Counted from the first letter of the stretch, positions 1 through 64,000 are shown. The stretch is 64,000 bases of DNA from Verrucomicrobiota bacterium (GCA_013140495.1 JABFSR010000168.1:15122-79121); one strand, 5' to 3'. Numbers and translations are program-made. Notes: a model not told the origin generated them from the sequence alone.

Positions 1-227
1 CAGCCGATGGATTCCTGCTCGGTCGCGAGGCGAAAAGTATTTTGAGATTTCCACATACTTTTACCATCCCGATGGCGCATGTCAGGGTGGAATGAACCCG
101 CTGCAAATCATAAATGATACATGTCCTTCTCTCCCCTCCAAGACCTATTGCGGGGAGGGAGAGGGAGTCAAATGTCAGGGTCTTAAGTCCTCGCGGGACT
201 ATTGCCGACAATGAGGAATACAACCCT

Positions 228-2036
228 ATGATTTCCCAATTCTACTCGCGCACGCTGCTGCTATCGGTGCTGGTGTTGCTCGCGCCCCTGACCAGCCATG
301 CCCAATGGCTCACCCAATCCGTCGGCCTCAAAGCCGGCTGGAACGCCGTGTTTCTTCACGTGGATGCCTCGCATGACACACTCAATGCGCTCGTCGGCAG
401 CGTCAGCACCAACACCAATCCGATTCAGGAGGTCTGGCGCTGGAATCCGCCGTCGGTGGCGCAGTTCACCGACAACCCGGCGCTGCCCGTCGCCGCGCCC
501 GAGTGGACCAGTTGGAATCGCACCAATGCCGCCAGCGTTCTGCAACGGCTTGTCGGGGATTCCGCCTACCTCGTGCGCGTGGGATCGAACGTCGCCACTT
601 ACACGTGGAACGTCAAAGGCCGGCCCGTTGCGCCACGCCACGACTGGACCATCTCCGGATTGAACCTGATCGGCTTCTCCACGGTAACGAACAATCCAAC
701 CAACTTCCTGGCGTTCCTGGCCCAGGCGCCGGAACTTCAGTCCGCCACGCCCGAGATTTATTACTATCCGGGCGGGGATTTGGGATCCAACAACCCGGTC
801 GTGATTGCCTCTCCATTTCTGCAACAAATCAGGCCCGTCACGCGCGGGCAGGCCTTTTGGGTCCGCTCCGGCACGGTCTTCAACCGCTACTTCGGACCGT
901 TTGAAGTCGTGCAGTCCGGTGACAACGGCGTGGACTTCCAGGAAACTTCGAGCAGCTCCACCTTCCGTCTGCGCAACCTCACGGCCGGCCCGCTCACTGT
1001 CACGCTGCGACTGGGCACGTCCGAGACGTCGCCGCCCGGCCAGTCGAACATCGTGGCCGTGCCGCCGCTGTTGCTGCGGGGAAATCTGAATCTCACCAAC
1101 CTCACCTACAGCTACACCAACCTGCCCGTGAACAGCCCGCGCGCTTGGACACTGGCCGCGCGCGACCTTCCCGGCTCCGAAGTGGAAGTGGTGCTCGGCC
1201 TCAACCGCACGGCCATCACCAACGCTCCCGGCTCGTTGCTGGCGGGAATTCTCTCCTTCACGGATTCGCTCGGATTCACGCTCGTCCAGGTGCCCGTCTC
1301 CGCCACGGCAGCCTCCCGTGCCGGCCTGTGGGTGGGTGCCGCCTCCGTGACGCAGGTGAGCCAGTACCTCAAGTCCTATGCGCGCGACGCCACGAACAAT
1401 CTCGTCATCACGACCAACGGCAATTACGTCGTCACCAATCTGGATACGACGCTGGCCACGGTGCCCCGGGCTTATCCGCTGCGCTTGATCGTTCATAATC
1501 CCACCAACGGCAACGCCGTGCTGCTTCAGCGCGTGTATTACGGCTTCGACGCCACCACCAACGTCGTTGTTGCCAGCGGCGAGTCCGCGCTTCATCCGGG
1601 TTATCTTTCGGCGGCCCGGCGGATCAGCGCCACGCATCTGCCCTGGACCACGACCAACACCGTCTGGTCTTTGAGCGGCAACCTGGGGCTCCAAACCAAC
1701 CTCGCCGCCACCGTTACGCTCGGCCACGACGACCAGGCCGCGAACCCCTTCCTCCACACGTACCATCCAGACCACGACAATCTCGACTCCACCTTCAAGC
1801 AGGTGCTCCCGCGAGGCGCCGAGTCCTACACCGTGGTGCGCGCCATCACGCTCAACGTCCAGCCGCCGGCGAATGATTTTTCAAGTCTCGTGGCGGGCGC
1901 GCAAACCCTCACCGGCAACTATCTGGAAACGATCACGCTCCAGGGTCTCGGTGCCAGTGCCCGCGCCTACCAGGTGGGCGGCGTTTTCACCCTCAACCGC
2001 ATCAGCCAGGTGCCGGCCCTGACCCTCGCGCCATGA
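228..2036 (+). CDS. secreted protein of unknown function (first gene of the giant-protein cluster)
   Basis: Lies in ORF 114..2036. The ATG at 228 is preceded by GAGGA (213-217) and gives MISQFYSRTLLLSVLVLLAPLTSHA/Q, a classic signal peptide. Composition is Asn/Thr/Val-rich and beta-like. No family recognised. There is a distinctive NPFLHTYHPDHDN motif near the C-terminus. Confidence 0.7.
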   Translation: MISQFYSRTLLLSVLVLLAPLTSHAQWLTQSVGLKAGWNAVFLHVDASHDTLNALVGSVSTNTNPIQEVWRWNPPSVAQFTDNPALPVAAPEWTSWNRTNAASVLQRLVGDSAYLVRVGSNVATYTWNVKGRPVAPRHDWTISGLNLIGFSTVTNNPTNFLAFLAQAPELQSATPEIYYYPGGDLGSNNPVVIASPFLQQIRPVTRGQAFWVRSGTVFNRYFGPFEVVQSGDNGVDFQETSSSSTFRLRNLTAGPLTVTLRLGTSETSPPGQSNIVAVPPLLLRGNLNLTNLTYSYTNLPVNSPRAWTLAARDLPGSEVEVVLGLNRTAITNAPGSLLAGILSFTDSLGFTLVQVPVSATAASRAGLWVGAASVTQVSQYLKSYARDATNNLVITTNGNYVVTNLDTTLATVPRAYPLRLIVHNPTNGNAVLLQRVYYGFDATTNVVVASGESALHPGYLSAARRISATHLPWTTTNTVWSLSGNLGLQTNLAATVTLGHDDQAANPFLHTYHPDHDNLDSTFKQVLPRGAESYTVVRAITLNVQPPANDFSSLVAGAQTLTGNYLETITLQGLGASARAYQVGGVFTLNRISQVPALTLAP

Positions 2037-2040
2037 ACCA

Positions 2041-2075
2041 AAAGTCCAAAGTCCAAAGTCCAAAGTCTAAAGTCC
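2041..2075. repeat. tandem heptamer repeat (AAAGTCC x5)
   Basis: Read directly: aaagtcc aaagtcc aaagtcc aaagtct aaagtcc. It continues as a looser 7-nt periodic tract (gagactc aagacct caaacac gagactg ...) to about 2155. Confidence 0.9.
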
Positions 2076-2173
2076 TTCGCGACGTGAGACTCAAGACCTC
2101 AAACACGAGACTGCGAACGCGAGACCCCAGCCCCGAGACTCCCGAACCAAACCCGCTTGAAGCTGGCTTGCCC

Positions 2174-2387
2174 AATCCCAAAGGGATTGAGTCCTCCAGC
2201 CCAGGGTTGCAAGGAACGAGCTACCCTGGGAATTCCATCGCGAAGAATCCTCAACCCCAAAGGGGTTGTGGCGAGGGTCAAGGTCGCAGGCCGCAACCCC
2301 GTTGGGGTTGGAATCTTCGCGCGATGCGGCCCCAGGGTAGCTCGTTCCTCGCAACCCTGGGCTTTGAGTCGGAATCCCTTTGGGATT
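2174..2387. repeat. 214-bp structured palindromic intergenic element (MITE/REP-like)
   Basis: Left arm 2174-2230 (aatcccaaagggattgagtcctccagcccagggttgcaaggaacgagctaccctggg) is the near reverse complement of right arm 2331-2387. The centre holds nested palindromes caaccccaaaggggttg and gcaaccccgttggggttg. Imperfect 20-bp direct repeats flank it at 2135-2155 and 2430-2451. The ORF-track translations across it (LQGTSYPG..., RATLG...) are repeat artefacts. Confidence 0.85.
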
Positions 2388-2528
2388 CGGACCCGCGACG
2401 CCCGATCCAATTCTCCGGACACCAGACTTCAGACTCCCGACCCAAAACCCGAGATTGATTTACCCCTTATGAAAAAACTTTCTTTCCATTCTCTCGATCA
2501 ACGTCCACTGCAAACCAAACACAGTACC

Positions 2529-4013
2529 ATGAACAAACTCCAACTCCTCCCGACGACAAGGCAGAAGGCAGAAAGTAGAAGGCAGAAATTCATTTCCGCC
2601 TTCTGCTTTCCCAATTTCAGCTTTTCCCCGGCATTTCTGCTTTCTGCTTTCTGCTTTCTACTTTCCCCCCTGGTCGCGCTGGCCCAGGCCAACGCCAACC
2701 CGCCCGAGCGCCTGACCTACCAGGGCTTCCTCGCGGATGGCAACGGCGTCGCGCTCGCCACCAATGCGCCGAAGAACTACGACGTGGTCTTCCGCATCTG
2801 GGATGGACAGACCGGCGGCACCAACGCGTGGACCGAGCAGCAAACCGTGACGGTGGACAAGGGCTTCTTCAGCGTCCTGCTCGGCGAAGGCACGCAAGTC
2901 ACCTCCCCGGCCACGGAGCCGCACGGCGCCCTGTCCACGCTGTTTACGAACGCCACCGCCTCGGATCGTTATGTGGAGATGACCGTCAAGGGGATTGGCG
3001 CGGCCGGCGCCGATGTGAAAATCTTGCCCCGGTTGCGGCTGCTCACCGCGCCTTACGCCTACCTGGCCACCAAGGCGATCAGCGCGAATAGCGTGGATGG
3101 CGGCGCGGTGACCTCGGGCACCGTTCCCGATGTGCGCTTGAGCCCCAACGTGGCGCTCCTCAACTTGGCGCAGACGTTTACGGCCATCCCCACCTTTGGC
3201 TCCGGCCTCAGATTTAGTTCCAGCATTCAATCCATCGGCGGCAATGCGCGCGGTGGAAACTCCGTGGATCTCCAGACCGAGCGCAGTGGCGTGAACTCCG
3301 CCGTGGCCAGTGGCCCTTATTGTGTGATCGGCGGTGGCGCGGGCAACACAGCCAGCGGATATGCTGCGACCGTGGCCGGTGGATATTTCAACACTGCCGC
3401 CGGCGATTTCAGCTTTGCCGCAGGAGCCAACGCCAAGGCCAACCACGCTGGTTCCTTTGTCTGGGCGGATTGGCAAGCAGCCGACTTTGCCTCAACCACC
3501 GCCAATCAATTCCTCATCCGCGCCGTGGGCGGGGTGGGCATCGGCACGACCACGCCAGCCGCCGCGCTGGATGTCAACGGCAGTGTCTTCGCGGGCGGGG
3601 CGGCTAACGCAAGTCGCTTCCTCATAACCGGCAACCAAATCCAGCAATACGCCAACGGAACACCGTCCGACATGAACCTGAATTACAACGGTGGCAATGT
3701 TTACGTTAGGCAAAAACCCGCCGCAGTCGGCGAAGAAGTCCTTCGCATCGTGCGGGGCTCGGTGGACATCAACGGCGTCACGCAGGCAGGCTCTGGTTAC
3801 ACCAGCCAGAGCCTTGGCGGCGGTTTTTACAAGATCACGTTTGCATCTCCGTTTGGCAGCATGCCTACCGTTACCGTCAGCGGCCGTACAAGCAGGGCCA
3901 TTTCGCTGTCAGTAGACCCGGTTACGACGACAAATTTTACTGTGTCGTTTCATATAGCGCAGACTGGAGATCAATTAAGCGCCTTCGGATTCATCGCCAT
4001 CGGCCCGCGCTAA
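2529..4013 (+). CDS. secreted tail-fibre-like / YadA-head-like repeat protein
   Basis: In frame with ORF 2157..4013. The upstream part of that ORF is the palindromic repeat, so the start is more likely ATG 2529 (MNKLQ...) or ATG 2469. A signal-like segment ...AFLLSAFCFLLSPLVALAQA/NANPPE is present. The N-domain PERLTYQGFLADGNG...VVFRIWD...EQQTVTVDKGFFSVLLG resembles tail-fibre N-domains. A Gly/Ala/Asn repeat GGGAGNTASGYAATVAGGYFNTAAGDFSFAAGANAKANHAGSFVWAD resembles adhesin-head or tail-fibre repeats. Confidence 0.65.
   Translation: MNKLQLLPTTRQKAESRRQKFISAFCFPNFSFSPAFLLSAFCFLLSPLVALAQANANPPERLTYQGFLADGNGVALATNAPKNYDVVFRIWDGQTGGTNAWTEQQTVTVDKGFFSVLLGEGTQVTSPATEPHGALSTLFTNATASDRYVEMTVKGIGAAGADVKILPRLRLLTAPYAYLATKAISANSVDGGAVTSGTVPDVRLSPNVALLNLAQTFTAIPTFGSGLRFSSSIQSIGGNARGGNSVDLQTERSGVNSAVASGPYCVIGGGAGNTASGYAATVAGGYFNTAAGDFSFAAGANAKANHAGSFVWADWQAADFASTTANQFLIRAVGGVGIGTTTPAAALDVNGSVFAGGAANASRFLITGNQIQQYANGTPSDMNLNYNGGNVYVRQKPAAVGEEVLRIVRGSVDINGVTQAGSGYTSQSLGGGFYKITFASPFGSMPTVTVSGRTSRAISLSVDPVTTTNFTVSFHIAQTGDQLSAFGFIAIGPR
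2559..2667. repeat. 7-nt-periodic hairpin element (CAGAAAG / CTTTCTG arms)
   Basis: aggcagaaggcagaaagtagaaggcagaaa (2559-2588) is opposed by tccgccttctgctttc (2595-2610) and atttctgctttctgctttctgctttctactttcc (2633-2667). It shares the 22-nt core gcagaaagtagaaggcagaaat with the element at 4085-4174. Confidence 0.8.
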
Positions 4014-4054
4014 GGGAAATGGTTCACCCGCAATGAAACCATCATCCTGAATTT

Positions 4055-7000
4055 ATGAACCGGCATCTCCGCACCCCGCAGCCAAAGCAGAAAGCAGAAA
4101 GTAGAAGGCAGAAATCCATTTCAGCTTTCTGCTCCTCCCCCTTTCTCCTTTCTGCTTTCAGCTTTCTGCTTTTCCCCCTGGGCGCGCGCGGCCCGTGGAA
4201 TAAGTTGGTCCTGGCTGTGGTCGCCTCGGCGCTGCTGTATTCCACGGGCCGAGCCCAAACAATCAGTCTGCCTCTGGAATTTCGCCAGAGCGCCATTCTC
4301 TACAACTTCCAGGCGCAGCGCGGCGTGCCCATCTCCACCACCGTCAATACGAACATTGGCTCCGACGGCCGGATGACCAATTTCAACGAGTCCCTTACCG
4401 CCGGAGGCGTAATCCATTCGGCAGAGCTGCCGACCACGAACCAGTTTCGCGGTTTCATCTCGTTCGGCGGCATTCCGGGATTGACGCAACCCGGGTGGCT
4501 GGCGGCGAGCAATTCCCCGCTGCTCAACGGCTCGAATGTCTTCTCCGGTACGGTGGCGGTGGCGATGGGGCTGCCGCTGGGTACTTCCAACAATCTGGCG
4601 GGTGGCCCGGTGGCCATCATCCTGCGCCGGGGTCAGATTGGCGCGCCGTACCTGAGCCGGCAGGTGTCGTTCCCCTTCGGCAGCATCGTCGAGGTGCCGG
4701 CCACGGACGAGAGAGGGATTATACTGACCAACATCGCCAGCACCGCCTATTGGTTGCCGCAGCCCTACACCACCAACAACCACAGCGATTCCGGCTATTA
4801 CTGGAGCCCGAACGCGGGGAAGGTCTATGCCATCCAGGCGGGGCCGTTGCAGGTCACCTGGATCAAGGCGGCCTACACGAACGGCGTGCCGTTTGATTAC
4901 GCCACGAATGCCGGCAGCTATTTGCTGATAGGCGGCAACTATTTCCGGCTCTACACCGCCGGCTACGTCGTTTCCGGCAGCACGATCAAACCGCCGCGCA
5001 AGATGTACTGGACGGAGAAAACTTTTCATAATCTCGGAAAACCGGTGGCGGTGCCGGCGGCCCGCGTGGGTGCCGTGGTCATCGCGTACAACAAGGATTT
5101 CCTGGGCACGGTGAGCGAGGCGGATCGCTACGTCGAGCCGGGCGAAACCAATCCCGGTGGCACCACCAACCAGGTGCTGCATGAACTTCGGACCTTATGG
5201 TATGACCAGCAGCAGGGTTCCATTCTGGCCTACAACCGCGAGGGCCGGGTCTTTCTGGAACTGCTCGGCGACCTGCGGCCGGATGGCCTGACCCGCGAGC
5301 AACTGGGCTTTGAGATTGTGGACGTGGCCAAAAACCCCGGCCCGCTGGATGTGACCTCCGAACTCGGAGAGCTTATTCAACCGCCGTCGCCCGGCTCACT
5401 GGCGGCGAACACCCCCGAACCGGTCCTGCAAGCCGGCGGGCAGACCTTCGCCTACCAGCAATTCGTGGCGGGCAGCAGCCGGCTCAATCTTTATGCGACG
5501 AGAGAGACGGCCAACCTGAACGATTACCTGGTCCACTGGATGGAGGCGGGTGAAGTGGGCTTGCTCTGGCCAAAGTATCTGGGCCGTTACCGATTGATCT
5601 GGCCGACGGATGCGGCCAAGTACAGCCACTACGTGCGGCCCCTGGTGGCCACCGATGCCGAGGCCCGGGCCACCGCCGTGCCGCTGCCCACCGCCAATGC
5701 GCCCACCATTGATTACCAGGACCCGTTGGATCAGGTGCGCGGCAAGCTCACCGAGACGTTTGCCTACTACAGCTTCCTGACTACCAGCTACCCGGCACAC
5801 CGAGCACTCCTGCGGTTCAGCACCGGGGAGGAAGTGGCGTTCGAACGCGTCTTCTCCTGGCTGGATGTAAACCTCAAGACGACCAATTTCGTGGACACCG
5901 TTGTCACCAACCTGGCCGCATGGAATCCGACGAACAACACGCTCCAATTTGCCGATGGCCTGAAGGCTCCGCGCGTGATCAACCAGACGGTGGATGTGGG
6001 TGCGCGTATCACTGCGCCCGCGGGCGAACCGGGCGAGACCACAAATTATCTGGCCGGACATATCAACCTGAGCGCGGGCACCCTGTTCAATACGAACGCC
6101 TACGCCGACCCGTTTGCGAGCGGCTTTGAGGTGGCGGATCTGAGCGCAATCATTCCGGTCAATGCCATACCCGGCACGAACAATCTTGAGGTCTGGTGGT
6201 TTCGCACGAATGCGCCGGGCGCGGGTGCCAACGCGGCGAACGCCGCGCTGGGTTTCCTGCCGGTCTATTGGCCGTCGGTCCTCGGTCGCTACTCGATCCA
6301 GTGGCCGGCCAGTCCGCGCGAAATCGTGCTGGCCAGCAAACTGGGCAGCGGCACGCTCGACACCTTCGAGGCCGGCGGCAACATTTATTATCAGAACAAT
6401 CCGGCCTTGCCCGGCTACAACCCGAACGAGGAACACGCGATCATGTCCGGCGGCACGGCTTACGCCACGCGTGACGATCTGAATCTCAGCAGTTCGTCGG
6501 AGCCTTTCGTGCTGGTTAATTACACGGCGGCGGATGGCCGCCCGGCGATGTCCGTCTTCAAGGTGCTTCGGGAAAAGCCGGCGGCGGGCTGGGTCTTCGA
6601 CTACATCGTTCCGGCGGGCCAGCTTCTGCAAGCGCCCATGCCCCTGCCATTGCTCGCCAAACCCGTCGAGGGCAGCGGTGACAACGCCATCAACTACAAC
6701 ACCGAACCCACCGGCGGCGCAGGGGATCTTCCCGGCGCGTGGCTGGCGGCGAACGGAGCCAGTGGCGTCTATTCCAGTTACGCGCAGTTCACCTACCGTG
6801 ACCGTCACCAGGATTTCTGGGTCTATCGCGGCCTGCACGCGGGATTGCCGGTGCTGGAAGCGGGCATGTATATCCCGACGAACGGGACTTTCGTGGCGCT
6901 CTCCAATGCCACCGCCGTCGTCGGACAACCGTTCGCCCTGAGCGTTCATGCCTCGCGGGAGTACCAGTATCTGGCCCTGACAGTTTCGAACACTCCGAGC

Positions 7001-10000
7001 TGGCTCAATGTCAGTAGCGCCACGAATTTGCCGCTGACGCTTACGGGCACGCCCGCGACGACCAATGATATTGGCACGAACACGATTCAGCTCGTCGTCA
7101 GCGATCTCTACGATCAGAGCCGCGTGACGAACAACGTCACGCTCCGGGTCATCGCCAGCGGCACCGTCGTTGCCCAAGGCCCGCTGTTGCTCCCCAGTAC
7201 GAACAGCTACACCGGCACGATCGTGAATTTCTCGAATCGTCCGCCGTTCCTCGCCCTTTCGCCGAATCCCTCAAACAGTTTCTCGATGCGCTATTACTAC
7301 AAGACGGAGCCAAGTTTCGCCTGGCCGGGCGCGATCAGCCCGCCAGCCGCAGGCAGCATCGTGCCCTACCTGCGCCCCGGCAGTGTCGGCGCCTATGTTG
7401 GCAATGGCGCGGCCAAGACCGACCCCGCGCTGGACATCGTCTATCGCCCGGTCTGGCCGGTGCGCGATCCGGCCGACTCGACCCAGCCGCTGCCCACGAT
7501 TCCCTACGGTCTGACGCTGGTGCAGCCGCAACTGGGCCTGCCGGGAGTGGGAGATTGGAAGACAGCCCGCGTGATTTACCAGCAGTCCATCGCCGCGAAT
7601 CTCCTCAGCAACCATGTCTCCGTGGTGTTGCATGATCCGACGCGGGGAAAGATCGCCGGCCTCACGAACTTCGGAATGCAGGAACTGCCGGCCAGCGTTC
7701 GTGCAGAATCTTTTCAGGGCAAATTCTTCTTCCCGGACCTGCCGCCGCATCTGGCCAAACGATTTTACTTTGACCCGAACGTGGGCGGCAAAGGCAGTCT
7801 GGTGTTCATCGGGGAATTCAAGGATGAAACCGTCGGCGAAGACTACCTGCTCCTGAATGTGCTGCGCGGTTCGGACCTGACCAACGTCATCAACCTTTGT
7901 CCGGTGGCGGACACGGTTAATTTCCCCAAGTGGTCGAATGCCATAAACGGGCTTGCGACCGCAGTGCAGACCTTTTACGAAAACCCGAGCGTGCCCGGCA
8001 CCTACATCCCGAACCCCAACCTGACGGTTTCGGTGGGCGTGCAGGACCTGGCCGAAGTGTCGGGCGACAATGTGGCGGTGGATTCCTACGCCCTGAGCGC
8101 CATGGGGCCGGGCAGCGGTTACTTGACACTCGTCGAATCCGGCGGAAGCGCCTTCACCCAACCCGGCGACCCGGTTGCGCTGCATGTTTTCAAAGTGGGC
8201 GGCTCGTTGCACCCGGGCCAGATGAAGGTCATCCCCTCCGAGAACCCGTTGAGCGAACTGGTCACATTCCAGCACACGCCGGATCTGGCCGGACGTTTCA
8301 GCGAGTATGAATACGAGTGGAAAATCGCCGCGCCCGTGGATGGCCTGCCCCCGACGATTGACGCGACCATGTCCCAGTACCTTGCCCTGACCTCGGGCAC
8401 CAATCAGCCGCGCTACACCCTGGGCGGCGCGAACATCCAGGTGCTCGGCGACAATTACCTCGTGCTGCGCTACCGGCCGATCAAACCAAACCATCCGCTG
8501 TACAACCAATGGTCCGAGTGGACCACGCCGCAACTTGCCGAGGGTTGGATCAAGCGCGTGCTCGCCGGCATCAATCCCTTCAACCAGCGTACCAGTGATC
8601 TCTTCAACAACGCCGCCAATACGGACGCCAGCATCCTCACCGCAGCCGGTCATCGTTGGGAGGGCGACGTGGCGCTGAATCTGGATAGCATCAACAAGTA
8701 TGGACTGATCGAGATTTACGAGACGGTGCTGCGGCGCGGGCGCAAGATCAGCATCGAGTCCGGATACAACTATGGCCCCGCCAACGACGCGCTCCTGCTG
8801 GCGGCGGGTTATTTGAACGATCTCTACATGATGGAAGGCAACGAAGCCTGGGCTGACGCAGCCAACCCCACCATCGGCATCGGCACCGCCAACAACACTT
8901 ACGGCGACATCGCCACCGCGCTCTTTGCTTTCAAGGGCCAGGAGCCGTCGCTGCTCGAGGAGGAACTGGCCCTGTTGCGCGGGCGCGACGATTTCCTGCA
9001 ACCCGGCGTGAGCTTCGCGCCGTTCTACAATCGCCTCGTTTGGAATTACACCCGGGGCATTGACGCCGGCGAAGTCATCTACGCCCTCAATTACAACATC
9101 CAGGAGAACCCCAACGTAACGCCCGACGGCGTGATCAACGCCGAGGATGCCGCGCGGATGTTCCCGCAAGGGCACGGCGATGCCTACGGTCACTATCTCA
9201 CCGCGCTCAAGGGTTACTATTCGCTGCTGCTGAATGACAACTTCGACTGGGTGCCGCGCATCGAGGCCGTGACCGTGCTCGGCGTGCCGGTCTCGGTGGA
9301 TTATCAGGACGAACGCAAATTCGCCGCCGCCGCCGCCGCGTTGGGGCGCGCGGGCCGCCAGTCGTTCGACTTGACGTGGCGCAAGGATTACCAGCCCGGC
9401 CATGCCACCGGTTGGACGCAATTCTCCGCCACGCGCGAAAATACTCAGCGCACCTACACCAACCTGGTCGGCACCGCGGTCCATCCCATCCGCTATTGGG
9501 GACTGGATCACTGGGCCAGCCGCACCGGTCAGGGAGACTATCTCAACTGGGTGGTGGGCAATGCCATTCTGCCTGCGGTGGACCCGAATCCCACGCACGA
9601 AGGCATCCAGAAAATTGACCGCACGACGGTCCCGGAACTTACCGAACTGACGACCATGGCCGCCGATCTGCAAACGGCGCTGGATAACGCCGAAGGCGGT
9701 CTCACGCCGCTGGGCCTTCCAGCCGGCAGCCTGGCTCTGGACATCAATCCCAACGTGGTGGTCGGCCCTGACAACGGCACGCACTTCGAGCAGATCTATG
9801 GTCGCGCCAAGGTCACGCTCAACAACGCCGTGGCCGCCTTTGACGACGCCAAGGATGTGACCCGGCTGATGCGTTCGGAGCAGGACTCGCTGGCTGATTT
9901 CCAGGCCGGGGTCGCGCGCCAGGAACTGGCCTACACCAACGCGCTGATCGAGCTTTACGGCACGCCTTACCCCGATGACGTCGGGCCGGGGAAGACCTAC

Positions 10001-17633: not shown

Positions 17634-17672
17634 TGCATTGAACTATTTCCGTCATCCGGTCAGGTTTTCCGT

Positions 17673-18458
17673 ATGAAACCCAAGACCGAGGAATTTCTGA
17701 ACCTCCTGCTCTGGTCCGCCGACCTGCTCGCGCGCCCGACGTTTCGCAACCTCACCAACTCCTACGAAAGCTGGGCCTATCGCAACGGCCTCATGCGCCA
17801 GGTTACCACTTTGGAGCAACAACAACTCCTGGAGCGCGACGCCAGTTCCCCGGATGACCGGCTCTATCGGTTGTCGGCGCAGGGGAGGTTGCACGTCCTG
17901 GGCGGGCGCGATCCGGAGGAACGCTGGGCGCGGCCTTGGGACGGTCAATGGCGGCTCGTGCTCTTCGACGTGCCTACGGGACAAAATTCCCAGCGCGAAA
18001 AACTGCGCCGCTACCTGCGCGACAAAGGCTTCGGCTACGTGCAAAACAGCGTGTGGATCACGCCCGATCCGCTGACGGAGGAACGGCAGATTCTCGGCGG
18101 CGGGAAGATCAATGTGGAATCGCTCCTCTTGCTGGAAGCGCGGCCGTGCGCGGGGGAATCGGACACGGAAATCGTCGCGGGCGCGTGGGACTTCGAGCGC
18201 ATCAACCGCCGCTATGCCCGGCATCTGAAAATCCTCGGCGAGCGACCGGGCGGCGCGCTGCGGAACGACGCGACGGCGAAAGCGTTGCTGCGCTGGGCGG
18301 CGACGGAGCGTGAGGCGTGGCTGGAGGCGGTGACGAACGATCCGCTGCTGCCGGGCCGGATTCTGCCGTCCGATTACCTGGGGCAACCGGCGTGGCGGCG
18401 GCGGGTGGAAGTGCTCCGGGACGCCAGCCGGCAACTGCGCACGTTCAAACCCGAATAA
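17673..18458 (+). CDS. PaaX-family transcriptional regulator-like protein
   Basis: The hallmark middle-domain motif WDGQWRLVLFDVPTGQNSQREKLRRYLRDKGFGYVQNSVWITPDP matches the PaaX pattern W-G-W-hh-a-hP...R..LR..L...GFG.L....W. A helical C-terminal domain follows. Confidence 0.7.
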   Translation: MKPKTEEFLNLLLWSADLLARPTFRNLTNSYESWAYRNGLMRQVTTLEQQQLLERDASSPDDRLYRLSAQGRLHVLGGRDPEERWARPWDGQWRLVLFDVPTGQNSQREKLRRYLRDKGFGYVQNSVWITPDPLTEERQILGGGKINVESLLLLEARPCAGESDTEIVAGAWDFERINRRYARHLKILGERPGGALRNDATAKALLRWAATEREAWLEAVTNDPLLPGRILPSDYLGQPAWRRRVEVLRDASRQLRTFKPE

Positions 18459-18467
18459 CCCTGTGCA

Positions 18468-18495
18468 AACATTTGTTGCATATGCAACAAATGTT
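18468..18495. promoter_or_regulatory. 28-bp perfect palindrome after the PaaX-like gene (operator or bidirectional hairpin)
   Basis: aacatttgttgcatatgcaacaaatgtt equals its own reverse complement (checked base by base). It begins 10 nt after stop codon 18456-18458 and lies between convergent genes. Confidence 0.4.
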
Positions 18496-18558
18496 CGTCA
18501 TGGGCGCGGGCGGGCTTTGGGACGGAATACCGTTGGAATTAAACCATGCCTCTGTCAT

Positions 18559-19839
18559 TTAGGTTTGTTGGTAGGTCGTGGCTGTGACGCGACACGAAGC
18601 ACAGAGAAACGCGTAATAAACGCCTTCGTGATAAGGGAACTGCCCGTTATCAACTTGAGCTACAAACTTCATCGTTCCTGAGCAGTCGGGACATTTTGGA
18701 AACGCGGAGTCCTGCACCCAAGTTGGCAATCCTCCAATTTGTGAAAGCGCAACGGAGTCCCACCCGTCAACTGCGTGGATCGCGCGTCGTTGATGCAAAC
18801 GAACCGGAAGTTCCTTCCACGGACTGCGCTCCCATGAACTCACGTCGTCAGGAAGCCAATCGGGACGCTTGTTTTCGTCTGCCAATCGCACAGTTCCGTC
18901 AGGCGCAATTCGGGAAAACATGAATCCCGTCCCGTAGCAGGTGCAAGCATCGCACGTGAGTATTGGTAGCTGCTCTCCAGAGAATCCAAGAAAGGCGAAA
19001 CGCTCATCCGCAAGGTTCAACTCAACGAGATGAATCAACTGTCGCTGACACCAAGGACAGCTTTGGTTTACCTTGTGCATGAGCCGCAACGAATTGTCGG
19101 ATGCTTCGTCTGTAGGCGCGGGGGTGATAGCCCAGCATTCATCGTGGAACAGGTTTCGTCTTTCGTGTGTGCCCAACTCCCAACCGGCAACATTGGCGTA
19201 GTGGGCCGGCCCAACGAACAGACCGCTGCGCCAATGCGGCGGACTGGTTTCCCATTCGCGAAACAACTTCTGAACTTTGGCATCACCTATCCAAGCCAAC
19301 GCGGAGAGAGCATGATTCGCATTCGCTGTTCCTGACTCGAGTGCGCCGACTACAGCATCCCTGATTGTTGCTCCTGCACCTCGGAAAACGACGGACGGCC
19401 AAAAATGAGTCTGACCAATCCACGCATCCAACATGTGGTCGAGAGGGTAGTCCGTGAGCGTGGCGAGTGATTTTGCTACGTCTTCAGCGAAGTCCTCGTT
19501 TCCAGCGCGCATTGCATCAGCCGCCATCTTCATCAATTGACTGGCTTGGTCGGCACTCAATCCTGAATAAAGCTCCTCCGCAGAGTTCGGGGACGGGCGA
19601 ATGACGACAAGCGGATCGTGCGGTCTTGGAGTGTGCATGACGCGGATCATTCCAACCACGTCTGTTATCCCCGCATACGGATCTACTTCGCGACGGTTTT
19701 GACGGATGTATTCATCCCTTTCTTCGCGCCGTCGCTTGTTGACGCACGGCATACAGTAGCCATCGTTGGCTTTAGCTGTCGCGGGGAGAATCGTGTTGCC
19801 ACATCCTTCCGTGCGACAAGGAACTCGTTCGGTTTCCAT
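18559..19839 (-). CDS. zinc-ribbon protein with a DUF1963/YwqG-like C-terminal domain (function unknown)
   Basis: 426-aa ORF whose start is 3 nt downstream of the UbiD-family stop. CxxC pairs lie at the N-terminus (CRTEGC...CMPC), middle (CPWC...CDAC) and C-terminus (CPDC...CASC). The C-terminal IGGLPTWVQDSAFPKCPDCSGTMKFVAQV resembles the DUF1963 signature. Confidence 0.6.
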   Translation of the reverse strand: METERVPCRTEGCGNTILPATAKANDGYCMPCVNKRRREERDEYIRQNRREVDPYAGITDVVGMIRVMHTPRPHDPLVVIRPSPNSAEELYSGLSADQASQLMKMAADAMRAGNEDFAEDVAKSLATLTDYPLDHMLDAWIGQTHFWPSVVFRGAGATIRDAVVGALESGTANANHALSALAWIGDAKVQKLFREWETSPPHWRSGLFVGPAHYANVAGWELGTHERRNLFHDECWAITPAPTDEASDNSLRLMHKVNQSCPWCQRQLIHLVELNLADERFAFLGFSGEQLPILTCDACTCYGTGFMFSRIAPDGTVRLADENKRPDWLPDDVSSWERSPWKELPVRLHQRRAIHAVDGWDSVALSQIGGLPTWVQDSAFPKCPDCSGTMKFVAQVDNGQFPYHEGVYYAFLCASCRVTATTYQQT

Positions 19840-19841
19840 AA

Positions 19842-21371
19842 CTATTTGCTGAACAGTTTTTCCACCTTCGCCTTCACCGCTGCATCCATCTTGATCAACG
19901 GCGGCCAGGGGCGTTTGAAGCCTTCGCCCGGCAATTTCTTCGTCGCGTCAATGCCGAGTTTGCTGCCGCTGGCGATTTCGCTGGTCGCGTGATCGAGCAC
20001 GTCGGACGGGCCTTTGGTGAAGATGCTGTCGCGTTGCGGGTCGGTGTTGGCGCAAAGGCGGAAGAGGACTTCGCTGGTGTTGTGCACGTCCACGTCGTCG
20101 TCCACCACGATGATGTATTTGGTGAACATCATCTGCCCCATGCCCCAGAGGCCGTGCATGATCTTGTAGGCCTGCATCGGGTAGGTCTTGCGGATGCTCA
20201 CGAAGACGAGGTTGTGGAAGACGCCTTCCGCCGGCAGGGCGATGTCCAAGATCTCGGGGAAGTTCATCTTGAAGATGGGCAGGAAGAGTTTCACGGACGC
20301 GCCGCCGATGTAGAAGTCTTCCATCGGCGGGATGCCGACGATGGTGGCGGGATAGACGGCGTCTTTGCGGTGCGTGATGGCGGTGACGTGAAACACCGGA
20401 TACGGCTCGGGCAGCGTGTAATAGCCGGTGTGGTCGCCGAACGGGCCTTCGTCGCGCAGCGGCTCGGTCGGGTCAACGTAGCCTTCGATGACGAAGTCGG
20501 CGTTGGCGGGGACTTCGAGGTCGTTGGTCTCGCACTTGACGAGTTCGACGGATTTTTTGCGGAGATAACCGGCGAGGAGGAATTCATCGAGGCCGTCGGG
20601 CAGCGGCGCGGTGGCGGCGAAGGTGAACACGGGATCTCCGCCGAGGAAAATCGCGACGGGCATGCGCGTGCCGGTTTCGTAGTAGCGGCGGCCGTGTCGC
20701 GCGCCGACTTTTTGGAGCTGCCAGTGCATGCCGGTGGTGCGGTCGTCGTAAATCTGGATGCGATACATGCCGACGTTGCGCTCGCCGGTGTCAGGGTCTT
20801 TGGTGACGACGCAGGGGAGCGTGATGAAGCGTCCGCCGTCGAGCGGCCAGCATTTGAGGATGGGCAAGTTGGCCAAGGTTGAAGGTTGAAGGTTGAAAGT
20901 TGAAGGTTCGTTGACGTTCGGAGCTTTGGGCCAACTTTCAACTTTCAACTTGGAACTTTCAACCAAGTGGATGACTTCTTTGCACGGGCCGTCCTTCACA
21001 ACTTTCGGTTTCGCGTGACGTAAATCCATCGCCTGGCCGAGCAACTTGAGTGTCTCCCGAAACGAAGTCGGTGGCTTGGCTTTCATGAGCGCGCCGAGTT
21101 CGGCAGCGGCTTCGTCCACGGAGTTTGCGCCCAAGCTCAACGCCATGCGCTTGTGCGACCCCATGGTGTTGATCGCCACGGGAAACGGTGACACGACACC
21201 ATTCACCGTGGGCTTCTCGATCAACAGCGCTTTCCCACCGCCGGGCGATTTCATCTCGCGGTCGGCAATCTCGGTGATCTCCAGCTCCGTGGCGACGGGT
21301 TGGGAAATGCGTTTGAGTTCGCCTGCCTGATCGAGCGTATTTACAAAGTCGCGGTAGGAATCAAAAGCCAT
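19842..21371 (-). CDS. UbiD-family (prenyl-FMN-dependent) decarboxylase, likely in quinone biosynthesis
   Basis: 509 aa. Collinear with E. coli UbiD as I recall it: RDFVNTLDQAGELKRI, LEITEIADR, ILKCWPLDGGRFITLP, NVGMYRIQ, GMHWQ. It contains an extra segment encoded by a hairpin repeat (next feature). Confidence 0.9.
   Translation of the reverse strand: MAFDSYRDFVNTLDQAGELKRISQPVATELEITEIADREMKSPGGGKALLIEKPTVNGVVSPFPVAINTMGSHKRMALSLGANSVDEAAAELGALMKAKPPTSFRETLKLLGQAMDLRHAKPKVVKDGPCKEVIHLVESSKLKVESWPKAPNVNEPSTFNLQPSTLANLPILKCWPLDGGRFITLPCVVTKDPDTGERNVGMYRIQIYDDRTTGMHWQLQKVGARHGRRYYETGTRMPVAIFLGGDPVFTFAATAPLPDGLDEFLLAGYLRKKSVELVKCETNDLEVPANADFVIEGYVDPTEPLRDEGPFGDHTGYYTLPEPYPVFHVTAITHRKDAVYPATIVGIPPMEDFYIGGASVKLFLPIFKMNFPEILDIALPAEGVFHNLVFVSIRKTYPMQAYKIMHGLWGMGQMMFTKYIIVVDDDVDVHNTSEVLFRLCANTDPQRDSIFTKGPSDVLDHATSEIASGSKLGIDATKKLPGEGFKRPWPPLIKMDAAVKAKVEKLFSK
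20875..20965. repeat. 7-nt-periodic hairpin element lying in frame inside the UbiD-family gene
   Basis: Left arm aaggttgaaggttgaaggttgaaagttgaaggtt (20875-20908). Right arm ccaactttcaactttcaacttggaactttcaacc (20931-20965). The right arm is an imperfect reverse complement of the left. On the minus strand the region reads ...VESSKLKVESWPKAPNVNEPSTFNLQPSTLANLP... without a stop. Confidence 0.8.
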
Positions 21372-21527
21372 GGGCGAAGATTAGCAAAGGAACCCGTTGA
21401 GGCAATGCAGTCTTGAATCGGGGGGAGATATCATTTCTTGCTCTTGCCATGAATTACCCGGTTGAATTGGCTTGAGCATCAGGCTCGGTGGGAGTTTCAT
21501 CTCCTCACATCACCAGTTCAAAGAACC

Positions 21528-22328
21528 ATGAAGACCACATTACTCAGCCTCGCCCTTTCTTTATTTACCATCCAGATCACTCCTGCCCAGGATTGGGCCA
21601 AGGCGAGGCTGGAAAAATCTCCGCGCCATCTCGAATGGGTGAAGGTCAAGCATGGCGACCGCGAGGTGAATTGTTTCGTGGCGTATCCCGAGGTGAAGGA
21701 CAAAGCCACAGCCGTGGTCATCATTCACGAGATATTTGGACTGAGCGACTGGGTGCGCGGTGTGGCGGATCAACTGGCTGAGGCGGGTTACATCGTTGTT
21801 GCGCCGGATTTTCTTTCGGGTTCGGCTACAAACGGCGGCGGCACGGCGGAGCTTGGTGGCGGTGATGCGGTTCGCAAGGCGATTTCGTCGTTAAAGCCGG
21901 ATCAAATCACAGCCGACTTGAACGCTGTCGTGGACTACGCCGCTGGATTGCCTTCGTGCAACGGCAAGGTGGCGGTAGGAGGATTCTGCTGGGGCGGCAC
22001 GCAAACGTTTCGATTCGCGACGAACAATAAGAAGATCAAGGCCGGATTTGCGTTTTACGGCAGCGGACCTGAGAAGGAGGGGGAAATCCAGCGCATTGAG
22101 TGTCCGGTGTATGGTTTCTATGGTGGCAATGACAACCGTGTGAACGCGACGATTCCAAAGTCCAAGGAACTGATGAAGAAAGCCGGCAAGAAATACGAAC
22201 CGGTGATCTATGATGGGGCAGGGCATGGGTTCATGCGGGCCGGAGAAGCGCCTGATGCAAATGAAGCCAACAAGAAGGCGCGCGAGGATGGCTGGAAACG
22301 GTGGAAGGAATTGCTGAACAAGATTTGA
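21528..22328 (+). CDS. dienelactone hydrolase family protein (secreted)
   Basis: ATG at 21528 gives the signal peptide MKTTLLSLALSLFTIQITPAQD. Motifs VVIIHEIFGLSDWV and the nucleophile elbow GGFCWGG are present. Confidence 0.85.
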   Translation: MKTTLLSLALSLFTIQITPAQDWAKARLEKSPRHLEWVKVKHGDREVNCFVAYPEVKDKATAVVIIHEIFGLSDWVRGVADQLAEAGYIVVAPDFLSGSATNGGGTAELGGGDAVRKAISSLKPDQITADLNAVVDYAAGLPSCNGKVAVGGFCWGGTQTFRFATNNKKIKAGFAFYGSGPEKEGEIQRIECPVYGFYGGNDNRVNATIPKSKELMKKAGKKYEPVIYDGAGHGFMRAGEAPDANEANKKAREDGWKRWKELLNKI

Positions 22329-22365
22329 AATCCGCTCTTCCGAAATCCAAAGTATTCCTGCCGAT

Positions 22366-22402
22366 GCGTCGCCGAAATTTTTTGGCGACGCGTTTGTTTT
22401 TT
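22366..22402 (+). terminator. Rho-independent terminator after the dienelactone hydrolase gene
   Basis: Stem gcgtcgcc (22366-22373), loop gaaatttttt, stem ggcgacgc (22384-22391), then gtttgttttttc. Confidence 0.55.
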
Positions 22403-22455
22403 CTTGTGCCAGTGCAGGAAACCCCATAGAGCCTGCACTGCATTTGAATTCTGCC

Positions 22456-23589
22456 ATGACGAAAACCAAATTACAGTTACTCGCAAAGAAGCACGGCACG
22501 CCGATCGTGATTGTGGACCACGACGAGATCCGCCGCAACTACGCGGCCTTTCGCAAGCACCTGCCGCGCGTGCAATGTTACTTTGCTGTGAAGGCCAACG
22601 CCGAGCCAGCCATCGTTCGGACGCTTTACAAGGCTGGCGCGAGTTTCGATGTAGCATCGTTGCCTGAATTCATGCTCGTCTATGAGAACATCAAGAAACT
22701 TGCCGCGAAAGCGCAGCAGGATTTTATCTGGGACAAGATCATCTACGCGAATCCAACGAAGCCGAAGGAGACCTTGCTGGCGCTCGACAAATACAAACCG
22801 CTCGTCACCTATGACAACGTGACCGAGTTGGAGAAGATCCAAAAATACGCGCCGCACGCGGGTGTCGTGTTGCGGCTGGCGGTGTCAAACACGGGCTCGC
22901 AATGCGAACTCTCGAACAAATTCGGATGCGAGCCGGGCGAGGCGGTGGATCTGATTCTCGCGGCGCACAGCCGAGGGCTGGTTGTGGAAGGCTTGAGCTT
23001 CCACGTCGGCAGCCAGTGCACAAATTTTGAGAACTTTGTCCAGGCGTTCAATGCGGCCGCAGCGGTGATGAAAGAGTCACGCGAGCGCGGGCACGAGATC
23101 AAAATACTCGACATCGGCGGCGGATTTCCAGCGCCTTACAACAAACATGTGAAGCCGTTTCCTGAACTGGCGAGGGTGATCAACGCAGAGATTGAGCGAT
23201 TGTTCCCGCCTGATATTCAAATTCTCGCCGAGCCAGGAAGATTCCTGGTCGCGACTGCAGCCACGAGTGTCGCGCGCGTCATCGGCAAGGCGGTGCGCAA
23301 CTGCAAACGCTGTTACTATATTGATGACAGTGTTTATCACACGTTCAGCGGCATTATTTTCGATCACTGCCAGTATCCGCTGAAGGCGTTCAAGCCGGGC
23401 AAGAGGGAGGTGTGCGCGGTGTTTGGCCAGACATGCGACGGCCTGGATTGCATTTCCCAATCCGACCTGTTGCCCGAGTTGGAAGTGGACGATCTCGTGT
23501 ATGCCGAAAACATCGGCGCATACGGCAGCGCGTCGGCGACTTATTTCAACGGTTTTCCACCGGCGAAGGTGGTGCATGTGAATCAGTGA
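22456..23589 (+). CDS. type III PLP-dependent ornithine/lysine/arginine decarboxylase family enzyme
   Basis: ATG at 22456. PLP-lysine motif YFAVKAN, Gly-rich loop DIGGGFPAPY, substrate-site GQTCDGLDCI. Confidence 0.85.
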   Translation: MTKTKLQLLAKKHGTPIVIVDHDEIRRNYAAFRKHLPRVQCYFAVKANAEPAIVRTLYKAGASFDVASLPEFMLVYENIKKLAAKAQQDFIWDKIIYANPTKPKETLLALDKYKPLVTYDNVTELEKIQKYAPHAGVVLRLAVSNTGSQCELSNKFGCEPGEAVDLILAAHSRGLVVEGLSFHVGSQCTNFENFVQAFNAAAAVMKESRERGHEIKILDIGGGFPAPYNKHVKPFPELARVINAEIERLFPPDIQILAEPGRFLVATAATSVARVIGKAVRNCKRCYYIDDSVYHTFSGIIFDHCQYPLKAFKPGKREVCAVFGQTCDGLDCISQSDLLPELEVDDLVYAENIGAYGSASATYFNGFPPAKVVHVNQ

Positions 23590-23703
23590 CACGGCAGGAG
23601 CGGACAACCCTGTTCCCACGATTCGAAATGATTGGATGGTGACGAACAATGGAGACACGCCTTGCGTGCCAGCGAAAGTTCGAAGCCGCGCCAACGAGCC
23701 GCA

Positions 23704-25590
23704 TCAGGGATGGAAGTTCTTGAGCGCAGGGTTGCCGTTCTGAGGACGGACGGTCTTGGAGGCAAGTTCTTCGAGCATCTCGAATTCGAGAAAACCGTTC
23801 AACTGTCTGAGGCGTGTGGGATGGCGCATTTTTCGGAGAGCCTTGGCTTCGATCTGGCGGATGCGTTCGCGTGTGACACGGAATTGTTTGCCGACTTCCT
23901 CAAGCGTGCGTGCGTTCCCATCGCCGATGCCGAACCGCAATTCCAACACGCGGCGTTCGCGTTCGTTGAGACTGTTAAGCACGTCGCCAAGCTTGTCCTT
24001 GAGCAGGGTGAAACTTGTGAGATCAAGCGGGCTTTCCGCAGCCTTGTCCTCGATGAAATCACCGATGCTCGTGTCATCACCGTCGCCAACGGGAGACTGG
24101 AGGGAGACGGGCTGCTGCGCCATCTTGAGAACCGCACGCACGCGCTCGACGGGGAACTGCATGTCGTCGGCGATTTCCTCCGCGGTCGGCTCGCGCCCGA
24201 AATCCTGGATCAGCCTTTTCTGCGCACGCATGACCTTGTTGATCGTGTCAATCATGTGGACCGGAATGCGGATGGTGCGGGCCTGGTCGGCGATGCTCCG
24301 GGTGATGGCCTGTCTGATCCACCAGGTGGCGTAGGTGGAAAACTTGTATCCGCGCTGGTACTCAAACTTCTCCACAGCTTTCATCAAACCCATGTTCCCT
24401 TCCTGGATGAGATCGAGAAATGAGAGGCCCCGGTTCGTGTATTTCTTGGCGATTGAAATGACGAGGCGCAGGTTTGCCTCGACCATTTCGGTCTTGGCCT
24501 TGTTGGCCTGATTGCTGGCCTTCTGCAATTCACCGTAGGCGATGAGGTAATTCGCCGCAGGCATCCGGATGAATTCCTCGAGCGCGCGAATCTTCAACTT
24601 CTCGGACTCGATCAACTCGGCGCGCTGGGAGGACTTGGGCTGGCATTGCGCATCACGCAAGGCGCGCTGGGAGGATTGAATGCGTTCCTGGATGTTGCCC
24701 GCCACCAGCATCATTTCTTCAACAACCTTCTGTTTGTAGCCGAATTTCGGGAACAGAGTTTGCAGTTTCTGATCAAGCTTGTTGAAAGCAGCGAGCAGGC
24801 GCTTGCGGCGCGGCTTGTTTCGCGTCGCAATGATTTCACCGAAACGCTTGTCCGCCTGAGCGTCAGTTATGCGCACCTGGCGGACGAGGCGGTGAATCGT
24901 GCGGGTGTGGTTTTCCCGCTGCTCAACCTTCTTGTCCACGATCACCCGGTCGAATCGTTCCTTGGGCGGTTCGCAAAGGAGTTTTTCTGCCAGAGCAATG
25001 TGTTCCTTGGCGGCGAAACCGAGACTGTAGATGATGGAGGTGACCGTATGCTCGGCGGTTTCAATGCGTTTGGAAATCTCGACCTCCTGTTCGCGTGTGA
25101 GCAAGGCCACCTGGCCCATCTGCTTGAGATACATGCGTACAGGGTCGTCTAGTCCTTCGAGGCGCATCTTGTCCTCGTCCTCGTCCGGATCGGGCTGCCG
25201 GACGCGATCCAGTTCCGCCTGGTCCACGATTTCAATGTCCAAACTTCGCAGCTTTTGAAGGATATCGTCCAGGTCTTCCGGCGAAATCACGTTGTTCGGC
25301 AGTGTTTCATTGATGTCGTGGTGGGTCAGGTAGCCTTGATCCTGTGACAGGTGGACGAGTTCCTTTATTTTCAAGGAAATCTCCGTGGCACTGACCTGCA
25401 TGAGCGGTTCAGTGTGTGTGGGTATTGACCGCGCGCCTGCGGGAGACATGCCGTTGATCTTCAACTTGAGCCTGAGGTGCGGCAGAGTTTTCACATTTGA
25501 AGAAGCCTGGGGCGTTTGTCTGGGGCGCGTGCGAGTGGAGATACGCTCTGCGGCGAGCACGGAAGGCCGGCGATCCTTGTTGTTACGCAT
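23704..25590 (-). CDS. rpoD: RNA polymerase primary sigma factor (sigma-70)
   Basis: Region 2 has [27 protein letters not shown]. Region 4.2 has [30 protein letters not shown]. The start is uncertain, with in-frame ATGs at 25653, 25590, 25449 and 25401. Confidence 0.9.
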
Positions 25591-25832
25591 ACTAAAAAAG
25601 ATTACGTCTCGTGTATAAAATGTCCGGGAACTCGTGGCAATATGCTGGCGCAAATTTTCCCCGTCAAGCGGACAGACAATAATTTATCAACTCTTTGTTC
25701 CCACTCTTCCTTCCAACAAAACTCCCGTCACACAAACCGCTACAACACAACATTTCAATCGGTTCAGCTTAACCCGAATTCACGCGGACAGAACATGGTC
25801 GCCCGCGTCTCCACGCTATTTCCATCAAGTCG

Positions 25833-26900
25833 TCACGGTGGTGGAGGGCCATTGACGGGCACGCTCACCCCCACGCGACCGCCTCCTGAAGCGTTCACGC
25901 CTTCATTTGCGGCCACTGTGTTGACAAACGTGCTCAAGATCGTGTCCAGATAGCGCGTAAGCAGCCGGTATGGCGTGAATGGCACATAAACGATGTCATG
26001 CGGTTCGAGTTTCACGTCTGAGGCCTGGCCGCTGATGATGGCCTTGTAGTCCACCACCGCAATCTGTGGCGTGGTCAGCGAACCGCGCACAATGGCAATG
26101 TGCGAGACATAGGCGTCCTTGATCGGCCCGTTCGCAGCGGAGATGGCCGACAGCAGCGTGGTCTGGTCGCCCAGCGGCACTGCGCGTGGCGATCTGACGG
26201 CGCCGAACACATAGATTTCCCTCGCCGCTCCAGATGGCACATAAACAAAATCATCCGGTTGGAGGTAGATATTCTGGGACATGTCGCCGCTGACGAGCAG
26301 GCGATGGAAATCCACCGGCAACGGCAATCCACGGCGCATCACAAACGCGTGGTGCAGATCTGCCAGATCAACTGTGGTCAGAGAGGATGCTGACTTCGCC
26401 GTTCCACCCGCGAGCGACATCGCTTCGAGCAAAGTCACGGGCCCCGTGGTCGGATAAACGCCAGGCCGTGCAACCTTGCCTAGAATCCAGATTTGTTTGC
26501 TGTTGACGCCATGGAGCGTGATGGACACCTGTGGCATGCTCATGAACTTTTCCAACTCTTTTTCCAGAAGCGCCTTTGTTTTCGCAATTGTCAGCCCCCA
26601 CACATCCACGCCGGGCAGCAGGTTGAAATAAATCTTTCCGTCCGGCCCCACCACCACCGTGTTGCGCGAATCCTTGGTACCGACCAGCTCCACCTCGACG
26701 GAATCACCCGGCCCAAGGGTGAACAAATCCCCGGGCGCTTTCAGCAATGAAGGATCTGTTTTCCGTTCCATCTTGTCCCCGGAAAATGTTTGTCCGGTGG
26801 AGCGCGCGTCAAATCGGGTGGCTTTGGCCCCGGTGGACTCGCATCCGGTCAACGCGAGCAGGGCGGCGGTCAGGCAGCTAAATAATTGGATGGCTTTCAT
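25833..26900 (-). CDS. polysaccharide export protein (Wza-like, Poly_export + SLBB), lipoprotein
   Basis: ATG at 26900 gives MKAIQLFSCLTAALLALTGC (lipobox). GPGDSVEVELVG...DGKIYFNLLPGVDVWGLT matches the Poly_export pattern. It is a paralogue of the upstream gene. Confidence 0.85.
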   Translation of the reverse strand: MKAIQLFSCLTAALLALTGCESTGAKATRFDARSTGQTFSGDKMERKTDPSLLKAPGDLFTLGPGDSVEVELVGTKDSRNTVVVGPDGKIYFNLLPGVDVWGLTIAKTKALLEKELEKFMSMPQVSITLHGVNSKQIWILGKVARPGVYPTTGPVTLLEAMSLAGGTAKSASSLTTVDLADLHHAFVMRRGLPLPVDFHRLLVSGDMSQNIYLQPDDFVYVPSGAAREIYVFGAVRSPRAVPLGDQTTLLSAISAANGPIKDAYVSHIAIVRGSLTTPQIAVVDYKAIISGQASDVKLEPHDIVYVPFTPYRLLTRYLDTILSTFVNTVAANEGVNASGGGRVGVSVPVNGPPPP

Positions 26901-26905
26901 GTTCG

Positions 26906-27961
26906 TTAGAAAATAGGAGTTGAAATGATTGGGCCGACTTTTTGTCCCGTCCATGTGACCAATGCCGCCTGGATGAACGCCGTGGCACCAGCGTCAAGAA
27001 TTTCCTCCGCGCGAGCCCACGGACGACGCGCCACATATACAATGTCCTTGGGTTGAAGTTTGAAATCGGGCGACTCGGCACCGAGTATCGCCTTGGTGTT
27101 TACAACAAACGTTTCGGGTTTGTTCAACGATCCGCGAATCACCAGCACCCTGCTTTGATACGCCTTGTCCGCGAAACCACCGCGCGCCGTGATGGCCGCC
27201 ATCACCGTGGCGTTCGGCGTGTAATTCATCAGGCCCGGGCCGTTGACTGCGCCAACCACGAAGATTTCGTTTGCCGAGGCTGATGCAAAATAAATGTAAT
27301 CGTCAGGCTCCAGGGCGATGTTCTGAGTGAGGTCACCCTGCTGGAATAATTTCTCAAAATCCACAGGCAGTCGTTTGCTCTGGCGAATGATAAAACTGTG
27401 CGAAAGATCAGCCAGCTCGACCGTGTTCTGCTCGAACAAACCCGTTTCCAAGCCGCCTGCACCCGCGATGGCCTGAATCATCGTCGTCGGACGGTCCAGC
27501 GGGAACACGCCCTTGGTCACAACAGAGCCGAGCAGGAAAAACTTTTTGCTACGATAGGCTGACGGCGTGATGATCGTGCGCGCATTGCGGTAATACTTTC
27601 CGAGCGCGTCGTCAAATTTCGAGCGCAGTTCATCAATCGTCAGTCCGGTTGCCATCACATCCTCTGCCTGGAGAAACGTCACGCGACCGTCCGGGCCGAT
27701 AGGTACATCCCTGCGCGACAACTCAGGCTGGTCGAACAGCACGAAGTTCAAAAGGTCGCCCGGTCCGAGCGTAAGTTTCTTTTGCCACTGTGCCCGCATT
27801 GAAGGCGAATTCGCCGTAAGTGACATGTTGGTATTGATCGCCCGCACGGAATTGTCCGCCGGGGCATTTGGCGCGGCAGCATCCTCTGCGAACGAGGGCA
27901 GCACTGCCAGTCCGAGCAGCAGTCCTGCGAGCGCGAAGGGTTTGAGGATTCGTTTCTTCAT
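26906..27961 (-). CDS. polysaccharide export protein (Wza-like)
   Basis: Signal peptide MKKRILKPFALAGLLLGLAVLPSFA. Contains GPGDLLNFVLFDQPELSRRDVPIGPDGRVTFLQAEDVMATGLTIDEL. Its start overlaps the upstream stop in an ATGA. Confidence 0.85.
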   Translation of the reverse strand: MKKRILKPFALAGLLLGLAVLPSFAEDAAAPNAPADNSVRAINTNMSLTANSPSMRAQWQKKLTLGPGDLLNFVLFDQPELSRRDVPIGPDGRVTFLQAEDVMATGLTIDELRSKFDDALGKYYRNARTIITPSAYRSKKFFLLGSVVTKGVFPLDRPTTMIQAIAGAGGLETGLFEQNTVELADLSHSFIIRQSKRLPVDFEKLFQQGDLTQNIALEPDDYIYFASASANEIFVVGAVNGPGLMNYTPNATVMAAITARGGFADKAYQSRVLVIRGSLNKPETFVVNTKAILGAESPDFKLQPKDIVYVARRPWARAEEILDAGATAFIQAALVTWTGQKVGPIISTPIF

Positions 27962-30078
27962 AGTTCAAACATCGGTTTCGGTTCGTGATTCAAAACTGCG
28001 CCCGCAAGACGACAACGACCGTGGCGCAACGTCTCCAACTGCTGCCGCGTTTCGCGCGCAGATGATTTTCCACTGTCCGCGAGCCAGATCACCTGCGGCA
28101 GACTCTCTGCCATCAGTACAGATTCGGGCAACGATGCGGGCGGGAGTTCGATCAACACGACGAGATTATCCATCTGCCGCAAGTGCGCCAGTGTGTTTTG
28201 CCATTCTTTTCGACGCGCCAGATTCCACACCGCGCCCGGCAATGATATCTCCGAGTGTTGTGAATCCCGAGCGGCGAGGGGAAGGGGGATGTCGGAAAAC
28301 GATTCCGGTTTGGACGAGGCGGTGGTTGCGGTGTCTGTTCCTGCCGTATTACCGGCAGGATCGGTTGTTGTTGCCGTCGCGGTTGTTCCTGCGGCAATCG
28401 TCATGACCTGCAAACCGCGTTTCTTCGCTGCATCAGCAAGCAAACGAATCCACGTCGAGCGGCCCTCGCTGGCGCCGGCGGAGATGAACCCGCATACGAG
28501 ACCGTGATTCGGGGATGGATTGAGCTGGCCGGAAATCGCCGTCCACGTACGGAACGCCCAGGCGTCTTTTTCCTCGGGTGACATTTTTTCGAGATCGCCC
28601 AGCGCGGCAAGCACCGGCAAGCCGGTGACGCGTTTCACATCGGCCGCCGTCTTGAGTTTGCCGCCGGTGACTTCCTGTCCCACAACCACGAGTGCTGCGC
28701 CGCCCAGGCCAAGCAATATTCCAGCGAGCGCACCCAGGAACGCATTGAACCAGCGCGTGGCGCTGTCCACATCCTGCAATTTGGCCGGGGCGAAAACACG
28801 GTAATAACCTTGCGCGTGTTCCTGATAGAGTTGTGCCTCGCGCTGACGGTTGGCGAGCAGCGCGCGGCTCTTTTGCAGGCCGTCAACCTGCGCTTTGAGA
28901 TTCGCATAGCGCAGACCGTTTTCGGAAAGGCCGGTTACTTTTTTCTGCAAGGACTCCTTCAATTTGGCGAGTTCCGTCATCTCTCGTTGCACGGTCATCT
29001 TTCGCGTCTGCAAATCCATGTAGCGGACGTAGAGCGAAGCCACTTGTGGGTTGTCACTGTACTTCGCGGAGGACAAAGCGGTTTCACCAGCACTGACGAC
29101 CTGCTTTTCCAGTTCAGTGATCAGTTTGCGCTGGCTTTGAACGGTCGGGTGTATCTCGGTATAACGCCCGGTCAGATCGGTGAGTTTGTTTCGCGCGCCT
29201 TCGAGTTTTTCAGAAACCGGATTGCGTTGCAGCAACTCGGTTTGGAGCGCGTTGACCTGGAGATCGAGCAACTCGGCTTCAATGTGGGCGTTGTCGCTGC
29301 GCGCCAGCATATCGGTCAACTGTTTCACATAACCCTGACGTTCCGCTTCAGGGTCGGCGAGATTTGCAGCGTTTTGAAAACGGATCAATTCGCCGTTGGC
29401 CTGGGCGAGCTGTTGATCCAGCGCAACGAGTTTCTCCCGGCAAAATTTTTCCATCTGCGCCGATTCGGACGACTGCAACTCGCGTCCGAGCGCCACGGCT
29501 TCGTCTCCAAACAAATTCGCCAGTGCCACGAGCGGTTTTTTTGATTTGCCGGAAACCTTCAGGCCCACGATGTCCGTGTTCGGCACCAACTCCACGGAAA
29601 CCCGGCCTCGCAATGAATCTTCGGACTCGGATGATTTCGATGCCACGCGCCGGAGCAGTTCCGTCGAGGACATGAGATTCACCAGCGTCTGTGCGTTGAA
29701 TGGATGCGGACGGTACGCCTCGGTTTCAGCAGCCGAACTCAGCGATGCACCCGCCTCGCGCGCGATGAGCGTCATCCGAACGCGATAATCTGAAATCAGG
29801 AACACAACGATTGCAGCCAGCACCGCAGTCGCTCCCGCCACGCTCCAGATGAACTGTGAATGCGCTTTCAGTGCTGCGGCCATGCGCCAGGGATCGAATC
29901 GGGGCGCGCGCCCCGGGTTGGGCGACGCGCTCCGGGATTGCGCAGAAGAATCAGCGGAGGATGTGAAATCGTACTCAAGCGGCGGCAGTGAAGATTGTTC
30001 GTGCGCAGGACGCGACGTGACACTCGCGCGTTTGGCGCGCACTGCGCTCAGGCTGAGTTCTCCGGAATTGCCGTTCAT
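27958..30078 (-). CDS. GumC/Wzc-like polysaccharide chain-length determinant with a degenerate C-terminal P-loop domain
   Basis: Two TM segments (FIWSVAGATAVLAAIVVFLI and FLGALAGILLGLGGAALVVVG) flank a long coiled-coil periplasmic region. The C-terminal domain reads SAGASEGRST where the Walker A sequence is expected. The start overlaps the upstream stop in an ATGA. Confidence 0.8.
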   Translation of the reverse strand: MNGNSGELSLSAVRAKRASVTSRPAHEQSSLPPLEYDFTSSADSSAQSRSASPNPGRAPRFDPWRMAAALKAHSQFIWSVAGATAVLAAIVVFLISDYRVRMTLIAREAGASLSSAAETEAYRPHPFNAQTLVNLMSSTELLRRVASKSSESEDSLRGRVSVELVPNTDIVGLKVSGKSKKPLVALANLFGDEAVALGRELQSSESAQMEKFCREKLVALDQQLAQANGELIRFQNAANLADPEAERQGYVKQLTDMLARSDNAHIEAELLDLQVNALQTELLQRNPVSEKLEGARNKLTDLTGRYTEIHPTVQSQRKLITELEKQVVSAGETALSSAKYSDNPQVASLYVRYMDLQTRKMTVQREMTELAKLKESLQKKVTGLSENGLRYANLKAQVDGLQKSRALLANRQREAQLYQEHAQGYYRVFAPAKLQDVDSATRWFNAFLGALAGILLGLGGAALVVVGQEVTGGKLKTAADVKRVTGLPVLAALGDLEKMSPEEKDAWAFRTWTAISGQLNPSPNHGLVCGFISAGASEGRSTWIRLLADAAKKRGLQVMTIAAGTTATATTTDPAGNTAGTDTATTASSKPESFSDIPLPLAARDSQHSEISLPGAVWNLARRKEWQNTLAHLRQMDNLVVLIELPPASLPESVLMAESLPQVIWLADSGKSSARETRQQLETLRHGRCRLAGAVLNHEPKPMFEL

Positions 30079-30908
30079 GCGATCAACAGGGTCTGATGAC
30101 GATCCAGGTCGCGCGCCACTGCATCCACGGCCGCATACGTGACTCTTGGATACTCATGCAGCCACGCAAACTCAAGCGCGAGTTTGCCCAGACGGTTCAA
30201 TGCGCGCGGCACCCCCTGGGTTGCTTCGAACGCGCGTTCGACGGCATTTGGGTCAAACAGGTCGCCCGTGGCATGGCCCGCCGCAAACAACCGGTGGCTG
30301 AAATAATTGGCTGAATCCTCAAGCGACAACGCGTCGAGATGAAAACGCAGGCTCACGCGCTGGTTTACCGCAGGACAAAGGGCGATTCTCTCCCGTAACT
30401 CGGGTTGGCCGACAAGAATCAGTGTAAGAAAGCTGCGTCCGTCGCCGTTAAGGTTGGTGAGCAGCTTGAGTTCATTAAGCGTGGAGGCAGACATTTCCTG
30501 CGCCTCGTCGAAGATAAGCACCAGATGGCGGTTCTCCGCAGCAAGGCGTGCCAGAGTGTGTTCGAATTGCATCCAACGCGCGGCCTTGGTTCGCGCGAGC
30601 GGAGTTCCCTCATCCAGCAAAGCGCGCAGCGTCAGCCCGAGAAGGTCGTTGAAACTAAACGCGGAGTTTTCATGGGTGATGACGTGGAAATGACTCCGTG
30701 CCAGTTGGCGCGAAAACACTGCGCGTGTGAGGGTTTTCCCGCAACCGATCTCGCCGGTCAACATCCCCAGCAACATCGTCTGCTCGCCTACTACGAAGCT
30801 CAGGCGGTTGAGTGCCTCGTCGTGTGCGCGACCTTGAAAAAAGAAACGCGTGTCCCACGTCGGTTCAAACGGACGCTCCCGCAATCTCCAGTATTCCAGC
30901 AAGTCCAT
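30075..30908 (-). CDS. ExeA-like AAA ATPase (secretion ATPase type found in exopolysaccharide loci)
   Basis: ATG at 30908 (MDLLEYWRLRERPF...). Walker A GEIGCGKT and Walker B LVLIFDEAQ are present. Overall collinear with ExeA/GspA-type ATPases. Confidence 0.8.
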   Translation of the reverse strand: MDLLEYWRLRERPFEPTWDTRFFFQGRAHDEALNRLSFVVGEQTMLLGMLTGEIGCGKTLTRAVFSRQLARSHFHVITHENSAFSFNDLLGLTLRALLDEGTPLARTKAARWMQFEHTLARLAAENRHLVLIFDEAQEMSASTLNELKLLTNLNGDGRSFLTLILVGQPELRERIALCPAVNQRVSLRFHLDALSLEDSANYFSHRLFAAGHATGDLFDPNAVERAFEATQGVPRALNRLGKLALEFAWLHEYPRVTYAAVDAVARDLDRHQTLLIA

Positions 30909-31404
30909 GATTGTTTCTGGCCGAACCGTAGTCCGGTAACGCCACGGGCGAAACCCGGTGAGAATCCCAAAGCCGTGTCCGGGCGAAGCCCATCTCAACA
31001 GCATTCCTGGGCGAGCCTGGCCGAGGACAACGCCATGGCACTGCCGCAGAACATTCCAACGAGGTCAAGTTTTCAGACAGCCCGTCTCAGCGCTGGATGA
31101 AGCATTTGACCTCGATTCCTCATGTTTCTTCAGAAACACAGCCCATTCAATCGTTTCACCCGGCCCGGCATCTCATTTGCTTTTCTGAATTTGTCCAGAT
31201 GTAATCCGTGAAAAGAGCTGCTCAACTTAACAGCACCAGCTTGCAGCCTTCACCCGGCGCTGCGGCTCGCCAGAGTCTCAGCCGCGCCGTAGCGCCGGGC
31301 GTAGGCGGGTGTGGGCCGATTTTGTCGTTGCCCAAATCGGTGTCGTTGTTTGCACGGATAATGTTCAAGAATTTCGCCGCCAGGCCCGAGGGGCTGATGC
31401 TGTC

Positions 31405-32685
31405 ATGACCTCATTTTTCAAGAACTCCAACCAACCCCTGCATCGTATCCTTGTCATTGACGACGAGCAGATCGTGCTTGCCGGTTTGCGAGAAGTGCTG
31501 TCCCGCGAGGGATATCAGGTGGTCACCGCGTCGAATTCATTCATCGCTCTCGACGAGCTTCAGAAGCAGCAGTTTTCCGTCATCATCTCGGACAATCAGA
31601 TGCCCGGCGTGACCGGCCTCGAATTCCTGTCGCAGGCCAAGGAAATCCAGTCAAACGCCACCCGCATTCTCATCACGGCGGTTCTCAGTCTTGACACCGT
31701 CATAGACGCCATAAATCGCGGCGAGATTTACCGTTTCATCGTCAAGCCGTGGCTGCGCGAGGAATTGCTGGCAACCGTCAAGAACGCCGTCCAGCGCTAC
31801 GAACTCATCGTTCGCAACGCCGATCTCCAGAACGAATCCCTGGTGATGAACCAGCGGTTGAAGGAACTTAATCAATCACTCGAACACCAGATCGCGCGCG
31901 TGGCCGAGCAAAATGAACTGCTCTCCGCCCAGAACGCCTCGCTCGCTGAGAACATCCAGCATTCAGTCCAGCTCGGTTTGCATGTGCTTCAGACTTTTCA
32001 TCCCGCTCTTGGCAATCAGGCCCGACGCGTCCATGAAGTCTGCAAAGCCATGGCTGACACGTTGCGCCTCACGCCGGAAAAACGCCAGGTGCTCGAAGTC
32101 AGCGCGTGGTTGCACGACATCGGGCTCGTCGGCATTCACAGGCAGATCATTCAAAAGTGGGAGCAGGATCGGGAGAATCTGAAGGAGGACGAGCTTTCCA
32201 TTCTTCGCAGCCATCCAGTTTTCGGCCAGGACCTCGTCAAGTTCGGCCATCACCTTGCGGATGTGGGCATGATCATCCGCGCGCATCATGAACGTTTCGA
32301 TGGCATAGGCTTTCCAGACGGACTTGCCGGTGAAGAAATCCCCTGGCTCGCGCGGTTGCTGGCCGTGGCCGTGGCTTATGCGGAATCGCCACACAACGAA
32401 GCCAATGCCATCGAATCCATCAAGCTGGACAGCGGAACGGCATTTGATCCGGAAGCGGTCCGGGCGTTCATGCGGGCATTGCCCAAAGCTGACATGCCGC
32501 GCAAGGAACGTGAGGTTTTGCTCGCAGAACTTTCCCCGGGCATGGTTCTCGCCAAGGGAATTTACACACCAAACGGAGTGTTGCTCATTCCGGAGGGACA
32601 GCCTCTGTGCGAAGGTTCGATCCAAAAACTTCTGAGCCACAACCGCGTCGCACCGATCAATCAGTCGCTGCTGGTGTATTGTTGA
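31405..32685 (+). CDS. response regulator with an HD-GYP-type domain
   Basis: ATG at 31405. REC domain: ILVIDDE, phospho-acceptor context VIISDNQMPGVTG, and KPW. HD domain: WLHDIGLVG and HHERFDGIGFPDGL (GYP replaced by GFP). Confidence 0.85.
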   Translation: MTSFFKNSNQPLHRILVIDDEQIVLAGLREVLSREGYQVVTASNSFIALDELQKQQFSVIISDNQMPGVTGLEFLSQAKEIQSNATRILITAVLSLDTVIDAINRGEIYRFIVKPWLREELLATVKNAVQRYELIVRNADLQNESLVMNQRLKELNQSLEHQIARVAEQNELLSAQNASLAENIQHSVQLGLHVLQTFHPALGNQARRVHEVCKAMADTLRLTPEKRQVLEVSAWLHDIGLVGIHRQIIQKWEQDRENLKEDELSILRSHPVFGQDLVKFGHHLADVGMIIRAHHERFDGIGFPDGLAGEEIPWLARLLAVAVAYAESPHNEANAIESIKLDSGTAFDPEAVRAFMRALPKADMPRKEREVLLAELSPGMVLAKGIYTPNGVLLIPEGQPLCEGSIQKLLSHNRVAPINQSLLVYC

Positions 32686-32705
32686 AACACGGGCGCACGC
32701 CTGAA

Positions 32706-33734
32706 TTACTTCGCGCTGCTGGATTCTTTTGGCTTCTCCACGGGTGCTTTGGTTTCAACTGGTGCAGCATTGGTGTCTCCTGACTTTGCAGATTCCAGAT
32801 CCTTGAGCACACGGGTCAGCCGTGTTTTCAATTCCGTGTACGAACTGTTTGTCACCGCGCTGAGGTGAGCGCTCGCCTCGGCAAAACGGTCCGCATGCAT
32901 TTTGATCCGCGCCAGGTGCAACTGTACGCCTTCACGTTCCTCGGCATCACGCGCCAGTTTGAACGCATTCGTCCAGGAGTTCAGCGCTGCTTCGGTCCGG
33001 GGCGGGCGGATGCCGTAATAGGTTTTCGCCACGTCTGTCGCGAGCAGGAAATCATCGGGCGACAGCTTCATTGCCTTGTCGTAAAGTTCCAACGCCTTGT
33101 CGAACACCTGCTGCTCATTGATGCCGTAATGCTCCCTGGCATCCTTGCGAAACAGGAACACCGTTGTTCCGAAATTATGGTAGTAAACAGGCTCTGATGG
33201 ATCGAGCTCAATGGCTTTCGCGTAATAGATAAACGCGTTTGTTACTTCTCCGATGTGACCATAAATGTTCGCGAGGTTGTTCCACACCGCCGGATCCTTC
33301 GGATCAATAGCCCGCGCGAGTTCGAGTTGTTCCATCGCACCTTCCTCATCGCGAATATCTCCGAGAAAGCTGGCGTAAGCCACATAGCCGGAAGCGCTGT
33401 TTGTATGCCGTTTGAGATAATCCTTGTAACCATGGCGCACGAGTTCAAAGCGCTTCATGATTCTCGCGTTTAACTCTGCGTTCGGCACGCCTGCGCCCTG
33501 CTCGGCGAACTTTTGATTCTCCTTGATCCACACGTCCACCTCCGCCTGCGCTGCGTCATCCGCGTCCATGAGCTTTTGCAACTCCACCCCGGCAGGGCTG
33601 TTCGTCGCGGGGGTGCTGACCACGAAGCCGGTCTGCTGCGCCACCACGTTGCCGAGGGCCGCGGCTTGGTTTGTGGCGATGAATGCGGATACAACGCCGA
33701 GGAGAAGATTGCTCACGACGCGAGCGTAGCCCAT
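32706..33734 (-). CDS. TPR repeat protein (secreted or periplasmic)
   Basis: N-terminal hydrophobic segment LLLGVVSAFIATNQAAA. Repeated A..Y..A+..-P motifs (AVWNNLANIYGHIGEVTNAFIYYAKAIELDP and others). Confidence 0.75.
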   Translation of the reverse strand: MGYARVVSNLLLGVVSAFIATNQAAALGNVVAQQTGFVVSTPATNSPAGVELQKLMDADDAAQAEVDVWIKENQKFAEQGAGVPNAELNARIMKRFELVRHGYKDYLKRHTNSASGYVAYASFLGDIRDEEGAMEQLELARAIDPKDPAVWNNLANIYGHIGEVTNAFIYYAKAIELDPSEPVYYHNFGTTVFLFRKDAREHYGINEQQVFDKALELYDKAMKLSPDDFLLATDVAKTYYGIRPPRTEAALNSWTNAFKLARDAEEREGVQLHLARIKMHADRFAEASAHLSAVTNSSYTELKTRLTRVLKDLESAKSGDTNAAPVETKAPVEKPKESSSAK

Positions 33735-33800
33735 GAATCAATTCCCGCCAAACAATTCGTTATGGCACGGCGGGATAAGCGTTGGCAACAATCTGTTAAT

Positions 33801-34478
33801 TCAAATGAAATAAGTCGCCAAGCCGAGCAGCACATTGACACCGCACAATGCCTGAAGGGTTGGGTTCTCGCTTTTGAAGAAAACGTAGTAAACAGCAACA
33901 ATCCAAAATACGATGCATAGGATTCCCCACAACGCGCCTTCATCCTTCCACGCGCAAATGATTGTGTAAATATAGACGCCAAACCCGTAGAGCAGCCATG
34001 TACCCCAAAAAATCAATGCTGCTGTCGGATTTGTGCGCCCCAAATAATACAGGCCTCCCAAAATAGCGAGGATGACAAGCAGATAAGGGTAAACACTCTT
34101 GTACCACGGAGCTTCTCCGCTCGCAGCCTTGCGGGACTTGGGACGTTTCGCTCCGGGTTTGGAGGGCGTGGGAGGTTTCTGCTGGATGCGCTGGCCGGTT
34201 TCAAGGTTTGTTCCGCATTGCGTGCATATCATCGCATCCGGTTCAACACCTGCCCCGCAGCTCTGGCAGGTTCTGCCCTCGGCAGATGGCGGTGGCGGTA
34301 ACGGCGGTGGGGCGGTTGACCCAACCGACAATCGGGGAGGCGGAGGTGGCGTGCCGGGCAGTTGCGGAACGATCATCTTCGCCTTGCAGGCCGGACACGA
34401 AATCTCCATGCCGGAATAACCGGTGTCACATGCGATGTGTTGCTGACAACCCGGGCAGGCAAATTTGATTTCACTCAT
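33801..34478 (-). CDS. double zinc-ribbon membrane protein
   Basis: ATG at 34478: MSEIKFACPGCQQHIACD...CPACKAKM. A Pro-rich linker follows, then CQSCGAG...CTQCG, then four predicted TM helices. Confidence 0.65.
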   Translation of the reverse strand: MSEIKFACPGCQQHIACDTGYSGMEISCPACKAKMIVPQLPGTPPPPPRLSVGSTAPPPLPPPPSAEGRTCQSCGAGVEPDAMICTQCGTNLETGQRIQQKPPTPSKPGAKRPKSRKAASGEAPWYKSVYPYLLVILAILGGLYYLGRTNPTAALIFWGTWLLYGFGVYIYTIICAWKDEGALWGILCIVFWIVAVYYVFFKSENPTLQALCGVNVLLGLATYFI

Positions 34479-34661
34479 AATGTTGGAACCTCGCTGCGAG
34501 CCTGTCCAAGCCCTGCACACTTGTCAATCAAACGCTCCGTTGGAGGGAAGCGACTGGAGGCAACGCTGCCGGAACTCGCATCCACAGGATGGAATTCCCC
34601 TCACCACATTCCTCAAATCCAAATGAACCTTTTACCTCTGCCGCGCGCTTAACAGAAGACG

Positions 34662-35135
34662 ATGCATTACAGCGATCCAAACACACGCCGCGACGGTGAG
34701 GAGGTGGAAGCCCCGCCGAAGTTGGTGGCCGCCCTCAGGGAACCGCCGGCGCGACGTGTGTTTGTGCCGCCCGCGGTTGACTTGTTCATCCTCAATGCGG
34801 CACGCCGCCATCTGGCCCGACATGAACGAAGGAAGTTTCAATTTGTCCGTCCCTGGATCGCCTGGCCTGCCTTGGCGACGGCCTGTCTCGCGATTGTCGG
34901 GCTTGTGGTGTTCACGACCCGCCGCCCATCGTCGGTGCAAACATTCGCCCGCGAGGACATCAACCATGACGGGCGTGTGGACATTCTGGATGCGTTCCAA
35001 CTTGCGCGTTTGTTGCAGTCGGAAACAAAACCCGCAGCCGCATCGGACGTAAACCATGATGGCGTGGTGGATTGGCGCGACGCGGAATTCATCGCAGGTC
35101 GTGCTGTGAAACTTGGAAAAGGAGGGCGATCGTGA
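34662..35135 (+). CDS. single-pass membrane protein with a C-terminal dockerin-type module
   Basis: TM segment WIAWPALATACLAIVGLVVF. Two Ca-loop repeats follow: DINHDGRVDILDAFQLARLL and DVNHDGVVDWRDAEFIAGRAV. Confidence 0.65.
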   Translation: MHYSDPNTRRDGEEVEAPPKLVAALREPPARRVFVPPAVDLFILNAARRHLARHERRKFQFVRPWIAWPALATACLAIVGLVVFTTRRPSSVQTFAREDINHDGRVDILDAFQLARLLQSETKPAAASDVNHDGVVDWRDAEFIAGRAVKLGKGGRS

Positions 35136-35584
35136 ACGCCCTGCCCATGCTCCTGTTCATGCTGCTTTTTTCCTGCTGGAATTCCTTGTTCGCTCAGTTA
35201 GCAAACACCAACTCGGTTGAGTTCCGTGCAGTGGAAGTGTTTCTCAATGCAACAAACGCTCCACTCGCGGCATACCAACTCGAATTCAAAGCCGTGGGTG
35301 GTGACGTAAAGATCGTCGGCATTGAAGGTGGCGAACATCCCGCGTTTGCCGGGCCATCGTTTTACGATCCGCAGGCGATGCAACAGGAGCGTGTTATCCT
35401 GGCCGCGTTCAGCACGAATTCGGTGACGCAATTGCCAACGGGCCGCACGCGCGTGGCGACAATCCATCTTCAAGTCAGACATGGAAGTAAATTGAAGTTC
35501 GAGACGAAGCTCGAAGCAGCGGCAGATTCAAACGGAAACAAAATAACGGCAGGAGTCGCCGTAGAAGAAAAGAGGGCACAATGA
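35132..35584 (+). CDS. small secreted cohesin-like protein (tentative)
   Basis: GTG at 35132 overlaps the upstream TGA (GTGA) and has AAAGGAGGG 7 nt upstream. Signal peptide (V)NALPMLLFMLLFSCWNSLFAQ. The beta-sandwich-like pattern LAAYQLEFKAVGGDVKIVGIEGGE...VILAAFST...LPTGRTRVATIHLQV resembles the cohesin consensus by eye only. Confidence 0.5.
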   Translation: MNALPMLLFMLLFSCWNSLFAQLANTNSVEFRAVEVFLNATNAPLAAYQLEFKAVGGDVKIVGIEGGEHPAFAGPSFYDPQAMQQERVILAAFSTNSVTQLPTGRTRVATIHLQVRHGSKLKFETKLEAAADSNGNKITAGVAVEEKRAQ

Positions 35585-37725
35585 AATTCAAGAGATTGAA
35601 ATCAAAACCTATCGCGATTGGTTTCGCGCTGATGGCGATGTTTATTTTGGCGTGGATGTTTTCTGGGTGTTCGACAGAACGAGCACCAACTATGAGTGTG
35701 CCCGCATCAAAGTTTTCCGAAGGCGAATCTCGCAGACTCCTCAAGGATGGTGGAGTGCGAGGTGGCTCAGGTTTTCATTCATCGGCCGAGCGCGGTGCTA
35801 TTGCCAGATCCATCAGCGGTGCAACTTTGCACGAAGAAATCTGGGTTATCGCTCGTTCCCGCATTTCCACCGCGCCCCAATCCGACGACACACCAGGCTC
35901 GGGCGCGTTGATGACTAAGATCGCTGGCAAACCTGTGCCGATGCCTCTCAAGCACACGGACGTTCGCGCGTCTGTGAGCGGCTTCATCGGATCGGTTGAA
36001 GTCGTTCAGCAGTTCCACAACCCGTATTCGAGCAAGATCGAGGCAGTGTACGTGTTTCCATTGCCGCACAACGCCGCAATCAACGAGTTCCTCATGACGA
36101 TCGGCGGGCGCCGGATTCGCGGCATCATCCGGGAACGCAAGGAGGCGGAGGAAATCTATCAAGCGGCCAAGCAACAAGGCCACGTCGCATCGCTGCTGAC
36201 TGAGGAACGACCGAACATTTTCACACAGTCAGTCGCAAATATCGAACCGGGTCGCGAGATTGACGTGACGATCAAATACTTTCACACGCTTGATTACGTG
36301 GACGGCTGGTACGAGTTTGTTTTCCCCATGGTCGTCGGGCCAAGGTTCAATCCTCCGGGGACAACTGATGGCATCGGCGCTGCCGCGCGGGGTGGCGCGG
36401 GTTCGTCCGGACAAAAGACCGAAGTTCAATATCTCAAACCGGGCGAGCGCAGTGGACATGATATTTCGCTGCGCGTGGATGTGGACGCCGGCGTAACCAT
36501 TGAGGAGTTCAATTGCCGCACGCATGAAGTCACCGCGAACACCGCTCCCGATGGCCGCCTGAGCGTCGCGCTCAAACCGCATGACAACATTCCCAACCGC
36601 GACTTCGTGCTCCGTTATCGCGTAGCGGGTGAAGAAATCAAATCCAGCCTGCTGACGCGTCGCGACGAGCGCGGCGGATATTTTTCGCTGATGTTGTTTC
36701 CTCCTGCGGAGCTGACGAAGCTGGCGCGGCAGCCGCTCGAACTTGTGTTTGTTTTGGACTGCTCCGGCAGCATGAACGGCGTTCCCCTCGCACAGGCCAA
36801 GGCTGCGGTGGAGCGCGGATTAAAGCTCATGTCGCAGGCTGATTCGTTTCAGATCATCAATTTTTCTGAACACGCGTCACAGCTTGGTTCGCGACCGCTC
36901 GCCGCCACGCACGAAAATATCGAGCGCGGTTTGCGCTATCTGCGTTCTCTCAACAGCGAAGGTGGCACGATGATGATCGAAGGCATCAAGGCTGCGCTGG
37001 ATTTTCCGCACGACCCGGAGCGGCTTCGCTTCGTCTGCTTTCTCACCGACGGTTACATTGGAAACGAGGCTGAAATCCTGCGTGAGGTTCAAGCCCGACT
37101 CGGGGGCTCGCGAATCTTCAGTTTCGGTGTCGGTTCGTCAGTAAACCGGTTTTTACTCGATCACATGGCGAAGACTGGACGCGGTACGGTGGCCTACCTC
37201 GGCCCGCAGGACGACGGAGCAAAGGTGATGGAAGATTTCTTCAATCGCACGAGTCATCCAGCGATGACGGACATCCAGGTTGATTGGGGAGGCGTTGAGC
37301 CCCGCGAGATTTTTCCGCGAGCCACGCCGGACCTGTTCATAGGTCGCCCGGTGATTCTCACGGGAAGATTCCAAGGCGATGAAAACGCGACGATTCGAGT
37401 TCGCGGCAAGGTTGGAAGTGAACTGGTGGAATTTACTGTGCCCGCTGGTCGCGTTGGTGCGCGCAACTCGCAAAACGGTCTCCCGCAAGTTTGGGCGCGC
37501 ATGAAAATCGCCGACCTTGCGGACGAATCCATACGAACACCGGACGCCGCTCTGGAGGATAAGATCAAACGCGTAGCGCTCGATTACGGATTGATGTCGG
37601 CCTACACGGCGTTTGTGGCGGTGGATTCTTCGCGGCGGACCGAAGGCGCGGAGGGCACGACCGTGCCGGTTGCTGTTCCGGTGCCGGAAGGCGTGAAGTA
37701 TCGCACCACCGTGCCTGAAAAGTAA
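35581..37725 (+). CDS. VIT domain + von Willebrand factor A domain protein
   Basis: The ATG overlaps the upstream stop in an ATGA. VIT-like segment: VRASVSGFIGSVEVVQQFHNPYSSKIEAVYVFPLP...IRERKEAEEIYQAAKQQG. vWA MIDAS motif: LVFVLDCSGSMNG. Confidence 0.85.
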   Translation: MKFKRLKSKPIAIGFALMAMFILAWMFSGCSTERAPTMSVPASKFSEGESRRLLKDGGVRGGSGFHSSAERGAIARSISGATLHEEIWVIARSRISTAPQSDDTPGSGALMTKIAGKPVPMPLKHTDVRASVSGFIGSVEVVQQFHNPYSSKIEAVYVFPLPHNAAINEFLMTIGGRRIRGIIRERKEAEEIYQAAKQQGHVASLLTEERPNIFTQSVANIEPGREIDVTIKYFHTLDYVDGWYEFVFPMVVGPRFNPPGTTDGIGAAARGGAGSSGQKTEVQYLKPGERSGHDISLRVDVDAGVTIEEFNCRTHEVTANTAPDGRLSVALKPHDNIPNRDFVLRYRVAGEEIKSSLLTRRDERGGYFSLMLFPPAELTKLARQPLELVFVLDCSGSMNGVPLAQAKAAVERGLKLMSQADSFQIINFSEHASQLGSRPLAATHENIERGLRYLRSLNSEGGTMMIEGIKAALDFPHDPERLRFVCFLTDGYIGNEAEILREVQARLGGSRIFSFGVGSSVNRFLLDHMAKTGRGTVAYLGPQDDGAKVMEDFFNRTSHPAMTDIQVDWGGVEPREIFPRATPDLFIGRPVILTGRFQGDENATIRVRGKVGSELVEFTVPAGRVGARNSQNGLPQVWARMKIADLADESIRTPDAALEDKIKRVALDYGLMSAYTAFVAVDSSRRTEGAEGTTVPVAVPVPEGVKYRTTVPEK

Positions 37726-37802
37726 CCGGGCAATCGCCTCACTATTGCGAATTGAACATTGATGGTGTCACAACGCACAGACAACAAAGAGAACGGCAAA
37801 AT

Positions 37803-38594
37803 ATGAAAACAAAAACATTGATGGCACTCATCTCAGCGCTGGCGCTCCTGGCTGGTTGCTCCACCACACGCTCCATTTCCAATTCAAACTACCACGAAGG
37901 CGGCTCGTCGCGGAGTTTCGTCCCGCACCAGAACGGTTCTGATTCCGGATTCCAGTATCGAGGCGAACTGAGCGAGTTCGACGTGCTCGGAATCACCCGA
38001 AGCGACACGGCAACGGAAGCGGATATTCAACGCACTCTGGCAAGCGCAAAGCCTGTACGAATCAAACCTGGTGCGTCCATCCTGCTGGTTCAATCCGGCG
38101 CAATTTTTCCGGACGGTCCAATGGTGAACGAGTTGAGCAAACACTTTCGCGTTGTCCCGTTTACCGGCGTTCCACCGGTTTCGCGCCGAACAGATGATGG
38201 ACAGTTCGAGCGGTACGATGCAGGAGATTTCTCCAAGTCACTGCGCCTGGCTGCTGCGCGTGGCGGGTGTGAAACGATTCTGTGCTATTGGGGAATTCTT
38301 GAATCCCGAAACGCCGAGCTTGCCACCAAGACGGTTTCTTGGGTGCCGGTGGTGAACTGGTTGGTGCCCGACGAAAGCGAGCACATGCGCATCCGGCTCA
38401 AGCTGGCGTTGGTTGATGTGCGGACAGGCGATTGGTCGGTGCTGAGTCCAAGTGCGTTCGACGACAGTCGAATCAGCCGCTCGCCGCGACGGGGAGTTGC
38501 TGACCAGAAACTGGTGGAGAGTCTTAAGCGCAAGGCATACGAGGCAGGCGCAAAAGAATTGGTTGAGGAATATGCGGACATCGCAGCCAGGTGA
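37803..38594 (+). CDS. lipoprotein of unknown function
   Basis: ATG at 37803 gives MKTKTLMALISALALLAGC (lipobox). No family recognised. Confidence 0.7.
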   Translation: MKTKTLMALISALALLAGCSTTRSISNSNYHEGGSSRSFVPHQNGSDSGFQYRGELSEFDVLGITRSDTATEADIQRTLASAKPVRIKPGASILLVQSGAIFPDGPMVNELSKHFRVVPFTGVPPVSRRTDDGQFERYDAGDFSKSLRLAAARGGCETILCYWGILESRNAELATKTVSWVPVVNWLVPDESEHMRIRLKLALVDVRTGDWSVLSPSAFDDSRISRSPRRGVADQKLVESLKRKAYEAGAKELVEEYADIAAR

Positions 38595-38648
38595 GAATGT
38601 CTGCCACGTCAGATTGAAAATGTGGTGTGAACGGCATGAAATGCTGCG

Positions 38649-38725
38649 CCGGTTTTCCATTGCCACATCTACCTGCCGTTCATGGGCACGTTTTCAAAGC
38701 ACGACTACATCACCGGCAGCGAAGC
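38649..38725 (+). pseudogene. short remnant of a dihydropyrimidinase-like gene
   Basis: The frame starting at cac 38664 reads HIYLPFMGTFSKHDYITGSEA. The intact gene 2.3 kb downstream reads HIYLPFMGTISKDDYITGSRA (41024-41086), so 18 of 21 positions are identical. The first 26 nt and a later 15 nt are identical. An in-frame stop lies at 38637-38639 and the reading frame ends shortly after 38740. Confidence 0.6.
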
Positions 38726-38760
38726 AAGACCCGGATTGCGCTGATTCGGCACAATGATTT

Positions 38761-38859
38761 GTCCGCAGATTTCACTACTGTCCGCAGATGAGCAACCAAT
38801 TTGCGAAAATGTTTGCCATCTGTGGATTTGCTCCGTGTCCATCGGTATGCACCTGTGGC
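38761..38859. repeat. short structured repeat cluster (TCCGCAGAT / CCGTGTCCATC words)
   Basis: tccgcagat occurs at 38762-38770 and 38781-38789. atctgtgga and ccgtgtccatc occur at 38818-38852. Related words recur in the other flank of the LRR gene (40726-40787). Confidence 0.5.
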
Positions 38860-38959
38860 CGACAATAAGTTTCCGCACCCGACATAACCATTGACAGAAT
38901 GGAGTGTCGGACAATAATGCCAAAACTCGGAGCAGTCGTTGTGGAACTGCGCCAAGCTC

Positions 38960-40708
38960 ATGAAGCTAAAACTCCCAGTCCTCACACTGGTCTGCCTGTT
39001 GCCTCTCTTGCTGCCGGCGCAAAACGCGCTGACGTTCAGCACAAACAACATCGCGATCACCATCACGGGCTATGTCGGCGCATCAAGTGGTGTTACGAAT
39101 GTCGTCATTCCCACTACCATCAACGGTTATCCAGTGTTGAGCATCGGCACTTATGCGTTCTATTCCTGTACCAGCCTGACAAACGTCACCATTGGCCATG
39201 GCATGACAAACATAGGCTATGGGGCATTCTGGGATTGCGACAGCATGACAAATGCGGACATCGGCACGAATGTTTTAAACATCGATGACTACGCGTTCCA
39301 TAGTTGCAACAGCCTGCCGAGTGTGACCATTCCCAACAGCGTAACGAACATCGGCGACGGAGCCTTCTCTGAGTCCTACAGTCTGGCGGGCGTTATGATT
39401 CCTGACAGCGTGTCCAGCATCGGCTACGGAGCGTTCCGTTATTGCCACAGCCTGACGAGTGTGACGGTTTCGGACCACGTAACGAACATCGGCATGGATG
39501 CGTTCGCCGCTTGCGACGGCATGACCAACATCACCGTGCTGGAGGGAAATCCTGCTTACAGCAGCACGAACGGTGTGTTGTTTAACAAGTTCCAAACCAC
39601 GTTGATTCAATTTCCGGGAGGATTGGGCGGCAGCTATACCATTCCCGACGGCGTGACGAGTATCAGCGATCGTGCGTTCCAGAATTGCAACAACCTGACG
39701 AACGTGACGATGGCCAACAGCATCGCGCTACTCGGCGACTATGTGTTCTACAATTGTATCGGCCTGACCAGCGTCACCATTGGCAATGGGGTGAAGAATA
39801 TCAGCGAGGGCACGTTCTCTTATTGCACAAACCTGGCGAGTGTGACGATTCCGGATAATGTGACGAGCATTGAGAACGTGGCGTTTGCCTATTGCACCAG
39901 CCTGAGGAGCGCGACGATTGGTAATGGCGTGACGAACATCGGCGCTGGGGCGTTCCAAATTTGCACCAGCCTGACAAACATAGCCGTGGCCGCGGGGAAT
40001 CCTGCCTACAGCAGCGGGAACGGCGTGTTGTTTAACAAGCCCCAAACCACACTGATTCAATTCCCGGGAGGAGGCAGCGGCAGTTACACCATGCCCAGCA
40101 GCGTGACGAACATTGGCAACAATGCGTTCGCATATTGCGCCGGGCTGACGAGCGTAACAATTCCTGCCGGCGTGAGGAGCATCGGCGACGGTGCGTTCAT
40201 CCATTGCCGCGGCCTGACGAGCGTGGCAATTCCCAACAGTGTGAAGAGTATCAGCTCCGTTGCGTTCGGGGCTTGCATCGGTCTGAAAACCGTCACCATT
40301 GGCAATGGCGTGACGAACATCAACAGCAGTGCTTTTGGGGGATGCACCACGCTCACAAACCTCACTTTTTTTGGGAATGCGCCAACCTTGGGCAGCAGCG
40401 TATTCACCAGCGTTCCTGGGAAGGTCTATTATTACTACGGCACATCGGGCTGGGGCGCGACTTACGGCGGTTTGCCAACGGTAATGCTGTACTGGCCGCC
40501 GCAAATCGCTGGCAATAATGTCGGCGTTCAATCAGGCAATTTCAGGTTCACCATCACCGGCGTCTCCAATCAAACCATCGTCGTCGAGGCGAGCACCAAT
40601 CTGGTGAACTGGCAGCCGATTAGGACCAACACATTGACCAGCACGTCCACGAACTTCACCGATCCGCAATGGGGGAATTATCCCGCGCGCTTCTATCGCG
40701 CGCGATAA
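38960..40708 (+). CDS. BspA-type leucine-rich repeat surface protein with a C-terminal ...RFYRA module
   Basis: ATG at 38960 gives the signal peptide MKLKLPVLTLVCLLPLLLPAQNA. There are about 17 repeats of the type IPNSVTNIGDGAFSESYSLAGV. The C-terminus is FTITGVSNQTIVVEASTNLVNWQPI...ARFYRAR. Confidence 0.85.
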   Translation: MKLKLPVLTLVCLLPLLLPAQNALTFSTNNIAITITGYVGASSGVTNVVIPTTINGYPVLSIGTYAFYSCTSLTNVTIGHGMTNIGYGAFWDCDSMTNADIGTNVLNIDDYAFHSCNSLPSVTIPNSVTNIGDGAFSESYSLAGVMIPDSVSSIGYGAFRYCHSLTSVTVSDHVTNIGMDAFAACDGMTNITVLEGNPAYSSTNGVLFNKFQTTLIQFPGGLGGSYTIPDGVTSISDRAFQNCNNLTNVTMANSIALLGDYVFYNCIGLTSVTIGNGVKNISEGTFSYCTNLASVTIPDNVTSIENVAFAYCTSLRSATIGNGVTNIGAGAFQICTSLTNIAVAAGNPAYSSGNGVLFNKPQTTLIQFPGGGSGSYTMPSSVTNIGNNAFAYCAGLTSVTIPAGVRSIGDGAFIHCRGLTSVAIPNSVKSISSVAFGACIGLKTVTIGNGVTNINSSAFGGCTTLTNLTFFGNAPTLGSSVFTSVPGKVYYYYGTSGWGATYGGLPTVMLYWPPQIAGNNVGVQSGNFRFTITGVSNQTIVVEASTNLVNWQPIRTNTLTSTSTNFTDPQWGNYPARFYRAR

Positions 40709-40725
40709 AGTTTAGCCTCAGGTTT

Positions 40726-40787
40726 CACAGATGAACGCAGATTTAAAACAGATCTGCATTATCTGCGGATTCCGTGTTCATCCGTGG
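40726..40787. repeat. short structured repeat / hairpin downstream of the LRR gene
   Basis: cacagatgaacgcagat ... atctgcggattccgtgttcatccgtgg form imperfect inverted repeats. The region contains atctgcgga (reverse complement of tccgcagat) and ccgtgttcatcc (compare ccgtgtccatc at 38842). Confidence 0.55.
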
Positions 40788-40843
40788 TTACTGCCCCCGG
40801 TAATTTGATTGTCATTTTCGGACTGACGCGCTACCACAACGAC

Positions 40844-42226
40844 ATGGCTTTGCTCATCAAGAACGGCGAAATCGTCACGGCCAGCGAACGCTACATGGCC
40901 GACATCCTCTGTGAAAACGAAACCATCACCCGCATTGACCGTGGCATCACCCCGCCCAAAGGCGCGGAGGTCGTGGATGCGAAAGGCAAGTTCGTCTTCC
41001 CCGGCTTCATTGATCCGCACGTCCACATCTACCTGCCGTTCATGGGCACCATCTCCAAGGATGATTACATCACCGGCAGCCGCGCTGCGCTGGTTGGCGG
41101 CACGACCACGCTTATCGAGATGTGCTGCCCCGCCCGCAAAGACGATGCTCTCAAGAGCTTTGAACTTTGGATGAAGCAGGCCGTCGGCAAGTCCGCGTGC
41201 GATTTCACGTTCCACATGGGCGTGACGAAGTTTGACGATAAGTCCGAGAAGCAACTCCGCGAAATCGTGAAGCACGGCATCAGTTCATTCAAAATTTTCC
41301 TGGCCTACAAAGGCGCGTTCGGCGTGGACGACACGGAGCTTTACCGCACGCTCAAACTGGCCAAGGAACTCGGCGTCATCGTCACGGCGCATTGCGAGAA
41401 CGAAACCCTCGTCAGCGAGCGTTGCAAGGAACTCCTTGCCGCAGGAAAGACCGGCCCGGAATTTCATGAGCCCAGTCGCCCGCCCGCTGTCGAAGCCGAA
41501 GGCGTGCATCATTTGATGACCTTCGCCGAACTCACTGGTGCGGCGACATACATCGTCCACTTGAGTTGCAAGGAAGCGCTTGATCAAGCCATCGCCGCGC
41601 GCCAACGCGGCGTGCGCGTTGCGGTCGAAACGCTCATCCAATACCTCACGCTCGATAAAACCTACGCGGAGAAGCTGAAGTTCGAGGGTGCGAAATTTGT
41701 CATGTCACCGCCGCTGCGCGACAAGCGGAATCAGGAAATTCTCTGGAATGGCCTGCGCGACGGCCTCGTGCAAACCGTCGCCACCGACCACGCGCCGTTC
41801 GATTTCCGGAAGCAGAAAGAGATGGGCAAAAACGATTTCACCAAGATTCCCAATGGCATCCCGTCGCTCGAAGAACGCATCAACCTGCTCTACACCTACG
41901 GCGTGAAGACGGGGAAGATTGACCTGCACACTTTCGTAAACGTCGCCAGCACGCAGGTCGCGAAGACGTTCGACCTCTTCCCGCGCAAAGGCACGATCCA
42001 GCCCGGCGCGGACGCCGACCTCGTGGTCTTTGACCCGAACTATCGCGGCAAAATCTCCGTGAAGACACAGAGCATGAATCTGGATTACAGCGCGTTTGAA
42101 GGCTGGAAACTGGAAGGCCGCCCGAGCGTCGTCACCGTGCGCGGGCAGGTCGCCGTGCGCGACGGCAAATTCGTCGGCAAGCACGGCCACGGGAAATTCC
42201 TCCAGCGCCAACCGAGTCATTTTTGA
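40844..42226 (+). CDS. dihydropyrimidinase / D-hydantoinase
   Basis: ATG at 40844 (MALLIKNGEIV...). Metal ligands PGFIDPHVHIY. Carbamylated-lysine context SSFKIFLAYKG. Also ATDHAPF. Overall typical cyclic amidohydrolase. Confidence 0.9.
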   Translation: MALLIKNGEIVTASERYMADILCENETITRIDRGITPPKGAEVVDAKGKFVFPGFIDPHVHIYLPFMGTISKDDYITGSRAALVGGTTTLIEMCCPARKDDALKSFELWMKQAVGKSACDFTFHMGVTKFDDKSEKQLREIVKHGISSFKIFLAYKGAFGVDDTELYRTLKLAKELGVIVTAHCENETLVSERCKELLAAGKTGPEFHEPSRPPAVEAEGVHHLMTFAELTGAATYIVHLSCKEALDQAIAARQRGVRVAVETLIQYLTLDKTYAEKLKFEGAKFVMSPPLRDKRNQEILWNGLRDGLVQTVATDHAPFDFRKQKEMGKNDFTKIPNGIPSLEERINLLYTYGVKTGKIDLHTFVNVASTQVAKTFDLFPRKGTIQPGADADLVVFDPNYRGKISVKTQSMNLDYSAFEGWKLEGRPSVVTVRGQVAVRDGKFVGKHGHGKFLQRQPSHF

Positions 42227-42287
42227 CACACCTGCCTTGCGAATTGGCTTTTCATCGGCGGCAGTTCTCCGCAAGCTCACCAAAGAC

Positions 42288-42923
42288 ATGCCGGAAAACG
42301 AAGAACCAAATCCGAATCCAGCCCCAGCCCCCGGAGACAAAGGGGGCGAGCACCCGCGCGGGCGTCGTCGTGGTCGCCGCGGAGGTCGTGGACGTCGTCG
42401 CCCACCCGGAGCTGCGCCCGTGGGCACAGCAGATGCCGTTGACAAGTCCGAGGATGACGCGCCTGATACGAGCCAGGAAACCATTGTCGAAGCCAAGGCG
42501 GACGCGGGCGTGGAGACTGTTGCTGTCACAGCCGTTCAGCCTCAGAAAACTTCGGAGGCCACCGAGCCTGCACCAGCACAGTCCCCCGGGCCGAGGAAAT
42601 TCGAACCTCGTCGTGAGCCAATGCACCGTGAACCGGCGCGTCGTGAATTACCGCGCCGCGAACCTCTGCGTCGTGAGCCGCTGCCCCCGCCGTTTCAACC
42701 TGCGCCTGTGGCGGCGATTCACCAGGCGATTGATGACGTGATGCAGATTGCCGCGGCTCTGAAGCAAGCGCAGGACAAGATGGAGGAAGTTCTGGAGCTG
42801 GTTGAGCTGGCGGAACGGCAGAAACTGGCCGATGAACGCGAGATTGACCAGCTACGCCGTGCAATGCGTCAGATCCACAACCGACCCCGTGATCGTCGCG
42901 ATGAAGATGAAGAGAAGCACTGA
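42288..42923 (+). CDS. low-complexity Arg/Pro/Glu-rich protein with a C-terminal coiled coil
   Basis: ATG at 42288. RGG-like block RGRRRGRRGGRGRRR, tandem RREP-type repeats (EPRREPMHREPARRELPRREPLRREPL), then a helical segment IDDVMQIAAALKQAQDKMEEVLELVELAERQKLADEREIDQLRR. Confidence 0.55.
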   Translation: MPENEEPNPNPAPAPGDKGGEHPRGRRRGRRGGRGRRRPPGAAPVGTADAVDKSEDDAPDTSQETIVEAKADAGVETVAVTAVQPQKTSEATEPAPAQSPGPRKFEPRREPMHREPARRELPRREPLRREPLPPPFQPAPVAAIHQAIDDVMQIAAALKQAQDKMEEVLELVELAERQKLADEREIDQLRRAMRQIHNRPRDRRDEDEEKH

Positions 42924-43021
42924 CGAGACGATCGGCATGTTGGAGAAATCGTCGATTTGTCCGGGCGCGTGATTTTTCTCCCGACGGAACTTCACCCCGC
43001 TCCCGCCTGACAGTAAAATGA

Positions 43022-43189
43022 TCAGCGTGGAATTTGATATTGCCGCTGGTTTTGAATTCGTTGTGCTTCGCGGCGCACCCACACCACAGCCAGTGTGATT
43101 CCAAGCAGCACCATCGCCGCTACAATCCATGGCCAGATGAATCGCTTTTTTGTGACGGAATTCTGTGATTGGCTTTCTACCATGTGCAT
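43022..43189 (-). CDS. possible small single-pass membrane protein
   Basis: Internal ATG of ORF 43022..43321: MHMVESQSQNSVTKKRFIWPWIVAAMVLLGITLAVVWVRREAQ.... The only support is the TM-like segment and the absence of a competing gene. Confidence 0.3.
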   Translation of the reverse strand: MHMVESQSQNSVTKKRFIWPWIVAAMVLLGITLAVVWVRREAQRIQNQRQYQIPR

Positions 43190-43321
43190 TGATGTTTCCG
43201 TATCCCCGCTGAAAGCACAACTGAGATTTGAGCAGGCTTCAGACACAGCAGGTGCGGTGTAACGGCACCCATTGCCGAGGCTCGACGTTTGTCTGATTCG
43301 GTTTAATCTGCGGCGACACAA

Positions 43322-44605
43322 ATGAGCCAGCCAGCATCAAGTGATTTGCCCGTGCAGAACGGTGACGCCTACGCCGTGCTGCGGAACCGCGACTTCTCTT
43401 GTTATCTATTTGGCCGGTTCATTGCCGCTTTAGGCCAGCAGATGCTCACAATGACATTGGGTTGGGAGCTTTACGAGCGCACGCACTCGGCGCTTGCACT
43501 GGGCCTCGTCGGATTGACTCAAGTGATACCAATGTTCCTGTTCACGCTTCCCGCCGGACACATCGCGGATAATCGCAACCGCAAACATATCCTGGTGACG
43601 TTGAACGCGGGTCTCGGAATTGTCTGCGCTGGGTTTGCTGTCATCTCTGCTGTTCGCGCCCCGGTCGTTTGGATTTATGTTTGTCTCGCCGTCGTCGGAA
43701 CAATCCGGACATTTCTCTGGGCCGCCAGCGCATCGTTCCTTCCTCAACTTGTTGAACGCAAACAATTCGCCCAAGCCGTGAACTGGAACAGCAGCACGTT
43801 TCAACTCTCGTGCATTCTTGGCCCGTTGGCGGCGGGTGGGTTGATAGAACTAACACAAAAGCCGGCGTTGGTCTATGTCGTGACTGCCACGACCATGATT
43901 GTATGCAGCGCGCTGGTCAGTTTGGTGCGGCAACGTCAGGTCGTTACAGCGCGCGAGGAAATGACGCTGAAAAGTCTGTTGACCGGATTCAAATTCGTCT
44001 TTGCAAGCCGGATCATTGTCGGCATCATTACGCTGGACCTTTTCGCTGTGCTGCTTGGAGGTGCGATAGCGTTGTTGCCGATATACGCAAAAGACATTCT
44101 ACACGTCGGGCCGACGGGGCTGGGTTTTCTGCAAACTGCCATGCCCGTCGGCGCCATTGTTTGCTCCTTCATTCTCGCGCATCGTCCACCGTTGCAGAAG
44201 GCTGGGCACGCTTTGCTATGGGCCGTGGTTGGTTTCGGCCTTGCTACCATCGGCTTTGGACTGTCCACATGGTTCTGGTTGTCGTTCGCGATGCTCTTGG
44301 TTTGTGGCGCAACCGACAATGTCAGCGTTGTAGTACGGCACACTCTTGTGCAGTTGTTGACTCCAGATGAAAAACGCGGACGTGTTTCCGCCGTCAACAA
44401 TCTGTTCATCGGCACCTCGAATGAACTGGGCGGCTTTGAATCCGGAACGGTGGCGCATTGGTTCGGTCCAGCAGTCGGAAACGCGATCGCCACCGGCGCA
44501 ATGATTTCTGTGGTGTCAGGTGGCGTGGGAACGATCTTCGCAGTTCTGTGTGTTGCGTGGATATGGCCGGAGATTCGAAAGTACGGCAGGCTGGACGCGC
44601 ACTAA
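43322..44605 (+). CDS. MFS transporter
   Basis: 427 aa with about 12 hydrophobic segments. The N-terminal pattern NRDFSCYLFGRFIAALGQQM is typical of the EntS/MFS_3-like subfamily. Confidence 0.85.
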   Translation: MSQPASSDLPVQNGDAYAVLRNRDFSCYLFGRFIAALGQQMLTMTLGWELYERTHSALALGLVGLTQVIPMFLFTLPAGHIADNRNRKHILVTLNAGLGIVCAGFAVISAVRAPVVWIYVCLAVVGTIRTFLWAASASFLPQLVERKQFAQAVNWNSSTFQLSCILGPLAAGGLIELTQKPALVYVVTATTMIVCSALVSLVRQRQVVTAREEMTLKSLLTGFKFVFASRIIVGIITLDLFAVLLGGAIALLPIYAKDILHVGPTGLGFLQTAMPVGAIVCSFILAHRPPLQKAGHALLWAVVGFGLATIGFGLSTWFWLSFAMLLVCGATDNVSVVVRHTLVQLLTPDEKRGRVSAVNNLFIGTSNELGGFESGTVAHWFGPAVGNAIATGAMISVVSGGVGTIFAVLCVAWIWPEIRKYGRLDAH

Positions 44606-44719
44606 TAGGAAAACTTCAAGTTCAGGTGGAATGCCCCGCGATGGTGGGCAAGGACGTTCGGGGTCAAATTGGATTGCGGTCTTTACCCGCCAACGACTCC
44701 CACCGTAGAATCCGCGCCT

Positions 44720-46315
44720 ATGAACTATTCAAAGCAGCAGCTTTGGGAGCGCTTCAAAAAATTCTACACAGAATTCCCAGACCTCGAACTTGCGATTGAT
44801 CTGAGTCGCACTGGAATCACAGACGAGTTTCTGAAGGACATGGAACCGCGGATGCAAAAGGCGTTCGATGCCATGAAGGCTTTGGAGGCTGGCGCGATTG
44901 CAAACCCGGATGAGGGCAGGATGGTGGGGCATTATTGGCTGCGCAACCCAACGCTCGCGCCCACTGCTGACATCCGTTCCGCAATTGAAACAACTCTTGC
45001 TCGGGTGAAAGCTTTTGCGGCGGATGTTTTGAGTGGCAAGATTCGAGGTGCGGGTGGCGTGTTTGAAAACATGTTGTTGATCGGCATCGGCGGCTCGGCG
45101 TTGGGGCCGCAGTTCGTTGGAGATGCCTTAGGCGAGCCTGGCAGCAAATCGTTGCGTACATTCTATTTCGACAACACCGATCCGGACGGAATGCAGCGTG
45201 TGCTTAAAAAGCTTGAAGGACAACTAGCTAGAACACTCTGTCTAGTCATATCAAAATCAGGCGGCACAAAGGAAACTCGCAATGGGATGTTGGAAGCCAA
45301 GGCTGCTTATTGCAGTGCCGGGGTGACCTTTGAGAAGCATGTGATCGCAGTGACCGGTGAAGGTAGCGAGCTTGATCAAATTGCAACCAAGACTGGTTGG
45401 CTGGAACGTTTCCCCATGTGGGATTGGGTTGGAGGGAGAACGAGCGAGCTTTCCGCAGTCGGACTACTTCCAGCTGCATTGCAGGGGATTGATGTGGATA
45501 GTTTTTTGTCCGGTGCAAAAGCGTGCGATGAGCAAACCCGCACATCAGCTATTCATAAAAACCCTGCTGCATTGCTAGCATTGGCATGGTTTCAGGCCAC
45601 TGGAGGCTTGGGGAACAAGAACATGGTAGTCATCCCATACAAAGACCGGCTTGGTTTGCTTTCGAAGTATCTTCAACAGTTAATTATGGAGTCTCTGGGA
45701 AAGGAAAAAGACCTCAACGGCAATGTTGTTCACCAGGGTATCACTGTGCTCGGCAATAAAGGAGCTACAGATCAACACTCTTATGTTCAACAGTTAAGAG
45801 ATGGATTAAATGATTTCTTCCTCACATTCGTGGAGGTGTTGGTTGATCAGCGTGGAACGCCACTGCAGGTCGAACCAGAAGTAACATCAGGAGACTATCT
45901 CGCCGGATTCTTGCTTGGAACAAGGCAAGCATTGTTTGAGAGCGGGCGAGAATCGGTTTGTCTGACAGTCAAAAATGTTTCACCGTTCGGTGTTGGAGTT
46001 TTGATAGCACTCTTTGAGCGGGCAGTCGGTTTATATGCGACTCTGGTTAACATAAACGCCTATCACCAGCCAGGCGTCGAGGCAGGAAAAAAAGCAGCGT
46101 CTGCGGTGCTCGATCTACAACGAAAAGTAGCGGCACACATCACATCAAACATAGGAAGGCAGATCGACGCCGAACAAATTGCCTCTGAAATTGGAGCCCC
46201 AGATGACGCTGAACACGTGTTCAAAATTTGCCGTCGGCTCGCCGAAAACCCGGCCCGCAAGATATTCTGCATTGCTGAAAAACCTGTCTTTTATTCCAAG
46301 TTCTATTCGGTATAG
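44720..46315 (+). CDS. pgi: glucose-6-phosphate isomerase
   Basis: ATG at 44720. Motifs [21 protein letters not shown] and [17 protein letters not shown] are present. Confidence 0.9.
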
Positions 46316-46324
46316 ACTGGGTCA

Positions 46325-48259
46325 ATGTTTGTTTACCCGAAGAAATACGACGTCATCGTAGTTGGAGCAGGTCACGCAGGAGTTGAAGCGGCTTTAGCTT
46401 CAGCCAGGCTCGGCAGTCAAACCCTCCTGCTCACGATGAATGCCGATACCATTGGGCAAATGTCGTGCAATCCAGCGATTGGCGGCCAAGCAAAGGGTCA
46501 ACTCGTGCGAGAGATTGACGCGCTCGGAGGGGAAATGGGAATTGCTACCGACATGACGGGAATTCAATTTCGGATGCTCAATACAAAGCGAGGTCCAGCC
46601 GTATGGGCACCACGCGCGCAATGCGACAAAAAGGCCTATCAATTCAGAATGAAGTGGGTTTGCGAGCGCGAGCCTAACTTGGACGTTAAACAATCTAACA
46701 CGACAGATATTCTCTTTAACTACGACGGTGTATATGGTGTCCAAACTTCGATAGGAGCACAGTTCCACTCAAAGGCTGTGGTAATCACGACGGGAACATT
46801 TCTTCAAGGTCTAATGCACATTGGATCGGGTCAAGAAGCAGGTGGACGTGCTGGTGAGCCTGCTTCGACAGGAATTTCCGCTTGTCTCCGAAGAATTGGA
46901 TTGGAGCTTGGGAGATTAAAGACCGGAACACCTCCGAGATTGTTGAAGCGGTCGATTGATTTCTCACTTACAGAGGAGCAGCCTGGCGATAGCCCGATCC
47001 CATATTTTAGTTACTGGCGGGATGAATTGTTCCATGTGGAACAAAAAACAGAGAGTCGGAGGTTCGCAGGTATTGTCTCCGACTATCCGCCTAGTTCGGT
47101 TCTCGAGCGGAATGGCGACCAAGTGAAATGCTTCATTACTCGCACCACCACTCGTACCGCCCAGATAATACGGGACAACATCCAACTTTCGCCGCTCTAC
47201 GCTGGAATCATCGCTGGCGTCGGCCCGCGGTATTGTCCTTCAATTGAGGATAAGATCATGCGTTTTTCCGATAAAGAAACCCATCAAATCTTTCTCGAGC
47301 CAGAAGGAATTGCCACGGATGAAATCTACGTCAACGGGCTCTCTACATGCCTGCCGTTCGAGGTGCAGATCCAGATCATAAATTCCGTTGTTGGGCTCGA
47401 GCGCGCAGAAATTCTACGACCCGCGTATGCGGTTGAATACGATTTTGTTATTCCAACTCAATTGTCTGCAACACTACAAGTTAAGTTGTGTCATGGATTG
47501 TTTTTGGCAGGCCAAATCAACGGAACGTCAGGATATGAGGAAGCAGCTGCGCAGGGATTGATCGCAGGAATCAATGCTGCCAAATACTCCTCAGGCAAAC
47601 CGCAAATTGTAATCCGTCGCGATCAAGCCTACGTCGGGGTGCTGATTGACGATCTCATTACGAAAGGCACTGCGGAGCCGTATCGAATGTTCACCTCGCG
47701 TGCCGAACATCGGCTTCTGTTACGCCAAGACAACGCCGACTTGCGATTGAGCGACTTGGGTCACGACATTGGTTTGCTCTCAGACTCAAAGTATCGTCGT
47801 TTTGTAACAAAGCGCGAAAGCATCAACGCCGAGATTTCTAGGCTCAACTCCGTCCGTCACGGTCAAGATACGCTCGCCCAACTCTTGCGCCGACCGGAAA
47901 TCACCTACGCAACCTTGCCGAATTGCAATCCCGATCTCCCGTCCGATGTTGTTCAACAGGTCGAAATTGAACTCAAGTATGCCGGCTACATTGAGCGCCA
48001 GCATGTCGAAGTAAAAAAGCTCAAGTCCCTCGAGGAAAAACGCATCCCGCATGATTTTGATTACGAATCCGTCACCAGCCTTTGTATCGAATCAAAACAA
48101 AAACTCTCCAAGATGCGACCTCAGACCATTGGTCAGGCTTCTCGCATTTCCGGCGTTTCCCCGGCGGATATCTCTTTGTTACTGGTTTGGTTGAAGCGTT
48201 ATGCAGGTGATCGTGAAAACAGTTCCAGCGATGAGGCCTGCCCGGATTCCTGTCCATGA
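46325..48259 (+). CDS. mnmG: tRNA uridine 5-carboxymethylaminomethyl modification enzyme MnmG (GidA)
   Basis: YDVIVVGAGHAGVEAALASARLG, MSCNPAIGGQAKGQLVREIDALGG and GQINGTSGYEEAAAQGL are present. Confidence 0.95.
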   Translation: MFVYPKKYDVIVVGAGHAGVEAALASARLGSQTLLLTMNADTIGQMSCNPAIGGQAKGQLVREIDALGGEMGIATDMTGIQFRMLNTKRGPAVWAPRAQCDKKAYQFRMKWVCEREPNLDVKQSNTTDILFNYDGVYGVQTSIGAQFHSKAVVITTGTFLQGLMHIGSGQEAGGRAGEPASTGISACLRRIGLELGRLKTGTPPRLLKRSIDFSLTEEQPGDSPIPYFSYWRDELFHVEQKTESRRFAGIVSDYPPSSVLERNGDQVKCFITRTTTRTAQIIRDNIQLSPLYAGIIAGVGPRYCPSIEDKIMRFSDKETHQIFLEPEGIATDEIYVNGLSTCLPFEVQIQIINSVVGLERAEILRPAYAVEYDFVIPTQLSATLQVKLCHGLFLAGQINGTSGYEEAAAQGLIAGINAAKYSSGKPQIVIRRDQAYVGVLIDDLITKGTAEPYRMFTSRAEHRLLLRQDNADLRLSDLGHDIGLLSDSKYRRFVTKRESINAEISRLNSVRHGQDTLAQLLRRPEITYATLPNCNPDLPSDVVQQVEIELKYAGYIERQHVEVKKLKSLEEKRIPHDFDYESVTSLCIESKQKLSKMRPQTIGQASRISGVSPADISLLLVWLKRYAGDRENSSSDEACPDSCP

Positions 48260-48365
48260 GAAAAGTTCGTCTGCGAATTGATGGCGAGCGTTGACTCGAT
48301 TGTGTGAACTGATTAACGTCGCAGCCAAGAAAACAACCGCAAGAAACATTTTACCCCTTAAGATC

Positions 48366-49433
48366 ATGCCACCAAAAGCTGCCGATAAGTCCATCGCGAC
48401 AGAACCCAAATCCACCGAAGCCTCCAAACTGGCCGCTACACGCGCGCGCGAATTGGAAGCCGCCATTTCTTCCATCACCAAGAGCTATGGTGACGGCGCA
48501 ATCATGCGGCTAGGCGACGCCCGCGCCCAGAGGAAGATAGACGTAATTCCCACTGGCGCACTCGCCGTTGATCTCGCTTTGGGTGTCGGCGGCGTGCCTC
48601 GAGGTCGTGTGATAGAGATTTTTGGCCCGGAATCCTCAGGGAAAACCACGCTGATGTTGCATGTTATTGCCAACGCCCAAAAAGCAGGCGGCCTTGCGGC
48701 ATTCATTGACGCAGAACACGCACTTGATCCGGGTTACGCAAAAAAGCTCGGCGTCAACTTGGACGATCTTCTCGTTTCGCAGCCCGACAGCGGTGAAGAA
48801 GCGCTCACCATTTGCGAAACGCTCGCGCGCTCGAACGCGCTCGACGTGATCGTGATTGATTCCGTCGCTGCACTTGTCCCGAGGGCCGAGCTCGAAGGTG
48901 AAATGGGCATGGCCACAATGGGTATGCAGGCCAGGCTCATGTCCCAGGCGTTGCGCAAGCTCACTGCCATACTCAGCAAGTCAAAAACCACTTGCATCTT
49001 CACGAATCAACTCCGCGAAAAAGTCGGTGTCATGTTCGGCAACCCCGAAACCACTCCTGGCGGCAAGGCTCTGAAATTTTACGCCAGTGTGCGCATTGAC
49101 ATCCGGCGCAAGGACACTCTCAAGGACGCCGCCGGCAACGCCACCGGCAATCACGTCAAGGTGAAGATCGTCAAAAACAAGGTCGCACCGCCATTCTGTG
49201 AAGCCGAGTTCGACATCATTTACAACCACGGCATAGACAAGGAAGGTTGCATCTTGGACGTGGGTATCGAGTGCGGGGCCGTGGACAAGAAAGGCGCGTG
49301 GTTGCAATTCGATGGCGATCTTATCGGTCAGGGCAAGGAGGCGGCGAGAAAAGCTTTGGTGGAAAAACCGGAACTGGCAAAGAAAATCATCGAAGCGATT
49401 CTCGTCAAACGCAGCGCGCCACCGACTGAGTAA
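48366..49433 (+). CDS. recA: recombinase RecA
   Basis: ATG at 48366. Contains [27 protein letters not shown] and [38 protein letters not shown]. Confidence 0.95.
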
Positions 49434-49616
49434 CTACATTGATCCTTGTTCGGTTTCGTGTGATGTGTCCTATCCCGGTGACGGAAACGCGCAGGAATGC
49501 GTCAGCGTTGCAGTACATGATCGCCTGACAAAGATGGCCAAAGGTCTCGAGATCAAATTTCTTCGATACAACTTCGAAGGTTCATTTTTCTCAAGGCTCG
49601 CAAAAACTGACTTGTT

Positions 49617-50816
49617 ATGACCAACGAAACGTTGACCACGGCGATCGATAAAATACGGGTGTTCATCCGCGAGGAGGTGGTGCCGTTGGAGGCTGACTTT
49701 CTGCACCGTCCGTTTGGCGAGTTGCTGCCGCGCCTTCGGGAGAAACGAAATCAAGTCAAAGCGATGGGGCTTTGGTCACCGCACTTGCCCAAAGAACTGG
49801 GCGGCCAAGGTTTCTTCCTTCCCGACTTCGCGCGTATCAGCGAGGCTCTAGGATATTCGCCGCTGGGTCATTACCTTTTCAATTGCCAGGCGCCGGATGT
49901 CGGCAACATGGAAATCCTGATGGCATTCGGAACGCCGGAACAGAAGGAAACATGGTTGTTACCGCTTGCACGAGGTGATGTGCGCAGTTGTTTTTCGATG
50001 ACTGAACCCGAATTTGCCGGCTCCAATCCGGCATGGATGGAAACCCAGGCCCGCAAAGATGGCGGTGACTACGTCATAGATGGGAACAAGTGGTTTACGT
50101 CCGCCGCAGATGGCGCTGCATTCGCAATTGTCATGGCGATCACCAATCCGGATGCCGAGAGCCCGTACGCTCGTGCCAGCCAAATCATTGTGCCGACAAA
50201 CACGCCAGGGTTTCATCGCGTTCGGAATACTTCGATCATGGGTGAGGCAGGAGAGGATTACGTCAGTCATTCGGAAATTGTTTACAAAAACTGCCGCGTG
50301 CCACAAAAAAATCTTTTGGGCCAGGAGGGCAAGGGATTTGAAATCGCGCAGCTACGACTAGGTCCGGGCCGCATTCATCATTGCATGAGATGGATCGGCA
50401 TTTGCGAACGTGCGTTTGAGATGATGTGTCAGTACGCGGTGACACGTCTGTTGGCGCCGGGCAAGCCGCTGGGCAGCCGTCAGATCGTTCAGGAATGGAT
50501 TGCGGATAGCAGGGCGGAGATCAATGCCTCGCGTTTGTTGGTGCTGCAAGCCGCAGAGAAAATTGAACATGAAGGCAGTCGCGCTGCGCGTGAAGAAATT
50601 TCCATCATAAAATTCTATGTGGCAAACGTGCTTCAAAAAGTTTTGGACCGTGCCATCCAGACGCATGGCGCCTTGGGTCTCACTGACAACCTCGTGCTGT
50701 CACATTGGTATCGTCATGAGCGCGCTGCCCGCATCTACGACGGACCGGATGAAGTGCATAAATCTGTGGTCGCCCGGATTCACCTGAAAAAACACGGCCT
50801 GAGTGTGTCAATCTGA
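49617..50816 (+). CDS. acyl-CoA dehydrogenase (ACAD10/ACAD11/FadE2-like subgroup)
   Basis: Contains CFSMTEPEFAGSNP, LGPGRIHHCMRWIG and the C-terminal YDGPDEVH. These are features I associate with the ACAD10/11-type subgroup. Confidence 0.9.
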   Translation: MTNETLTTAIDKIRVFIREEVVPLEADFLHRPFGELLPRLREKRNQVKAMGLWSPHLPKELGGQGFFLPDFARISEALGYSPLGHYLFNCQAPDVGNMEILMAFGTPEQKETWLLPLARGDVRSCFSMTEPEFAGSNPAWMETQARKDGGDYVIDGNKWFTSAADGAAFAIVMAITNPDAESPYARASQIIVPTNTPGFHRVRNTSIMGEAGEDYVSHSEIVYKNCRVPQKNLLGQEGKGFEIAQLRLGPGRIHHCMRWIGICERAFEMMCQYAVTRLLAPGKPLGSRQIVQEWIADSRAEINASRLLVLQAAEKIEHEGSRAAREEISIIKFYVANVLQKVLDRAIQTHGALGLTDNLVLSHWYRHERAARIYDGPDEVHKSVVARIHLKKHGLSVSI

Positions 50817-50818
50817 TC

Positions 50819-51907
50819 ATGCAAGCCGATTTGCTCGATCAACCGCAAAAAACGCGGCCAGGAGAAGAACTGGACGCTGGCAAACTGGAAGCGTATTTGC
50901 GGCAGACGTTGCCAGTACTGAGTGGCCAGCTTGAAATCCAACAGTTCGCAAAGGGTTATTCCAATCTTACCTATCTGTTGCGCATGGGCGAACGGGAGTT
51001 GGTTTTGCGCCGTCCGCCGTTCGGCGCAAAAATCAAAACTGCTCACGACATGGGACGTGAGTATCGCATTCTTTCGCATCTCATTGCCGTCTATCCAAAA
51101 GTTCCGCGCCCGCTCGCCTACTGCGATGATGAATCGGTGTTGGGCGCACCGTTTTACCTGATGGAACGTGTCAGTGGAATCATCCTCCGGGCGAAACCGC
51201 CGGAAGGACTGGATTTGACGCCAGCGCTGATGCGACGCATTTCTGAAAACTTCGCCGACAACCTCGCGGAAATTCACAGCGTTGATTATGTCGCAGCCGG
51301 CTTGGGCGAATTGGGAAAACCGGAAGGCTACGTCACGCGTCAGGTGGAAGGCTGGATCAAGCGATATCAAAATGCCCGCACCGATGACATCCCGGAAATG
51401 GATCGTATCGCTCGTTGGCTCGTGGAACACAAGCCCACTGAGTCAAACTGCTCTCTCATCCACAACGATTACAAGTACGACAACCTCGTCCTGGATCCGC
51501 TGGACGTTGCTCAAATCAAAGCCGTCCTAGATTGGGAAATGGCGACTATTGGTGATCCACTGATGGATTTGGGTTCGACGCTGGGATACTGGGTTGATGC
51601 CGATGACCCGGAGGATTGGCAGAAACAATCATTTGGTCTTACAATCCGGCCCGGCAACTTGAATCGCGAACAATTGGTCGAACGCTACGTTGCCAAAAGC
51701 GGTCGTCTCGTGGGCAACCCGGTTTTCTATTACGCCTACGGATTATTCAAGATTGCCGTCATCGTCCAACAGATTTACGCCCGCTTCAAACAAGGGTTGA
51801 CGCAGGATGCGCGGTTTGCGGGCTTGATACGCCTCGTCCGTTCCGCTGGCCAAACAGCCTCCCTGGCCATTGAGAAGCAACGCATCACGCGCCTGATCAC
51901 CGATTGA
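50819..51907 (+). CDS. APH-family phosphotransferase (kinase-like)
   Basis: Starts 2 nt after the ACAD stop. Contains FAKGYSNLTYLL, LVLRRPP, the catalytic loop LIHNDYKYDNLV, and DWEMATIGDPLMDLG. Confidence 0.85.
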   Translation: MQADLLDQPQKTRPGEELDAGKLEAYLRQTLPVLSGQLEIQQFAKGYSNLTYLLRMGERELVLRRPPFGAKIKTAHDMGREYRILSHLIAVYPKVPRPLAYCDDESVLGAPFYLMERVSGIILRAKPPEGLDLTPALMRRISENFADNLAEIHSVDYVAAGLGELGKPEGYVTRQVEGWIKRYQNARTDDIPEMDRIARWLVEHKPTESNCSLIHNDYKYDNLVLDPLDVAQIKAVLDWEMATIGDPLMDLGSTLGYWVDADDPEDWQKQSFGLTIRPGNLNREQLVERYVAKSGRLVGNPVFYYAYGLFKIAVIVQQIYARFKQGLTQDARFAGLIRLVRSAGQTASLAIEKQRITRLITD

Positions 51908-52028
51908 GTTAAGCGATCCTCTGCGTCCTTCTCATCGGCAGCATAAGGGTGCGAAGTTTAGTTGCTTTTGTCGCTTCTAGGTACGCGCAACTTGACAATT
52001 TTCGCCCAGCCTAAAAACTGACCGCATT

Positions 52029-52358
52029 ATGTCATCTATACCCAAAGAAATCTGTGGAGTAACAGCCATTACCAAAGCCAACGTTTATTTTGAAGGGAAA
52101 GTCGTCAGCCACAGTTTGCTCCTGCAGGATGGCACCAAGAAGACCTTGGGGCTGATTTATCCGGGCAAGTATCACTTCAATACGGACAAACCCGAAACAA
52201 TGGAAATTGTTGCTGGCGAGTGCGCCGTAAGAAACGACGGGCAGACAGTTACGAGCCGCCATGCAGCCGGTGAGGCTTTTGAGGTGCCGGGCAAATCCGG
52301 CTTTGAAATCGAGATCAAGTCGGGCATCTGCGAATACATCTGCACGTTTCTCTCGTAG
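52029..52358 (+). CDS. ppnP: pyrimidine/purine nucleoside phosphorylase PpnP (DUF1255)
   Basis: 109 aa. ANVYFEGKVVS...G.Y.F.T..PE.M.IV.G...V......FEVPGKSGFEIE matches the E. coli PpnP pattern as I recall it. Confidence 0.8.
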   Translation: MSSIPKEICGVTAITKANVYFEGKVVSHSLLLQDGTKKTLGLIYPGKYHFNTDKPETMEIVAGECAVRNDGQTVTSRHAAGEAFEVPGKSGFEIEIKSGICEYICTFLS

Positions 52359-52539
52359 ATTGCCGCGGCAAGCCGGCGGCCAATTGCTTGACCCGAAACC
52401 TCGCCAGCCAAATATCACCAAACCCGAGTTGCAGTCGCACTTCACGAAAAATCGTGAGTGCGCCACCGCCCTGCTGAATTTGTTTTGCCGATGGCAGTTT
52501 GAAAACCGTTCGGATAATCTCAGGAGACATTCCTGAAAC

Positions 52540-53301
52540 ATGACGAAACAATTTTCTGGCAAAGTGGCTTTGGTGACTGGGGGCGCTTCCGGACTCGGCC
52601 GGGTTGCCGCCATTGCACTTGCAAACGAAGGCGCCAAGGTCGTGGTGACAGACATCGCAACCATTGAAGGTGAGGCCACAGCACAAATGATTACCGGCGC
52701 TGGTGGTGAAGCCATTTTCACCAAGTCAGACGTAACCAAGTCTGGAGATGTAGAAGCGATGGTACAGACAGTCCTCAAGACTTTTGGTGGGCTCGACTTC
52801 GCGCTGAACAACGCGGGCATTGACGGTGTTCGCGCCCGCACTGCCGATTATCCTGAAGACGTTTGGCATCGGGTCATTGATCTCAACCTGACAGGAGTTT
52901 TTCTTTGCATGAAAAGCGAGTTGCCCGTCATGGTGAAACAAGGCGGCGGTGTCATTGTAAACATGTCCTCGGTCGCGGGCGTTACTGGTTTTCCCGGCCA
53001 TGCTGCTTACACTGCAAGCAAACATGGCGTGATCGGCCTTACCAAGACTGCCGCGCTTGATTACGCAAAGGCCGGCATTCGCGTCAACGCCATCTGCCCC
53101 GCCTACACGCATACTCCGATGTTGACCCGCATGCTTGAGCGGAGCCCGGACCTTGAAGCGAAACTGGTATCTCGTGTCCCGATGCAACGACTGGGCACGG
53201 CTGAGGAAATTGCAAAGGCGGTGATCTATCTGTTCTCGGATGCAGCGGCCTTCATCACTGGTCATTCGCTGGTGATGGATGGCGGCATTTTGGCCGAATA
53301 A
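52540..53301 (+). CDS. SDR-family oxidoreductase
   Basis: Contains VTGGASGLG, NNAG and the YTASK catalytic motif. Confidence 0.9.
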   Translation: MTKQFSGKVALVTGGASGLGRVAAIALANEGAKVVVTDIATIEGEATAQMITGAGGEAIFTKSDVTKSGDVEAMVQTVLKTFGGLDFALNNAGIDGVRARTADYPEDVWHRVIDLNLTGVFLCMKSELPVMVKQGGGVIVNMSSVAGVTGFPGHAAYTASKHGVIGLTKTAALDYAKAGIRVNAICPAYTHTPMLTRMLERSPDLEAKLVSRVPMQRLGTAEEIAKAVIYLFSDAAAFITGHSLVMDGGILAE

Positions 53302-53313
53302 ACACCGACAACC

Positions 53314-54027
53314 ATGAGCCTTTTATTTTTGGTGCGTCACGGGCAGGCCTCTTTCAACGCCGAGGATTACGATCAGCTCTCGGCGCGCGGTATGGAACAG
53401 GCGCGCCAATTGGGACTTTACTGGGTGGGACTGAAATTGAACTTCGATTTCGTATATGTCGGGCCGCGCCGACGTCACCGGCAAACACTTGATGCCGTCG
53501 GCGCGGCTTACCGCGAACATGGGTTGAATTTGCCGGAGGCAGTTGTCCTTCCGGAGTTGGATGAGCATTTTGGTTACGATGTTCTGACACGTTCGCTGCC
53601 CGGCTTGATGAAAAGCAACCCCGCCATTCGCGAGATGAAAGAAAAACTACACAAGGATTCCGACACCTTGCAGCGCGACTATTTACGGCTCTTCCAAAAA
53701 GTGACGCGACTCTGGGTGCGCGGCGAGCTCGACTTGTCCGATCTCGAGGCGTGGCACGAGTTTCGTGACCGTGTTCAACGGGGGCTTGCGAAACTAACCG
53801 AAGCTGCTGGCAGCAAAAAGAAAGTCGCCGCGTTCACCTCTGGCGGCCCCGTCGCTGCCGCTATGGGTTTTGCGCTGAATCTGGACGATGAAAAGACTCT
53901 TGAGTTGAGCTGGATGGTGCGCAACGCTGCGTATGCAGAGTTCCTGTTTTCGCGTGGCCGGTTTTCCCCGGTGACATTCAATGCGCTGCCTCACCTCACC
54001 GATCCACATTTGCTGACCTTTATCTGA
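53314..54027 (+). CDS. histidine phosphatase family protein
   Basis: N-terminal LFLVRHGQASFN (RHG motif). Confidence 0.85.
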   Translation: MSLLFLVRHGQASFNAEDYDQLSARGMEQARQLGLYWVGLKLNFDFVYVGPRRRHRQTLDAVGAAYREHGLNLPEAVVLPELDEHFGYDVLTRSLPGLMKSNPAIREMKEKLHKDSDTLQRDYLRLFQKVTRLWVRGELDLSDLEAWHEFRDRVQRGLAKLTEAAGSKKKVAAFTSGGPVAAAMGFALNLDDEKTLELSWMVRNAAYAEFLFSRGRFSPVTFNALPHLTDPHLLTFI

Positions 54028-54123
54028 CCTTTTCCCAAAAATGCCGTCGTCGTTGCCAAACCTCATTCTCCGTGTAAAAATCTCGCAGTGAATTCTCCAG
54101 CTTTAATCCGCCAGCGCCGTTTA

Positions 54124-64000: not shown

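Follow-up and report, generated by a model that had tools for sequence, protein, structure and literature searches.

Four genes on the plus strand of a 64-kb window (the whole stretch of Verrucomicrobiota DNA that was analysed, 64,000 nucleotides in length) encode, in order, a membrane-anchored dockerin protein, a secreted protein of 150 amino acids, a VIT-vWA lipoprotein and a second lipoprotein (positions 34662-38594, Table 1). With moderate confidence, we read these genes as an operon through which a dedicated ECF sigma factor acts and is itself regulated, and in which gene 1 would be a non-canonical anti-sigma factor and its dockerin would be bound by the product of gene 2. A preliminary description of this DNA had proposed a self-assembling envelope complex of unknown role, an interpretation that is incomplete or unsupported because the ECF sigma neighbour and the promoter context were overlooked; the cohesin-dockerin pair, a pairing best known from cellulose-degrading machines, most likely works here as part of an envelope signalling switch. 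No published description of the module was found in the literature.

Table 1. Coordinates of the promoter, genes and sequence elements in the window
Feature	Position	Strand	Basis
Promoter, ECF-sigma-type	34624..34652	+	Exact motif match; same motif at the ECF and dockerin genes of relatives
Gene 1, 157-aa single-pass membrane protein, putative non-canonical anti-sigma factor	34662..35135	+	Pfam Dockerin_1; position after ECF gene in relatives; conserved cytoplasmic motif
Dockerin domain of gene 1 (residues 98-144)	34953..35093	+	Pfam and direct sequence reading
Ca loops of gene 1	34956-34991 and 35046-35081	+	Direct sequence reading
Shine-Dalgarno sequence AAAGGAGGG for gene 2, within the 3' end of gene 1	35119..35127	+	Sequence; NTGA overlap kept in relatives
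Gene 2 (GTG start at 35132), 150-aa secreted stand-alone protein, predicted cohesin-like beta-sandwich	35132..35584	+	AF2 model and Foldseek
Gene 3, 714-aa VIT-vWA lipoprotein	35581..37725	+	Pfam VIT and VWA families; motif positions
Gene 4 (ATG start at 37803), 263-aa lipoprotein, apparent accessory operon member	37803..38594	+	Homologues in 17 related loci

Gene order, ECF sigma neighbourhood and promoter motif

The compact layout noted in the preliminary description was confirmed on re-reading: the stop codon of gene 1 overlaps the GTG start of gene 2 in a GTGA, with a Shine-Dalgarno sequence ahead, the stop codon of gene 2 overlaps the start of gene 3 in an ATGA, and gene 4 begins 77 nt after gene 3. 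Conservation of the order of all four genes, which had been suggested as a check, holds for the first three in two phyla but not for the lipoprotein gene at the end. The sample comprised 81 loci: the window and 80 relatives drawn from Verrucomicrobiota and Planctomycetota. In 79 of these, the dockerin gene lies directly before gene 2, and in 72 a VIT-vWA gene follows gene 2; the two loci with no dockerin gene in this position have little or no upstream sequence. A 4-nt NTGA overlap is kept between genes 1 and 2 in 52 loci and between genes 2 and 3 in 46, which points to translational coupling that is conserved across related loci. So consistent an arrangement goes far beyond what chance would give. 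Homologues of gene 4 follow the VIT-vWA gene in only 17 related loci, all of them from Verrucomicrobiota, and by this distribution gene 4 is a lineage-specific accessory that lies outside the conserved core.

An ECF sigma gene belonging to one coherent clade adjoins the dockerin gene in approximately 64 loci, divergently in approximately 15 and co-directionally in approximately 49, where the dockerin gene is immediately downstream of the sigma gene. The whole 64-kb window contains no ECF sigma ORF, an arrangement common to the 92%-identical relatives L002 and L083, and the adjacent ECF gene is also missing in at least six further full-length loci.

The sequences that precede the ECF genes yielded a promoter motif, which was then searched for in the window. 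In the relatives, each locus has two copies of the ECF-type motif TGAACCTTTT-N14-CACTTAA, one ahead of the sigma gene and one immediately adjoining the dockerin gene. All 41 exact matches, distributed over 26 loci, are either upstream of the ECF gene or between the ECF and dockerin genes, and no position-weight-matrix matches of 16 bits or more occur elsewhere in approximately 1 Mb of loci. In many relatives, the TGA stop codon of the ECF gene supplies the first letters of the -35 TGAACC, and loci of Planctomycetaceae carry a related motif, TGAACC-N16/17-CACTT. The motif, with its AAC-containing -35, thus has the features of an autoregulatory ECF-type promoter that serves both the sigma gene and the operon under its control. 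The window harbours an exact match to TGAACCTT-N16-CTTAA, the sole match in 64 kb when up to one mismatch is allowed (0.01 expected), in which TGAACCTTTT forms the -35 element and (C)GCTTAA the -10-like element. Because only 9 nt separate the end of the promoter from the ATG of gene 1, the gene 1 transcript is probably leaderless or nearly so. In the window, to judge from its sequence, the sigma gene is no longer present in cis but the promoter has been retained; with an intact promoter and no adjacent sigma gene, control would therefore have to act in trans.

The encoded proteins and the dockerin-cohesin pairing

Gene 1 encodes a protein with one transmembrane (TM) helix and two canonical dockerin Ca loops, just as first described. 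Its single hydrophobic segment (residues 66-84, with the TM helix at approximately 65-86; mean Kyte-Doolittle 2.3) is preceded by five K/R in 15 residues and followed by three, a distribution that suggests an N-in/C-out topology. The protein scores 38.9 bits against Pfam Dockerin_1 (PF00404; cut-off 22.9), a family matched by 34/34 gene 1 family members. The duplicated Ca loops of 12 residues each, DINHDGRVDILD (residues 99-110) and DVNHDGVVDWRD (residues 129-140), carry D or N at positions 1, 3, 5, 9 and 12, as expected of a dockerin, and residues D99, G104, D110, D129, G134 and D140 in these loops are invariant across the family. Strong conservation within the dockerin repeats is limited to the helix of the first repeat (VDILDAFxLAR), which hints at a single mode of binding.

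The predicted cytoplasmic part of gene 1, residues 1-62, carries a motif, LPxxLxxAL..VPxxxDxAIL..ARxHL, that is conserved in two phyla. In the AF2 model of a homologue, only two short helices precede the TM helix, and the conserved cytoplasmic segment spans approximately 50 amino acids; this part of the protein is shorter than class I anti-sigma domains. None of the 34 family members matched an anti-sigma Pfam family, including class I ASD, zf-HC2 and RskA, at E<=10. With a cytoplasmic segment, one TM helix and an extracytoplasmic domain, gene 1 has the topology of an anti-sigma factor, and also its position, as the module is both neighbour to, and target of, a dedicated ECF sigma factor. It is unlikely, in our view, that gene 1 is only the membrane anchor of a structural envelope complex, in which the cohesin-like protein bridges to the VIT-vWA adhesin and the ECF sigma factor merely switches on expression, with no anti-sigma activity involved. 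A complex of this type would be consistent with the conservation and translational coupling of the dockerin, cohesin-like and VIT-vWA genes, with the lack of a detectable anti-sigma domain in gene 1, and with the several loci, the window included, in which the adjacent ECF gene is missing. However, a mere anchor would have no need of a cytoplasmic motif that is kept across two phyla, and anti-sigma factors are classically encoded right behind an autoregulated ECF gene.

Gene 2 begins with a signal-peptide-like N-terminus (residues 1-21, cleavage between LFA and Q) and otherwise consists of a single bare domain with no Pfam match at E<=1 and no NCBIfam match. It belongs to a discrete, strongly conserved, uncharacterised family of 1,259 clusters at 50% identity. 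The preliminary description likened the protein to cohesin modules, a likeness that is upheld at the level of the fold but not at that of the sequence. Pfam Cohesin (PF00963) matched 0/51 family members at E<=10, and among PDB sequences the family profile reached an E-value of only 0.45, with a R. flavefaciens scaffoldin cohesin. In contrast, the top 28 Foldseek matches of the gene 2 AF2 model (pLDDT 87.8) in the PDB are cohesins without exception (probability 1.00; E 2e-4 to 6e-3), with TM-scores of 0.42-0.57 when the signal peptide is included. Cohesins also make up the top 39 matches (target-normalised TM-score, TMt, up to 0.60) of the independent model of a fusion protein, P0242, that is approximately 40% identical, and for both models they rank ahead of any other beta-sandwich. 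The predicted fold of gene 2 is thus a cohesin-type beta-sandwich (jelly-roll), with modest E-values and a sequence homology to cohesins that is undetectable. Beta-sandwich folds are common and the TM-scores are just those given above, as might be expected if the likeness were generic and the small ORFs, adjacent by chance or through an annotation artefact, formed no functional unit. This is highly improbable given more than 1,250 strongly conserved family clusters, synteny in 79/81 loci from two phyla, and exclusively cohesins among the top matches of two models so divergent in sequence.

Three natural fusions (P0241, P0242 and P0243) join TM segment, dockerin, linker and cohesin in one polypeptide with no second signal peptide, and argue for a physical or functional link between the dockerin and the cohesin-like protein. 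The P0242 gene is preceded by an ECF gene and a copy of this promoter motif; RND efflux genes come after it and a VIT-vWA gene is absent, an arrangement that favours a signalling role of the dockerin-cohesin pair rather than mere vWA anchoring; the model of the fusion has a pTM of 0.53 and does not establish the docking of its two domains. That a fused variant retains the ECF gene and the promoter without a VIT-vWA gene also counts against a purely structural complex, as does the bare single domain of gene 2, which has nothing further to bridge with. The same fusions bear on a possibility that we consider quite improbable, in which the dockerin would act on its own as the periplasmic Ca2+ sensor of the anti-sigma factor, without binding gene 2, and gene 2 would instead serve the VIT-vWA lipoprotein as a chaperone, sorting factor or ligand-binding subunit. 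Folding of dockerins is strictly Ca2+-dependent and the Ca ligands of gene 1 are invariant, the overlap of genes 2 and 3 is as tight as that of genes 1 and 2, and gene 2 has no sequence-level cohesin signature, all of which would suit such a sensor. Yet the three fusions pair gene 2 with the dockerin and not with VIT-vWA, the P0242 locus retains the cohesin-like domain despite the absence of VIT-vWA, and the fold matches are specifically to cohesins, whose only well-known partners, to our knowledge, are dockerins.

Gene 3 has the VIT and vWA domains and the MIDAS motif originally reported for it, and in addition a lipoprotein signal (MFSGC, Cys30) that had been overlooked. The VIT domain spans residues 123-233 (Pfam, 122 bits) and the vWA domain residues 387-537, with VWA_3 (51.9 bits), VWA and VWA_2 all above their cut-offs, and the MIDAS is complete (DCSGS 393-397, as D393-x-S-x-S397, with T463 and D490). 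Of the 72 homologues, nearly all have a lipoprotein-type N-terminus when inspected by eye, and 44 match a strict pattern for it. Among solved structures, PARP4 (2.8e-36), ITIH4 (6.4e-27) and ITIH1 are the nearest to gene 3. Assignment of gene 3 as a marine proteobacterial sortase target (TIGR03788) was rejected, as it scores 489.2 bits against a cut-off of 551.65 and the match stops at model position 595/629; the LPXTG (LP.TG) sorting signal is absent from its sequence. Gene 4 carries the lipobox LLAGC (Cys19) and has no Pfam, NCBIfam or PDB match. The Pfam family PF25851 (YafT), a precomputed label on the homologue in locus L001, was not reproduced on re-search.

A proposed mechanism

If the operon is the output and regulatory unit of an ECF sigma factor, the short cytoplasmic N-terminus of gene 1, a single-pass protein of the inner membrane, would most likely sequester the sigma factor; the periplasmic C-terminus of gene 1 is a Ca2+-binding dockerin. 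The gene 2 protein, soluble in the periplasm and made in a fixed proportion to gene 1 through translational coupling, would most likely bind this dockerin, and gene 3, with its intact MIDAS, would be the usual third component, either as a ligand-sensing partner or as the main product. An altered cohesin-dockerin contact, possibly in response to ligand capture by the vWA protein, Ca2+ loss or envelope damage, would alter gene 1 in its conformation or stability, thereby freeing the sigma factor. The freed sigma factor would then transcribe from the promoters that precede its own gene and gene 1, creating feedback.

More tentatively, and with confidence a little short of even, we propose that an ECF sigma/anti-sigma pathway conserved in Verrucomicrobiota and Planctomycetota transduces its signal through the cohesin-dockerin contact, and that gene 1 represents a new minimal type of anti-sigma factor. 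Here, a free cohesin would hold the periplasmic dockerin, and sigma release would follow when the contact is broken or loaded, be it by Ca2+ loss, by ligand capture by VIT-vWA, or by mechanical pull through the pair; cohesin-dockerin pairs are famously force-resistant. If true, a cohesin-dockerin pair would for the first time be seen to act in regulation rather than in assembly, and one of the many 'orphan' non-cellulosomal dockerins would gain a physiological function.

Comparison with known systems

There are parallels with envelope signalling pathways. As in the SigmaE-RseA-RseB system of E. coli, an autoregulated ECF promoter is present, a single-pass anti-sigma candidate is encoded beside the sigma factor, and the gene directly downstream encodes a soluble protein of the periplasm, which would bind the ectodomain of the anti-sigma candidate. 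Unlike in that system, the three proteins encoded downstream are all unrelated in fold, the cytoplasmic segment of gene 1 is much shorter than the class I anti-sigma domain of RseA and has no anti-sigma Pfam match, and a second sigma-dependent promoter directly precedes the anti-sigma candidate gene. The FecI-FecR-FecA system similarly brings together in one module a ligand-binding protein anchored in the envelope, a regulator that spans the membrane and an ECF sigma factor, but the module described here has neither a TonB-dependent receptor nor a FecR domain; the outer partner would be the VIT-vWA lipoprotein, with coupling through cohesin and dockerin. Domains of the vWA type have been linked to ECF anti-sigma signalling as well, in a case where the vWA lies inside the anti-sigma protein, whereas here the VIT-vWA lipoprotein is separate and the anti-sigma candidate carries a dockerin. 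Gene 3 itself shares VIT, vWA and C-terminal regions and a complete MIDAS with TIGR03788 proteins, ITIH heavy chains and PARP4, but differs from TIGR03788 in its score below the cut-off and in having an N-terminal lipoprotein signal instead of an LPXTG or a sortase neighbour.

Compared to the clostridial type I cohesin-dockerin pairs (C. thermocellum, PDB 1OHZ and 3UL4), gene 1 likewise has a duplicated Ca2+ loop of 12 residues with a helix after each copy, the candidate partner has a predicted cohesin beta-sandwich, and both partners would be extracytoplasmic. In contrast to cellulosomes, neither enzymes nor scaffoldins are encoded here, the dockerin forms the outer part of a membrane protein of 157 aa whose gene neighbours an ECF sigma gene in relatives, and the cohesin-like protein, a single domain free in a diderm periplasm, has no sequence similarity to Pfam Cohesin. 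A regulatory use of related modules is found in the SigI-RsgI biomass-sensing systems of C. thermocellum, in which the ectodomains of RsgI are carbohydrate-binding or glycosidase-like modules (PMC6582324, PMC10328401). In both cases, the extracellular part of the proven or putative anti-sigma factor is a module type from the cellulosome toolbox, but RsgI ectodomains are not dockerins, SigI is not an ECF sigma factor, and the host is Gram-positive.

Gene layout and surroundings

Positions of the operon, its promoter motif and its neighbours in the window, and of the fusion locus L082, a related locus with its own coordinates
Feature	Position	Strand	Remarks
Exopolysaccharide/regulation-like cluster	27958-33734		706-aa chain-length-determinant-like protein, AAA ATPase, response regulator with HD-type domain, TPR protein
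Divergent gene	33801-34520	-	239 aa; N-terminal zinc-ribbon motifs, proline-rich linker, C-terminal membrane segments
Promoter motif TGAACCTT-N16-CTTAA	34624-34652		ends 9 nt 5' of the gene 1 ATG
Four-gene operon	34662-38594	+	genes 1 to 4
Gene 1 (TM-dockerin protein)	34662-35135	+	157 aa; N-terminal part basic, conserved
Gene 2 (cohesin-like secreted protein)	from 35132	+	150 aa; GTG start within the GTGA ending gene 1
Gene 3 (VIT-vWA lipoprotein)	35581-37725	+	start within the ATGA closing gene 2
Gene 4 (lipoprotein)	from 37803	+	ATG 77 nt past gene 3; lipobox LLAG-C
BspA-type leucine-rich-repeat surface protein	38939-40708	+	589 aa; LRR_5 330 bits
ECF sigma, fused TM-dockerin-cohesin P0242, RND efflux system (MFP, ACR_tran, OEP)	L082 5371-12867		genes in this order
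Promoter motif before P0242	L082 5955-5983		same motif as in the window

The coordinates, overlaps and motifs of the four genes are as the preliminary description had read them, confirming its sequence observation throughout. Gene 1, which it credited with one transmembrane helix and two dockerin calcium loops, has a single hydrophobic helix (best 19-residue window at residues 66-84, mean hydropathy 2.3) with five K/R residues before it and three after, followed by a C-terminal domain that scores 38.9 bits with Pfam Dockerin_1 (threshold 22.9) and carries its loops at residues 99-110 and 129-140. The overlapping GTG start of gene 2 lies where it was described, with AAAGGAGGG five bases 5' of it, and opens a signal-peptide-like N-terminus ending LFA/Q. 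Both the overlap with gene 2 and the domains reported for gene 3 were likewise recovered, VIT and vWA by Pfam and the MIDAS motif in complete form (DCSGS 393-397, T463, D490), together with a lipoprotein signal (MFSG-C30) that the description had lacked; nearly all gene 3 homologues have a signal peptide and the cysteine. An assignment of gene 3 as a marine sortase target was rejected, as the score fell under the cut-off and LPXTG is absent. Gene 4 is a lipoprotein gene at the described distance from gene 3; it has no match in Pfam or in a sequence search of the PDB, and a YafT label on one of its homologues was not reproduced.

The divergent upstream gene encodes a protein with weak matches to Pfam DZR and Zn_Ribbon_1 near threshold; in L083, a related locus 92% identical, two short genes are annotated in its place. 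Beyond it lies what looks like an exopolysaccharide/regulation cluster, whose domain labels are those of the syntenic L083, except that the TPR protein was labelled by Pfam. Downstream, a near-consensus sigma-70 promoter (TTGACA-16-AATAAT, 38891-38918) precedes the BspA-type gene, which is transcriptionally separate from the operon. Across the window, G+C is 0.50-0.53 at 14001-16000 and 44001-48000, against about 0.56-0.62 elsewhere.

Fold and family of gene 2

The suggestion that gene 2 resembles cohesin modules holds for its predicted structure but not for its sequence. Neither Pfam nor NCBIfam gives a match to gene 2, Pfam Cohesin is matched by none of 51 family members even at E<=10, and phmmer against the PDB found no cohesin. 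A family profile searched against PDB sequences returned only a marginal match, 25 residues at E 0.45, to a scaffoldin cohesin of Ruminococcus flavefaciens. The AlphaFold2 model, built with 51 homologues, is by contrast confident (mean pLDDT 87.8, pTM 0.75), and its best 28 Foldseek matches in the PDB, obtained with the 21-residue signal peptide included in the query, are all cohesins (probability 1.00, E from 2e-4, TM-scores 0.42-0.57). Among them are type I cohesins of C. thermocellum, C. acetobutylicum and A. cellulolyticus, and the non-cellulosomal cohesin of Archaeoglobus. A model of P0242, a natural fusion protein whose cohesin-like domain is only about 40% identical to gene 2, again retrieved cohesins as its top 39 matches. 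Modelling thus places gene 2 among cohesin-like proteins by structure, not by sequence. The family is sharply bounded, with 1,259 clusters (50% identity, E<=1e-3), 1,109 of which fall below 1e-10, and almost every member is a small stand-alone protein. An unannotated family of about 1,260 clusters is thereby defined, with a predicted cohesin-like fold that sequence profiles have overlooked.

Synteny, promoter and the ECF sigma factor gene

Conservation of gene order was assessed in 80 loci of Verrucomicrobiota, Phycisphaerae and Planctomycetaceae that encode a gene 2 relative. Their ORFs were searched using the window's proteins; with the window, the sample comprises 81 loci. In 79 of these, gene 2 is immediately preceded by a gene 1 homologue, the two exceptions having little or no upstream sequence, and in 72 it is followed by a VIT-vWA gene. 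Stop and start codons still overlap as NTGA in 52 loci at the junction of genes 1 and 2, and in 46 at that of genes 2 and 3. A chance arrangement is excluded. The four-gene order proposed earlier is therefore conserved for genes 1 to 3 but not for gene 4, which is present downstream in only 17 related loci, all from Verrucomicrobiota, and so is an accessory gene. Several local variants were seen: in L052 a 247-aa ORF, faintly similar to gene 4, separates gene 2 from the VIT-vWA gene, and in L001 the VIT-vWA gene is separated from the gene 4 homologue by a 177-aa lipoprotein-like gene (10666-11199) with no family match. Several MAG records of this kind (L002, L003, L004, L023, L060, L079) are titled Bifidobacterium, Klebsiella or Chitinophaga, and are probably mislabelled or mis-binned.

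In about 64 loci the dockerin gene is adjoined by an ECF sigma factor gene of one coherent clade, to which NCBIfam assigns the generic superfamily only; the surroundings of the module contain no further conserved gene. In Verrucomicrobiota and Phycisphaerae the sigma gene reads in the same direction as the dockerin gene and lies about 30 nt 5' of it; in Planctomycetaceae the two genes are divergent. Regions 5' of the relatives' ECF genes share TGAACCTTTT-N14-CACTTAA, which by its sequence has the makeup of a typical ECF-type promoter, with a -35 element containing AAC. The relatives hold 41 exact matches to the promoter motif in 26 loci. One site lies 5' of the ECF gene and a second in the interval that separates it from the dockerin gene, normally abutting the dockerin gene. 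A weight matrix at >=16 bits found no other site elsewhere in about 1 Mb of loci. Planctomycetaceae loci carry a related TGAACC-N16/17-CACTT 5' of the operon, and in some of them (L032, L040, L041, L046), about 1 kb upstream of the dockerin gene, a further lipoprotein gene (about 293 aa) intervenes between the motif and the dockerin gene. Because the motif recurs at the ECF and dockerin genes alike, the dockerin/cohesin-like/VIT-vWA operon is predicted to be a direct target of the sigma factor.

In the window, TGAACCTT-N16-CTTAA occurs once at up to one mismatch, where 0.01 occurrences are expected, and its closeness to the gene 1 start codon suggests that the mRNA is leaderless or nearly so. 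A sigma-70-type promoter is absent 5' of gene 1, and the whole 64 kb has no ECF gene. Upstream of the motif there is no ECF remnant either: the 141 nt that separate gene 1 from the divergent gene (34521-34661) hold the promoter motif only. The same arrangement without an ECF gene is found in L002 and L083 (92% identical). The sigma gene has moved or been lost from the locus in this lineage, leaving the promoter and the cytoplasmic motif of gene 1 intact, which implies control of the operon in trans. In many relatives the -35 element of the second promoter, TGAACC, begins with the TGA stop of the sigma gene, which places the rearrangement breakpoint in the window right at the promoter.

That cytoplasmic motif, LPxxLxxAL..VPxxxDxAIL..ARxHL, is kept across two phyla, and a homologue model shows the cytoplasmic part as two short helices ahead of the TM helix. 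The place of gene 1 immediately behind an autoregulated ECF gene, its single-pass topology with the N-terminus inside, and the conserved motif fit the standard build of an anti-sigma factor. We infer this role from context, because no recognised anti-sigma domain is present (anti-sigma Pfam families are matched by none of 34 gene 1 family members), and consider it probable. The cytoplasmic part would then be a candidate for a new minimal anti-sigma domain, and the sigma-promoter pair a possible orthogonal regulatory part.

Probable dockerin-cohesin pairing and a proposed signalling module

Indirect evidence that the gene 1 dockerin binds gene 2 is good. The two genes co-occur invariantly and are translationally coupled, their dockerin and cohesin-like domains share a compartment, and the calcium-ligand positions of the dockerin are invariant in the gene 1 family. 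Furthermore, three natural proteins (P0241, P0242 and P0243) join a TM-dockerin to a cohesin-like domain in a single chain with no second signal peptide. P0241 comes from a Phycisphaeraceae MAG and has a signal peptide in no frame at the junction; P0242 and P0243 are a distant pair, and both domains fold in the P0242 model, whose pTM of 0.53 is ambiguous as to docking. Such fusions count against the alternative that the dockerin alone senses Ca2+ while gene 2 serves gene 3, which we regard as quite improbable, as they join gene 2 to the dockerin. A joint alignment of homologues of genes 1 and 2 was discarded, because the dockerins were misaligned onto the cohesin part; in this MAFFT alignment the dockerin segment DGRVDILDAFQLA was set on D..xPLAAYQLE of the cohesin family, a resemblance that is probably coincidental.

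The P0242 locus retains the ECF gene and its promoter and lacks a VIT-vWA gene, indicating that the dockerin-cohesin unit goes with the sigma factor, not the vWA protein, and making signalling a more likely role than a purely structural complex. A structural complex is unlikely on further grounds, as gene 2 is a bare single domain and the cytoplasmic motif of gene 1 is conserved.

With moderate confidence we favour a model in which an ECF sigma factor is controlled by gene 1 as anti-sigma factor, with gene 2 on its dockerin and the VIT-vWA protein as partner or product. Gene 1 would keep the sigma factor at the membrane while its periplasmic dockerin is bound by gene 2, and the VIT-vWA lipoprotein would be either a ligand-sensing partner or else the main product. 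More tentatively, an altered cohesin-dockerin contact may free the sigma factor, which would then produce more of its own gene and of the operon. Candidate signals are Ca2+, a ligand of the MIDAS, damage to the envelope, and force.

Cohesins and dockerins outside cellulosomes occur widely, and what they bind and what they do is in most cases obscure. The locus offers a compact, single-copy and phylogenetically broad case, in which the partner is identifiable from adjacency, coupling and natural fusions, and a dedicated ECF sigma factor, whose promoter can be recognised, supplies the biological context. The long-standing question of what such pairs do can thus be put to the test on a set of three small proteins and a single promoter. 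ECF signalling, dockerins, the cohesin fold and VIT-vWA proteins are each of a known kind, and their combination appears to be new: no ECF/dockerin/cohesin module is described in the literature searched, though ECF group tables may mention a dockerin beside this ECF clade. The 'planctosome' proposal concerns other, large cohesin/dockerin proteins (PMC6461901). Anti-sigma factors with vWA domains occur in the ECF289 group (PMC7826278), and the nearest example of anti-sigma factors using cellulosome-type modules is SigI-RsgI of C. thermocellum (PMC6582324, PMC10328401). In function, the closest analogues of the proposed module are the sigmaE-RseA-RseB and FecI-FecR-FecA systems.
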